Counted from the stretch's first letter, positions 1 through 64,000 are shown. The stretch is 64,000 nt of DNA from Epiperipatus broadwayi (GCA_028023455.1 JAQFVV010000005.1:8680001-8744000), one strand, 5' to 3'. The notes: generated by a model from the letters alone, not told the origin. Numbers and translations: made by a program.

Positions 1-792
1 TAACCAAAATTACCTACAGCACCTTCATTTGTTTACCACTTCTAGTATTAAACTCTCCCATAACCATTTTAAAATGTTTACTTTGATCAAAAACCTTTTG
101 TACATCCATATAAAAATCTACTACTTCATCACTATGAGAACTTATTGGAGCATAAACCCGAACTATCTGCATTTGGTATCTGCTAGTCACCATCAATCTC
201 CACAATGTTGTTCTACTTTTTATTTATAATGAATCCTACTCCAATTGTATTTCCAATATTTATGCCTTTACAGTAGAGTACATACCCACTTTTTAAATCA
301 ATTGTCTCTTCACCTTTTGTTCTAACTTCACAAAGTCCAATAATGTCCCATTTAATATAATATAGTTCTTCTAATTCTTCCACTCTTTCTTCACTTGAAA
401 GTGATCTGCAGTTGTAAATATGTAAATAAAGTCATCATCAAATGGCAGCCTGGGTCCACAATCGGGATTCTTAGTACTCTCCACCTTTGGCCATCAACCA
501 CTGCCTTGGTGACTTTACAGCCTCCTGGGAATAAGGACCATGATTTATTTTTGTCTATCATGATTGTACATATCTATTGGAAAAATATTTATCATTTACA
601 CATACATTCATGCTGCCTTATCAGGAAACTGTGAAGAAAGACCATGGTGTTTCTTGAGCTTAAACTCGGAGGTAAAAAGCCAATAAACTCACCACACTGG
701 ATATTTGTATGTTAGTGAACAGCCCATCCATGTTTGTATACTATATGAATAATCACAGTAATGACAGCTACAATGACAAGAACATATGGAGT
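1..792 (-). mobile_element. RTE-clade LINE 5' fragment (endonuclease region + 5' UTR), degraded, runs off window edge
   Basis: Colinear with 39011-39850 of the full RTE copy. ORF 14..205 gives QIVRVYAPISSHSDEVV and MVMGEFNTR (APE motifs). Homology ends after 'atggagt' at 792. Confidence 0.9.
723..792 (-). ncRNA. Remnant of HDV-like ribozyme (P2, P3/L3, P1 3' strand, P4, J4/2); P1 5' strand lost by truncation
   Basis: Minus strand: ACTCCAT-ATG-TTCTTGT-CAT-TGTAGCT-GT...CAAA-C-ATGGATGGG, homologous to 39779-39850. Confidence 0.55.
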
Positions 793-1479
793 AATTGTTA
801 GCATACATTCTTCATAGTTAATATTCTTTTCTACATAACATTCCTTCATTTATAGAATTCTTTGATATATAACACTTAACAATAAAATGGACAAGTTTGA
901 ATATAAAAATGGTTTAGTGGTACCAACAATCATTTCTATCAAGGGTTTAACTGAATAGATGAAATTGACTGTATCCTGCAAAAATTCTGTCCATAAATGA
1001 TCTTTGCTGACATTTATCCTCATAAACAATTACGATTTATTTTGAAGCAATCATTTTCTTAACTATATATTAACGTAAAAGCTCAGACAACTTATGTTAA
1101 ATATTTAAATCTGTTCTTTTTAAAGCAAAGGTTTTTCAAGTCATGCAGAAAACTGAAAAAGCATGCAAGATTATTTTATTTAAGATCAGATTTATTTTGT
1201 CCAGTGAAGGGTGGATAACTAGGCAATAGAATAATAAATATTTGATCACCAACCCTTTATAATTTTTTTGGTAAACAATTTATTCATGTATCACAATATT
1301 TGGAATTACATTATGAAATATCTTTAAAATGGTATGCCAGTAATATATTGAAAATATTCCAATTTCAAGTTATTGATCAAATCTCAATGAAGACAACTTC
1401 TATTAAGATTCATTGATATCACTTGTGCTTTTTTCATCTACAGCCATAATTTTTTGGCAAAAGAAATATATTTGTAAAT

Positions 1480-1690
1480 AAAATTAACAAAGCGTATGAC
1501 ACACTTGAATGAGAAGCTATAAAGATACACAGAAATTATTACACGCTAAGCGCTTTCGAGGCCTTTTGCCTCATATTCATAGTACCGCTGTGAATATGAG
1601 GCAAAAGGCCTCGAAAGCGCTTAGCATGTAATAATTTCTGTGTATCTTTGTAGCTCCTCATTCAAGTGTGTCATACGCTTTGTTAATTTT
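1480..1690. repeat. 211-bp near-perfect palindrome (103-bp arms, 5-nt loop) with 39-nt tail and 15-bp TSD
   Basis: Arms 1480-1582 and 1588-1690 have 4 transition mismatches. Direct repeat ATATTTGTAAATAAA at 1468-1482 and 1730-1744. Confidence 0.9.
1586..1626 (+). ncRNA. Hammerhead-like motif with non-canonical core (family 4)
   Basis: CGCT-GTGAATA-T-GAGGC-AAAAG-GCCTC-GAA-AGCGCT-T-AGC. It has a 5-bp stem II, GAAA and a palindromic helix III, but the core differs from CUGANGA at positions 3 and 8 and stem I is only 3-4 bp. Confidence 0.4.
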
Positions 1691-1837
1691 GTATATTAAA
1701 TTATCGAATGAGAAGTTTTAAAATCTTTAATATTTGTAAATAAAGCAAATTCTTCATACGGTAAGGATACCCAATGCAACTCATAGTAATCAATGGTTAA
1801 CATGGTTTATGTATAAAACCTTATCAAGTGCCTATTC

Positions 1838-1896
1838 ATTCAGTATCCCTAGATGAGTTTCTACCTAACGGCTTTCATCAGCAAGAAGTCTTGAAT
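1838..1896 (-). ncRNA. Type I hammerhead ribozyme, damaged copy (family 2)
   Basis: ATTCAA-GAC-TTCTTG-CTGATGA-A-AGC-CGTTA-GGT-A-GAAACTCATC-TAGGGA-TA-CTGAAT. The core is intact, stem II has a mismatch and the helix III palindrome is broken. Confidence 0.55.
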
Positions 1897-1922
1897 CTGA
1901 TATCTGGGTGCAGTGCACTCAG

Positions 1923-1982
1923 ATCCAAGGCTCTTCATTGACAAAGGCCAAAAAGCTAGAAACTAGTCTGGGGATATTGGAT
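1923..1982 (+). ncRNA. Type I hammerhead ribozyme with U3-A8 core variant (family 2)
   Basis: ATCCAA-GGC-TCTTCA-TTGACAA-A-GGC-CAAAAA-GCT-A-GAA-ACTAGT-C-TGGGGA-TA-TTGGAT. Predicted cut after GUC at 1968. Confidence 0.65.
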
Positions 1983-2498
1983 AAGTAGGCACTAGATGGG
2001 CATCCATTGATTACTCTGGCTTGCACTGAGTAGCAATACTGTATGGAAAGTTTTACCTGTTTCTATACAGTTTAACTAGACAGATTCATTTAACAAAGAT
2101 ATTTAATATGAGTGAGTCGTTACAGAATCTCATCATTATTAGATTAATATTTTATTACAAAATGAGTTTATTAACAATTTTAATATCATTATCATCTACA
2201 ATCAATCATGCCTTATTTATATTACACCAGTGTTTCCCAACCTTTTTTTTTGCTGTGCACCACCAAAGTCTTTCTAAAATTCTTATGCTCCCCTGACATG
2301 TACATAATTTTTAATATTCAAAAATTGAAATGTTCACTAAAAAACTTGAATGATAGGTTTTAGGATGAAATAACTAGGAAATTATTGAGCAAATATGGTA
2401 AGTAAATTTTCAAAACATAATGGAGAACTGAAATTCAAGCACAAAATTTTAATAAAAGATTTTTCTATATTATTTTAATTATTAGTAATTATTTAAAT

Positions 2499-4179
2499 TT
2501 AGTGGAGATCCTTGCTGCAAAGAGATTTTATGTCTGGTTCCAATTTAGTTAATTTCGGTCTCAAATCTCATTTTTTTTTATATCCAGCCTCTTTTTTTTT
2601 TTAGCAGCAAATCATTTATCGCACCAAATCTGCATTCAGCTAAATATGAAGATGGAAACAGTAGCAATAGTCTCTTGCACATTTGGATATTTGATTTCTG
2701 TTTCCTCACAAAGCCATGCCATGGCTCCTCTTCTATCAAATAAAATTTGAAATGACTCATCATTTTGCATTTCTGCGAGTTCTTGATACTGCATATCTGA
2801 AATGTCAGATGAATCCACTAACATTGATTGCATCATCCAAGTTGGAAAATAAATTCATTTCAAATCTGAAAATATTTCTTTTAAATCAGCCGATAAAATT
2901 TTCAGATGATCAACAATAACATGTATAGCGGTATCAGTCACTGCACATTTTTGGAGCCAATGAAACTTTTCCAAATTTTTGTTATAAATATATGTTTGAC
3001 ATAATTCAATAAAGGTAATAAAACCAAATATCTTTGCTTTTGCATCGACAAGAGTTTTATTTGTTCCTTGAAGTTGTTTATTTAATATATTTAGTTTTTC
3101 AAAGATATCTGCTAAATAACTCACAAATGCCTTGTGATCGATCATTAACAGATTTTTCATTTCAGGTTTGTCACTTAAAAAATAACTAAGAGTATCAAAT
3201 AGTTCCATAAATCTTTTCAAGCAGTTCCTTTTTGAAAGCCATCTTATTTCAATGTGAAGTATAAGTTTCACATGATCGTCATTTTATTCTTCACAAAATA
3301 ACTTAGCCGTTCACATTTGGCACTAGCTTTAATAACATTGATACAATTTATGACTAAATTTAGCATTTCATTTAGAACAGGAAAAATATTTTTAGCTACC
3401 AGGTTTTCCCTGTGAATAACACAATGTACAAGAAGCATTTCTGGATTCTCATCTTTCATCAATTTTAAACAACCATTTTTCTTCCCATCATATTAGGAGC
3501 ATCATCTGCAGCACAAGATGTGATATTTTTCATTGGTATACTATTGACATCTAAGTAGTTTTTTAGCTTACTACATTTATCTTTGGAGGTAGTGGTGCTT
3601 TCAAATGATTCACAGAACAACATTTCTTCAGCAAAATCATCTTTATCAATATATCTTACATAAGTTAGAAATACAGCTTCACTGCCTCAAAGTTGATTCA
3701 TCCATCTGCATCGAGAATTTTCTTGTTTTCAGCTTTTCAACAAGTTGTATTTCAATATCCTCACTCATTTCGTTTATTCTTCTAACAGTATTGTTACTCA
3801 AATGCTGATATTAATGGTTTGATTAAATTTTCTCCTATAGTATGACTTCCCAGATTTAGCAATGAGCCATGAAATTTGATAACTAGCCTCAAGAGTAAGA
3901 TTGATAGTTGCATTATGAGCAGTAAATAGAGACTTTAATGTTACTCCTTTCAAAGTTTTTCTTTAAAGTTTGAAAATAATTCAAATCTGAATTAATATGA
4001 GCATTATGTTTCTACTTCAAATGTGCTTCAAGATGACTTCATTTCATTGACTCATTAGTCAAGCATTGTTCGTACAAAAGACAAAAAGGAGGCCGTTCAT
4101 CATTGACAACAGGTATGAAACCAAATTTTAAATATTCCTCCAAATACTGACAAATTTTTTTCTTGCTTGCTCCACTCAT
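2499..4179 (-). pseudogene. hAT transposase (ZBED5/ZBED8/SCAND3-like), frameshifted
   Basis: Fragments: MSGASKKKICQY..YLKFGF; BED-like N-terminus; LVHCVIHRENLVAK; EIRWLSK; FPSSYLAECRF; DLRPKLTKLEPDI. Confidence 0.9.
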
Positions 4180-4424
4180 TTCACTATGGGCTGAAAAAAA
4201 TAAATATATAATTAATTAAAAACAAAAAAAATAATATGAATTGGAGCAAACGTAGACTAAAATTGCATATTTAAATATGTATGACACATTTACTTCACTG
4301 CAAAAAACACTTTTTTATTTGACAAATTTTTCTGGAAAATGCTTCTAAAACTGAAATTAATAAAAATTACCAATTAAATTTACATACCATTTATATATCA
4401 CTTATATTTATACAATATATATTT

Positions 4425-4445
4425 TTTTGGGTTTTTTTTTTTTCC

Positions 4446-4523
<78 letters not shown>

Positions 4524-4735
4524 GGGCCATTTATTTATTGGTGTGTTTTGGGAGGGGGGGGGGGGGGGGGGAAGTCCCCACTATTGAGTATTAGAAAAAA
4601 AAGCTGTAGATGTTTTGAAAATTTAAAACACAAAAAATTAAAAACCCCCCGAAAAAAAAAGAGAGGTAAAAAAGGGTTACAAAAAGCGAAAAAAAGAAAA
4701 AGCGACGGGCCGGGGGGGGATATATATATATTTTA
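4425..4735. other. Homopolymer block (poly-T, poly-G, poly-A), probable sequencing/assembly noise
   Basis: T run of more than 70 nt followed by G and A runs, inside otherwise ordinary sequence. Confidence 0.6.
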
Positions 4736-6126
4736 AAACAACATAACTTTTACAACAATTTAACATGCGCTTATTTCAAATTACCACCAATGGTAAATGC
4801 TGAGTGTTACTGTGAAACACTTCTAAAGTGCGATCCCAGCATAACCAGTAGTTCAATTTAGTGTCTAAAAGTGAAATCACTGCTACAAACATGATGGACA
4901 GAAGTTACGTATACTGGATGTTACCCAGCTCTAATACCGACTGAGAGTCGACATATGGTTAACGTAAACTCTGGATGAGTCCATTTTCAAATTGACCCTC
5001 TGTGGGGCATAGGCCCTACATTGGAAAACTGCTGTAAAGCAAAAATCCATACTGTAGCAAACAAATTTTTTCAATTCGGTTTCTCTAATTCAAATCCAAC
5101 CAAGTCCATGTATATTTTAAATACTAAAATATTGTATAAAAGTTCTGTTAATGAGTATGTGCATATATTCATATTGCACATTAATTAGCTAATAATATCT
5201 GTATGTGTATAACTATAATACGCAGTTCTAATTTAAAATAATAATAAATTAAAGTAAGTTGTGTAGACATTATTGTGTGTGTAGAAGCACACTTATGTAT
5301 ATATGCGAAGGAAACTGTAATGTGATAGATTTTGTGAACATTACAACTTTTCTAAATTATCTATTTTAAGTTATAAATTTGCTTGCATTTGTATATAAAA
5401 TCCTAAATTCAGGTGTGATAGTGTTACACATATAAGAGAATGTTTACACTTTACAGAACTTAAATCTCTTTTTTTTTAAAAAAAGATTTCTTTCTTGGAA
5501 ATCATTCTGACACATCTGGAAACCAAGAGCTGAAATTTAAAAAAAAATAAATAATAAAAATAAACGTAAGACAAAGGCAAAATCACTGGACCAGCACTGC
5601 TTATCAATTACTCAGCTGGAGTTTGTCTTACTAAGATTTAATAAAGTAGTGTTAAAAACTAAAATATAAGACAAAGTTGTCAACAAGTTATGACTTATGC
5701 AGGGGAAGAGAAATATTTGATATAAAAACTTCCAGTTTTCATTACTAAATGTCCATTCTTTAATATTCAGAACGTAGTACTGCCCCCATATTAACAATAT
5801 TATTATTATTAATCAATATTATCTATTGACGGTGACCACGTTGAGTTTCTATTTTTCTTATGTTTAAAATGTAAGTACCTTTTCTTATGCTTTAATTTAA
5901 ATTGTGGCTTTTCTTATCTATCTATTTGATTAATGAGCCTTCTCAGTAACAAATGTTTAAGCTGAAGTCGTTAATGGAATTAATGATCACAGTTCATAAG
6001 TTTTTAATTTTCTTGGAAAATATTTAATTCAGTATTTATTATTTACTTTGAATATTTAGTTTTTATTAGTTAAGTTTGGGAAAATAAAATTGTCATAAAT
6101 ATTTCTTTTTTCATTTTAGTATACCC

Positions 6127-7905
6127 ATGAACATGAGTAATAAACCCAAAAAATCGAAAACTTATCATTTCAATGAAGAATGGGAACTCGACTACTTTTT
6201 TACAATGGTAAATGATAAATGTTGCTGCTTAATATGCTTTACCTCGATAGCCATTGCTAAAAAGGGTAATCTGGAGAGACATTTTTAAGCTTTACATAAC
6301 AAGTATCAAACAGATTATCCACAAAGTACCAAATTGACAAAATGTAAAGTTAGGAATCTTAAAACTCAATTAAAAAAATCAACAAAAAGTTTTTAAAAAG
6401 CCAATGTTGAAGTCACAAGCAGTAACTACCGCATCATTCAAAGTAAGCTATCTTTTAGCAAAAAAAATGTAAACCATTTTCCGAGGGTGAATTTGTAAAG
6501 AAAACTTTTTTGGAAATGTCATATTCACTTTTTAACAATTTTCATAAGAGTGAAATTATTGCTGCAATTCAAAATCTGCAACTGTCTCGAAACACTGTGG
6601 TGCGACGAATTGAGAAGCTGAGTGAAAATGTAAAAGAACAGTTATATAATGATATTAATAGATGTTCTTGTTTTTCCTTTCAATGTATAAGTGATACAGC
6701 ACAATTACTTGTTTTCATTCATATGGTTTTTAAAGATTTTACATCTAAAGAAGAATTTTTGGGTCTGATTTCTTTGAAAGAAAGAACTAGAGGTGTAGAT
6801 ATATTCAAAGCCTTTAAAAACTTGCTCAATGATTTGAAAGTACCACTTTTTAAATTAGTTTCAATAACAACGGATGGTGCAGCTGCAATGATAGGTCACA
6901 TAAATGGATTTATAGCCCTATGTCAAAATGAAGATGAATTTCCAGCTTTTTTGAGCTACCACTGCATAATTCACCAGCAAGTGTTAGCCAGCAAAAGACT
7001 AAACACAAAATAAGTAATGGACATAGCGTTTAAAATTGTTAATTCAATTCGAGGAAGTTCTCTCAAACAACGTCTCTTCCAACTGCAGCTCGATGAAGGC
7101 CAACCTGAATTATTATTACATACCGAAATAAGATGGTTAAGCAGAGGTAAATTTCTGCAACGATTTCGTGATTTATTGCCTGAAGTAATAAATTTTCTCT
7201 GTGAGCAAGATGAAACTTGGCTTAGTGACTTAGCTTTTCTAACCGATTTTACTTCAATGTTAAGTCATTTAAATTTAGAATTACAAGGTAAAAAGAAAAC
7301 AGTAATTGATATGATCAACTATGTAGATGCATATAAGACAAAATTTATTTTGCTAATAGAAGATCTGCAACAAAATAATCTGAATCATTTTCTAAACATG
7401 GCGGATCATCTACAAAAGCATAAAAATATTAATTATAATATCGACAAATATGTTGCGGAAATCCAAAAAGTAATTGGAGATTTTAAGATAAGATTCCAAG
7501 AATTTGAAAAAATTAAAGAAAAAAATTAAAAAAGATTTAAATGTGAAATCCATTAGCTAAAAAATTTCAGACATATTTCATATGGAGCAAAAGGCATTAG
7601 AAAATGAAATTATAATTGTATAAACTGATTTAATCTTACAAGCTAGAAAATTTGAAGAAGATTTTTGGAAATACATCAACCAAGAAAAATATCCCAATAT
7701 CATCAAATGTAGCGAATATATTTATTCTTGTTTCAGATCTACATATCTATGTGAATCAGCATTTTCATACTTAAAGTTAATGAAGACTAAACGTTCTGTC
7801 CTAACTGATTCCCATACTGAGGATTCTTTATTATTATCTTTGTCAGGATATACACCTAATTATGATTCCTTGGTTAGAGACATGCAAACACAGTCTTTCC
7901 ATTAA
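6127..7905 (+). pseudogene. hAT transposase (SPIN/GTF2IRD2/EPM2AIP1-like), frameshifted
   Basis: Y(H)FNEEWELDYFF...CCCLIC...NLERHF; SITTDGAAAMIG; YHCIIHQQVLAS; EIRWLSRGKFL; C-terminal STYLCESAFS. Confidence 0.9.
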
Positions 7906-8169
7906 TGTTAAGATAATAAAATAAATTCTAAATCTGTCTTTATCGGTAGCTAATTTGAATTAATAATATTGTTAATAATTACTCATGTTGCTTTAATTTC
8001 CATGGACATGAGTTTTTTAGCCTGTTAAATAATTATGTTATTTTTTACGTAGGTAGATATATAAAAATAGTATGTATTTCACATCTCCTTCCACTTAGAC
8101 TATGCCTATGACAACAAGTCAATCGCAACACATTTTCAAAATAAAAAGTCGATCTTATGAACACAAAAG

Positions 8170-8190
8170 TTGGTCACCCCTGACCTATAG
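8170..8190 (+). mobile_element. 3' TIR of the second hAT element plus one TSD half
   Basis: TTGGTCACCCCTG (reverse complement CAGGGGTGACCAA) ends at 8182 and is followed by ACCTATAG (central TA, Buster-type). The 5' TIR was not found. Confidence 0.6.
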
Positions 8191-8259
8191 GGATATGAGG
8201 AAAAGAGGGCAATTAATCCCTTATTTAAGAAAATACATTCGCCCACAATAATGACTTAG

Positions 8260-8992
8260 GGTGCCAATATAGTACACATTCAACACCATTTAGAATTTTA
8301 TAATTCACCCAAAATCCCCACTGACTCATTCAAGCCATAAATGACATTGATTATTAACAAGTGTACTAACCATGAAGGTCATATTATATAACAATTGTAC
8401 TTCATTTTTAATGTATTTAATCATCTAGTCAATTTAAATTAATCCGTGTTCTTTATCTTCTAGTCAAGAAACAAAGTATTGAAGAAAATTCTTAAACTAG
8501 TGTTCGGTCAACACAAGTGCATATACCACTTAAATACATATTAGCTAATTACTAAAAACAGTATTAATAAGATTATGGAGTTTATATTACTTTAAAAAAA
8601 CCTTCAAGTAATCAATAGTAGTGAACAAAGAAAAAAAGGTGCCGATATAGTACATGTTCGACACTATTTTGATTTTTATAACTCACCCAAAATCCCCACT
8701 GACACATTCAAACAATAAATGACAATGATTATCAACAAGCATACTAACCATGAAGGTCATATTATATAACAATTGTAATTTATTTTTAATGTATTTGTAT
8801 TCATCTAGTCAATTTAAATTAATCAGTGTTCTTCTAATCAAGAAACAAAGTATTGAAAAAAATCTTAAACTAGATTTCGGTCAATACAAGTGCATATACC
8901 ACTTAGATATGTATTAGCTAACTACTAAAAACAATATTAATAAGATTATGGAGTTTATATTACTTTAAAAAACAAAAAAAAAACCTTCAAGT
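8260..8992 (+). repeat. Two diverged direct copies (~350 bp, period 378) of a TIR-element end
   Basis: Both begin GGTGCC(A/G)ATATAGTAC...CACCCAAAATCCCCACTGAC, at 8260 and 8638. Confidence 0.85.
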
Positions 8993-9508
8993 GATCAACT
9001 GTAGCAAACAATGAATTCCTGATAAAAAAAAAATTAAAATTTTATTGTTTGTATATGCTGTATTTCGTATTTTATAAGTTATAATCTTTTGACATATTAA
9101 TGAAAAGTAAGTTAATAGGTCTTTTATTATTTTTTTTTTAAAAGTAGAAAACAAAAATTGTCTTTTGATTTCTTTCATAGGCTTATAACAAATGTAAATT
9201 GCATTTCGATTTTTGAAAGATTTATGTAAATTGTGATAATGTATGTTAATGCAAAGTATTTACTCACATTCTTTGATTTTTTATTAAATATTGATAAAAA
9301 TTAGATTTTGATTTTTATATACTCGATGATAGTTATAAACTTTGCATTTTGATTTTTTAATTAATGATGAAATTTGCGATTTTGTAACCATCTTTTTTTG
9401 AAACCACATGTTGATAATCGATGTCATTTATCGCTAGAATGTGTCAGCGGGGATTTTGGGTGAGTTATAAAATTCAAAATGGCGTCAAGCGCATACTATA
9501 TCGGCACC
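8638..9508. mobile_element. Non-autonomous TIR element (MITE-like) with ~95-bp TIRs
   Basis: 9414-9508 is the reverse complement of 8638-8730 (ends ...tactatatcggcacc). No TSD or ORF seen. Confidence 0.6.
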
Positions 9509-12500
9509 GGAGGTACTGATTTAGAGTGCGCTCATGGCCATCCTGCAAAACCATTGCTGACATATCCAAGTGATAAATGACATTGAATAATCCATACATG
9601 GTCACAATATAACCCTTCGTTACAAAATAGCAAATTACATCGATAATTAAAAAATAAAGCCAAATTCCATAAGGACTTCACCTGATTAAGTATGGATCCA
9701 ACATCCACATCAGAAGATCAAATGTGAACAACACTATTTTTTCTTATTCCATGTTTTTTTTCTAACTACATGTAACAAAGGAAATATGTGACATTACAGT
9801 TCTTTTCTAGTAAGAAAAAATCATTATAAAATTAATATGCATTATTTCATCATGTGACTGCATTTTCTTACAGTTTAAAAGTGTTAGTGTTAAAAAGGTG
9901 AGATCATAGTTAATTAATGATTTTGGCAGTTCACCTACGATTAATAATAACTGAATAATAAATGTTTGCTTGAAGCATCCAAACTATTGTGATTCTAATT
10001 AATACATTGAAGAGGGATATTTACGATAGATAAACAATAAAATTTATAATGATGATATTATGGGTGATAATTTTCCATGCTTATTATGTATTCAAAGTTA
10101 AAAGCAGAAGTTGATGTTTTTCTATAATTCAATTGGTGTATTCACAGGAAAGGAGAAATAGTTTAATCACAATATTTATGGAGGAAAATATTAATCAGAA
10201 ATGCAAAGTAATTATGATCTTATTAAAAAGCAAAAAACATTACAAGATCTTTAAAATAATTCTGCAGTTTAAATTGTTACATCCAGATTTCCCTTTCTTC
10301 ACACAAGAAATCTTATTTAATATATTTTTTTATTTATTGTGTGTTTTATTATAATCTTATATGTATTTAATATTCATAGGTGTTTAGCAGTCGACTTGCT
10401 CATAAAATAAAAGGGATCCTTAGTAACATTTATATTTAAGTGTATATTTTTATTAAAAACTGATAACAAGGAAAATAAACTTATTTAAGATAAAATTTTT
10501 AATCTATTATGTCATTTTTTTGTTGTTTGCTAGGTAAAGCTGCAATTACCAAATGATCATGAAAGGTAAAATTCAATTTTCATTGAATCTAGACATCTTT
10601 AATATTTTATTATGTATTGTATTATGCGACTAGTTGCTACTGATAGTTATTATCCGTCAGGACTTTCGAGTGGATAATTACTGTTTTAATTTCCACATAT
10701 TAATCCATGATTACATTTCGTTTATTTGGTGTTCACACTTAAGATGTAGATATTGTTTATTTGTGAGATTTGATAGTTGTGTTAGGGAATCATGACATGA
10801 TGTGTTGTTATGCTTGTTATTTGATTTTATATCCATGTCATCTTACATGACTAAGTATTCTTACGGTGATTCGTTTTCCATTAAAACTAAAAAATAAAGA
10901 GAAAAAAATTACAGGCTTCTTTTTACAAAAAAAAAAAGATATTTGGGTATTATTCCTGCATCGATGACTTTTCACATTTGTATCAATGCATTGCTAACTT
11001 TTTAATGGTGTTATTTTGGCAATATCAAACATTAAAAAGTTAGCAATGCTTTGATATGAATATGAAAAGTTCTCCTTTCTTTCCTTGATTGCAGGAATAT
11101 AGCCAATAGTTGTAGAAAAATACACAAAAATTAATATTATGTAGACGGATGCAAACAACCAAATTTTCACACTTTATTCTATCAATTTCAAAAAAGTACA
11201 AATGATGCCATACGTAATCCATTTTTCTGCATGAAATTAACCCAATACAAATATATCTTTCTAAAAGTCAAAAAGACTTTTAAACTAAATTGAATTGATT
11301 GATTTTCAACAAAGAATAATAACAAAATTTGTATAAGTAGTTTTCAAAATCACATCACAAAACATTAATCATACACACAGAGACTACTTATTGAAATAGA
11401 ACATCTGGTGTAGTTGAAATCTTGAATTAGAATTCTTGCATACAAAATGGCAATTGTCAGCCCCCTTCCTGCTTCTCCAAAATGGTTGTAGAGCACATGA
11501 TTGCACAGTACATGCTGTAAATGGAATTTTGCCAAGCAATCTGAATAAACAAATGGCAATTCCTTTTTTTTAAATGTCAAAAAAAAAGGGGGGGGGAACA
11601 GCAGTAATAACAAAATCAACGTATTTATTCAATTAGTAAAAAAAAAAAAAAACCTGTAAATTGCAGCACATTGAGCAGGAAAATTAACATATTAATTGAA
11701 TTAGAAAAATAGAAGAATAATTATAAATTTCAGCATTATGATCAGTTCGACTGGAGAAATAACTAAATTTGAATTTATTTGGCGCTGGATGTTACTGTTA
11801 CAGACCAGTGTCGTTATTTCCTAAGAGATTTTGCAGAGGTAAGGAAACTTATAAGCGCATGTTAAGTCCCAAAATAGAGGGTTGCTATTTTATTATTCAT
11901 TTCATTTTACTTCATAGAAAAAACATTTCTTTTTTAAAAATACTTATATCTGTAATATTTACATTTTTCATTATTACATTTAGTTATTGCGCTAATATTC
12001 TTTTTACATTGTAATTTGTATAAACTATTATTTCAGGTTTTGTACTAATAAAAGAAAGTTAGTTTTATTCAAAGAACAAGAAAACCTAGTTGTTTTTTTA
12101 TTATTATTCTTAATTTATAAGGTTTTATTTTAGGGCTAATTTGCCTAAAACAGTTGTATAGGTAATACTCCTGTTTTTCAAAATTATATTTATTTTTCAT
12201 AATGAATCGTTATAATGTTCTCTTTACATTGTAATTTTGAAAAACTTATTTGCAGTTACTATTAAAACTCTGATATTTAAACATATATAATTTTATAGTC
12301 TCAGGTTAATAGAAAAAGTTAATATTAAAAGAAAAAGAATATTTAGTTGCCTTTTATTTTTTTATTCCATTTTACACAATACGAAACACTTATTCTGTGG
12401 GTAACTGTGTCTTCAGCTTTATCATTAATATTTTTTTCATATTTATATTTTTTAGTTATACTTTTAATAAACTGATGTATTCAATGTTGCTATTAAAAAT

Positions 12501-12721
12501 ATTAGATATATGAGATTCGTGTCTTAGTTTTATTTAGTAAGAATAGTTAGTTTTATAAAATTCTGATTTATTGTAGATAATTCCCGACTTATGTTATAGT
12601 TTGTTCGTAATTTTTACATGTCTTAATTTGGTACTTGTGAGTTTTGAAACTAATCAAGATGGCAGCCTGAATTTTTGATAAATATTGTTTTGAGGTCTAT
12701 TATCCATTGAAAATGTGTTTG

Positions 12722-13146
12722 GGTAAACATGAACTGTCCAGGTCATGACAAAATTCGAATTTTTGTTTCAAGTCTTTCTCACCAGAGTGTTTCTTGTCAA
12801 ATTACTGTCTATTGTAGTTTTCACTTATACAAAAGATACAATTTGCAAAGCAAATTCCTATACATATCCACACACAAAATGTGGAAAATATGTGGATGAG
12901 AGCTAAACGCAAGCTCAAACATCAGTGTGGCACCAGCAGTACTTTATTCGAATCCTACCTACAGAAATGTGCTTTTAGGACTCTCTACAAGACTGATGCC
13001 ATCTTTGTGAATTTTATCACTATTATAAGCAAAAACTACAATAGACAGTAATTATGAATGAACTTATTAAACTACAATGGACAGTAATTATGAATGAACT
13101 TATTACGGAATATGCTTAAAAGGTTGACTGTGTAATATGCGGCCGG
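12722..13146 (+). mobile_element. Merlin/IS1595-like DNA transposon copy A, left part (internally deleted, interrupted by Gypsy elements)
   Basis: Starts GGTAAACATGAACTGTCCAGG and contains a transposase C-terminus. By alignment with the minus copy at 21317-21695 it resumes at 19700. Confidence 0.65.
12869..13051 (+). pseudogene. Merlin (DDE_Tnp_IS1595) transposase C-terminal fragment
   Basis: HTQNVENMWMRAKRKLKHQCGTSSTLFESYLQKCAFR...YNRQ*, matching the HTQ.IE..W...K...R..G......YL C-terminal motif of the family. Confidence 0.7.
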
Positions 13147-13179
13147 CCACACAAGTGGACGCACAATATTGTTGCTGGA

Positions 13180-13197
13180 TGGCGCAGTCGACAGGAT
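13180..13197 (+). promoter_or_regulatory. Primer-binding site, complementary to a tRNA-Ser-type 3' end
   Basis: TGGCGCAGTCGACAGGAT is the reverse complement of ATCCTGTCGACTGCGCCA. It lies ~90 bp upstream of the gag ATG. Confidence 0.75.
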
Positions 13198-13287
13198 CCT
13201 CATATTTAGGATAGGATACAGATTCCAGGATATATAATCTAAAATGTATTACTGGAAATTTAATGCTGGTAGACATAATCGAAAAAC

Positions 13288-14050
13288 ATGGCCATTTCCA
13301 CATAAAACTTACGAGAGTTTGATGTGAGTAATCCTTCAGGATGGAATTTATATGTGGAGCAGTTGGACTGCTTTATGTGTCTTAGTAAGATAGAAGATGA
13401 GAAGTTGAAAGTCTCAACTTTATTATTTTATGCTGGAACTGATGTTGTGCAAATTGACAAGCAGCTATGTGATACAAAGATTCCCAAAGATTGTGCCATA
13501 TAATGAATTAGTAGAAAAACTAACTGTATTTTCAGCTGGAAGTCACAAAGAGGATATAGATAGCTCGCTTAAGATTCCAAATGAGAAGGCAGTTATCTCA
13601 GGAGACATGTCAGGAATACAACCTGGCCTTGTGATGATGTGCTAGGAATTGATTTATTGGGAAGACACACTGTTAGATCAATTTCTATATGGTATGACAG
13701 ATCACCATTTGAGGAAAATGCTATTAAATGTAGGTGATATCACATTTAGGATGGCTGCGGAGAAGTGTATAGCACATGAGCTGACAATAGCTAATGCATC
13801 AGAATTCCAGAAAATTGGTAAAGAAGCTAATATAGAAGTTGTTATCAGAACTACACCAAATGAACTGATTTGCTACTGTTGTGGAATTGCTGGACATACT
13901 AAGGTGTACAGATATAAGAAGAAAAATTGTCGTGTTTGTGGTGGAAAAGGACATCTGGCCCATATGTACAAAAAGGGTAGTAAAGAAAATCAATGCCCAG
14001 ACTTTAAATCTGAACAGAAAGCAGCTGTTAAGAAATCCACAATTAACTCT
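13288..14050 (+). pseudogene. gag: Gag with two CCHC knuckles, disrupted
   Basis: ATG at 13288; WNLYVEQL; LLDQFLYGM; CYCCGIAGH...CRVCGGKGH. Confidence 0.85.
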
Positions 14051-14069
14051 TTGAAGAACATTGCAGATA

Positions 14070-17000
14070 ACCAAATTACCCTAGCAGTATCCATTTGGAA
14101 AGCAAAGTCACCATGGAAGTGGACAGCAGTGCCGGATTGTCTGTATTATCTTTGAAAGGTTGGGACCAAATAAATGCTAGAGCTCAGTAGAAAGTTAAAA
14201 TTGTGTAAAACAAATGTTATAGCTACAGATGTAAATGGTAATAAGATAGATCTTTGTGGAAAAGTTTGTGTTCCAGTAAAATTAAATCAGAAACAGAAAG
14301 TTTTGCCATTATACATTGTTAAGAGACCTTAGCCCTTTACTGGGTAGAAATTGGTTTCATTCTTTAGGTATCTGTGTAAAGATCATTAACAAATTTAAAT
14401 TAGAGACTGAGGTTTGAAATAAGTTCCCACAGCTATTCAACAAGGACATTGCTGTATTAAAAACAAGACCAGTGGATGTAGAATTGACTAATGGTGCACA
14501 GCCTATAGTTTGCAGACCTCGAAAAATTCCACTTGCTCTTGCTGACACCAAAGATAGAAGAAACTATTGCAGATTTCGTAGTGAAAGACATTTTGTCATC
14601 GGTGAAGGACTCGTTATGGGCTACTCCTGTAGTAGTAATTGTAAAATCAGATGGAATGATTCGGTTTTCTGGAGATTACCGAATCACTGTTAACAAGTAC
14701 ACTAATAAAAGTGCTTATCCAGTACCTAGTGTGCCCGAGATATTAGCATCATTACAAAAAGCCTCGTTCTTCGCAAAAATAGATCTGAAATCTACTTTCC
14801 ATCAAATTCCGGTTACTGAAAAAACTGCAAATCTGGTTACTGAAAAAACTGCAAATCTGTTAACACTCACTACTCATGTAGGACTATTTAAGTGTAATAG
14901 GCTACCTTTTGGGATTACTATAGCACCTTTATAAAGTCGAATCTCGTGTTATGATTTGTAGAGGTCTCTTGCTAAAAAATTAAGCACTCAAAGCACGTAC
15001 TAAAGTTTTAGCTTTATATAAGTATAGCACCTAATATTTTCCAAGCTAAAATGGATAAATTGTTTCAGAATATGGACGGTGTAATCCCATATCTAGATGA
15101 TATACTAATCTCTGCCCAATCTGAAGAAGAATTGGAAAAATGTGTAATGGCAGTTTGTGCAAAACTAAATCAAATTGGTGCTACCATAAATGCAGGAAAA
15201 TGTATCAGGTCCAATCCAGAAATTAAATTTCAGGGTCACATAATAAATAGACAGGGAAAATATCCTAATCCAGAAAAAGTAAGAGATGTGAAAAAAGCTG
15301 CTACACCAAAAAATGTTAAGGATTTACAAGCTTTCCTCAGATTATTGAATTTTTTTGAAAATTATCTATGTGGTAAAGCTCATTTTTTGACTCCGCTATA
15401 TGATTTACTGAGAAAAGGACAAAACTGGAAATGGTTGAATGAACAAAGAGTTGCTTTTGGAAAAGCAAAATATCTAGTGACATCTGAAACCCTATTAGCG
15501 CATTATTGTAGTGATCAGAAAGTAGTGATTATGACAGATGCTTCAGATCATGGAGTAGGGGCAGTAATCTCACATCTTATAGCTGGACAAGAAAGACCCA
15601 TAGTGTATGCTTCCAGAATGTTATCTTCAGTTGAAAAAAACTACAGTCAGCTTAACAAAGAGGCTTTGGCTATTATATTTGCAATCAAAAAGTTCCATCA
15701 ATATATTTATGGTCGCAGTTTTAAATTATTCACAGATCATCGTCCTTTGCTTGGAATTTTTGGAAAAAATAAAAAAATACCTGAGCAAGTTAGTCAAAGG
15801 CTTCTCAGATGGATTATCATTTTAGCTGCCTATGACTATGAACTACACTACAAACACGGAAAGGAGATCGCCCATGCTGATGCTTTGTCACGTTTGCCAG
15901 CTAGAGATAGTATACCATGAAAATTTGTTGAAGTTAATTTATTGGAAATTATTAAATTAACCGATAATCTAGATAGTGCAAAATGTTTTAAATGGACTGT
16001 AAAAGACTCTAGTTGCCGACAATTAAAAATTTGGATACGAAATGGATGGACAAATGGTTGACCAAACTATGTAACTATAGAAATCTGGAATGCACATCAT
16101 TCAACTATCTATTTGTAATGATTGCATAGTTACGAATGATCGTGTATTTATACCACTAGAGGGACACCAATAAGTGTTAAAAATGTTGCATACTGGTCAC
16201 TCAGGCATAGTATCCATGAAAGCTCTTGCACGTTCCTATGTTTGTGGCCGCATATAGATCAAAATATTGAAAGAACTGTAAAATTGTGCCATGATTGTCA
16301 GGTTGGAGCGAATTTGCCCAGTAAAATGTTTAAACCTGGGTGGAGGCTAAAAAACCCTGGGAAAGAATACATATAGATTTTGCTGGACCTGTAAATGGAT
16401 ATTTAATCTTAGTAGTAATAGACTTACAGTAAATGGGTCAAGTATAGAGTTGTAAGGACTACGAGTACCTGATGTACGATTAAAGCTTTACAAGAGATTT
16501 TGCCACCCACGGTTATCCATAGACATTAGTGTCTGATAATGGCACAGCATTTTCGTCTACTGATTTTGAATCGTATTTGCCAGAAAAAGATATTCGTAAC
16601 ATTCTAACGCCAGCTTATCACCCAGCTTCAAATGGACTAGCAGAAAAGGCAGTTCAAAATTTAAAATCAAGTTTGAAGAAAAGTAAAGACTTAACATGGA
16701 TGAAGTGCTAGTTGATCTCCAGTGGAGTTGTTGTTTAATAGAACATGTTGGACACATCTATCTAAATTACTACCAAAAACAAAGGAAGGTCCATATCATA
16801 TAGAATCCCATTGTTCTGCTCCTCAAAGATTCATGATGGGCGAAAATGTATGGGTTTGTGATTATGGATATCAAGGATTATTACCAGTAGTACATCTGAA
16901 GTACCTACGATTAATAAAACTTGATAATGAATTACTTGTAAGACGTCATATGCTATGACCAACATGGACAAAAAAGAATCGGTTAAAAAGGAAACCCAAT

Positions 17001-17160
17001 GGGACTTATTGCCTAGAGCAGAGCTAGATAATCTGCCTCCCTTAACCCAAGAGAAATTATTGCCTGCAGATCAAATGATGCCAAAAGGTGACGATGCGGA
17101 CCCTGACCCGGATGACTCTAGTAAAACGATTGATCCTATTCCCGAAAGCTGTATTCCATG
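14070..17160 (+). pseudogene. pol: Pol (protease, RT, RNase H, integrase), frameshifted
   Basis: MEVDSSAG (PR); WATPVVVIVKSDG..DYR and YLDDILI (RT); TDAS..YSQLNKEALAI..TDHRPL (RH); SDNGTAF..YHPASNGLAE (INT). Confidence 0.92.
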
Positions 17161-17174
17161 AAGTCAAAGAATCC

Positions 17175-17405
17175 GGAAGAAACCAGCTAAATTTAATGAT
17201 TATTTTCTAGAATAGGGGGAGATATGTGTAATATATAAACATTTATATATATATACGTACTTGACTCTATTTCTACAGGCGAGGTTTTTAGGAAGAAACC
17301 AGCTAAATTTAATGATTATTTTCTAGAATAGGGGGAGATATGTGTAACATATAAACATTTATATATATATACGTACTTGACTCTATTTCTACAGGCGAGG
17401 TTTTT
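17175..17405 (+). repeat. 116-bp tandem duplication spanning the PPT/LTR junction
   Basis: ggaagaaaccagctaaa... at 17175 and 17291. Confidence 0.9.
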
Positions 17406-17409
17406 TGTT

Positions 17410-18357
17410 TTCCTGGTTCTTTTTTGAACAAGCTGGGGTAATTATTTTTGACTTGCGATTCTATGTCGATTTTTTTTATTTTTATCATAATTTGATCAGA
17501 TTCGTCTATAGTAGCACTTTTTATGTAGCTATTTTCCATCGCTTTGCACGTAAATTCTCTGTTCGGTTTTGTATGGTGGTGCCATCTTTCGGGATACTCA
17601 GTTATTTTCCGATCAGATTAATCTATAGTAGCACTTTTTATGTAGCTACTTTCCATCACTCTGCACGACTTTGTATGGTGGTGCCATCTTTTGGGATACT
17701 CAGTTATTTTCCGATAACTTTCAGTTTCTGGTAAACTGCAATCCCGGGCTTTGTGACCAATTTTTCTACATCAAAAACATTTAATTTGTTTATCGGTTTT
17801 GGGTTTAACTCCAAACTGTTCTTGTGAAGCTTCTGAACTCTCTCGCTTGGTCAAGCTGCAATTCATAAGCTGTTGCACGTCTGATAGCTTCTTCATAGGT
17901 TACATCTTTTATTGCCAGTAAGATTTGTCTAAACTGGTCATCAATTATTCCGTATAATAGTTGTTCTAGAAGGGCTTCTTTTAAATATTTACCGTAAAGG
18001 CATGGCTTTGCCATCTCTTAAACCAATGTCATATTCTTTTATTTTCTCATTCTTTCTTTGCCTTCTGCCTCTAAAGTGCAATCGAGCAATAAACTTGGAT
18101 GGCTGGGGATTAAAATATTCATTTAGCTGTGTTACGAGCTCATCATATTTCTGTGTCTCCGGCGAATTTCCACATAGTTTGTTCACTATTTCGATTACTC
18201 TCTCGCCTGCAAAGCAAAGTAATGAGGCTACTTTTACAGTATTCTCCATAATACTATTTAGTATAAAGTAGTTTTTTATTCTCTGAACATACAGTGACCA
18301 ATCACTCAGATCTTTTATATTAAATTCACAAATAAAAACTTGCGATATGCTCACCAT
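17410..18357 (-). pseudogene. gag: Gag of a second Gypsy element B (5' portion only)
   Basis: DWSLYVQRIKNYF...ARLHFRGRRQ; LLEQLLYGIIDD. Homologous in pattern to gag A. It carries an internal ~115-bp tandem duplication at ~17490-17715. Confidence 0.8.
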
Positions 18358-18420
18358 TTCTCTATTAATTCGAATCTACTTACGCTTTGTCTCAGCTTGC
18401 TGTTTAGGCAATTATTTGCA

Positions 18421-18554
18421 GATTCGATCCTATGATGACCGAACCAATTTTTAATGCAGTTCCATTCCTGTATTAACTGCCACTTTCTTTGATTCGATTC
18501 CTGTGCCGACTGTGCCAATATCTTTCAGGTTCTATTCCTGTCATTACTGCGCCA
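18421..18554 (-). repeat. Array of four PBS-like motifs with 35-37-nt spacing
   Basis: Minus-strand TGG starts at 18554, 18517, 18482 and 18446, each followed by ...(C/T)AGGA(A)T(C/A/G)GAA(T)C. Confidence 0.7.
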
Positions 18555-18557
18555 ATA

Positions 18558-18992
18558 TGCTGTGTCTTATGACCAGCGAGTAAATAAATGGACAAAGGCA
18601 GAAATTGAGAGGTAAGATTATAGTTTAATACAAATAATTTTAACTATATGCATGGCCTATTATAAGGCATAATAAAATAATAAAAGGTCATGGTGACCTG
18701 CATATAAATACCCTAGTCCTGCTTTTGGACTTACAGAGACAGGAGTCTCTGACTATAATTAAAACTCAGAACATACTCAGCACAATTAAATCAGGTTATG
18801 GGGGTTTATATACCCCTCAAGACTTCTGGAGTCTTTTACATTCCTAACCATATATGATGTTTTCTCTTACGTTTTTACACACACGCAGTATTTTCATATT
18901 TCTCACCATATATGGTATTTTACATAGTTTTCTGACCCTATAAGATCAGCTGGGCTTTCTATTATTATACAACTTTCTATGATTTAACAACA
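18558..18992 (-). mobile_element. Probable 5' LTR of Gypsy B
   Basis: Minus strand TGTTGT...ACAGCA, then 3 nt, then TGGCGCAGT. There is an ATTAAA signal near the 3' end. No second LTR is available to confirm the boundaries. Confidence 0.5.
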
Positions 18993-19190
18993 TTGCAATT
19001 TTACACAATCGTTATTCTTAATTACTATACAGTTATTTTACATATTTATTATACATTACAGTTATTACTTTTATTCTACATTTATACAATTATTATTGTT
19101 TTACATATTCGTTATACAGTATTTATACAATTATTATTATTTACATATTCATTATACATTATGTGTTTATACATTGACCTTGAATACTGC
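18993..19190. repeat. Degenerate AT/ATT-rich microsatellite
   Basis: Repeating tta/tat/aca motifs, almost no G. Confidence 0.6.
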
Positions 19191-19699
19191 AGTTCTGTAA
19201 TAAAGTTAAAGTAAATTATCTGTATTAATTAAAAGACAAGTCGATTGAAGAGTTTCTAGTGGATTCTGCGCAGTAATAATATTTGGTTTCTATCGTTACG
19301 CTATATTCTAAAAAGGTTTTAAAGACAACGGTTTCTTTTGATTAACAAACTGAAATTATAGTTACAGTTATAGTACATATTAAAGAGAAATACTAAATTG
19401 GGAATCACTCCTAAAGTGCTTACTACGTAAGTAGACTATATGAGAAAGAAATAAGACAGTTCTAAATTTAGTAAACTAATAACTGTATAATGTGCTATTT
19501 GCTAAACGCTGAATTATATATTTATATTCATTACAAATTCTAATTAAAGGATGTGTTATCAACTTTAGTTATACGTGTATGCAGGCCTGTTTATGTCTAT
19601 AGTATTAATAATTAATATAATATTTAATTACTCTTACCTGGGTTTATGTTTATTTCTAGACGCTACCACAGTTGAGTTAAACTCCCTGTGGACACAGCA

Positions 19700-19887
19700 G
19701 TTATTATTTTAATAAATTATTTTTTATCTGATATTTTTTGTTATTAATTATTTTTTATAATATAATTTTATGCCGCCGTGTATTTGCTATTTCACAACAA
19801 ATTTTAAAATAATTCGACAAGAAACACTATGGTGAAACAAATTTGAACTACAAAACTTTGTCGTGACCTGGACAGTTCATGTTTACC
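19700..19887 (+). mobile_element. Merlin-like copy A, right end; inverted repeat of 21317-21515
   Basis: Ends ...GTCGTGACCTGGACAGTTCATGTTTACC. About 190 bp align in reverse with 21317-21515. Confidence 0.75.
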
Positions 19888-20579
19888 GAAAATTTTATCA
19901 TCATCAGTAGTAGTGGCCATTCACTTAACACAATTTATTCTAGTATTACAATTTTAGATCTACTGTTCATACAATTTCATCCCAGCAAAATAACGAGTGC
20001 TATTACTTTCAACAGTCCTCACTTTATATGTAGCGAGGATTATGACAAATATTAAATATGTATTTTACACAACAGAATTTTTTACTGTACAATTTAGTCC
20101 TATAGCTAGCCTAGCCTCCCAAAGATAAAATACAGTATTGTATTAGTTTTTTTTTCCATTATTTACAACCGTTTTTACAACAAAAACAAATTTTTAGCCA
20201 GTTTAAAACAAAAAATAATCGAGTAACTTTTGAAAAATTCATATTGAATATTATATTGATGATTACATAATAAAAATGAATACAGCCTAAGCGTGAAGTT
20301 AGTTATGATATCTACTTTATTAAAGGCAGTAATAAGAAATGTTTAAAACAAAACAAAACAGTATTTTCATTTTATTCAACTTCCGAAACCCTAAACAAGG
20401 CAAAACTCTCCATACAGTAGTGCCACCCTGTGCCAACCAGAGTAATTACCCTAGTGGTAATTTTTCGTTCAAATACATTTTTTTAAAATTAGTGTCCTCT
20501 AGTAGGAAATTTTCGATAATTTAAAAAATATGATCCTCATTTATTAATTTCATAAAGAGAAAATTAGACAGGTAAAATT

Positions 20580-20901
20580 AGTGCATTGACGTAGTGGCGA
20601 TCGACAATCCCTAGAAAGATTTGCTAATTACAAATGTTTCTAGATAAGAGACGTTACCTTATTGGTTAGTGCATTGATTGATCGTTGCAGTTGTCAGAGA
20701 GCGATAAGAAGACTGGGTAACATCTAGCAGTGTAATATAAAGAGCAGTCACGCAGTAGCAAGTTGCAGACCATTCGTTTGGAGAGCATCGATTGCAGAGA
20801 ATATTCAGAGCATTCGTTGGAGAGCATACGCAGTTGAACAGTAGCGAACGTTATTTGCTTACCGCACAGTATGACTTGCAGTTATAACATTGGCACAGTC
20901 G
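20580..20901 (+). mobile_element. Probable solo LTR 3' part plus PBS stub
   Basis: TATA-like TAATATAAAG, duplicated CATTCGTT(T)GGAGAGCAT, and ...ATAACA-T-TGGCACAGTCG. The start was not defined. Confidence 0.4.
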
Positions 20902-21316
20902 TAAGTGCGGATACTACATATATTTTATATATTCGTTTACATTTACTCTTGATAGTATATACAAGCGCTTTAACACGCTGGGTGAAGAAGCTATATATAT
21001 AAAATGTAAGATTCAGGTCTGTATTATAATATTACTTTATACAAATCGTACTAACATTTGTAATGAAAGCAGCTATAACTTATAAAAAACATTTTACTTC
21101 TTACTTAGTTAAGCAGTAATTTATTGACTGATTGATTTTATTTTATACTCTTTCATTATTATAAAAAAATTAAACTTTAAAAACAAGTTCGACATACATT
21201 TTTAAATGCTTCAAATTCTAATCTTGTTTTAATTGACTTGGTTCTTAGGCCTTGTTTGATTCTTTTAATTCAATAAATATTTCATTCACCGTAATATATA
21301 ATATAGTAATTTTATC

Positions 21317-21695
21317 GGTAAACATGAATTTCCCAGGTCACTACTAAATTTTGTAGTTCAAATTTTTTTCACCAGTGTTTCTTGTCGAATTATTTAAAAA
21401 TTTGTTGTGAAATATCAAATACACGGCGGCATAACATTATATAAAAAAATAATTAATAACAAATAATTATATTATAAAAAATATCTGATAAAAAATAATT
21501 TATTAAAATAATAACAAAATAAACGGCCCGGATATTACACAGTGAACATTTTACGCAATAAGTTCATTCATAATTACTGTCCATTGTAGTTTAACAAGTT
21601 CATTCATAATTAATAAGTTCGTTCATTATTACTGTCCATTGTAGTTTTCGCTTATAATAGCGATAAAATTCGCAAAGACGGTGCCAGTCGTGTCA
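21317..21695 (-). mobile_element. Merlin-like copy B, 3' portion
   Basis: Reverse complement of 12990-13146 plus 19700-19887. It continues after the LINE at 26865. Confidence 0.75.
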
Positions 21696-21760
21696 TTTTA
21701 GGTTAGAAGTTTTTTTTTTTTTTAAAAAGTTGTTCCTGTTGAATGTGTGATAGCATAAGG

Positions 21761-22221
21761 ATATTTATAAAAAAGTTGTATCTAAGTTTAATTTGTTTTA
21801 GTTAAGTTTGTTACTGAAGGTTTTTTGAATTTAAAATAGGTATTTGGTTTGAGAAAAAAAGGTAACGTTTGTTAGGGAGGCCTAACATTAGAAGACACGT
21901 GGGTATAGTTTTGATCAGGTTTGGGAAAAGTAAAAAAGTTTAATTTTTCTGTATAAGTGTGTTTGAAGACTAGGTGAGGTATTATAAAGAGGTATTTATA
22001 AAAAATTGTATGTAAGTTTAATTCGTTTTAGTTAAGTTTGTTACTGAGAGTTTTTTAAATTTTAAAATTGGCATTTATTTTGAGATAAAAGGCCTAACGT
22101 TAGTAAACACGTACGTTAGTAAACACGTGGTTGTAGTTTGATCAAGCTTGGGAAAAAGTAAAAAAGTTTTTTTTATTTTTCAATATAAGGGTGTTTGAAG
22201 AATCAAATATAGAATAGGTGA
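21761..22221 (+). repeat. ~230-bp tandem monomers in the LINE 5' UTR
   Basis: tatttataaaaaa.ttgtat.taagttt...ggtga occurs twice (about 21761 and 21990). Confidence 0.8.
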
Positions 22222-22237
22222 TTTGAAAAATAAGAAT

Positions 22238-23230
22238 ATGGATTCCATTTGTGTGGCACAATGTATATACGATCGACAGAAAGGAGTTAGACGAGCAGTA
22301 GTAGAGTGTACAGTGTGTGCTGAGGTGTATCATTTGAAATGTTTGAATAAGAATAGGAAGGATGTAACAGGTTTCTGGATATGTAGTCAGTGTGTAAATG
22401 TGATTAAAGAGGTGAGAAAGTGGTTTTTAAGTGTAGGTAGTCTAGAGAGGAAGTCAGAGGAGAGGGAGAAAAATGTAGTTAAGAAAGATAGGACAGAGTA
22501 TGGTTTTAGTGGAGTGTCAGAAAATATGGGTGAAGGAAGTAGTAATGCAATGGAGATGGTTAGACAGAGAATAAGTAAGATAGAGTAAGAAATGAAGGAT
22601 GTAGAAGTAAAGTTAAAATTGTTAGAGATGAAGTATGGGGAGATAAAGGAATTATTGAGTAGAAATGATAAGGAAGAAATGGATAAGGAAATTCAGAAAG
22701 TGGTAGAAAAGGTTAAAGATGGAGTAGAGAAAGTAGATTATGAGGCAGTATTGATAGGAGATTCACTAATAAGAGAATGTGGGGATATAATTGCAAGAGA
22801 AAATAGAAGCAGGTATGTTAGAGTATGTTTGCCTGGAGCAAAAATTAGGGATGTGACAGATAAAGTAAGAAAGCAAGGTAGTAGAGATGTATATGTAATG
22901 GTAGGGACTAATAATTTGTTAGAGCCATCAGAGAAAGTAATGGATGAGTATGTAGAATTGATTAGGAATTTGAGAGAGATTAAAGGAAGAGTAGGAGTAG
23001 TGGGATTATTACCAAGATTTGATAAGAGGCATTTATTAGATAGGGCATGTTCAATAAATGAGAGAGTGAAAAAATTGTGTGAGAGAAATAATGTTGTGTT
23101 TGTGGATGTATGGGATTGGTTTATTGGAAAGAGGGAGTTGTATAGTAAAGATGATTTGCACTTAGGAAAACAAGGAAGTGAAGTTTTAGGGAGTCTGATA
23201 TTTAAAGAATATAATTCGGGAAATCTTTAA
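22238..23230 (+). pseudogene. LINE ORF1: PHD finger, coiled coil, SGNH/GDSL esterase; single in-frame stop at 22586-22588
   Basis: C..C..C..C...H..C...C..C; LIGDSL; CLPGAKI; VGTNN; D.LHL. Both ORF pieces are in the same frame. Confidence 0.88.
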
Positions 23231-23301
23231 AGGGGGGTGGGCTTTTAAATTGTAATATTATCAAAAAGAAGAATGGAGGGGATATAAGAAATAAGCAAAG
23301 G

Positions 23302-26300
23302 ATGGTTGATTTAGATATAAGTTAGATGTGGAGAGGGAATGGTTTTGTAAGATTAGTGGTAAGAAAGTTTGTTATAAACGTAATGGAGAAGGAAGCAAAA
23401 GAATTTATAAAAGTAGTTAGGAAAGAAGAAATTGTTAAAATTGGGTTTTTGAATCTGCAAGGTGGTAGGAGACCAGAAAAATGGCTGGAATTAAATAAAG
23501 CAATTGAAAATGAAGGGCTTGAGGTATTAGCAATAGTGGAAACTCATCTAAGAGAAGAAGAAGAACCAATTTTGGAAGAGGTAGTATGGCAGGGTATAAA
23601 CAGAAAAGAAAAAAGGGGTGGTGGTATAGGTGTTATATCGAAAAAAAATTTAAATACTGTTAAATGTCAAGAACATTTGTGGTTTGAAATAAGGTTGGGT
23701 AGACAAGAATGGATGGTGGCTGTAGTGTATATCGCCACTGGAGATAGTCAAACTGTAATGGAATGGAACAATAGTATATATGAATGCCTAGTTAAGGATA
23801 TACAGAGTTTTAAAGAAAAGGGGAAGAGAATAATGGTTATAGGGGATATGAATGGGCATATTGAAGAAATTGCTGATGTAGATAATAAGAATGGTCAGTT
23901 TTTGAAGGAATTTTGTCAAAGAGTAAATTTGAGCATTGGGAATTTATCAAATGTATATGATGGACAATACACATGGTCTAGGAATAATGTATTTCACCCA
24001 ATAGATTATGTATTGGTAGAAAAAGAGGGAATGAATAAAATACGAAAAATTAAGGTGTTTGATAATGAAGAGAGCGTGTGTAATAGTGATCATAACTTCA
24101 TTGTAATAGAAATGGTTAGTAATGTGATGGAGGATAGAAATAAATGTAGAAATAATAGTGAAAGATGTGGATGGAGAGTGAATGATAAGAATAAGTTGGA
24201 AGAGTATAAAATAAAAGTTGAAGAAATCATGGAGCAGTTGGTTGGGGATGAGTATAAGGACTGGTGTGGTGAAGTAGAAAAAGTGGCAAATAGGGTTTTA
24301 GTCGAGAATATGAAGAAGAATAAAAATAATAAAAAAATGAGAGTTAGTAAAAGTGTAAAAGAGAGGAAAAAAGCATGCAGAGAATATAAGTGTGCTATTA
24401 AGAATAAAGAAAGTGAAAATGATATTAATGCTAAATGGGGAAAGTACTTGGAAAAGAAGAAGCTAGCTAAAATGGATAATTATAGAGAGAGGATGAAGTT
24501 AAATAATAAATTGTTGGAGGATATTAATAAAAGTGGAAGAGATGGAAGTAAAAAATTTTGGAATTACATTAAAAGGAGAAATGTAGGGGAAAGAGAGATA
24601 GTATTAATAGATGATGAGGGAATAGAATGTAGCTCTAGAGGCGAGCTAGAGAAAATCTTAAATAGATATGTAATGTATATAGAAAAGATGTTAGATGTGA
24701 AGGAATTAGTGATAGAAAACATGAAAGCAGTTAGTAGTGGGAATATTACGTTCACAAAAAATGAATTGAATGAGGCAGGAAAGAGATTGAAAAGTGGAAG
24801 CGAGAGGTTTAGATGGATGGGCAGCAGAGATGGTAATGAATTTAGGGCATAGAGCAAAAACAAAGTTATTATCATGTTTTAATAAGATGGCGCAGAAGAC
24901 AGTTTTTCGGGTAGTTGGAGTAATACAAGAATAAGATTATTATTTAAAGGAAAGGGTAAGGATTGTAGAAAGTTAAATAATTATAGACCGATAGCAGTAA
25001 CATCAGTTTTATATAAAGTTTTCGCATATATGGTAGCTGGAAGAGTTGTAAAATGGATGGAAGAGAATAATGTAGTGGGGGAAATGCAAGGAGGTTTTAG
25101 GTCAGATAGGCGTATAGGAGATAGTTTTTTGTAGTTACACAACTTATGGAGATGAGTAGGAATTCAGGTAGATCATTATATATGAGTTTTATAAATATAG
25201 AGAAAGCATATGATAGAGTAAATAGAAATAGATTATGGGTAAGATTAGCCAATTTGGGAATGGATGAAGCTTTAGTAAATATTATTAAGAAATTATATGA
25301 CAATAATTATTATACTTACCAATTAGGGGATATAGAATCAGTTAAAGTTAAAAATGGAGTGGGATTAAGGCAAGGATGCCCTATGTCACCGATTTTGTTT
25401 TTGTTGTTTTTGAGTGAAATGGAAAAAGCAATAGAAAGACTAGGAAGAGAGGTAGAGATACCATTAATAGGTGGCAAAGGAGTATATACTTTGTCGGGTC
25501 TTTTTTTTTGCAGATGATATCTTTTTATGTGCAGAAAGAAGAGAAGATATGGATATTATGTTGAGGACATGTGCAAGGGTGGGTAAAGAGATGGGGATTA
25601 AATTTAGTGAAGAAAAATCAAATATAATGATGGTTAATACTGGGGAAAGAGAGGATGTAGTTTTTTTATTGGGGGATATAAAGCTAAGTGTGGTGGATAG
25701 ATATAGGCATTTGGGAATCATCTTATGTAATCAGGAAAATTGCTTGGTTGAATGGGAGAAAAAATTGGTAAATGAAGCAAAGAAAAGAAAAGGTTTGGTA
25801 AAGAAACTAACAGTATTTTCATATAATAAATATGATGTAGCTAGAATTATATGGAAGTTGCAGTAGCAGGGTTAACATATGGTAATGATGCATTATGTGT
25901 TAGTAAAAGGATTTTAGATTATTTAGAGAAAGTACAAAGGGAAGTAGGAAGACATGCATTAGATGCAGAGATGTGGACAGCAAAGGAGGCAATTCAAGGA
26001 GAAATGGGATGGTCAAGTTTCTATATGAGAGATGAATAAGCATTTATTTTATAACGTCCTGCGTGTGATTATAATTACGATAGAATGACAGCCTTCTCAC
26101 AGCGTCTGCGCAATTAGCTTAACAGGCTGTCATTCTATCATAATTATATGAGAGATGCAAAAAGTAAAATGAAAATGTTTGGTAGGTTGCAGTTTATGGA
26201 TAGTAAAAGAATAGCCAAAATAGTGTTATGAGTAAAGGGCAGGTAACAAGATGGGTGAGAAAGGTAATGTGGTATGCAAAAGATTTGGATAAAGAATTTT

Positions 26301-26765
26301 TATCGGTATACTTGTATAAAAGGTGGGATGATTGTGTTAGGAGGATTGTTGAGTGTTATAGTGGTAAGGAATGGGATAAAAGAATAGAAGTATATTGGAA
26401 GCGAGTTAATTTATGATAATAGTAAGGAAAGTAGTTTATTGTTTAAGGCTCGAACGGGATCTTTAGCAACAAGAGAATATACATGTAAATGGAAAACTAT
26501 GGGTGATTTAGCGTGCAAATTGTGTAAGGAAGGTATAGAAAATATTAGGCATCTGTTGATTGATTGTAAATGCTTGAAAGCAGAAAGGGTACAGATAATG
26601 AAGTTATGGGAGAATAGGTATGAACAAAGTGACAATACAGAAAGTGAGTTAGTAGTTTTTATGCTGGGTTTGCAAAAAGATAAGGGGGATTTTGATTTAA
26701 AGGCCATAGAGTTGACAAAGGTTATGTTGTGGAAATGGGATGGGGCAGAATATGGGAAGACTTAG
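23302..26765 (+). pseudogene. LINE ORF2: APE endonuclease, RT, C-terminal CCHC; frameshifted
   Basis: FLNLQG, VETHL, GDMNGH, IDYVL, SDH; YRPIAVTS, QGGFR, IEKAYD, LRQGCPMSP, FADD; CKLCKEGIENIRHLLIDC. Confidence 0.92.
26035..26144. mobile_element. 110-bp hairpin insertion in ORF2 with 13-bp TSD
   Basis: TSD TATATGAGAGATG at 26022-26034 and 26145-26157. 24-bp arms at 26071-26094 and 26124-26147 (1 mismatch). Removing the insert restores ...SSFYMRDAKSKMK... Confidence 0.85.
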
Positions 26766-26864
26766 AGTGGGGAATGGAAAATAAAGTGGCTAACAGGTTT
26801 ATCTGGGCATAGTTGCTGAGATATTCTTGACTTCGTTTAAGGAGAAGCCAAATACATCACATCA

Positions 26865-27033
26865 AAAACAAATTCCTGTAGGTAGGATTCGAATAACTGG
26901 TGCCACACTGATGTTTGAGCTTGCGTTTAGATCTCATTTACAAATTTTCCACAGGACCAGCAATACATTATTCCAATCCTATCTATAGGAATTTGTTTTG
27001 TGAATTTTATCTTTTATATAAGCGAAAACTACA
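26865..27033. mobile_element. Head-to-head Merlin transposase fragments
   Basis: 26865-26965 is the reverse complement of ~12880-12975, and 26970-27033 is a forward match to ~12935-13040. Confidence 0.75.
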
Positions 27034-27769
27034 ATGTGATGTAATGTATTGTGGCTTCTCCTTAAACGAGTCAAGAATATCTCAGCAATTATGCCCAGAT
27101 AAACCTGTTAGCCACTTTATTTTCCATTCCCCCCTCTAAACTTCCCCATATTCTGCTCTATCCCATTTCCACAACATAATCTTTGTCAACTCTATAACCT
27201 TTATATCTAAATCCCCTTTTATCTTTTCCCAAACCCAGCATAAAAACCAATAATTCACTTTCTGTACAATCACTTTTTTCATATTTATTCTTCCATATCT
27301 TCATTATATGTACTCTTTCTGTTTTCGAGCATTTACATTCAATTAACTAATGCCTAATATTTTCTATTCCTTCCTTACATAATTTACAAAATAAATCACC
27401 CATTTTTTTCCATTTGCATGTATATTCTCTTGTAGCTAAAGATCCCGTTCGAGCCTTAAATAATAAACTATTTTCCTTACTATTATCATATATTAACTCA
27501 CACCTAATATTCTGTTTATTTCTATATATATTTAAACTCTTTTTACTCTCCATACTATTTCTCCATCTCTCTAACTCCCTATTTCTCAACAATCCTCTTA
27601 ACACAATCATCCCATCTTTTGTACAAATATACTGATATAAATTCTTTATCCAAATCTTTTGCATACCGCATTACCTTTCTCACCCATCTTGTTACCTGCC
27701 CTTTACTCATAACCCAATTAAATACTATTTTAGCTATTCTTTTATTATTCATAAACTGCAATCTACCAA
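27034..27769 (-). mobile_element. 5'-truncated second copy of the PHD-esterase LINE
   Basis: Reverse complement of ~26175-26860 including the 3' UTR and (ACATC/ACATT) tail. It retains bases deleted in copy 1. Confidence 0.9.
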
Positions 27770-27806
27770 TTCGAATTTTTTTATTAGATAAACTGCAATC
27801 TACCAA

Positions 27807-27844
27807 TTCGAATTTTGTCGTGAGCTGGTAAGTTCGTGTGTACC
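27807..27844 (+). mobile_element. Merlin-like terminal repeat
   Basis: TTCGAATTTTGTCGTGAGCTGGTAAGTTCGTGTGTACC resembles the reverse complement of 12722-12759. Confidence 0.6.
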
Positions 27845-28210
27845 ATTTTATCCATGTGTTGTATTCGAGCACAATAACTGAGTTGCTGAACCGGCCCAAG
27901 AAAGAGCTGGACCAATGCAATGTTTTCATGCGGGTAAAGAGATATTAAAAACAATTATTGTATCTTATTTGCAAATATCCATATATCCCCATGTTTCTAT
28001 CTCTAGGAGCCATTTCACAGGATTGTCTAAAAAATAATAAAAACTTTCAGAAAAATTTTTTTTAAACAATTTACATTATTAAATAAATATTTTTGTTTTA
28101 ATTTATTATTTAACAATTGTTTCAAAAATCATTTTTTTAAACATTAATTTGTTTTATTTTAGTATGTGTGTTTTAATCTCCAATTTATTATTATTATTTT
28201 CATATGTCAA

Positions 28211-28281
28211 TGCGTTGACCGGGAAGCAACCCGGGCCAGCTGCTTGGAAGGCAGCTATGCTAATCACTAGCCCATCAACGC
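28211..28281 (-). tRNA. tRNA-Gly(TCC), probable pseudogene
   Basis: GCGTTGATGGGCTAGTGATTAGCATAGCTGCCTTCCAAGCAGCTGGCCCGGGTTGCTTCCCGGTCAACGCA. Acceptor and anticodon stems are intact, the T-loop/B-box is damaged and there is no nearby T-run terminator. Confidence 0.85.
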
Positions 28282-31200
28282 TTGACACATCTTCAGATTT
28301 ATTTTATAATAAAAAATAAACTAACATTTTTAAATTTTTCTTGTAAAAACACAGGAGGAAAAAATTATTTTAATGTAAAAATTTGAAAAATTAAATATTT
28401 ATAATTACAAAATTGATTAAGTATAAATAATAAATACAATAATATAAAAATAATGAATATTATTTTTTCTTTTTAAGCTATGAATATTTTAATTATGCAA
28501 CATCACATTATCATGACCAGAATTGTGAGAAATATTTAGGTATACTGCACTGGTTGAAAAATCTGCCACTACATAGTTAGTTTGTCTGCAATTGTATTAC
28601 TTCGCATATGATAGACATTGTTGGGCCTACAAATTACAGAGTTTGGAAAAAAAAGTAAGCATAATTGCATATAGTAAGTGATAAAATGTTTTGAATTCTT
28701 GATTTTTGCTAAAGCTGTAGATCATGTAGGCCAGGGCCTTAATAAATGCAGGATCTTGTGCTAATACACCATTTACACCACCCTTGAGCTGGCTCTGCTG
28801 AGATGCAATAAAGATTAGTTTTCAACAATTCCTTATATACAAGAATATATTTTGTACTGTAAGGATGGCTTACAACCCTGTTACACCATCCTATGTTAGC
28901 CCATTCTACCAATTGGAATCATGAAAAATATTTGCTTAACTAATAAATTGCTAAGCACATACCAATGTTGTTGTTGTTTTTTTTTTTAGATACATATATG
29001 TACAACAAATTATTTTTTTTAAAAGCTAAAATACTAAATTCCATAACAACTTAATTTTCTACTGTAATAAAAGAGATTATAAAAATCATTAAACAATTAG
29101 GTTAAACACTCTAAAGAAAAATAAATCAAACATATATGTATGTTAACACCAAAGTCGGAAACTTGTGTTGTATGTCGTTAATTAGATTACAACAATAAGA
29201 CTCACAAAATGATGACCTAATTTAAAATTAATCATGTAGCAACCACAAGTGCGGAAAAGAAATTAAAATTATTAATTAATAATTGTTTTATCACCATTAC
29301 TGAAAGTAAATATATATACAGCAATAGGAAGTTATGTCAATATATAAGGAAATGCAAGATTCAATATATCAAATAGCAGAAATTAGCTAATCTCACTTTC
29401 AAACTGCATGCTATATAAAAGTAATTTGAATCTTCATTCTTTCTCTTTCAAAATAATGTTCTTGCTAAATAAAAGATAACTTCGTTATGCTTAAAAATTC
29501 GAATGCAAAGATGGATATATGTATTCATAATTAAATCTATTTGAAATAGCATTAAACTTAGTGGAAGCTAAACTAGCAAATCAAATTGAAAATTTATAAA
29601 TAGCCAAGTTAATTCGAAGAAGCAAAAAAGATTTTTTTTTCTCTTAGAAACTTTAATTTTATTTCGCAAGAAGAAGAGAAAAATAAATAGTTATCAACAA
29701 TGGAAGAGAAAGAAAGTAAATAATTGTTCTCTTATATATATCGCTACTAAATACCTAATTGGAACCAAATAAACTACATATATAATATACTGTATATCAT
29801 TATACAATATGTTCCAGCTAATACTGTAGGGGATAGAACGCAATTACCAAAGCCATGAAAACATAGTGACTTCATCTGTTCATTGCTGTAAAGCCTGAAG
29901 GTCATCCATTGTCTTTTACAAGATGCCTCCACCTAATTCAAGAGAAAATCACTTGGACAGGATCCCTATATTATCGTTCCAAGCAGGAGAATGTCACTTT
30001 TCAAGAGAACAGTGTTCCATTTTTATCCAATGAGATCTATTTTGAAAATGATGGACTAATAATATGAAAGACATTTCCAGCAGACTCATCAAACTTTAAC
30101 TAATATGAATGATTGAAAATTTTGATTTTCTATTATTGTTAATTTTTATTTTAATTTTCGTTTTCATACTTGGAAGCAAATGTGTTCACATTTCTTGGAA
30201 AAGTTTATTATGAGAGGGTAAGGAGGGAGAAGTTATTAGATTTTGCTAGATTTTTTTTTTTTTATTAAATAAAATCTAGAACAATTTGCCTTCCCAACTA
30301 AATTGACATTGACAGCATAATGTGAAATAAAAGGTAAGATTTCAATATTATCTCACATTAAGCACCTACATTATAAAATAGGACCAGATTGATATTAGTT
30401 TGTTAATCGTTAACTAACTTTTGTTATGTGTTTCTTTTGTGAAATTGATTAATAACCTGCATGGATGCTTTTCTATTAATGTTAAGAGACATCTATAGAT
30501 AGGGGAGGGGGGGCTCCAAGATTTACCACCGTCAATATGAACTGGATAACAAGGATTTTTATGATGTGACTATAAATAGGATTGAGTAGCCAGTTAGATT
30601 CACGGTTATGCAAATATTTTATATATATGTCTTTGTTAATAACTGATGCCAAGCACATGAATTTCTACCGTGGGCTGATGGATAAGGATTTTTTATTATC
30701 ATCATTATTAGATAACAATATGGTAGAAGCTCATCATTGACATAGTAGATTACGTAATTCAGTATTATTAAATATTTGTTTATTTTTTTCCTTATCAATA
30801 AATGTTAAAAGAATTTGTTACCTTAATCTGGTCTCTAGCTCATTATTATTTTTATATCCACCACAGTATTATTATCATCATTATTCTTATTATTAAAAGT
30901 ATAAATAGATATATTCATGCCAATTGATGGATAAACTTCAATATATACATATACTCACCCACCCACCTGATACTATGTGCAGTGAATGATATTAGAAGAT
31001 CTTTATAGAATTCATGCAATCAATCATCACCTATATAGAGGTATAATAATTGCTAATTAGTGTGATTTCATTCCCTGATAAGAGAGTCAAAAGCAATTAC
31101 TCCCTGAGTTTGAATACTGTAGCATAGCGGAGCCAGGCAAGGGGTGAGAACTGGATGAACTAACCCAAATTGTATCTGAGTTAATAAAAATATGTAGAGC

Positions 31201-32055
31201 TAGTCCATTGGAAGTAGATACAATCATAGGTTATGTATTTAATCACGTAACCCTTTGCATTCTATCCAAAGACCCAAAGTCTGACCATAGTAAGATATGC
31301 TCCCTCTCTCTCCTGATTAAATCCCGACCCGTTACAATACGTAAACAGTTTAGATTTGATAATAAAGTTTAATGAATATTTTCTAAAGTTATAAACCTGA
31401 ATATAGTTTTCAGCAATTCCTTATATACAAGAATACATTTTGTGTATAAATAGCATAGATTTGATAATAAACTTTAATGGATATTTTCTCAAGTTATAAA
31501 ACTGGTTTAAAAAAAAAAAAAAAGAAATCCAATGTATTTATTGCTCACAAATTCATAAAAAGTTTGAACATTAGAAGAATCAGAATTGGAATTGATTCAA
31601 AGATCTGCTTCAGAGTCTGACAATTTATTGTTAGCAATGTTATTGGGTTTGGCCAATATCAGAAATAAATAGCTTGTGTTTATTCGGGTATGTAGATAAG
31701 AGTGACTGTATAAATATTGTGTATTAGTTACATGCACATCCAACATATTAAATATATAAAGTATAATTAAATATATTAGCCTAAAGTATATATGTAAATT
31801 AAATGGAAACCGGCAACCTCTAGCAACTAAAAATGAATGTGCACATATATCAACAAATATAAAGCAGAAAAGGTTGGGACTATGTTATTTAGGCAAACCT
31901 TTGTTGATGATGCTGGAAATGAAGTGTTTAATTCATTTAATAGCCATATTTTAAATATATTGTATATCACTACTACAAAGTGAAGAGAAACTTTCACTTT
32001 TAAAGATCTTACAATATAAAGTTTATCTTATGAATATATTAAATACGCATAGCAT

Positions 32056-32260
32056 AAAGTGTATATGTAAATTAAACAGAAACGGACAACCTTATATAGC
32101 TAAAAATGATTGGGCTTGTATTTTATTTCCATCATCATCAACAGATGTTTGCCATAGTCTAAAGTATATATGTAAATTAAACGGAAACAGACAACCTTAT
32201 ATAGCTAAAAAATGATTGGGCACATATTTTATTTCCACCATCATCAATAGATGTTTACCA
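32056..32260 (+). repeat. 105-bp tandem duplication (third diverged copy near 31780)
   Basis: aaagt.tatatgtaaattaaac.gaaac.gacaaccttatatagctaaaaatgattggg at 32056 and 32161. Confidence 0.85.
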
Positions 32261-35200
32261 TCAGAGCTGAAATTAAGGTTGGCCACCTTTTTTTTTTTTT
32301 ACATTGGTTGATAAGCACAATCATTCTTTGCAATTAGAGGGTGTCTGTATCCATTTGATTTGCATTATACATACATATATAGAGACTTGTACATGATAAT
32401 TAGAATAAGGAAAATTTAATTAAAATAAGATGTGAATACAAACGTTTGTATTTGGAAAGTTTAAATAAAGTTTAAAATTTGCTATACATTCAACATTCAC
32501 TCATAAATGATGAAAATATCACATCTTATAATATACCATCATTACAAACCTTCAGACAAATACTTAATTAAAATAGTATAGTTATAAAAAAGCAATTTGG
32601 AGATGAAAAAAAAAAAACAACTAATAAAAATAATTAATTGTTTCTAAAGAAGCAAGCTAAAATTGGCAAATTATGTTACTGGGAGATTGAAGTAATTCCA
32701 GAGAATGAGAACAAAAAAAATGAAGCTATGCACCCAGGAAAAAAACTCAATAGGTCAAGCAAAAAAGGAATTGAACTTGTTTCATTACACCATGATATCC
32801 CTACTAAATGTTACAAGCATATTCTCATTTAAGTAAGCACTCTGGTAAAATATTCAGGATTTGTACATAATTTATTGTATTCAATATTCACATTAACTTA
32901 CTTTGCTTTCATGTTTGGTCAGGTTTTCTTAGTTTTGCTAGATTTGCTTATTGTTTGGGGACAATATAAATAAAAGTAAAATGCAAACACTAGTATTTAG
33001 TGAAATAATTTTAAAATTTAAAGAAATAGTTAAAAGTAAAATTAACCACTAACCCTTAAGTAACACGGCCACCATACAATTGAGAATCGACAAATTTGTC
33101 TTTAATGAACCTGCTAAGTGGTCTATCTGAAAAAAAGCATATTGACAAAATATTTTGTAATTAATAACAGAAAAGATGACTGAAAATTACTATTTTTAAT
33201 GTCATCCTAACATACTTTGTGAACCTGGAGACTCCAGAAGTTTAAACTACCAAAGATGGACAAGTGGCTAAATAATTATTTTAGTTTCAGAAGTTCTAAA
33301 CACAGGTTGTGTCTTTTATGTAATAATACTAAGGTCAGAAGTGGAAAGATTGATGTTACTTTAAGTAATCACCAGCACTTAATAAACAGTCACCCGAACT
33401 GACAATAAATATATTAATCATCAGTATTGTTAAAGCAGTTTTTTATTCATTTAATAATTGTTTTCCATTGCTGCAAATGAATGTAAAGCCAAACTTAATC
33501 AGTTGGATATAAGAAACATCTATCTATAGCAAAATTATTAAACCAGCCATTTTACTTTTCTACTAATTGAAAGTCAAAGTATTTTAATCGTTATTGCTTT
33601 CTACTTTTGAAAGGAATAACTCTTCAGTTAAGTTTATATAGCTACTTCATTGGCAAGCTCTCAAGTTTATCAATATGACAAAAGTGAGAATAAAAATAAG
33701 CATAAATAACTGACATCTGAATACTTTATTTTTGATTCTCAACTCAGCAATTAAGTGTAAAGCCACTTGAAAAGTGGGTACCATATAAAAACTGATGTGT
33801 CAAAAAAAAACTTGATATCACCAAGATTGAAAAAGTGAATAAGTTGATCAACGTTTTGTATTATATCCTAGAAGACTACATACTTCATATTTTAACAAAT
33901 TGCAGAACTTTTAAAATAAACTGTAGTCAGACTAACAATAAATAATAAACTCAAAATAAGGTATGATTAAAAATCATTACATAAAATAACTAAAAAAATC
34001 ATAATAATAACAGGAAATAATAAATATGAATTTAAATTCATTAATTTTTAATTTTTTAGAGGTAAATGAACTGCTTCTTCACTGAAGTTAATATATCTTT
34101 AAATATTGTACCGGATGTCACACAGCGGTACAGAGACATGAGACTCGAACTAGGACTGTTGAGGATGAATCCCTGAATAAGATATATGAATTATAATAAT
34201 ACATAATTATATAAAACCTTTTTATATTTAAAAACTAACTAAAATAAAGATTCGAACTCTGGATATGATTAAAAGATACTTTAATATTATAAAAAATCAA
34301 TTTGTTCTAAACGTAAATTATTTAGATAGTATGCTTACATCTGTGATTATTATGGGATGTCCAACTTATACATATATAGTGCAGTTTATTTATATGCCAA
34401 TGTTTAAAAAGAAGTTACAAAATAGGTTTAGGAAGAGAAACGCTATTTTGGTTAAATAATGACCTAGTCAAAGAATTAACAAAAGAGACACTTTAGTCTT
34501 TGAATAAATTAACATAATGCATTTAACAAACTGTGATTGATGCCACTTCAATCACACAAGAAAACTACGTGTATGTAACTGCGATGCCAGGTAAATTGGT
34601 CTCTGACATCCGTTATATTTATTAATTATTGAACAATAAAGTTATCAAACAAACGTTATATTTTAATTTTTGAATTAAAATATAATAAGGAAAATTCATT
34701 TACACAGATGGGAGTCGCTCATCGAAGGGAAATATCTTAATGCAAGCTTTTCTTGACATTCTAAATATAAATATATTAATAAATAAAATGGTTTAGTTAT
34801 ATCACAGCATTACGGCTTAGAGATTAGTTTTAAATGTGATTCTAAAATACTATAATGAATGGCGGTGCAAGCATGAGGCAGCAAGATATAAGATTCCATC
34901 TATTTTGGCCGAGAGACATGGGAAAAAGAGAAATGGTACGCCGTTCTTCTGACGGGCCATACCTGGACAAACAAAAAAGGTAGGGAAATGCAATTGACTA
35001 CGTAGGGTATCAATGCAGAGCTTCCGCTACTTTTTCCGAAGGTGTCCTAGGGCACTTCCAATGCCATCTAAAACATATGAAAGAAATGGAGGATTCAGAG
35101 TTTTCCCGATGATCCTCAAATTATGATAAAACAATTAATGACACTGGCTGACCTATGATGGCAATGCTATGAAACTTGCATCCTTAAATGATGTCAAAAT

Positions 35201-36722
35201 AACTAATGGCCTAAATATACAATTTTAATCGGGTGTAACAGCATGATTTGTATATTAAACCAAATGATATAACAAATCTAAAACTAGATGAATGTTTTAA
35301 TGACATACGATTACATTTCCCTTTATTAAACGGGTCCCACATGCATTTGGGATCTATAAGCATTATTTAAACTATAATGCTCAGGCCGCTACATATAAAT
35401 GATTATTGCATTAAAAAAAATAATGGTCATTATTATTTAAAATATTTTTACTGGAATTCAAGCAATACCATTCTCGAATAACATTAAATTTATAATCAAT
35501 AAATATATACTCATGGCAGTATTCTAATAATAATCTGCCTATAAACAAAAATATTTAACTTTCTCAACCCAGCGAGCAATGGCTTTAAAACAAATAATTT
35601 AAAGTAATTAAAATATCCCTGAAGTGCTGAGGATTTAAAAGACTAATATAACACAGAGGCTCATGGAGTTGGATTGATTTGGCATATAAATTATATATAA
35701 AATAAAAAGCAAATAATTATAATAATAAAATTTTATGCACTAAATAAAATGTAAGATCTAAACTTAAATAGATGTAAGCATTTCCTTATATATGTTTGAT
35801 AGGACTATAGAGAGACTTTTTACATATAGAGGTTATATATAATTATAAAAGAAACCATTAATTAGTATTTACAGGCGAGAATAGACAACTTTAAATAGCT
35901 ATTGGACTGTTATCTCTATTTATAACTGGTTCATTCTCTGAACTTTAGTTGCAGGAATCAGCTTGGTGGTCAGCAATCTCAATCACTACTGCTTCTTCAT
36001 CAGTGGCAGCCTTCTTTCATGGCAGGAGTTTCGTGGCAGCATACTAAAGGCAGCCCAAGAGACACAGGGAAAGATGGTTCAGTTACCTACTCAATAGACA
36101 TTCTAAAAACTAAGAGCAAAAGAGAGTAAAAGCAAATACTATAATACTAAGACCGTAAGACTCGGACTGTAAGATTCAGACTAAGACAAAGTGTCCAACT
36201 AAGATTGTAAGATTAAGACTCAGACTAAAACTTCCCCTTATCCTTAAGGTATTCTATTTATACCACCCAAGCTGTTACAGGAATGCTGTGGTTCATTTGC
36301 CCAGAGGCAGATGAGACAATTACTAAATTCCTGAGCAAATTACAGTCCATTTTAATTAAAAGTAAGATATACGAAAATAAGGTTCAAATCACTTTCATTA
36401 GTAAAACTTTTAATTAAAGTCTTTAAATTATAAAAGTAAAAACTATGATAAGACAATCTTTTGATTAATGAAAATCAAGTATTTAATATATTTAATTAGT
36501 GAAGAAAATTTCACAATGGGTTGATTTGAACCTGCTATCTTGGTTATATTCTCTTAAATTTTTACAAAATTGAAATTAAGTGCAAATAAATTCTTACAAA
36601 TAAACTTTAGGTGATAAAAAAATCACTTTTAAATAAAAAAAACAAGCTTAAAATATTCAAAAGTATGAAAATATCAAAATTATAAAATATTTATTATAAT
36701 AGTTTGTAGTATATCATCATCA

Positions 36723-39669
36723 TCAACCATTATCAATCCACTGCAGGATGAAGGTCTCCAAGTTTAATCCATCTTCTCGATCTTTAGCTTCTCTTTTCCA
36801 CAACATACCTGCACATTTTCTTATTTCGTCCATCTATCTCACATATGGTCTTTTTATGGGTCTTTTACAATCTCCTGGAATCCAGTTTAAAATTTCAATT
36901 GTCCATCTATTATCATTTCTTCCAGCAATATGTCCAGCCCAACTCCATTTCAATCTTAATTTTTTCAATAAGGTCAGTAACACCTGTTTGTTGTCTTACC
37001 CATACATAGTGTTTTCGATCTCTTGTTACTCCCAACATACATCTCTCCATACTCCTTTGAGTGGTCTGAAGTCTCTGTATTGCTCTTCTATTAAGTGTCC
37101 AAGTCTCAGATCCATAAGTAAGAACTGGTAAAACACATTTGTTAAAAACCATTCTTTTCAAACACATAGGCATATTTCCTTTTAGTATCAAGTTATTTCT
37201 ACCAAAAGCATTCCAACCAAGTTTAATTCTATGATTAATTTCCTCCATTATGTTTCCATCTGTATTAATCTGACCAAGGTATTTGTAACTGTTAACTGCT
37301 TCTAATTCTTCATAATCAATCTTTATTTTCATATTTTGAGCAAATTGATTAAACATTCCTTTAGTCTTTTTAACATTTATCTTTAGTCCTACTTTCATCT
37401 GCTAACTCCTGCAAGATTTCCTGCAGCTCTGAAGCATTATTTGCAAAAACAACTACATCATCTGCAAAATCTAAATGACTTAAATACTCTCCATTTACTT
37501 TCATTCCTTTAGTTTCCCATTTTAATCCACAAAATACTTCTTGCAGCACTGCTGTAAAAAGTTTTGGAGATATAGTCACCTTGTCTTACATCTTTCTCAA
37601 TGTTGATTTTTCCAGTATCATTATGTAACCTAATTGTTGCTGTTGCATTTTTATAAATATTCTTTAAAATATGACAATATCCTGGATCTATACCTTGATG
37701 ATCCAATGCTTTAATCACTGAAGAAATGTGTATAGAATCAAATGCCTTTTCATAATCTACAAATCCAAAACATAATGACAACTCATATTCATTTGTCCTT
37801 TCTATGACTTCTCTCAATACCTGGATATGATCTATTGTACTAAAACCACTTTTAAATCCAGCTTGTTCTTTTGGTTGGTGGAAATCCAAATTTCTCTGTA
37901 GACGAGTTGTAATTTTCTTGGTAAAAATTTTATATAAAACTTATAAAAGGCTGATAGATCTGTAATTTCTAATATCTTCTTTATCACCTTTTTTAAATAT
38001 TAATATTATTACTGCATTCTTCCAATCTTCCGGTACATCTTTATCATTTAGACATTTGGTGCTAAAATTGTTTCTGTTTCTTCACCTGCTTCTTTTAATA
38101 TATCAATTATAATTCCATCATTTCCTGGAGCCTTTCCTTTCTTCATACATTTAATTGCATGTCTCACTTCATTTAAAATTCTGGGCAATTTGGAAGATGT
38201 AATAGATATAGGAGGTACTTGTTCTTTATTACTATATAATTCTTGATAAAAATCTACCAATTTCATGATGTCATCTCTCTTTTTAGTAATAATTCCATCT
38301 TTTATTCTTATTGCAGATATAAATTTCCTACCAATACCAAAATGTTGTTTAACATTCTTGAGACTTTTATTTTCTTCTACAGCTTTCCTTGCTTTTTCAC
38401 AGTTATACTTTCTTATATCATTTTCAACTCTTTTCCGTACCATTTTACAAAATTCGAGATATTCATTTTAATACATCATTTTTGTATATCTTCATATTCC
38501 TTCTTCATAAATTCTCTAGTCTCAGTAGAAATTTTATTAGTCAATTGCTGCTTTTTTCTACCAGCTATCTTTGTTGCAGTTTTTAAAAGTGTATCAGTTA
38601 TTTTCATATTAATTTCATTCAAATCTGAATCATGTTCAAAATCTCCTAACACTTGAAACCTATTTGTAAGTTCTAATTTAAATTCATTAGAATGTTTCTG
38701 AAGATTAGGAATATCAACTGTAAATATCGTTTTTCTTAATAATTTTTGTCTCTCTAGTTTTACATTAACACGTAACTTACACCTTACTAATCGATGATCA
38801 CTTGCTGTGTTAAATTTATTAAGAACATTACAATCTTGAAATATGTATTTCCTGTTAGTCAAAATATAATCCAATTCTGCTGTACCTTCATTTGGATGCT
38901 TCCATGTCCATTTCCTTCTAACATTTTTCTCAAAAAATGAATTCATAATATAAAGTTTTTCTTTTTCTGCAAACTCCAGAAGTCTATGTCCTCTCTCATT
39001 TCTATTACCATAACCAAAATTACCTACAGCAATTTCATCTTTCATTTGTCTACCAATTCTAGCATTAAAATTAAAGTCTCCCATAACAATTTTAAAATGT
39101 TTACTCTGATCAAAAGCCTTTTGTACATCCATATAAAAATCTTTTACTACTTCATCACTATGAGAACTTGTTGGGGCATAAACCTGAATTATCTGCATTT
39201 GGTATCTGCTATTAAGTTGTATAACTAATCTTGCCACTCTGTCCGATACACCATCAATCTCCACAATATTGTTCTTCCACTTTTTATTTATAATGAATCC
39301 TACTCCACTTGTATTTCCAATATGTGTGCCTTTATAATAGAGTATATGTCCACTTTTTAAATCAATTGTTTCTTCTTTTTTTCTAACTTCACAAAGTCCA
39401 ATAATGTCCCATTTAATATAAGACAGTTCTTCTTCTAATTCTTGCAATCTTCCTTCACTTGAAAGTGATCTGCAGTTGTAAATACCTAAATAAAAAGTTG
39501 TCATCAAATGGCAGCCTGGGTCCGCAATCTGGATTCTTAGCACCTTCGGCCACCAACTGCTGCCTTGGTTGGTGACTTTACAGCCTCCTGAGAATAAGGG
39601 CCATGCTTTATTTTTTCTGTCATAATTGTATATATGTATTGGAAAAATATCATTTACACAAACATTCAT
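36723..39669 (-). pseudogene. RTE ORF (APE endonuclease + RT), frameshifted
   Basis: YNCRSL, GLCEVR, VYAPTS, GDFN, LDYIL, SDHR; QAGFKSG, FVDYEKAFDS, VRQGD, FADD; ends ...FILQWIDNG*. Confidence 0.93.
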
Positions 39670-39778
39670 TCTGCCTTATCAGGCACTGAGAAGAAAGACC
39701 ATGGTGTTTCTTGATCTTAAACTCAGAGGTAAAAAGCCAATAAATTCACCACGCTGGCTAATGCGTGTTGGTGAGCAG

Positions 39779-39945
39779 CCCATCCATGTTCATATACTAT
39801 ATGAATAATCACATAGTAATAACAGCTGCAACGACAAGAACGTATGGAGTGGACATTAGGAATTTGCCCTGCTCGGTTCCTTTAAGGCCTCCAAGAGGAA
39901 TCAAAGGGTCTCCTTTCAGTTAATAGCAAACTCCTTTCTGCAGCC
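39779..39945 (-). ncRNA. HDV/CPEB3-like ribozyme fold at the RTE 5' end; catalytic C position mutated to U
   Basis: P1 GGCTGCA/TGCAGCT (G1.U wobble); P3 ACG/CGT with L3 TTCTTGT; GT; P4 TACTAT/ATAGTA; J4/2 TGAA; P2 TCCACTCCAT/ATGGATGGG; J1/2 stem AGGAGTTTGC/GCAAATTCCT. Confidence 0.8.
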
Positions 39946-42921
39946 TTGTAATATATATAAATACATATATATGATGGCACTGTTAGTAATTAAAATATTG
40001 CTGGGTTTAAACCCTTGTAGATGTTAGTTATTTTTAGGTAGGAAAACATGAAGCTCACTCTGACTACAGAGTGATTGCTTCAATATATATATATTGTTAG
40101 CCATTTAGTTATATTGCTGCATAAAAATAAATGTATAATGCAACTGTATAATAATTGACAACATGCCCCTTAAATTTAGAATTATTTAATTTATGGGGAA
40201 ATATTGTTTAGTTTTGTCATATGTTTTTTATAATAGTAATAATGGGTAATTATTTAAATATATTTTTCTTTCCAAATGATAATACGAAAGTTGTAGGCAA
40301 TTTTTTTATAAATAATTTTGAAACATTTTTAGTAAAATGAATATTTTAATTTGTGATAAATGGTTGTAAAAGAAAGAGAAAAGTGTAAAATAAAGTTTTT
40401 TTATTCTCGTTAATTTATTTTTCATTTTTGATTTTAATGTTAAAAAATATTAAGAGAGAAAAAAAGATTTCTCTTCCCTAAGTATTCATAAATTTTAACT
40501 TGTAAGAGAGATAAATAAAGTTTTAAAACAAGGAAAAAAAGATTTTAACATGTTTTTATTAAATTTTTGTTTCAATTGATTAGAAATTTTTTTCTCTTAA
40601 TCTCTTCAATACAACCAGCAGTATTTACCAAATTGTATTAACTGGTTATTTTGTTTTTCTTTTGATATAAACAAAAAAATAACAAGATGAATTTCAAAAC
40701 TATAATTTTTTAATTAAAAGTGAAAAACAAATGCAAAGAATTGTTTTTTAGTTGTTTTGCGATAATAAAAAAGGAGGGAAATAACTGAATTGTTTTTGTA
40801 AAAATAGACCTAATTAGTTAGTAGTAAATTTGGTTATGCAGGAGACAGGATTGTGATAAAGGAGAGAAATAATAGGACGGTTTTGGGAAAATTGATCTAA
40901 TTAGTAGTAAATTGAGTCATAACGGATTGTGATCTGTGGGAGACAGGCTTGTTCCAAAAATAGGGGTTCAGGTAAATCATTAGGTCTTAGTATCTTGTAA
41001 GAAATCAGTTTTAACTAAGCTGTTTAAAAGGACAAAAGAGTCAATCAAGCTGTTGAAGAAGACAGTCAAGCCTGATCTAGTTTAATTGTAAAAATTGTTT
41101 TATAAAATGAAGACAAGCATATGCTAAGTTTAGCTAAAAGCTAAACATCATCTACCTCCATGTAGCCTGCTTCACTAAAAAAAATGTGAAAAGTAATCTT
41201 GAAATAATCTGCCATGAACCTTGTCTCCAATCAAGTTAAATGTTAGTCTGATCTGGAAAATTTTTTAGAAAGATGAATAAATTCTTGTTGTGTGTTAGCC
41301 TGAAATATTCTATTGCAAAATATAGAAAATTTGAATTTGCAAATTAGTTGAGAATTGAGAAGCCTTCTAGAAGAAACCCTACTCTAAAGAAGGATTAAAA
41401 AAACAATGAGTAAAAGTATTTTCTTTAATGTGCACATTATATTTAAATTTATAGATGTATTTTAAATTAAATAGCAATGGATATTAATTAATAACTTTAT
41501 TAGTATTTTTTTAAAATTGAAATCTGTTTTTTTAATTCATTTGATTTTTCTCTTCAAATTTATAAAATGGGTTTTATAAAATTTATTTTTTTATTAAATG
41601 TAAGATTTTCTTGTGAAACATGTTTTCCTTTTTATTCATTTGATTTTTTTCATCTAAAATTTAACAAATGCTTTTTTTTATTTGATTTAAAGAATATGAA
41701 AAAGTAGTTTTCCAATTTATGTTATTTAAAAGAAAATAATGAAAGCAAATAGTTAATTAATTTAATTAATAATACGCTGATGTGTTGTGATGAAACTTTT
41801 TTATGTAATAATTTGTAGGCTTTTATATATTCTAATTTGCAGACTTAGCACTTTCAGAGCCCTTGTTGCTCCATATTCATAGTTTTTTCAGATTGTTAGT
41901 TATATGCAAATGTATGCAAATTGCCTCCTATACCATTCATTTTTTAGAAATTGGTTAATTTTTGTTTGTTTTATGAAACTACTTTTTTATAAGAATGTAT
42001 AAATTTAAATAATGTCATTTAAAAATATTTTAATATTAATGTCTATTCTTCCAGCTAGCTGTTCCATGAATTGGCAGGGTGTGTGACTTGATTTCATTAC
42101 AGCTTAGTTTTTTAGGGATTTTTAAATTATCCTAATAGAGCTATTTAATTATTGTAAACTTGTAAATTATTTAAAATTATTTACAGTAAGCTGTTATATT
42201 TATTTATCATTTGTTCACAGTTACAGTTCATAGTCTGATGATCTTAAGCTAGCCCTAGGACATAATGATTTGTTCTATGGATGTAGGGATTTATTATAGT
42301 GTTTGAATTTCCATATATCTCTGGATGGCACAAAGATATCACTTTAAAGTCCATTCACTGAATTTTGTTTTTATCAGAAATTAAGTTTATAGTTGCAAGT
42401 ACACTAATGGTACTATGTGGCTAGATCATTGATTATGTCCTGTTTCAGTCTCTCGGCATTATTTTTATGAGTAATGAACTAGCACTTAAGTAGGCATCCA
42501 GTGTATTGTGCTATATTCTGCTCTGAGTTTGACAGTGCTAGATAAGAGCCTGTTTAGTGTACCTCTTAAATGCAAATCACAAGGCTGACTATTGATTACT
42601 GTTGATGATTGTGTATTTGATTTGCTAGTGTAATGCTGATTGTTATTGAGTTTATTATCTTATGTAATATGGGTAGTTTATTATTAGTAGTAGTATTATA
42701 ACTATAACTCTTCATATGTTTAGTCCATGCTGGCTCATTTGTACATATGTATATGCTCATTTATCCATAGATATTTATTCATTATATTTGATGAGTTATT
42801 AAATGGGGATACTGATGGGTTCCCATCTTCACATATTGAGCCTCATGCACCCCTTTTACTGTTTATACCATTACAATATATATATATACACCGCTAATGA
42901 GCAGCGCTCCATTAGAATTGT

Positions 42922-44697
42922 TGTAATATATATATATACACCGCTAATGAGCAGCGCTCCATTAGAATTGTTGTCTGCAATTATTAAGATAAATAAAAAG
43001 TGTACAATTATTAAAATAAAATCACTGCAGAGTATTTTATCAAGAAATGATTGAATTAAAAATATCTCATTGAAAGAAATAATCTATAAAAGTTTAAGGA
43101 GTTTCTGTGTATTATCACAGGTCACCAAAAGGCAAACATATTATAGTTTGAAATAATAATAGTAAAAAAAAGCAATTACAGAGGGGGGTTTACAAATTAA
43201 TTAAAGAGTAATTCAGGAGGAGTGGGAATTTAACAAATCTTTTACATGAAATTAAAAATACTCTCATTTAATTTAAAGAAGAAAAAAAGAAATCTTAAAA
43301 ACTAAAAGAAAAAAAATCTTTCCATTTTTTTTAAACATAAGATAGATATATGTGCTTAAATAATGAATTGATTGTAACATAAGGAAATAGTAAAATGTGT
43401 GCATGTTAAAAAAAAAAATGAAGAGTTAAATATTAAGAATAAATGAAAGCATATAATTAAAATTTCCCTCCAAGATTGCATATACTAATAAGCCACAAAA
43501 GAATGAAATTGGCAGTGGCTACTAATTAATATCCATAAGCAGCAGGATTAATTAAAAGGTATCTTAAGAATTTATTCAAAGCAGTGGATGAATTTAAAAA
43601 TTAATGAAAGAAATGACAAGGTCATCATATAAATAGGGCCAAAAATTTTATTAGTCATTTATACTCATATCTAGAGTCAGTCTGTAATACATAGTTTTAA
43701 AGACAATGCAATGTTAAGGCGAAAGTCTGAACATGTGGCCAGCTCCAGCCTCAGTCTGACAGAACATCAGTAGTAGCCCGATAGAAGCAATGCCTGTATA
43801 ATAATTTGAAGCTGCCAGGAATGTCTAACTACGTGAAATAGAAGCAGCATGGAATAGCAATCATTAGAACCTCAACAGAAGCCTAAAATCCAACCAGTTG
43901 GTAAAACACACATACAACAGCAACTAATTTGAAGTCCCCACATTCAAAAATCCTATAGGTAATAACATTTTTTATTCCAATTCTGATATTAATTTAAGTA
44001 GCCATTGCAATCTTTGAAGCCTCCCAGAATCAGTTTAATAAATGAACTCTATAACCACAAAATGAACTAATTATGTGCATGTTTGAATGCTTGTAATTAT
44101 TTTAATGCTTTATGTTATATTATATTATTATTGTATATCTTATTATAATATGTGTGTGCCTGAGATTATTATAAATCATTGTTTATATTTAATTAAAAAT
44201 TTATAGTTTATAAATTTTAGTAAGCATTTTAGTTAAAGTCAATTATCTTTAAAATTAATATTTTGTCGGTCAGTTCTTTACTCATATCACTAATTAAAGT
44301 AGCAATTTATTATATTATTTTTTTGATTGAGCTAGTTGGGATTTCTTAGGTGCTAAATTAGTTTGCCATCATTCAGGGCATGTTAGTTGCTTTTGTAATT
44401 AACTGGCACCTAAGTTTACTCTGAAACAAAAAAGTGCTTTTTGAATTTTACAGCTGAGAAGATCTGTAGCCTTGAAACTTAGTCATATATATCTTATATA
44501 TATAGCTCTGGCTTGGTTACAGGTACCCTCTGGTATTATCGAACTTATAAAGAATCGTATATGTTATATGTATAAGAAGTCAACAATGTCTTTATCTTAA
44601 AACTTGCTTTTTAAAAATAGCTTCTATTTCCACTAAAGATTAAAAAAATATTTATGTTAGATTTTGTTTTTCCTTTTCGATCTACTCCACCCGATCA
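42922..44697 (+). repeat. 5' LTR of Gypsy C
   Basis: TGTAAT...ATCA; aligns to 49125-50903; preceded by a 50-bp duplicate of its own start. Confidence 0.85.
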
Positions 44698-44699
44698 TT

Positions 44700-47600
44700 T
44701 GGTTTTTCCCAATGTGGAAGCAGAACCATCACATATGACAGTAATTAATCATATGTCATAGAATTAAAAATAAATGAAACTCAGTTAAATATTTTTTCTT
44801 GTTTGAAAATATTCAAAGAAATGCTAAATTGTATAATTGTATTTAAGAAAGTAGTATAATTAAAATTAAAGAATTGACCGAAACAAGTATTTTCTTTTAA
44901 ATGAAAAGAGAAAGTAAAGACAGTTGGATATTTTGGGCAGAGTTATGGTATTGAGGACAGATAGAGAAAAAAGGACAAGAGGTTGGAGGCAGTCGTATGT
45001 TCCATTTTAAGAAAATAAATAAACAGTTAATATGTTGAATTATATTTAAACGAGAGCATAGATAAATAGATATTGTGTTCAAATATTTTTTGAAAAATGG
45101 ATAAAGATATAGAACTGGAGAGATTAATAAAAAGATTAGATGCATTACAATGAGAACAGGAGAATATAAAAGCATGGGCGCATATACCTTAAATGGAGGC
45201 AGTAAATCAGCTGCCAAAAATAACATTTTCAGGGAAGAGAGGGGTGTATCCAAGTGAGCACTTAGAGAGTCTGGAATGCTATTGTATCTTGAATAGGTTA
45301 AGTGAGGGAACAAGAATTGCCCTAGCTTGCAGTCACTTATAGGGAAAAGCTCATCTCTGGTGGAACTCATTATGTTTAAAACAGCAACATTCGATGAATA
45401 CAATTGTCCACTGTTGGCAAATTATTGGGGGGAGGAGCTTCAGGAAAAGGTTAAGTTCCATTCAGAGCAAGACAGGTGGCAGTTGGGGGAATTAATCATT
45501 ACATTTTTTCATAGACAAGTAGCGAAATTTAGATCAATCACTGCATGCCCATTGTCAGAGCAACAGATTATGTATATAGGTAGGCATGGTTTACCTGGAG
45601 ATGTGGAACAAATAATTATTGGCACGCAGATGATGGAGCAGATGGCTGAAGTATTAATGGCACTGGACAAGAATAGGGAGGTGGAAGGTCAGGATGAGGT
45701 TGGAAATGCAGAAATTGATTGCATACAAGTAGCGAATTTGGTGTGTACTGGAGAAGAGAACATCAATAATGGCACTTCAGAGTTGTCCAAAGGTAGAGAT
45801 AAGAATAGTAGGGATTTAACTAGTGTGTTATTCGATTCGGGAAGTCAGGTATCGGTAATATCACAGGAAATGTTTAATAAAATAAATGACGTTAACCCAG
45901 AAATTAAAATATTGCCATTGAAATGGTATATGTTTTGCTGGCTAATGGTAAAAGGGCAAATCTGGCATCCAAGCAAGCATGGGTGAAAATACACATGGCA
46001 GAGGGAGAATATAGCCATGTATTATTGATTTTAGAGGGTCTGATTCACAAGGTCATATTAGGCTCAGACTTTATGTACAGAACAGGCTATATATTGGATT
46101 ATAAACAAGGTCAGGCAGAAATAAATAATGTAATAATTCCATATACAAAACACCTTAATGATGAAGTTAATAAAGAAGGTTGCCCACAAAGTGCAGGAAT
46201 GGAAATAGAGATAAGGGAAAAGGTGGATGAGTCAAGGTACATAAACAATAATCAAAGGGACCATTTGGAGAAGTTACTAAACCAATACGAGAGGGTGTTT
46301 TCTGAGATTCCCAGGGTGATCTAAGAGTATGAACATAGGATAAGGCTCATGAAAGATCAGCTATATCAAACCCGCAGATATCCTATATCACATCAATATA
46401 GGCATGAAGTAAAAGAATAGATGGAGAAAATGCTTAAATGGGGAATCATATCTAAATGTTCATCTTCCTTTAATAACCCCATCATAGCAGTAAAGAACCC
46501 AGCAATTAAATAAGATAATATCTCATATGAATGCTCCTCTGCCTATGAGCGAATTATCAAAATTTCAGAAAAAAAATATTTTCAACATTTAACTTAACTG
46601 CCAGCTATTGGCAAATTAAATTTCACCCAGAGGACATAATTTTAACCAAATTCCCTTCAGGCTTAAAAATAGCAGAGCACGGCTTATACAGTGTCTTGAT
46701 CACGTTATCTGACTATCAAAAGTTTAATAGTAATGTATGTAGACGATATTGTATTGGCATCCAAAACTATAGAGGAGCACTTCACACCTTTAGAGCATCT
46801 GTTGCATGAGTACAAACAAAAGGGAATAAAAATTAACTTAAATAAGAGTAATTTAATGGCTACTGAAGTAAATTTTTTAGGCCACATCATTAGTGAAAAG
46901 GGGATCTGACCAAATCCTGAGAAAATTCAGGCGATCCGGATTTTCTTAGACCTCGAAACAAAAGACATATAAAGTATTTTCTCGGATTATGCAATTTTTT
47001 ATAACCGTTTTTACAAAAAGTTTTTTTTTGATATGGAAACATTGCTGCAATTGCTAAAAAAGGAAAGACACTGGGCCTGGACTGAACACCATGAATGTAG
47101 CTTTCAAAATGTGAAGACAGGGTTTTTAGAAAAGGTTCTGTTGTCATACCCTGACTTTCAGAAACTGTTTTTTGTGCAAACAGTGGATTTCAATTGGGGG
47201 CTATGCTGTCTTAAATACAAGATAGGGGTCAGCATGGGGTCCTTTTCTTTATTAGCTGATTATTGAAGGGTCCTAAAATGAACTACACCTAACCGAGAAG
47301 GAGGCTTTGGCAATTGTGCGGGCATTTAAAAAATTTTGTCAGTATCTGATAGGGTCCAAGGTAATTGTAATTACTGACCACAAAAGCTTTGAGTTTCTAA
47401 ATCATAGCTTCCTTATGAACAACCGGTTAATAAGGTGGAGTTTGTTTCTTCAGGAGTTTAATTATAGTGTAAGATACTGCCAAGGTAAAGAAAATGTAGC
47501 AGACACTTTAAGCCAATACCCGGAGTACAGGAGCAAGGTCATTTAAATTGCGATGAAGAATACATCGCTGTTACAGAAATTGAAGAAGGCAATGAAACAG

Positions 47601-49110
47601 AAAATGACCTTCATAGGTTAAAAGAGCGGCAGAGTGAGGATGGCAATTGTAAGCAAATAATGATGTATTTACATCACCAGCATGTGATGAAAATGGGAAT
47701 TAATTCCATGTGGAGAGATGGGAAAGGCTACTGCTTAAAAGGGGGGCTGTTAGAACGTAAAGTGTGAAAGGATAAACAAAGGAGGATCATTATTCCGGTC
47801 ATGATGAGAAGAAATTAAACATACACCAAAAATATGGACACTATGGAGCAAGTAAAGTTGAGGGATGGTTGAGCCATTGTTTCTACTGGCCAGGAATGTA
47901 TGCCAGCATCTTAGATGTTATAAACGAGTGTCAAATGTGCTCCAAGACAAAATTACTTAATGCATCTGGGGTAGGGTCATTGAAACCCATTTATGCGCAA
48001 CAATCAAATAATTTATTAGCAATATACTTTTATGGACCTCTGCTCTCATTTAATGGAATGAAATACCTCATCATGGCTTATGATGTATTTTCAAAATTAG
48101 TGGCAGAATACCCTGTGGCTCAGGCAAATGCTAAGCAAACCATACAGGATTTAATGCAACAACGTTTCAGAATAGTAGGAACTCCAGATAAAATCTTGTC
48201 TGACCATGGGCCACCATTTATATCTGATGAATGGGAAAAATGAATGGTGAGACATTAGCAAACCATACAGGATTTAATGCAACAATGTTTCAGAATAGTA
48301 GGAACTCCAGATAAAATCTTGTCTGACCATGGGCCACCATTTATATCTGATGAATGGGAAAAATGGATGGAGAGACATGGAATAAAACATATGTCAATAC
48401 ACAACCTGCAGTCCAATCCACGTGAACAGGTCATGACGGAGTTGGGCATCTATTCCATGTATATATATATGATAATCACCAAAAATGGGTGAAAGAAATC
48501 CCGAGTATTCTTAATATGATAAACTGGTCAAAATATGAGTATAGGGTTTGAATCCATCCAGCTTCATTTTGGGAGAGATGTACCATATTCATTCAGGACC
48601 AGGCTGCCAGTAAAAGCAGACCCAATTGGTAGGAGGAAGGATGCTGAATGAGCCCATAGGCTAAAGAAGATGGGTGAATTAAGACAAAAGAGACAACGAA
48701 GGGGCAAGAATAGATTTAGAATTGGAACCAAGGCCATGATAAGAACCAACCCTGTAAGTCATCCTGAGAAATACATATACAAGAAGTTCCAACCGATTTA
48801 CGAAGGTCTGTATATAATAAAAAGAAAATACAGTGACAACACATTTGAGGTGACACAGGGCATGGAAGAGAGGGGAACATATAATGCCCGGTCATTAAAA
48901 TTGATAAAGAGGAAAAAGAAACTGCTGGACAGACAATTGACAGATCCAATAAAGGATCAGAACTGTAGGTCACAAAACAAAATAAGTTTTTCTGTAATAT
49001 GCGAAGGAAAGAACAAAAATAGAAGATAATAATAATTAATGATTATAGCAAATACTATTAAAAAAAGAAATTGGCAGAGGTAAAATAAGTCAAGAGACGC
49101 ATTTTACTCT
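44700..49110 (+). pseudogene. Gag-pol relic of Gypsy C
   Basis: VLFDSGSQVSVIS (PR); YVDD (RT); FLIGSKVIVITDHKS (RH); YWPGMY..C..C and ILSDHGPPF (INT); 123-bp tandem duplication at 48134-48379. Confidence 0.88.
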
Positions 49111-49124
49111 CAAATGGGGGGCAG

Positions 49125-50903
49125 TGTAATATATGTTTAATGAGCAGTGGTACATTAGAATTGTTGTCTGGAATTTTTGTGTGTATAAGGAAAGGTTGCC
49201 AAAAGGCAAACATCATTCATTCGTATAAGTTTTAATAGTTTGAAGTAATAATGGTAAAAAAAAAACAAATAGAGGGGGAATTAAACGGTCATCCATACAG
49301 TTTTACAAATTAATTAAAGAGTAATTCAGGGGAATTTGACAAATCTTTTACATGAAATTAAAAATACTTTCTTTTCATTTAATTTAAAGAAAAAAAAAGA
49401 AATCTTAAAAAGTAAAAAAAAAAAAAATCTCCATTTTTTTTAAACATAAGATAGATATGTGTGCTTAAATAACGAATTGATTGTAACATAAGGAAATATT
49501 AAAATGTGTGCATGTTAAAAAAAATAAATAATAAAAATGAAGTTAAATATTAAGAAAAAATGAAAGCATATAATTAAAATTTCCTCCAAGATTGCATATA
49601 TTAATAAGCTACAAAAGAATGAAATTAGCAATGGCTACTAATTAAAATCCATAAACAGCAGGATTAATTAAAAGGCATCTTAAGAATTTAATAAAAGCAG
49701 TGGATGAATTTAAACTAATTAAAGAAATGACAAGGTCATCATATAAATAGGACTGAAAATTTTGTCAGTCAGTCATACATATATAGAGTCAGTCATTCAT
49801 ATATTAGATCAAGTCATCTGTAATAAGTAGTTTTAAAGACAATGCAGGCCAAAAGTTGAAACATGTGGCCAGATCCAACCTTAGTCCGACAGAATATCAG
49901 CAGTAGCCTGATAGAAGCAATGCCTGTATAATAATTTGAAGCTGCCAGGAATGTCTAATTGCCTGAAATAGAAGTAGCATGGAATAGTAATCATTAGAAC
50001 CTCAACAGAAGCCTAAAATCCAACCGGTTGGTAAAACACACATACAGCAGTAAATAATTTGAAGCCACCACATTCAAAAATCCTATATGTAATAACATTT
50101 TTTATTCCAATTCTGATATTAATTTAAGTAGTCATTGCAATTTTTGAAGCCTCCCAGAGTTAGTTTAATAAATGAATTCTATAGCTGTATAGAATGAACT
50201 ATTTATGTGCATGTTTGAATGCTTGTAATTATTTTAATGCTTTATGTTAAATTATATTACTATTGTATATCTTATTATAATATGCGTGTGCCTGAGATTA
50301 TTATAAATCTTGTTTATATTTAATTAAAAATTTATAGTTAGATTACAAATTTTAGTAAGCATTTTAGTTAAAATAAATTATCTTTGAAAATATTTTGTTG
50401 GTCAGTTCTTTACTCATATCACTAATTAAAACAGCAATTTATTAAATTATTCTTTTGATTGAGCTAGTTGGGATTTATTATGTGCTGCATTAGTTTGCCA
50501 TCATTCAAGGCACGTTAGTTGCTTTTGTAATTAACTGGCACCTGAAGTTTACTCTGAAACAAAAAAGTGCTTTGAATGATAGGTGTTGAATTTTACAGCT
50601 GAGATTTGTGGCCTTGAAACTTAGTCATAGTTATATATCATATATAGCTCTGGCTTGGTCACAGGTACTCTCTGGGTACTATTCCTCTCTGACTAAGGGA
50701 CTCATGTGGAGCAATACTTAAATTGCATTGGAGTAGATCAAACTTATAATAAAGAATTGTATCATATGTTATATGTATAAGAAGTCAATAATGTGTTTAT
50801 CTTAAAACTTGCTTTTTAAAATAGCTTCTATTTTCACTAAAGAGTAAAAAATATTTATGTTAGATTTGTTTTTCCTATTCGATCTACTACCACACCTGGT
50901 TCA
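49125..50903 (+). repeat. 3' LTR of Gypsy C
   Basis: TGTAAT...TTCA immediately after the PPT. Confidence 0.85.
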
Positions 50904-52904
50904 ATATATATATATGAGGTTAAAAGTAAAAAATTTCAATCGTAGTCTGGATAAATCTCACCTACTATTATGTGGATAGTATAAATGACAGGCATAATCT
51001 TTGTGTTTTCATTAATTATAACCTACAATAGCAAATATGCAAGTCAACTGACTAAATTGATAAGTTTCTATATGGTAAAGAAATAGATATTTTTAAGATC
51101 TTTGTACAGTGCAACTAAGAATAATAATCTTCTTAAAATATTGATTGGAATTCTTTTAGCCAAGATCAAATGCAGAAAGCGCAATATAATTGATCAATTT
51201 CAACATATAACTAATGTATTATATTAGTTACATTTATATAAATAGAATTATTAACTCTTGCCTTTTCAGATATATCTTATATCAATTTTAAATATTTATA
51301 ATGCAAATTGTTTAGTAATCACATGCTTCAGAATATCTTGCATACTTGATAATGAAGATGTTCTATATAAAAGCATATTCACTGACTAAATTAAAGTGTG
51401 TACTTTATTGTAATTATTGGATGGCCTTTTCTTACATTAAACACAGCAGAAATTATTTGGTGCACACTATATAATACTTGGTCTAATTTCAAAATGTAAA
51501 TATTACTAAATTATATATTTATATAAAATAAGAGATACATTTTAATCAAAATATCACATAATTTGAGACTATTCTAAAGTAATCCCTGCAATCATGAACA
51601 ATTAAGAATATCAGGTGCTTGTGTTAACTGGGTTCAACTTTCATTGGCCAGGCATATTGGATCCCATATATCTAGCAGAATAGCCATTTTAATTTGTTAT
51701 CAGGTTACTACATTGAACTCATACAACATGATGATCTATCTACCTACATTTTATTATATTTTTGCACTAAATATAAAGTTGCTTACCTAAAATTGTAAAT
51801 AGACAGACACACATACTGATAACTTATAATCTAAGCTTTTTGGCTGAGGGAACTTTTAAGTCATTTGCGTGAGGAGTCTGATTTAAATAGTTATAGCCAA
51901 TATTGAGCCAACATATTTGAAATCTAGTTAGTTATGCCACCTTCTCTCTATTCTATGCATATTTAATAGATGGAGTTCACCTAGAATAATATTGAAGCAT
52001 TCACTTCTGCTGAGACGTTTTGAACAAGTAAATAAACACAGATAAATATATGAAGTTAAACTTAGAAAGATTTTTTTAAAATTAGTATTTTAAGTTTTAT
52101 ATTTTTTACATTGCTCTTACATTTATTTATTTTATTTAGATTAACAGTACATGTAACTTTGGATCTTCTGCATTATATGTGGGAGTAACTGGTGCATCAT
52201 GTTCTGTGACTTCATTTCAAGGATAGTTGTAAAATATCTCAGTGGATAGATTAATGTTTTCATTTGATATTGCACATAAAACTATTTCCTAATATTTTAG
52301 TATTTTAGAAATTGTAATATTAAATATTTAAATATGCATGGTTATCTTTATTCTCTGAAAAATAAACAATGTCATATATGGTGTTGCTGAAGAGTCAGTT
52401 TGATAAATAGCAAAATACTATCACTTTCATATTGGTAAAATAAGGATTTTCTTCTCACCCTTGATTGTGTAAGTCATGTTTGAAGTATTGCAATATTTTA
52501 TTCATTTGTAGTGGACAGTATTAATGAATGATAAGTTTCATGAATCAACAGAATAATGCCTCTCTAATTGAATATTTACAAAAAACAAAATTAGCAGAAT
52601 CTGTTCCATTTAAGTGCAATATAAATTTCAAAACATTGGAGGTAAATGTATTATAAAAGAAAATTATTTCTTAAACTACAAATACATGGAAAAAGCCATA
52701 CTTGTTACAAAAGATAATTACAAAGTGCATGAAATTTTGCATGAAATTTTTCGATATTTTTAGTGTTATTTATGATAATAAAGACAATTGCAAACAAAAA
52801 ATATTTTAAAAAACTATGAACACATGTTAGAAAAAAAAATCTTTTTATTGCAATTTGTGAGATTATAATACTGGTTTCAAAAATAATTTTAAAAAGGCAT
52901 CATT

Positions 52905-53239
52905 TAACTCATATACATGAAACAGCTCATACTGGAGAAAAATATTTCCGGTATGGTTTCTGCAATTATTGGACAAAAAGGAAGTGGAATGTAAAGCTCC
53001 ATGAAAAAATTCATAAAGGAGAAAAATCTTTTCAAGGGAACTTGTATGATTACAAATAATCTGTAAAAGTGCATTTTATGAGTCATCAATTTACTCATAC
53101 AAATGAGAAACCTTTTCTCTCTGATTTATGTGATTACAAGCTTACTACAAAATGGAATTTAAAGTTACAGGAGAAAACTCTTTCAAATGCAGTTTGTGTG
53201 ATTACAAGACAATTAAAAAATGTGATTTAAAACTTCATC
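52905..53239 (+). pseudogene. About four degenerate C2H2 fingers upstream of the ZF ORF
   Basis: HTGEKYFRYGFCNY..., HKGEKSFQGNLYDYK*, HTNEKPFLSDLCDYK...; contains a stop and a frameshift. Confidence 0.75.
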
Positions 53240-54928
53240 ATGCATTCAATAGAAAAACTTTTTCAGTGTGATATTTGTGGTTTCAAAACTGTCTTTGAAC
53301 GTAATTTGAAAGGGCATTTATTAACTCATGGAGAAAAAACTTTCCAATGCAGTTTTTGTGATTATAAGGCATTTACCAAACCAGCTGTAAAAATACATGA
53401 AAAATTGCATACAGGACAGAAATCTTTACTCTGCCATTTCTGCGATTACAAGGCTTCTACAAAATGGTATTTAAAATTACATGTAATTTCTCATACTGGA
53501 GAAAAACTTTTTCAGTGTAGTTTGTGTAATTACAATACCGCTGTAAAACAACTTTTCAAGCGACATCAATTTATTCATACAGGGAAGAAACCTTTTCTCT
53601 GTGATTTATGTGATTACAAGACTACTACAAATTGGAATTTAAAAGCACATGCAATATCTCATACTGGAGAAAAACCTTTTCATTGTACTTTGTGCAATTA
53701 TATGACAATTAAAAAAGGCAATTTAAAACTTCATGAAAAAATTCATGCAATAGAAAAACCTTTTGAGTGTAGTACTTGCAATTACAAAACTGCTTTTAAA
53801 CATAGTTTGAAAGGACATGAAAAAATTCATGCAATAGAAAAACCTTTCAAGTGCAGTACTTGCGATTACAAAACTGCTTTTAAACATAGTTTGAAAGGAC
53901 ATGAATTAACTCATGAAAAATTAACTCATGAAAAACTTTTTCAATGCACTTTATGTGATTACAAGGCACCTACAAAAAGCTATTTAAAATTTCATGAAAA
54001 AATTCATGCAATAGAAAAACCTTTTGAGTGCAGTACTTGTGATTACAAAACTGCTTTTAAACATAGATTGAAAAGACATGAATTAACTCATGAAAAAATT
54101 TTGCAGTGCACTTTATGTGATTACAAGGCAGCTACAAAAACTATTTTTGATTTACATGAAAGATACCATTCAAGTAAAATAATTTTTCAGTGTGATTTGT
54201 GTGATTACAAGACGGGTGTAAAAGGTAGTTTCAAAAGACATCAATTATTTCATACAGGTGAAAAACCTTTCCAATGCAATTCCTGTGATTATAGGACTGC
54301 AACAAAAGCAAACTTAAAAGTACATATAAGATCTCATACTGGAGAAAAACCTTTTAAATGTAGTTTTTGTATTTACAAGACAACTACAAAAGGAGCTTTA
54401 AAAATACATGAAAAAAATCATAAAAGAGAAAAAAATTATCAGTGCAGTTTTTGTGATTACAAGACTATTGCAAGTAGTAAGTTTAAACTACATAAACAAT
54501 CTCATATAGCAAATATACTGTATCATTGTAGTATATGCGATTTTGAGACTAATGTAAAACACATACTCAAAAAGCATAAATTAACTCATACAAAGATCAA
54601 TTCTTTTCATGGTAATTTCTGTAATGATATGTCTTCTATAAAAGCTTATTTTAAAATACGTAAAAAACTTCATTTAGAAGAAAACCTTTATCATTGCAAC
54701 TTGTGCAATTACAAGACCACAACCAAATATAATTTCAAAATGCATGAAATAGTTCATACTGAGGAAAAATCTTTAAACTGGAGTTTATTTGGAGAAAATG
54801 ATATATGTGATAATTTAAAGAACAACAAATATAAAGAAAATCAAGAAAAACAGATAATCAGAGAAGGAATATTTAAGTGCTGTTTATGTGATTATAAAGC
54901 TACAGAAAAATGGAAAATCATAAAATGA
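53240..54928 (+). CDS. Tandem C2H2 zinc-finger protein (562 aa; 17 intact CxxC(D/N)YK-type fingers plus degenerate ones)
   Basis: Repeated F.C..CDYK......LK.H...H with HTGEKPF linkers. The last finger is frameshift-truncated. It may be one exon or a decaying gene. Confidence 0.85.
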   Translation: MHSIEKLFQCDICGFKTVFERNLKGHLLTHGEKTFQCSFCDYKAFTKPAVKIHEKLHTGQKSLLCHFCDYKASTKWYLKLHVISHTGEKLFQCSLCNYNTAVKQLFKRHQFIHTGKKPFLCDLCDYKTTTNWNLKAHAISHTGEKPFHCTLCNYMTIKKGNLKLHEKIHAIEKPFECSTCNYKTAFKHSLKGHEKIHAIEKPFKCSTCDYKTAFKHSLKGHELTHEKLTHEKLFQCTLCDYKAPTKSYLKFHEKIHAIEKPFECSTCDYKTAFKHRLKRHELTHEKILQCTLCDYKAATKTIFDLHERYHSSKIIFQCDLCDYKTGVKGSFKRHQLFHTGEKPFQCNSCDYRTATKANLKVHIRSHTGEKPFKCSFCIYKTTTKGALKIHEKNHKREKNYQCSFCDYKTIASSKFKLHKQSHIANILYHCSICDFETNVKHILKKHKLTHTKINSFHGNFCNDMSSIKAYFKIRKKLHLEENLYHCNLCNYKTTTKYNFKMHEIVHTEEKSLNWSLFGENDICDNLKNNKYKENQEKQIIREGIFKCCLCDYKATEKWKIIK

Positions 54929-55414
54929 ATCATTTCAGTGATCATGAAATCCTTCAGATTCTCATACAATTCACTTAAAATGATGTTTCATTTTTTTTTA
55001 AAAAAATGTTTAACAATGAAAATTTGTATTATTTTAATAAAATTTTTAAAAAAATGCTTTTCATTAAAACTTTTATACCATCACAAAACTAATAAAGATT
55101 ACAGAATTTTATATGAAAAATATTAAATTTGATTGAAAAATATAAATTGTGTTTTTAAGATTTTACTACTGATTGGCATTTGATTTTAAAATGCGAGGTT
55201 ATTGAAAGTGAGAAATAGATCAGTTATCAAATGAAATGAGAACTAGATAAATCATCTGCTGAAGAGAAAAGTAGATCAGTTATCTATTGAAATTAAAAAA
55301 GTGAGAATTACATCAGTTATCAACTGAAGAAACAAATAGTTACAGAATTCAGCTGAAATGAGAATCATATCAGTCATCAGCAGAAAAGGTGTCTTAATAA
55401 TTATTATGATATTG

Positions 55415-55722
55415 AAACAGGCAAAACTCACTATACATATTGCCACACACAGCAAGCTAGAGTAATCAATCGATGCCAGAAAGCTTGTGCATAAAATCCC
55501 CATCTAGTGCCTACCCATCCAATATCCCCAGACTAGTTTCTGGCTTGTGGCCTTCGTCAGTGAGAAGCCTTGGATCTGAGAGCACTACATAAGCCAGAAA
55601 CTAGTCCGGGGATATTGGATGAGTAGGCACTAGATGGGGATTTTATGCACAAGCCTTCTGGCATCCATTGATTACTCTAGCTTGCTGTGTGTGGCAATAT
55701 GTATAGTGAGTTTTGCCTGTTT
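55415..55722. mobile_element. 308-bp foldback element (135-bp arms, 38-nt loop) with 45-nt tail and 14-bp TSD
   Basis: Arms 55415-55549 and 55588-55722. TSD TTATTATGATATTG at 55401-55414 and 55768-55781. Confidence 0.9.
55517..55575 (-). ncRNA. Type I hammerhead ribozyme (family 2)
   Basis: ATCCAA-GGC-TTCTCA-CTGACGA-A-GGC-CACAA-GCC-A-GAA-ACTAGT-C-TGGGGA-TA-TTGGAT. Predicted cut between 55531 and 55530. Confidence 0.82.
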
Positions 55723-55794
55723 TACAACAGTTATACACAAGCATAAGAGGTGGTGGTCATGTGATGTTTATTATGATATTGCTTTTTTAATGAC

Positions 55795-55959
55795 ACAGGC
55801 AAAACTCTCCATACAATATTGACACTTAGTGCAAGCCAGAGTAATCAATGGGTGCCAGAAGGCTTGTGCATAAAATTCCCATCTAGTGCCAGCCTTCTGG
55901 CATCCATTGATTACTCTGGCTTCACTGAGTGGCAATACTGTATGGAGAGTTTTGCCTGT
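55795..55959. mobile_element. Centre-deleted foldback copy of the same family with tail and 12-bp TSD
   Basis: ACAGGCAAAACTCTCCATAC...GTATGGAGAGTTTTGCCTGT. TSD GCTTTTTTAATG at 55781-55792 and 56006-56017. The HHR region is absent. Confidence 0.85.
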
Positions 55960-57189
55960 TTCAATAACAATTATAAGCAAGCATAAGAAAAGGTGATCTT
56001 GTGATGCTTTTTTAATGCAGTTCAATTTATTTAATATTGCTGCCATGTTTACTAATTACATAAAAATATTTTTTTGAGTTTAACAATTCTTAGTGAAACG
56101 TTTAATATATTTAATGTGTGTTAGAATTGGATTACATGCATATATCTATATTTAAGATTTTTTATTGTAAACAGAACTCCCATGGATATCATAAGTCCAT
56201 TATTTTATTGAAAGTACTTGTTGGATTTCTGAACAAATATATGAGTAATATCTATTTTTTACTCGATAATATTTCCCATTAAGAATAGTGTATTTAATCG
56301 CTTAACATTCTCATCTGTACACAGAGGCAAAACTTGCCATACAGTAGTGCCACTCATCATGTGATGTTTGATCATTCTCAACTTTCTGAATTTTTACCAA
56401 TTTAGCAATTCCTTTTTGTTAAATTCAAAATACTTCAGATATAAATTTTGATTTTCGGAACAGAATTTGAATTCTGAATGGAGTTTTAAACTTTTCTGCT
56501 GAAAACAATTGTAATTATGTCTTTCTAACCAAACATGACATCTTTCTAAATTATTTATCCTCAAATAAAGAGGCAGAATAAGCTAAATAGAAATAGATTT
56601 TAAGAAAATAAAAACTTTTTAATTCTTGATTGTTATTGTCGATAGAATGATAGAACTGAGGAAATAAAATTAATAAAATAAATAGAAAAGGAATTCATAT
56701 TCTGTTTGACTAGAGTATGTAAAGAAAAAAAAATTAAGGGTATTAAATATAAGTTTGATTGTTAGCTAATTTTAAAGTCAAACATGGAGTTAGAGATTTG
56801 TAAAACTATTGTTATTTTAAAATTTATATGCTTAGTTTTTCTATAAAAGATATAAGAAATAATTGGTGTTTAATTGACCCCCTGCCCTCCCTAATATTCT
56901 TTGATTTTTATATCTTTAGCTTAGGTGTTCAAAATAAACAACTTTTATCTTCTTATAGAGAAAGTGGAATATAATTATATAATCAATAAAATTAGATAAT
57001 CAATAATGTTTCCAAAACACTAAATGAACCTTTTTGTAAAAATATATATATATGAAAAACAAAAAACACAAGTTAAAACTTGCTAATGCTTGTATTTATG
57101 ACAATAGATGGCGTTCTACCAAAAACACTGTCAAGCATAGGTTTGTTTACATAAACGTCAGAGCAAGCATTCACTATCTCTAACTTTAG

Positions 57190-57245
57190 TTCCACCTTCA
57201 GATCATGATTTCAAGCTATTTGCTATCATCAGTGAATGACAGGAA
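57190..57245 (-). ncRNA. Type I hammerhead ribozyme (family 1), copy 1
   Basis: TTCC-TGT-CATTCA-CTGATGA-T-AGC-AAATA-GCT-T-GAA-ATCATGAT-C-TGAAGG-T-GGAA; one stem I mismatch. Confidence 0.85.
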
Positions 57246-57591
57246 TAAGAAACTAGATCTAAACACAAACTCTGAGCGTTTATGAAACAGTTTCTATTCA
57301 GCTTGCAAGCGTGAATCTTTTAGACACGTAATGTCTTCAAACTCAGCATAGCAAGCCAGATAGCTACATGGGTCTGATATCAGTTCAGCATCACCACATA
57401 GTAGAAGCCTCTGCAATATATATCATTGCAAGAAAGACCTCAAAGGTACATTTATGAAAAACAAAAAACACAAGTTAAAACTTGCTAATGCTTGTATTTA
57501 TGACAATAGATGGTGTTCTACCAAAAACACCGTCAAGCGTAGGTTTGTTTACATAAACATCAGAGCAAGCATTCACTATCTCTAACTTTAG

Positions 57592-57647
57592 TTCCACCTT
57601 CAGATCATGATTTCAAGCTATTTGCTATCGTCAGTGAAGGACAGGAA
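57592..57647 (-). ncRNA. Type I hammerhead ribozyme (family 1), copy 2
   Basis: TTCC-TGT-CCTTCA-CTGACGA-T-AGC-AAATA-GCT-T-GAA-ATCATGAT-C-TGAAGG-T-GGAA; perfect stem I. Confidence 0.9.
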
Positions 57648-58093
57648 TAAGAAACTAGATCTAAACACAAACTCTGAGCGTTTATGAAACAGTTTCTATT
57701 CAGCTTGCAAGCGTGAATCTTTTAGACACGTAATGTCTTCAAACTCAGCATAGCAAGCCAGATAGCTACATGGGTCTGATATCAGTTCAGCATCACCACA
57801 TAGTAGAAGCCTCTGCAATATATATCATTGCAAGAAAGACCTCAGAGGCACAATTGAGCCACTGTAATATATATCATTGCAAGAAAGACCTCAAAGGTAC
57901 ATTTATGAAAAGCAAGTTTGTTTTTCATAAGAGGCTTCTACTATGTGGTGATGCTGAACTGATATCAGACATAGCTATCTGGCTTGCTATGCTGAGTTTG
58001 ACGACATTAATGTGTCTAAAAGATTCACACTTGCAAGCTGAATAGAAACTGTTTCATAAACGCTCAGAGTTTGTGTTTAGATCTAGTTTCTTA

Positions 58094-58149
58094 TTCCTGT
58101 CCTTCACTGACGATAGCAAATAGCTTGAAATCATGATCTGAAGGTGGAA
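58094..58149 (+). ncRNA. Type I hammerhead ribozyme (family 1), copy 3
   Basis: Identical to copy 2. Predicted cut after AUC at 58138. Confidence 0.9.
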
Positions 58150-58484
58150 CTAAAGTTAGAGATAGTGAATGCTTGCTCTGATGTTTATGTAAACAAACCT
58201 ACGCTTGACAGTGTTTTTGGTAGAACACCATCTATTGTCATAAATACAAGCATTAGCAAGTTTTAACTTGTGTTTTTTTGTTTTCATAAATGTACCTTTG
58301 AGGTCTTTCTTGCAATGATATATATTGCAGAGGCTTCTACTATGTGGTGATGCTGAACTGATATCAGACCCATATAGCTATCTGGCTTGCTATGCTGAGT
58401 TTGAAGACATTACGTGTCTAAAAGAATCACGCTTGCAAGCTGAATAGAAACTGTTTCGTAAACGCTCAGAGTTTGTGTTTAGAT

Positions 58485-58528
58485 CTGACAATAGCAAATA
58501 GCTTGAAATCATGATCTGTAGGTGAAAC
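58485..58528 (+). ncRNA. Inactivated hammerhead (family 1), copy 4
   Basis: A 24-nt deletion removes the stem I 5' strand. Core is CTGACAA (G8A) and the stem I 3' strand is mutated. Confidence 0.75.
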
Positions 58529-61500
58529 TAAAGTTAGAGATAGTGAATGCTTGCTCTGACATTTATGTAAACAAACCTACGCTTGACAGTGTTTTTGGTA
58601 GAACGCCATCTATTGTCATATATATAAAAGTCCTTTTTTTTGGAAATACATTTGATTGTTTAAAATTAAATCAAATGAGATGTTTATTAAAAACGTAATT
58701 AGAAATTATTGTTGGATTAAGACAGAACAAAGAAAAAATAAAAGAAGAAGAAAGAAACTGGAGCTAAGGTTGATGGGAAGATATGTTTTCATTATGCATT
58801 GGTATAGCTATATATGCAGGAGACGAAGAAGGAAAGAAAATGTTGAGTGAGAGTCAAAATGCCTGTAAAGAATATTAAGCGACTGAACGTGATAAGCAAG
58901 CTCATCAACTTGTAAAACATCAGAATTTTAGTAATTGTTTCTGAGTTGCAGTAATTCAGTGCTAGTTATTTGTCTTAAAAAGAATACTGCTATTAGAAAT
59001 ATGTTTAAATGCTAAATTTATTAAACCACAATTGTAATGGTAAATTTGTGTATCTACCAAAGCTATGTGCTAAAACCACTAATATATTAACCAAAATTTT
59101 AGCCACGAAGCCTCTCCAAACATGAACCAATGTTTGTTACAAGTGTAAAAATACTGCTGTTTCAAAATATTGCTTTTGCTTCCATAGTAGAAGTATTTGC
59201 ATATTTTCTGTAATTAAATAATTTTGATATATTGTTAGCCATCCTATTACATAAATTTTTAATATTGTCAGCTGAAAATATTTAACTGGTTTTCTGTAGT
59301 TTACCAGGCAGTTCATCAGGAATAACTGATTTTTCCATTAGCTGTCTTACTGTTAGAAATGATAGTATAAAACTCTACTCAATTTATGATTTGGGAGTTT
59401 ACATTTTGAAACTAATTTATTGTGAAGATTGTTCTCTTGTCTTATAAGCAGTCACTTTGTGATGTTATTCATAGAAAACAGTTTATATATGGTATAGAGC
59501 AATGACATGTCTACTTTCAATCATTTTGGTAATGTATTTATTATTAGTAGTAACTGTTACCATTTGAAGGATTAGCATGGTCAATGTGTAGGTTTGATGA
59601 GGACATTTTTAAATTCTGGAGAATTACTGATTTTGTTTTTAGCTGTTGTATTTTATATTTCCAGACATTGATAGAAATTATATATTTAGACCATCATATG
59701 TATAATTCAGTCTACATTTTCAATCTCACAATTTCTCTTTAGCCAGTGCAATAAGTTGAGCAGATGAGACAGTCTTCTGCATATATGATTACTTTAGATA
59801 TCCAATCCAACATTTCACCCTATATATCTAATATGAGTGATCCATTTCACTTTCCTATTTGCCAGCCTATTTGGATCCAAACTGTCTCTAAATCCTAAAT
59901 GGACATTAGTTCATCTAGCAACAAACTTGTTGATATTTCCATTATTTTAAATATCTATTATGGTAGAATTGTGACTCTTTTTATTTAACTCCTGTGAATT
60001 TAGTATAAGGCACATAACTAATGGCCTCAATATGAAATAAGCACATGAAGGCTAGAGGAAATCATTTTCTGTTAATATGTCCAACAATGACTTGTTTTTG
60101 AACTGCAAAATAAAGGATTCACCGTACAGTTTGTTATGAAATTTTTTATTCTTGAAATGACAGGATTTTTCCATTAATGTGAACACATATCTGTGTATAG
60201 ATGTAATGAGTGCTCAAAAGGAAAATGAGTATTTGTATGGGAAAGTTGGTAGACCATTATAACTAAATATTAAAGATTTTTTTGAATTATAGTGGGTCAG
60301 TATGGGTTCTCAAAATCAAGTTGCATTTTTATCAAAGGGATTATGTAAAAATTTGCCTCCCTTGATTTTGTTATGTAAAAAGTTTTTAGAATAATTTGTA
60401 AGGTCTAGAAATGATTGGGTTTCCTTTTTTTTTATTTAAACTTTAAAACTTAAAGGACTGCCTTTATCTTATTTATTGTTGATGAATATCGTTAGCATTA
60501 AATTTTACAGTTTGTCTAAGAAATTCCAGTTTTTGATCTCAAAAATGGATTTATCTGAATTGATATTAATAACATCAATTGTAAATTTGTTAACAAATTT
60601 ATAGTGATTTGTTACAAATGACTAGGATCTTTTGTGACTAAAACTAAAGCAATACAATGCATCAGGGATCTCATGAGCAAAGTTCATTATATTCTTGACT
60701 CATACACTTTCCATCTCAATACATTACTTATGGAAATTTTTAAAGTCACAATAATGACTAACTTTTTATGCTTTGTGGTAATTCTCCTAATTGGACAGGT
60801 TCAAAGTATACTTTTGCAGTATTAAAAAGTTTTAGAATGAAAGCATATCTATATAGTGAGTTGTCTGTTAATACTTGAGTGTTGACTAATGTATAGTTGA
60901 GTTTTCAAAATGGCACATTACCCATCCACCCATTCTTATAAATGCTAATTTTTTGATCAGATTTATTAATTGGGTTTCCTGTGAAAAGTAATAAGTAATT
61001 TGTAATTCAAACTGTTCCTATAAACAAATTTGACCTTGTAAAATAAATTTCATTGAAATATTATTTCTGGCTGCACTTTTGTCATATTGTAACTACTGTA
61101 ACTCATTCTACTTTTTATTTTTTATGAGAATTCTGTCATAATTGCATCGTTTTTGCCCTGCAACCATATCAGTTCTGTTGTATGTGAACATTTGAGTTAG
61201 TGCATTAGAAATTAGTTATACAACTTTTCATAAACAAAGAGTTTAGGTTTTTTATAACTTCTTTTAATTTTCATCTCTAATTAATCAAATCTTTCTGTAA
61301 AATGGTTACTAATAGGCATTATTAACTGGGTTAAACCAGAACCTGGAATAAATAGCACATTGATTTGATTAGGTGGCATACAATATGATCTGTGTGTAGT
61401 TTTATGGCTATACATCACACTGTGATGATTATTTTATAATTTTTTTTGTTCATAATTCAACCTATGTTGAATTATTTATATCAGCACCATAACCAAAAGT

Positions 61501-62069
61501 GCTGACATTAAGCTTGTAGTTGTTGTGAAATATATCTCAATAAAACTGAATTTACAGACATTTTTGTTTGAGTGGTAGCAAATATTATTAACTGTTTTTC
61601 TTTTCATGTAGTTATAGAATTGGTAGGTAGACTTATTTTATTCATTTTTTATGTTTTATAATCAACTAGTTGCACCTGCAGCTTTGCTGATATTAGTAGA
61701 ACAATGCTAAAAATTAAAGTATAAAAGAATATAATGTATTTGATAATTAAAATAGTTTTCAAATTTTTATATATAAGAAGGATATATTCTGAGAATTAGA
61801 CATTTTTTTCATGTTTCATTATTATCTAAATAAATTGCATTTTTGATGTATTGAATACCAAATAAAAAATTTCCTGCTAATTCTCTTCATTTCTTTAGCT
61901 CCACCCTCACATAATGTTTGAATCATTTGCTACTTTTTATGTTCCACCTGTACCTTTGCATTAGTAGAAATTTTGATAATTGAAATATATTTACATATTC
62001 CATTTTAAATATTTAATGTATGGAATGCCAAATAAAATTTTCCATCGCTAATTTTCTCAATTTTTCTAA

Positions 62070-62700
62070 CTGTACCCTCACATTAGTAGAAACTTTGATA
62101 ATTGAAGTGTATATAATATTTACATTAAATAATTATCAATAAAAGTGTCACAAAAATAATAAATTTTATTAAATACAATAAATAATAATTTTAAAATAAA
62201 TTATTTTATGTATCTTATGATAATTTTTAAAATGGCTGTGAAGTTTTGATATAGTGGTATGTGCAACTGAGAAATTAAATGTGTGGTCCAAAAAAAATGT
62301 AATTATATTTACATAATAAAATTTTATCTTGGATTACCAAAACTATAATTTTAAAAACAAAGCAAAACTCTCCATACAAGAGGTAGTGATCATGTGATGC
62401 TTAATGGCAAAACTATAATTCTATTTCTGTAGTTTGTATTTCAATATGTAGGCCATGACACAATTTTATTTCTTGTAATTGTACCCTCATATTAGTAGAA
62501 ACTTTAATAATTAAAATATATTTATGTAATACTTATATGAAAATAATTATCAATGGCAGTCTCACAAAAGGGATGTTTTATTCAATACAATAATAATTTT
62601 AAAGTAAATTACTTTATATTTCTTATGTGATAATTTTTAAAATGGCTATGAAGTTTTAATATACTGGATTGTGCAAGTGAGAAATTAAATACATGGTCTA
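62070..62700 (+). repeat. Old direct repeat (~220 bp, period ~410), partial third copy near 61830-61990
   Basis: tgtaccctca.attagtagaaacttt.ataatt...gataatttttaaaatggct.tgaagtttt occurs twice. Confidence 0.75.
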
Positions 62701-63283
62701 AGCAAAATTTAATTATTTTAAATTATATTTATACAATAACACTCTAAATTGATTTATTAAAAAGTATAATTCTCTCCATTTATGTAGTGTGTATATCAAC
62801 CTGACAGTTATAACATTTTTAATCAGTATTGTTCTTTTTTTGCACTTTTATGACATCATTGATGCATTTATATTGCAAATTACTAATGTTTTTAAAATAA
62901 TTAAATACTATAAAGCAAAAATTCATAGCCTATGAAATTCTCCACACAAAAAAAGGAAAAATTGTGCAAGATTCATCAATATTGGTGAAATATTTGTTGA
63001 GTTATAAAGTAACAAACAAACAAAACTTAAGTTGCAAGGAAATCAAGTCATATATCACATGATCTAATTTTATACACTTGTATTATAAATGTTATATATT
63101 GAGCATATCAATATTGCTAAAACTATTAATATATGGTGTATCTGAATTTGGTTCAGTCCCATATGGCTATTTAAGTTAGCTGGATTTGAAGACATGGATG
63201 TCTGAAAATTTAAGATTTTCTACTTAATAGTTAAACATTAGATAAAGTGCTGGCTTGACCTGGTATTTTAAATCTAACACAGA

Positions 63284-63345
63284 AATATCCTAGCACCTCA
63301 TTGATGACAGCCAGAGCTAGAAGCTAGTTTGAGGATAGGGATATT
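63284..63345 (+). ncRNA. Degenerate type I hammerhead (family 3), copy 1
   Basis: AATATCC-TAGCA-CCTCA-TTGATGA-C-AGC-CAGA-GCT-A-GAAG-CTAGT-T-TGAGG-ATAG-GGATATT. Confidence 0.6.
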
Positions 63346-63657
63346 CTGAAAAGCTTGTTAATATTGGTGGGCTCATTATATAATGTTTGTAGTGCAAGCT
63401 TATAAAATTAGGTCATTGGATGTATGACTTGATTCTCTTGCAATTATTGTTTTTGCTCTTAAAGCTTTGGCAATTTTCTATTGCTAAAGCTATTAATATA
63501 TGGTGTATCTGAACTTGGTTCAATCCCATATGGCTATTTAAGTTAGATAGCTGGATTTGAAGATATATGGATATCTAAAATTTTTACATTTTATATATAA
63601 TACTTGAACATTAGATAAAGTACTGGGCTTGACTTAGTATTTTAAATCTAAAGCTAG

Positions 63658-63718
63658 AATATCATAGTCCTCACTGACAACAGCCAGAGCTAGAAACTGC
63701 TCTGAGGATAGGGATATT
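63658..63718 (+). ncRNA. Degenerate type I hammerhead (family 3), copy 2
   Basis: AATATC-ATAG-TCCTCA-CTGACAA-C-AGC-CAGA-GCT-A-GAAAC-TGC-TC-TGAGGA-TAGG-GATATT. Confidence 0.6.
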
Positions 63719-64000
63719 TTGAAAATCTTGTTAAGAACTATTGGCAAGCTCATTATATAATATAAAACTTTAAGTTAGTTGAATTTGATCACAATCTTTT
63801 TTTTGACTCTTAATAAACTTATATCAAAAATTATTCTGAATTACTTCTTTTATAATTCCTATTCTCACTAAGATTGCTGATTTCTTATGGTTTTAATTTT
63901 TTTTTTTTTTTTTTTAATGTTCAATTTGCAAATTTTTTCAGTTTGTTCAAAAAGTTAAGTTACTGTATATGTGGTTTTAGTTGATTAATCAGTCCTTGTT

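Follow-up and report, generated by a model that had tools for sequence, protein, structure and literature searches.

The newt satellite 2, the Schistosoma Sm-alpha and the cave-cricket pDo500 are tandem repeats of ~330-500 bp that give rise to monomeric and multimeric RNAs and carry dimer-dependent hammerheads. The non-LTR retrozymes described in 2020 are elements of 150-450 bp with low GC and type I hammerhead ribozymes (HHRs), and they yield circRNA products (Cervera & de la Pena, PMC7229834). The hammerhead of one of them, Ax353, reads CUGAUGA-U-GCC-CACUA-GGC-U-GAAA-CACGUGU-A (supplement, PMC7229834); 22% of its monomer cleaves itself in 1 h, and the dimer does so much better. In the mussel Mg353, helix III is formed by the 8-nt palindrome ACGCGCGU (PMC7229834). 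Canonical metazoan type I hammerheads possess a helix I of 6 bp, a helix II of 4 positions and a helix III of 1-2 bp with a palindromic loop, whereas in the minimal hammerheads of Penelope-like elements (PLEs) helix II is long (7-8 bp) and helix I short, and in Schistosoma the PLE hammerheads lie on opposite strands 100-700 bp apart (PMC4209133). Retrozymes have been linked in the literature to the pseudo-LTRs (pLTRs) of PLEs, and a tandem/inverted layout is a published hallmark of PLE insertions (Craig et al. 2021, 10.1101/2021.04.23.441226). Animal retrozymes are an abundant source of circular RNA made by ribozymes, and it is not settled how they get back into DNA.

The window analysed here is the whole 64-kb stretch of Epiperipatus broadwayi DNA, in which the original prediction had placed a 402-nt tandem hammerhead unit integrated as a double-dimer foldback. 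This arrangement is present in the assembly according to both TRF and an inverted-repeat search. TRF reports a period of 402 nt with 2.0 copies and 98% matches at 57051-57852, and this tandem dimer is opposed by an inverted, more decayed dimer at 57917-58620; within the two arms, the segments 57255-57729 and 58012-58486 (475 nt) are 99% complementary. These values bear out the claim that the copies are very similar, and the insertion is young. Each 402-nt unit contains one type I HHR motif, and each arm holds ~2.0 units. The parts of the locus are as follows, with monomer coordinates counted from the U after the cleavage site as position 1:

57042-57053: left outer (AT)6 tract, adjoining the element, which ends ...UUUUUCAUA in the sense strand
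57045-57915, minus strand: left arm, ~2.0 units, sense on the minus strand (TRF, alignment, and a blastn search of the window with the monomer)
57201-57602, minus strand: exact 402-nt monomer, the predicted product if both left-arm hammerheads of a minus-strand transcript cut
57808-57901: inner-end duplication of the left arm, a 49-nt tandem of 1.9 copies (91%), monomer ~150-198
57903-57930: central head-to-head junction, a small palindrome, almost spacer-free
57917-58627, plus strand: right arm, whose sense strand is the plus strand
58618-58626: right outer (AT)n tract, adjoining the element, which ends ...UUGUCAUA in the sense strand

From the centre outward, the left arm runs through monomer positions 139-198, the 49-nt tandem duplication, 150-402, 1-402 and 1-152/156, and the right arm comprises 138-151, a deletion of ~152-190, 191-402, 1-402 with a 24-nt deletion, and 1-104/111. 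Ten private substitutions fall in the right arm and three in the left, which marks the right arm as the more decayed. The GC content of the unit is 36%, and the longest ORF at the locus (91 aa) spans the central junction, in agreement with the earlier view that no credible ORF exists. A blastn search of the window with the monomer found no further copies. A neighbouring hammerhead family at 55416-55722 is also arranged head-to-head. We consider the locus to be probably one insertion of a high-copy, non-coding hammerhead retroelement that belongs to the non-LTR retrozymes of animals, consisting of two head-to-head dimers next to or inside (TA)n.

The 32-nt core CUGANGA-UAGCAAAUAGCUU-GAAA-UCAUGAU-C occurs four times at the locus, at 57201-57232 and 57603-57634 on the minus strand and at 58107-58138 and 58485-58516 on the plus strand, the last with G8>A. 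The four hammerheads (c1 to c4) and their predicted cleavage sites are:

57190-57245, minus strand: c1, core intact (CUGAUGA), helix I with one A.G mismatch (CAUUCA/UGAAGG)
between 57201 and 57200, minus strand: predicted cleavage site of c1
57592-57647, minus strand: c2, intact, helix I CCUUCA/UGAAGG
between 57603 and 57602, minus strand: predicted cleavage site of c2
58094-58149, plus strand: c3, intact, identical in sequence to c2
between 58138 and 58139, plus strand: predicted cleavage site of c3
58485-58527, plus strand: c4, dead; G8>A (CUGACAA), 24 nt deleted, 3′ strand UGUAGG

The count of three intact cores among four thus stands: the full core CUGANGA ... GAAA ... UH, together with A15.1-U16.1 and C17, is present in c1 (apart from its helix I mismatch), c2 and c3, and the 24-nt deletion in c4 takes away the 5′ strand of helix I. 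The layout of c2 is UUCC-UGU-CCUUCA / CUGACGA / U-AGC-AAAUA-GCU-U / GAA / AUCAUGAU / C (cleavage) UGAAGG-U-GGAA. Helix I comprises 6 bp, an internal loop and then 4 bp, and is open-ended, as befits the type I assignment; helix II comprises 3 bp (A-U, G-C, C-G) above a U.U mismatch at 10.1/11.1, which takes the place of the usual G10.1-C11.1 pair at the helix base; and helix III may form either as 2 bp with a CAUG loop in cis or as 8 bp in trans. Judging from these copies, the right arm retains only one ribozyme expected to work and therefore cannot release a monomer.

The Rfam hammerhead models (Hammerhead_1 and its relatives) gave no match at the gathering score, nor at E<=10 when run on 1.9 kb or on 101 nt. 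This silence speaks for an ordinary DNA satellite or minisatellite in which the motif is a non-functional relic, the copies spread at the DNA level (by unequal exchange, extrachromosomal circles or segmental duplication) and the foldback is a palindrome that formed where an AT-rich site broke; amplification of retrozyme arrays by local DNA-level processes is also among the topics of the Li/Pollet preprint. A relic fits poorly, however, with a complete core and three helices in a layout that has been experimentally validated elsewhere, and the hammerhead descriptor matches 0.015 times per shuffled 64-kb window versus the two independent families found here. The hammerhead motif is beyond chance expectation.

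The predicted folding bears on the same question. The 402-nt circle has a minimum free energy (MFE) of -109.7 kcal/mol with 65% of its bases paired, and its z score is -4.5 for the sense strand versus -2.7 for the antisense strand; a sense strand that folds much more strongly than its antisense is not what a DNA satellite would lead one to expect. The compact RNA that had been proposed is thus predicted by MFE folding of the circular monomer, and the proposed pairing of 58055-58069 with 58176-58189 across the hammerhead belongs to the circular MFE structure. Cofolding of two motifs gives an 8-bp intermolecular helix at -28.6 kcal/mol versus 2 x -11.8 kcal/mol for the separate molecules, which agrees with the 8-nt palindromic helix III of the original prediction. 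On its own, the motif does not exceed its shuffles in stability (z -0.4 to -0.8), as expected of a dimer-dependent hammerhead. Replication of the viroid kind, which had also been suggested, is unsupported because one polarity alone carries the ribozyme.

Copy number in the genome had been named as a check, and in the source DNA run (X1) the family amounts to ~10^4 copy-equivalents, a rough figure in that contig depth is not a copy count; the depth summed over the unit is 0.18-2.1 million, versus 26-36 for single-copy contigs. Many X1 contigs carry the unit with differing flanks, which indicates dispersed copies. Runs that bear the labels of at least three other organisms contain the family as well, and in one of these (organism D) a permuted 439-nt contig implies tandem (or circular) copies there as well. 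No more members came from metagenome, viral and prokaryotic genome collections scanned for exact patterns. The fifth pair of helix I changes from C-G to U-A at matching frequencies, with 46.5% A on the 3′ strand and 54% U on the 5′ strand in X1, an apparent covariation that concerns one base pair and is read from summed contig depths; in organisms C and D, both changes occur together in single contigs. This apparent covariation also argues against a non-functional relic.

In two RNA-labelled runs, contigs over the unit reach a depth of 100-20,000, versus 0-14 in the flanks. The ratio of depth in one RNA-labelled run (X7) to that in X1 is ~3e-4 to 3e-3, and unrelated neighbouring repeats behave alike, a resemblance that suits the DNA satellite. 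The X7 depth is highest over the cleavage-site region (4558-4694, versus 224 and 759 beside it), and the DNA profile is flat. These data are assembler contigs, in which the ends and circular junctions of a tandem repeat are invisible, and we regard the evidence for RNA expression as ambiguous.

The junctions of the insertion are informative with respect to its template. In monomer coordinates, the four arm ends all fall within 104-152, away from the cleavage site. Therefore, the cleaved linear monomer is ruled out as a template, and a circle or a multimer would both fit; of the rolling reverse transcription of a circle that had been proposed, the circle survives as one of two suitable templates. 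At the centre, the left arm has its 5′ end at monomer position 139 (57915); one G (57916) separates it from the 5′ end of the right arm at position 138 (57917). At the outside, the arms end differently, at positions 152 and 104, and both ends read CATA and then (TA)n; contigs of organism D stop at the same left boundary, with loose ends at 57037 and 57042. Both outer junctions are found on contigs of single-copy depth, with the 3′ ends pointing outward. Arms that join at one monomer position with a 1-nt spacer are also produced by hairpin-mediated inverted duplication, in accordance with a DNA satellite. Nevertheless, the unlike outer ends (152 and 104) and the flanks that are not significantly mirrored (p 0.1-0.17) indicate that the structure is something other than the plain inverted duplication of a locus and its flank, and with the motif, folding and apparent covariation set out above we consider the satellite reading improbable.

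Two further ideas about the insertion were abandoned. An older palindrome or MITE as the target was considered on account of an inverted match between the flanks (31 nt, 74%; ~75% over ~60 nt with gaps), and it was rejected because the flank score is not significant against shuffles (p 0.17) or random window pairs (p 0.10). Mirrored variants in the arms cannot serve as proof of an inverted duplication or of a shared multimeric template, as mirroring is limited to 2 of the 16 variable sites; these two are CpG transitions, one of which was hit by separate mutations in three copies.

Inverted structures of the PLE type are known to mislead assemblies, and the central junction is unspanned among the contigs listed. 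Accordingly, the inverted arrangement might be an artefact of assembly and the true locus a simple tandem array, an alternative that touches the foldback claim only. Against this, the left flank continues into an antisense 3′ end, and the right flank into a sense one, on contigs of single-copy depth, so that the orientation must switch between the flanks if these are neighbours. Private substitutions and indels separate the arms, which are therefore not a duplicated read, and the hammerhead family at 55416-55722 is likewise head-to-head. We find an artefact very improbable.

Returning to the retrozyme insertion, a mechanism may be proposed by analogy with described elements. In a minus-strand transcript of the left arm, the two hammerheads would pair through the 8-nt palindrome AUCAUGAU to form a double hammerhead, which would cut after C57603 and C57201, and these cuts are predicted to release a product of exactly 402 nt, as the original prediction had it. 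This product would have 5′-OH and 2′,3′-cyclic phosphate ends and could be circularised by a host RtcB-type tRNA ligase. The RT/GIY-YIG endonuclease of a Penelope-like element would then reverse-transcribe the RNA and insert the copies, and this machinery would be expected to leave, as it typically does, partial tandems and a neighbouring inverted 5′-truncated copy. No Penelope RT/GIY-YIG ORF was found at the locus or in the 64-kb window, where the RVT_1 matches accompany APE-type (LINE) and RNase H (LTR) domains. An upstream ORF at 53240-54928, considered as a Penelope RT beside the element, encodes a C2H2 zinc-finger protein.

The layout itself, tandem plus inverted and 5′-truncated with ends that adjoin a microsatellite, shows the hallmarks of PLEs, and hammerheads on opposite strands 100-700 bp apart are known from the PLEs of Schistosoma. 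It could thus be argued that the repeat consists of two pseudo-LTR fragments belonging to an autonomous Penelope-like element that lacks its coding part in this copy. However, the period of 402 nt is head-to-tail with non-coding sequence between the hammerheads, the hammerhead is the canonical retrozyme form (6-bp helix I and short helix II) and unlike the minimal PLE type, and a PLE ORF is absent from the 64-kb window; we therefore judge this explanation quite improbable.

For the retrozyme insertion, we offer one more specific scenario, and only tentatively, as we regard it as unlikely on present odds: the anatomy would fit microhomology-primed reverse transcription on circular or multimeric retrozyme RNA, followed by a Penelope-type snap-back synthesis of the second arm. 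The CAUA/(TA)n ends, the termini away from the cleavage site and the arms that meet at one position with a 1-nt spacer are all consistent with such priming and snap-back. Were this true of thousands of copies, it would provide the first evidence at sequence level on the enzyme that mobilises animal retrozymes and on the form of their template. The locus is a clean young insertion, and the Penelope-like origin proposed for animal retrozymes agrees with its ends and with the head-to-head junction. Moreover, an unusually weak, dimer-dependent hammerhead that the Rfam models miss would be overlooked in genome annotation based on Rfam.

The original prediction spoke of an undescribed retrozyme family. 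The ribozyme sequence has no exact match in the searchable papers; the kind of element, on the other hand, has been known since 2020 (PMC7229834). The locus is therefore a further family of a described class and not a new kind of element. Compared with PLE pseudo-LTR insertions, it shares the partial tandem with an inverted 5′-truncated neighbour, the HHR in the repeated part and the ends that adjoin a microsatellite, and it differs in that the RT/GIY-YIG ORF is absent, a clear 30-40 bp "tail" is not recognised, and the hammerhead is canonical instead of minimal with a helix II of 7-8 bp. It resembles the classical hammerhead satellites in the length of its tandem repeat and in its dimer-dependent hammerhead, but it belongs to another sequence family and, at this locus, forms short dispersed arrays (dimers) rather than long blocks. 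From the published coral, mussel and axolotl units it differs in showing no sequence similarity, and its helix II (AGC/GCU) is weaker than that of the axolotl and mussel retrozymes, by analogy with which self-cleavage and circular RNA are predicted here. With the axolotl Rtz_353 / HHR_Amex2 (Ax353) it has in common the U.U under a 3-bp helix II, the 5-nt loop and the 8-nt palindromic helix III, and HHR_Amex2, which has the same exception at the base of helix II, is experimentally active; the mussel Mg353 likewise has C17 after an 8-nt palindromic helix III. Like the metazoan non-LTR retrozymes in general, it has one type I HHR per tandem unit of 150-450 bp in arrays from dimers upward, low GC, no ORF or LTR, a high copy number and a monomer predicted to be highly self-paired.

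The foldback of two dimers put forward in the original prediction proved correct, coordinates included. At 57051-57852, Tandem Repeats Finder gives a period of 402 nt (2.0 copies, 98% matches); it also lists a 49-nt duplication at 57808-57901. A repeat search shows that an inverted partner mirrors this left dimer, with 475-nt arms at 57255-57729 and 58012-58486 that are 99% complementary. No ORF longer than 91 aa was found in the 402-nt repeat locus. A 32-nt hammerhead block, CUGANGA-UAGCAAAUAGCUU-GAAA-UCAUGAU-C, occurs four times:

57201-57232, minus strand: copy c1 (left arm), CUGAUGA core, one A.G mismatch in helix I
57603-57634, minus strand: copy c2 (left arm), same sequence as c3
58107-58138, plus strand: copy c3 (right arm), same sequence as c2
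58485-58516, plus strand: copy c4 (right arm), dead, with G8>A, a 24-nt deletion that takes the helix I 5′ strand, and an altered 3′ strand

In c2 and c3, helix I is CCUUCA/UGAAGG, and UUCC/GGAA extends the helix beyond a small internal loop. Helix II of the family motif consists only of AGC/GCU above a U.U mismatch at 10.1/11.1, and the 8-nt palindrome AUCAUGAU serves as helix III, forming 2 bp and a CAUG loop in cis and 8 bp between two copies. A descriptor comprising the core and helices I, II and III of at least 5, 3 and 2 bp, respectively, matched c2, c3 and a motif of unrelated sequence at 55531-55560 (minus strand) in the window. Because dinucleotide-shuffled windows gave a mean of 0.015 hits, the motif is not a chance match. 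Neither the gathering score nor a cutoff of E<=10 yielded a match to the Rfam hammerhead models, even with a 101-nt query, and the isolated motif folded no better than its own shuffles. When two 57-nt copies were cofolded, the 8-bp palindrome paired between the molecules, and the dimer was ~5 kcal/mol better than two monomers.

Cuts at the predicted minus-strand sites after C57603 and C57201 would yield exactly 402 nt. With just one working ribozyme in the right arm, this locus could release a monomer only through minus-strand transcription of the left arm. Circular folding of the sense strand is predicted at -109.7 kcal/mol with 65% of positions paired (z -4.5 against shuffles); for the antisense strand, z is -2.7. 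The pairing across the ribozyme that had been expected is present in the predicted circular structure.

With the monomer numbered from the U that follows the predicted cleavage site (position 1), the arms read from the centre outward as follows:

Left arm, sense on the minus strand: 139-198, 49-nt duplication, 150-402, 1-402, 1-152
Right arm, sense on the plus strand: 138-151, ~39-nt deletion, 191-402, 1-402 with a 24-nt deletion, 1-104

The 5′ ends of the arms face each other at positions 139 and 138 with one G between them, and both outer 3′ ends terminate at a CAUA motif, beyond which lies (TA)n. All four arm ends lie at positions 104-152, away from the cleavage site; therefore, a ribozyme-cleaved linear monomer was not the template of the insertion. 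A circle or a multimer is left as a possible template, and the proposed rolling-circle origin is not supported by the evidence here. Each flank is joined to an outward-facing 3′ end by contigs of single-copy depth, evidence in favour of a real inversion. In a run labelled as another organism, D, two contigs break at the same left boundary of the element, which suggests a preferred 3′ end. Candidate mechanisms for the origin of the paired arms are snap-back synthesis, twin priming and palindrome formation at the DNA level. Private changes number 10 in the right arm, which also has three deletions, and 3 in the left arm. A mirrored-variant test of the arms gave no answer because the differences are mostly recurrent CpG transitions. 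Across 57051-58620, substitutions among unit copies are mostly CpG to TpG or CpA (five of the seven sites that vary within positions 1-104), a sequence pattern that suggests present or former cytosine methylation of the repeats.

The abundance of the family was assessed from contigs of the DNA run X1, which is probably the source of the assembly. Single-copy flanks have a depth of 26-36 and the unit a summed depth of 0.18-2.1 million, which gives a rough estimate of 10^4 copy-equivalents with >=85% identity, although depth is not a copy number. The family also occurs in runs labelled as three other organisms, and in organism D a 439-nt contig maps permuted onto the unit, which indicates tandem (or circular) copies there too. 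In two RNA-flagged runs, the depth is 100-20,000 over the unit versus 0-14 in the flanks. However, relative to X1, the RNA-labelled run X7 has a depth of ~3e-4 to 3e-3 both for this family and for unrelated neighbouring repeats, so expression is not proven. The X7 profile has a ~20-fold peak at 57196-57204, the region of the predicted cleavage site, where the DNA profile is flat. One helix I pair, read from summed depths, switches from C-G to U-A across the family (in X1, 57196 C>T on the 3′ strand at 46.5% and 57639 G>A on the 5′ strand at 54%), and both changes occur on the same single contigs in organisms C and D; this single pair is suggestive of compensatory variation. At 58092 / 57649, contigs of family variants in X7 and a further run, X5, carry (TA)n directly upstream of distal helix I (AUUCCUGUC...), which is either a 5′-truncated insertion boundary or an internal microsatellite of a variant unit.

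The surrounding window contains the following features:

14533-15920: retrotransposon remnant, LTR type, RT and RNase H
23326-25866 and 38476-39669: retrotransposon remnants, LINE type, APE endonuclease and RT
28211-28281, minus strand: tRNA gene (Rfam 37.9 bits), putatively tRNA-Gly(UCC) by reading of its anticodon loop, CUUCCAA
53240-54928, plus strand: uninterrupted 562-aa ORF of a multi-C2H2 zinc-finger protein, directly upstream of both hammerhead elements
55401-56017: second hammerhead family, unrelated sequence
55531-55560, minus strand: its motif, UUCUCA / CUGACGA / A-GGC-CACAA-GCC-A / GAA / ACUAGU / C / UGGGGA
56272-56405: high-copy repeat between both hammerhead elements (X1 summed depth ~2.8e5)

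The layout of the second motif is that of the 402-nt family, except that the mismatch is A.A and the palindrome 6 nt long. A head-to-head inverted repeat (55416-55722) is centred on this motif, and the plus-strand arm of that repeat begins inside the ribozyme; a second copy, at ~55780-55965, is missing the central part. The summed depth in X1 is ~10^7 versus ~33 for single-copy sequence.

Insertions of Penelope-like elements (PLEs) include partial tandems that form pseudo-LTRs (pLTRs), often adjoin an inverted 5′-truncated copy, and show a microsatellite bias; canonical PLEs carry hammerheads within the pLTRs (Craig et al. 2021, 10.1101/2021.04.23.441226). PLE hammerheads also occur on opposite strands, 100-700 bp apart (Cervera & de la Pena 2014, PMC4209133), and PLE pLTRs have been argued to be the source of animal non-LTR retrozymes (2026 preprint). 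Because of these features and the head-to-head neighbour, the foldback is best read as a usual PLE-style insertion product. No PLE enzyme was found in the 64-kb window; by analogy, we infer that such an enzyme may have been the machinery.

The chief value added here is a clean insertion anatomy that is testable genome-wide. The evidence supports the retrozyme reading as to class; it supports neither a new kind of element nor the proposed link to silencing, and the repeat joins a known class. In the canonical metazoan type I hammerhead, helix I has 6 bp, helix II has four positions, and helix III is 1-2 bp long with a small palindromic loop acting through a dimer. Our motif matches this definition but not that of the minimal PLE hammerhead, with its helix II of 7-8 bp (PMC4209133). 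The axolotl Ax353 hammerhead, CUGAUGA-U-GCC-CACUA-GGC-U-GAAA-CACGUGU-A (supplement, Cervera & de la Pena 2020, PMC7229834), shares with our motif the U.U mismatch, 3-bp helix II, 5-nt loop and 8-nt palindrome. The same study explicitly describes the class to which Ax353 belongs, HHR_Amex2, whose monomer self-cleaves 22% in one hour and whose dimeric constructs are much more efficient (PMC7229834). In the mussel retrozyme ribozyme Mg353, helix III is likewise an 8-nt palindrome, ACGCGCGU, followed by C (PMC7229834).
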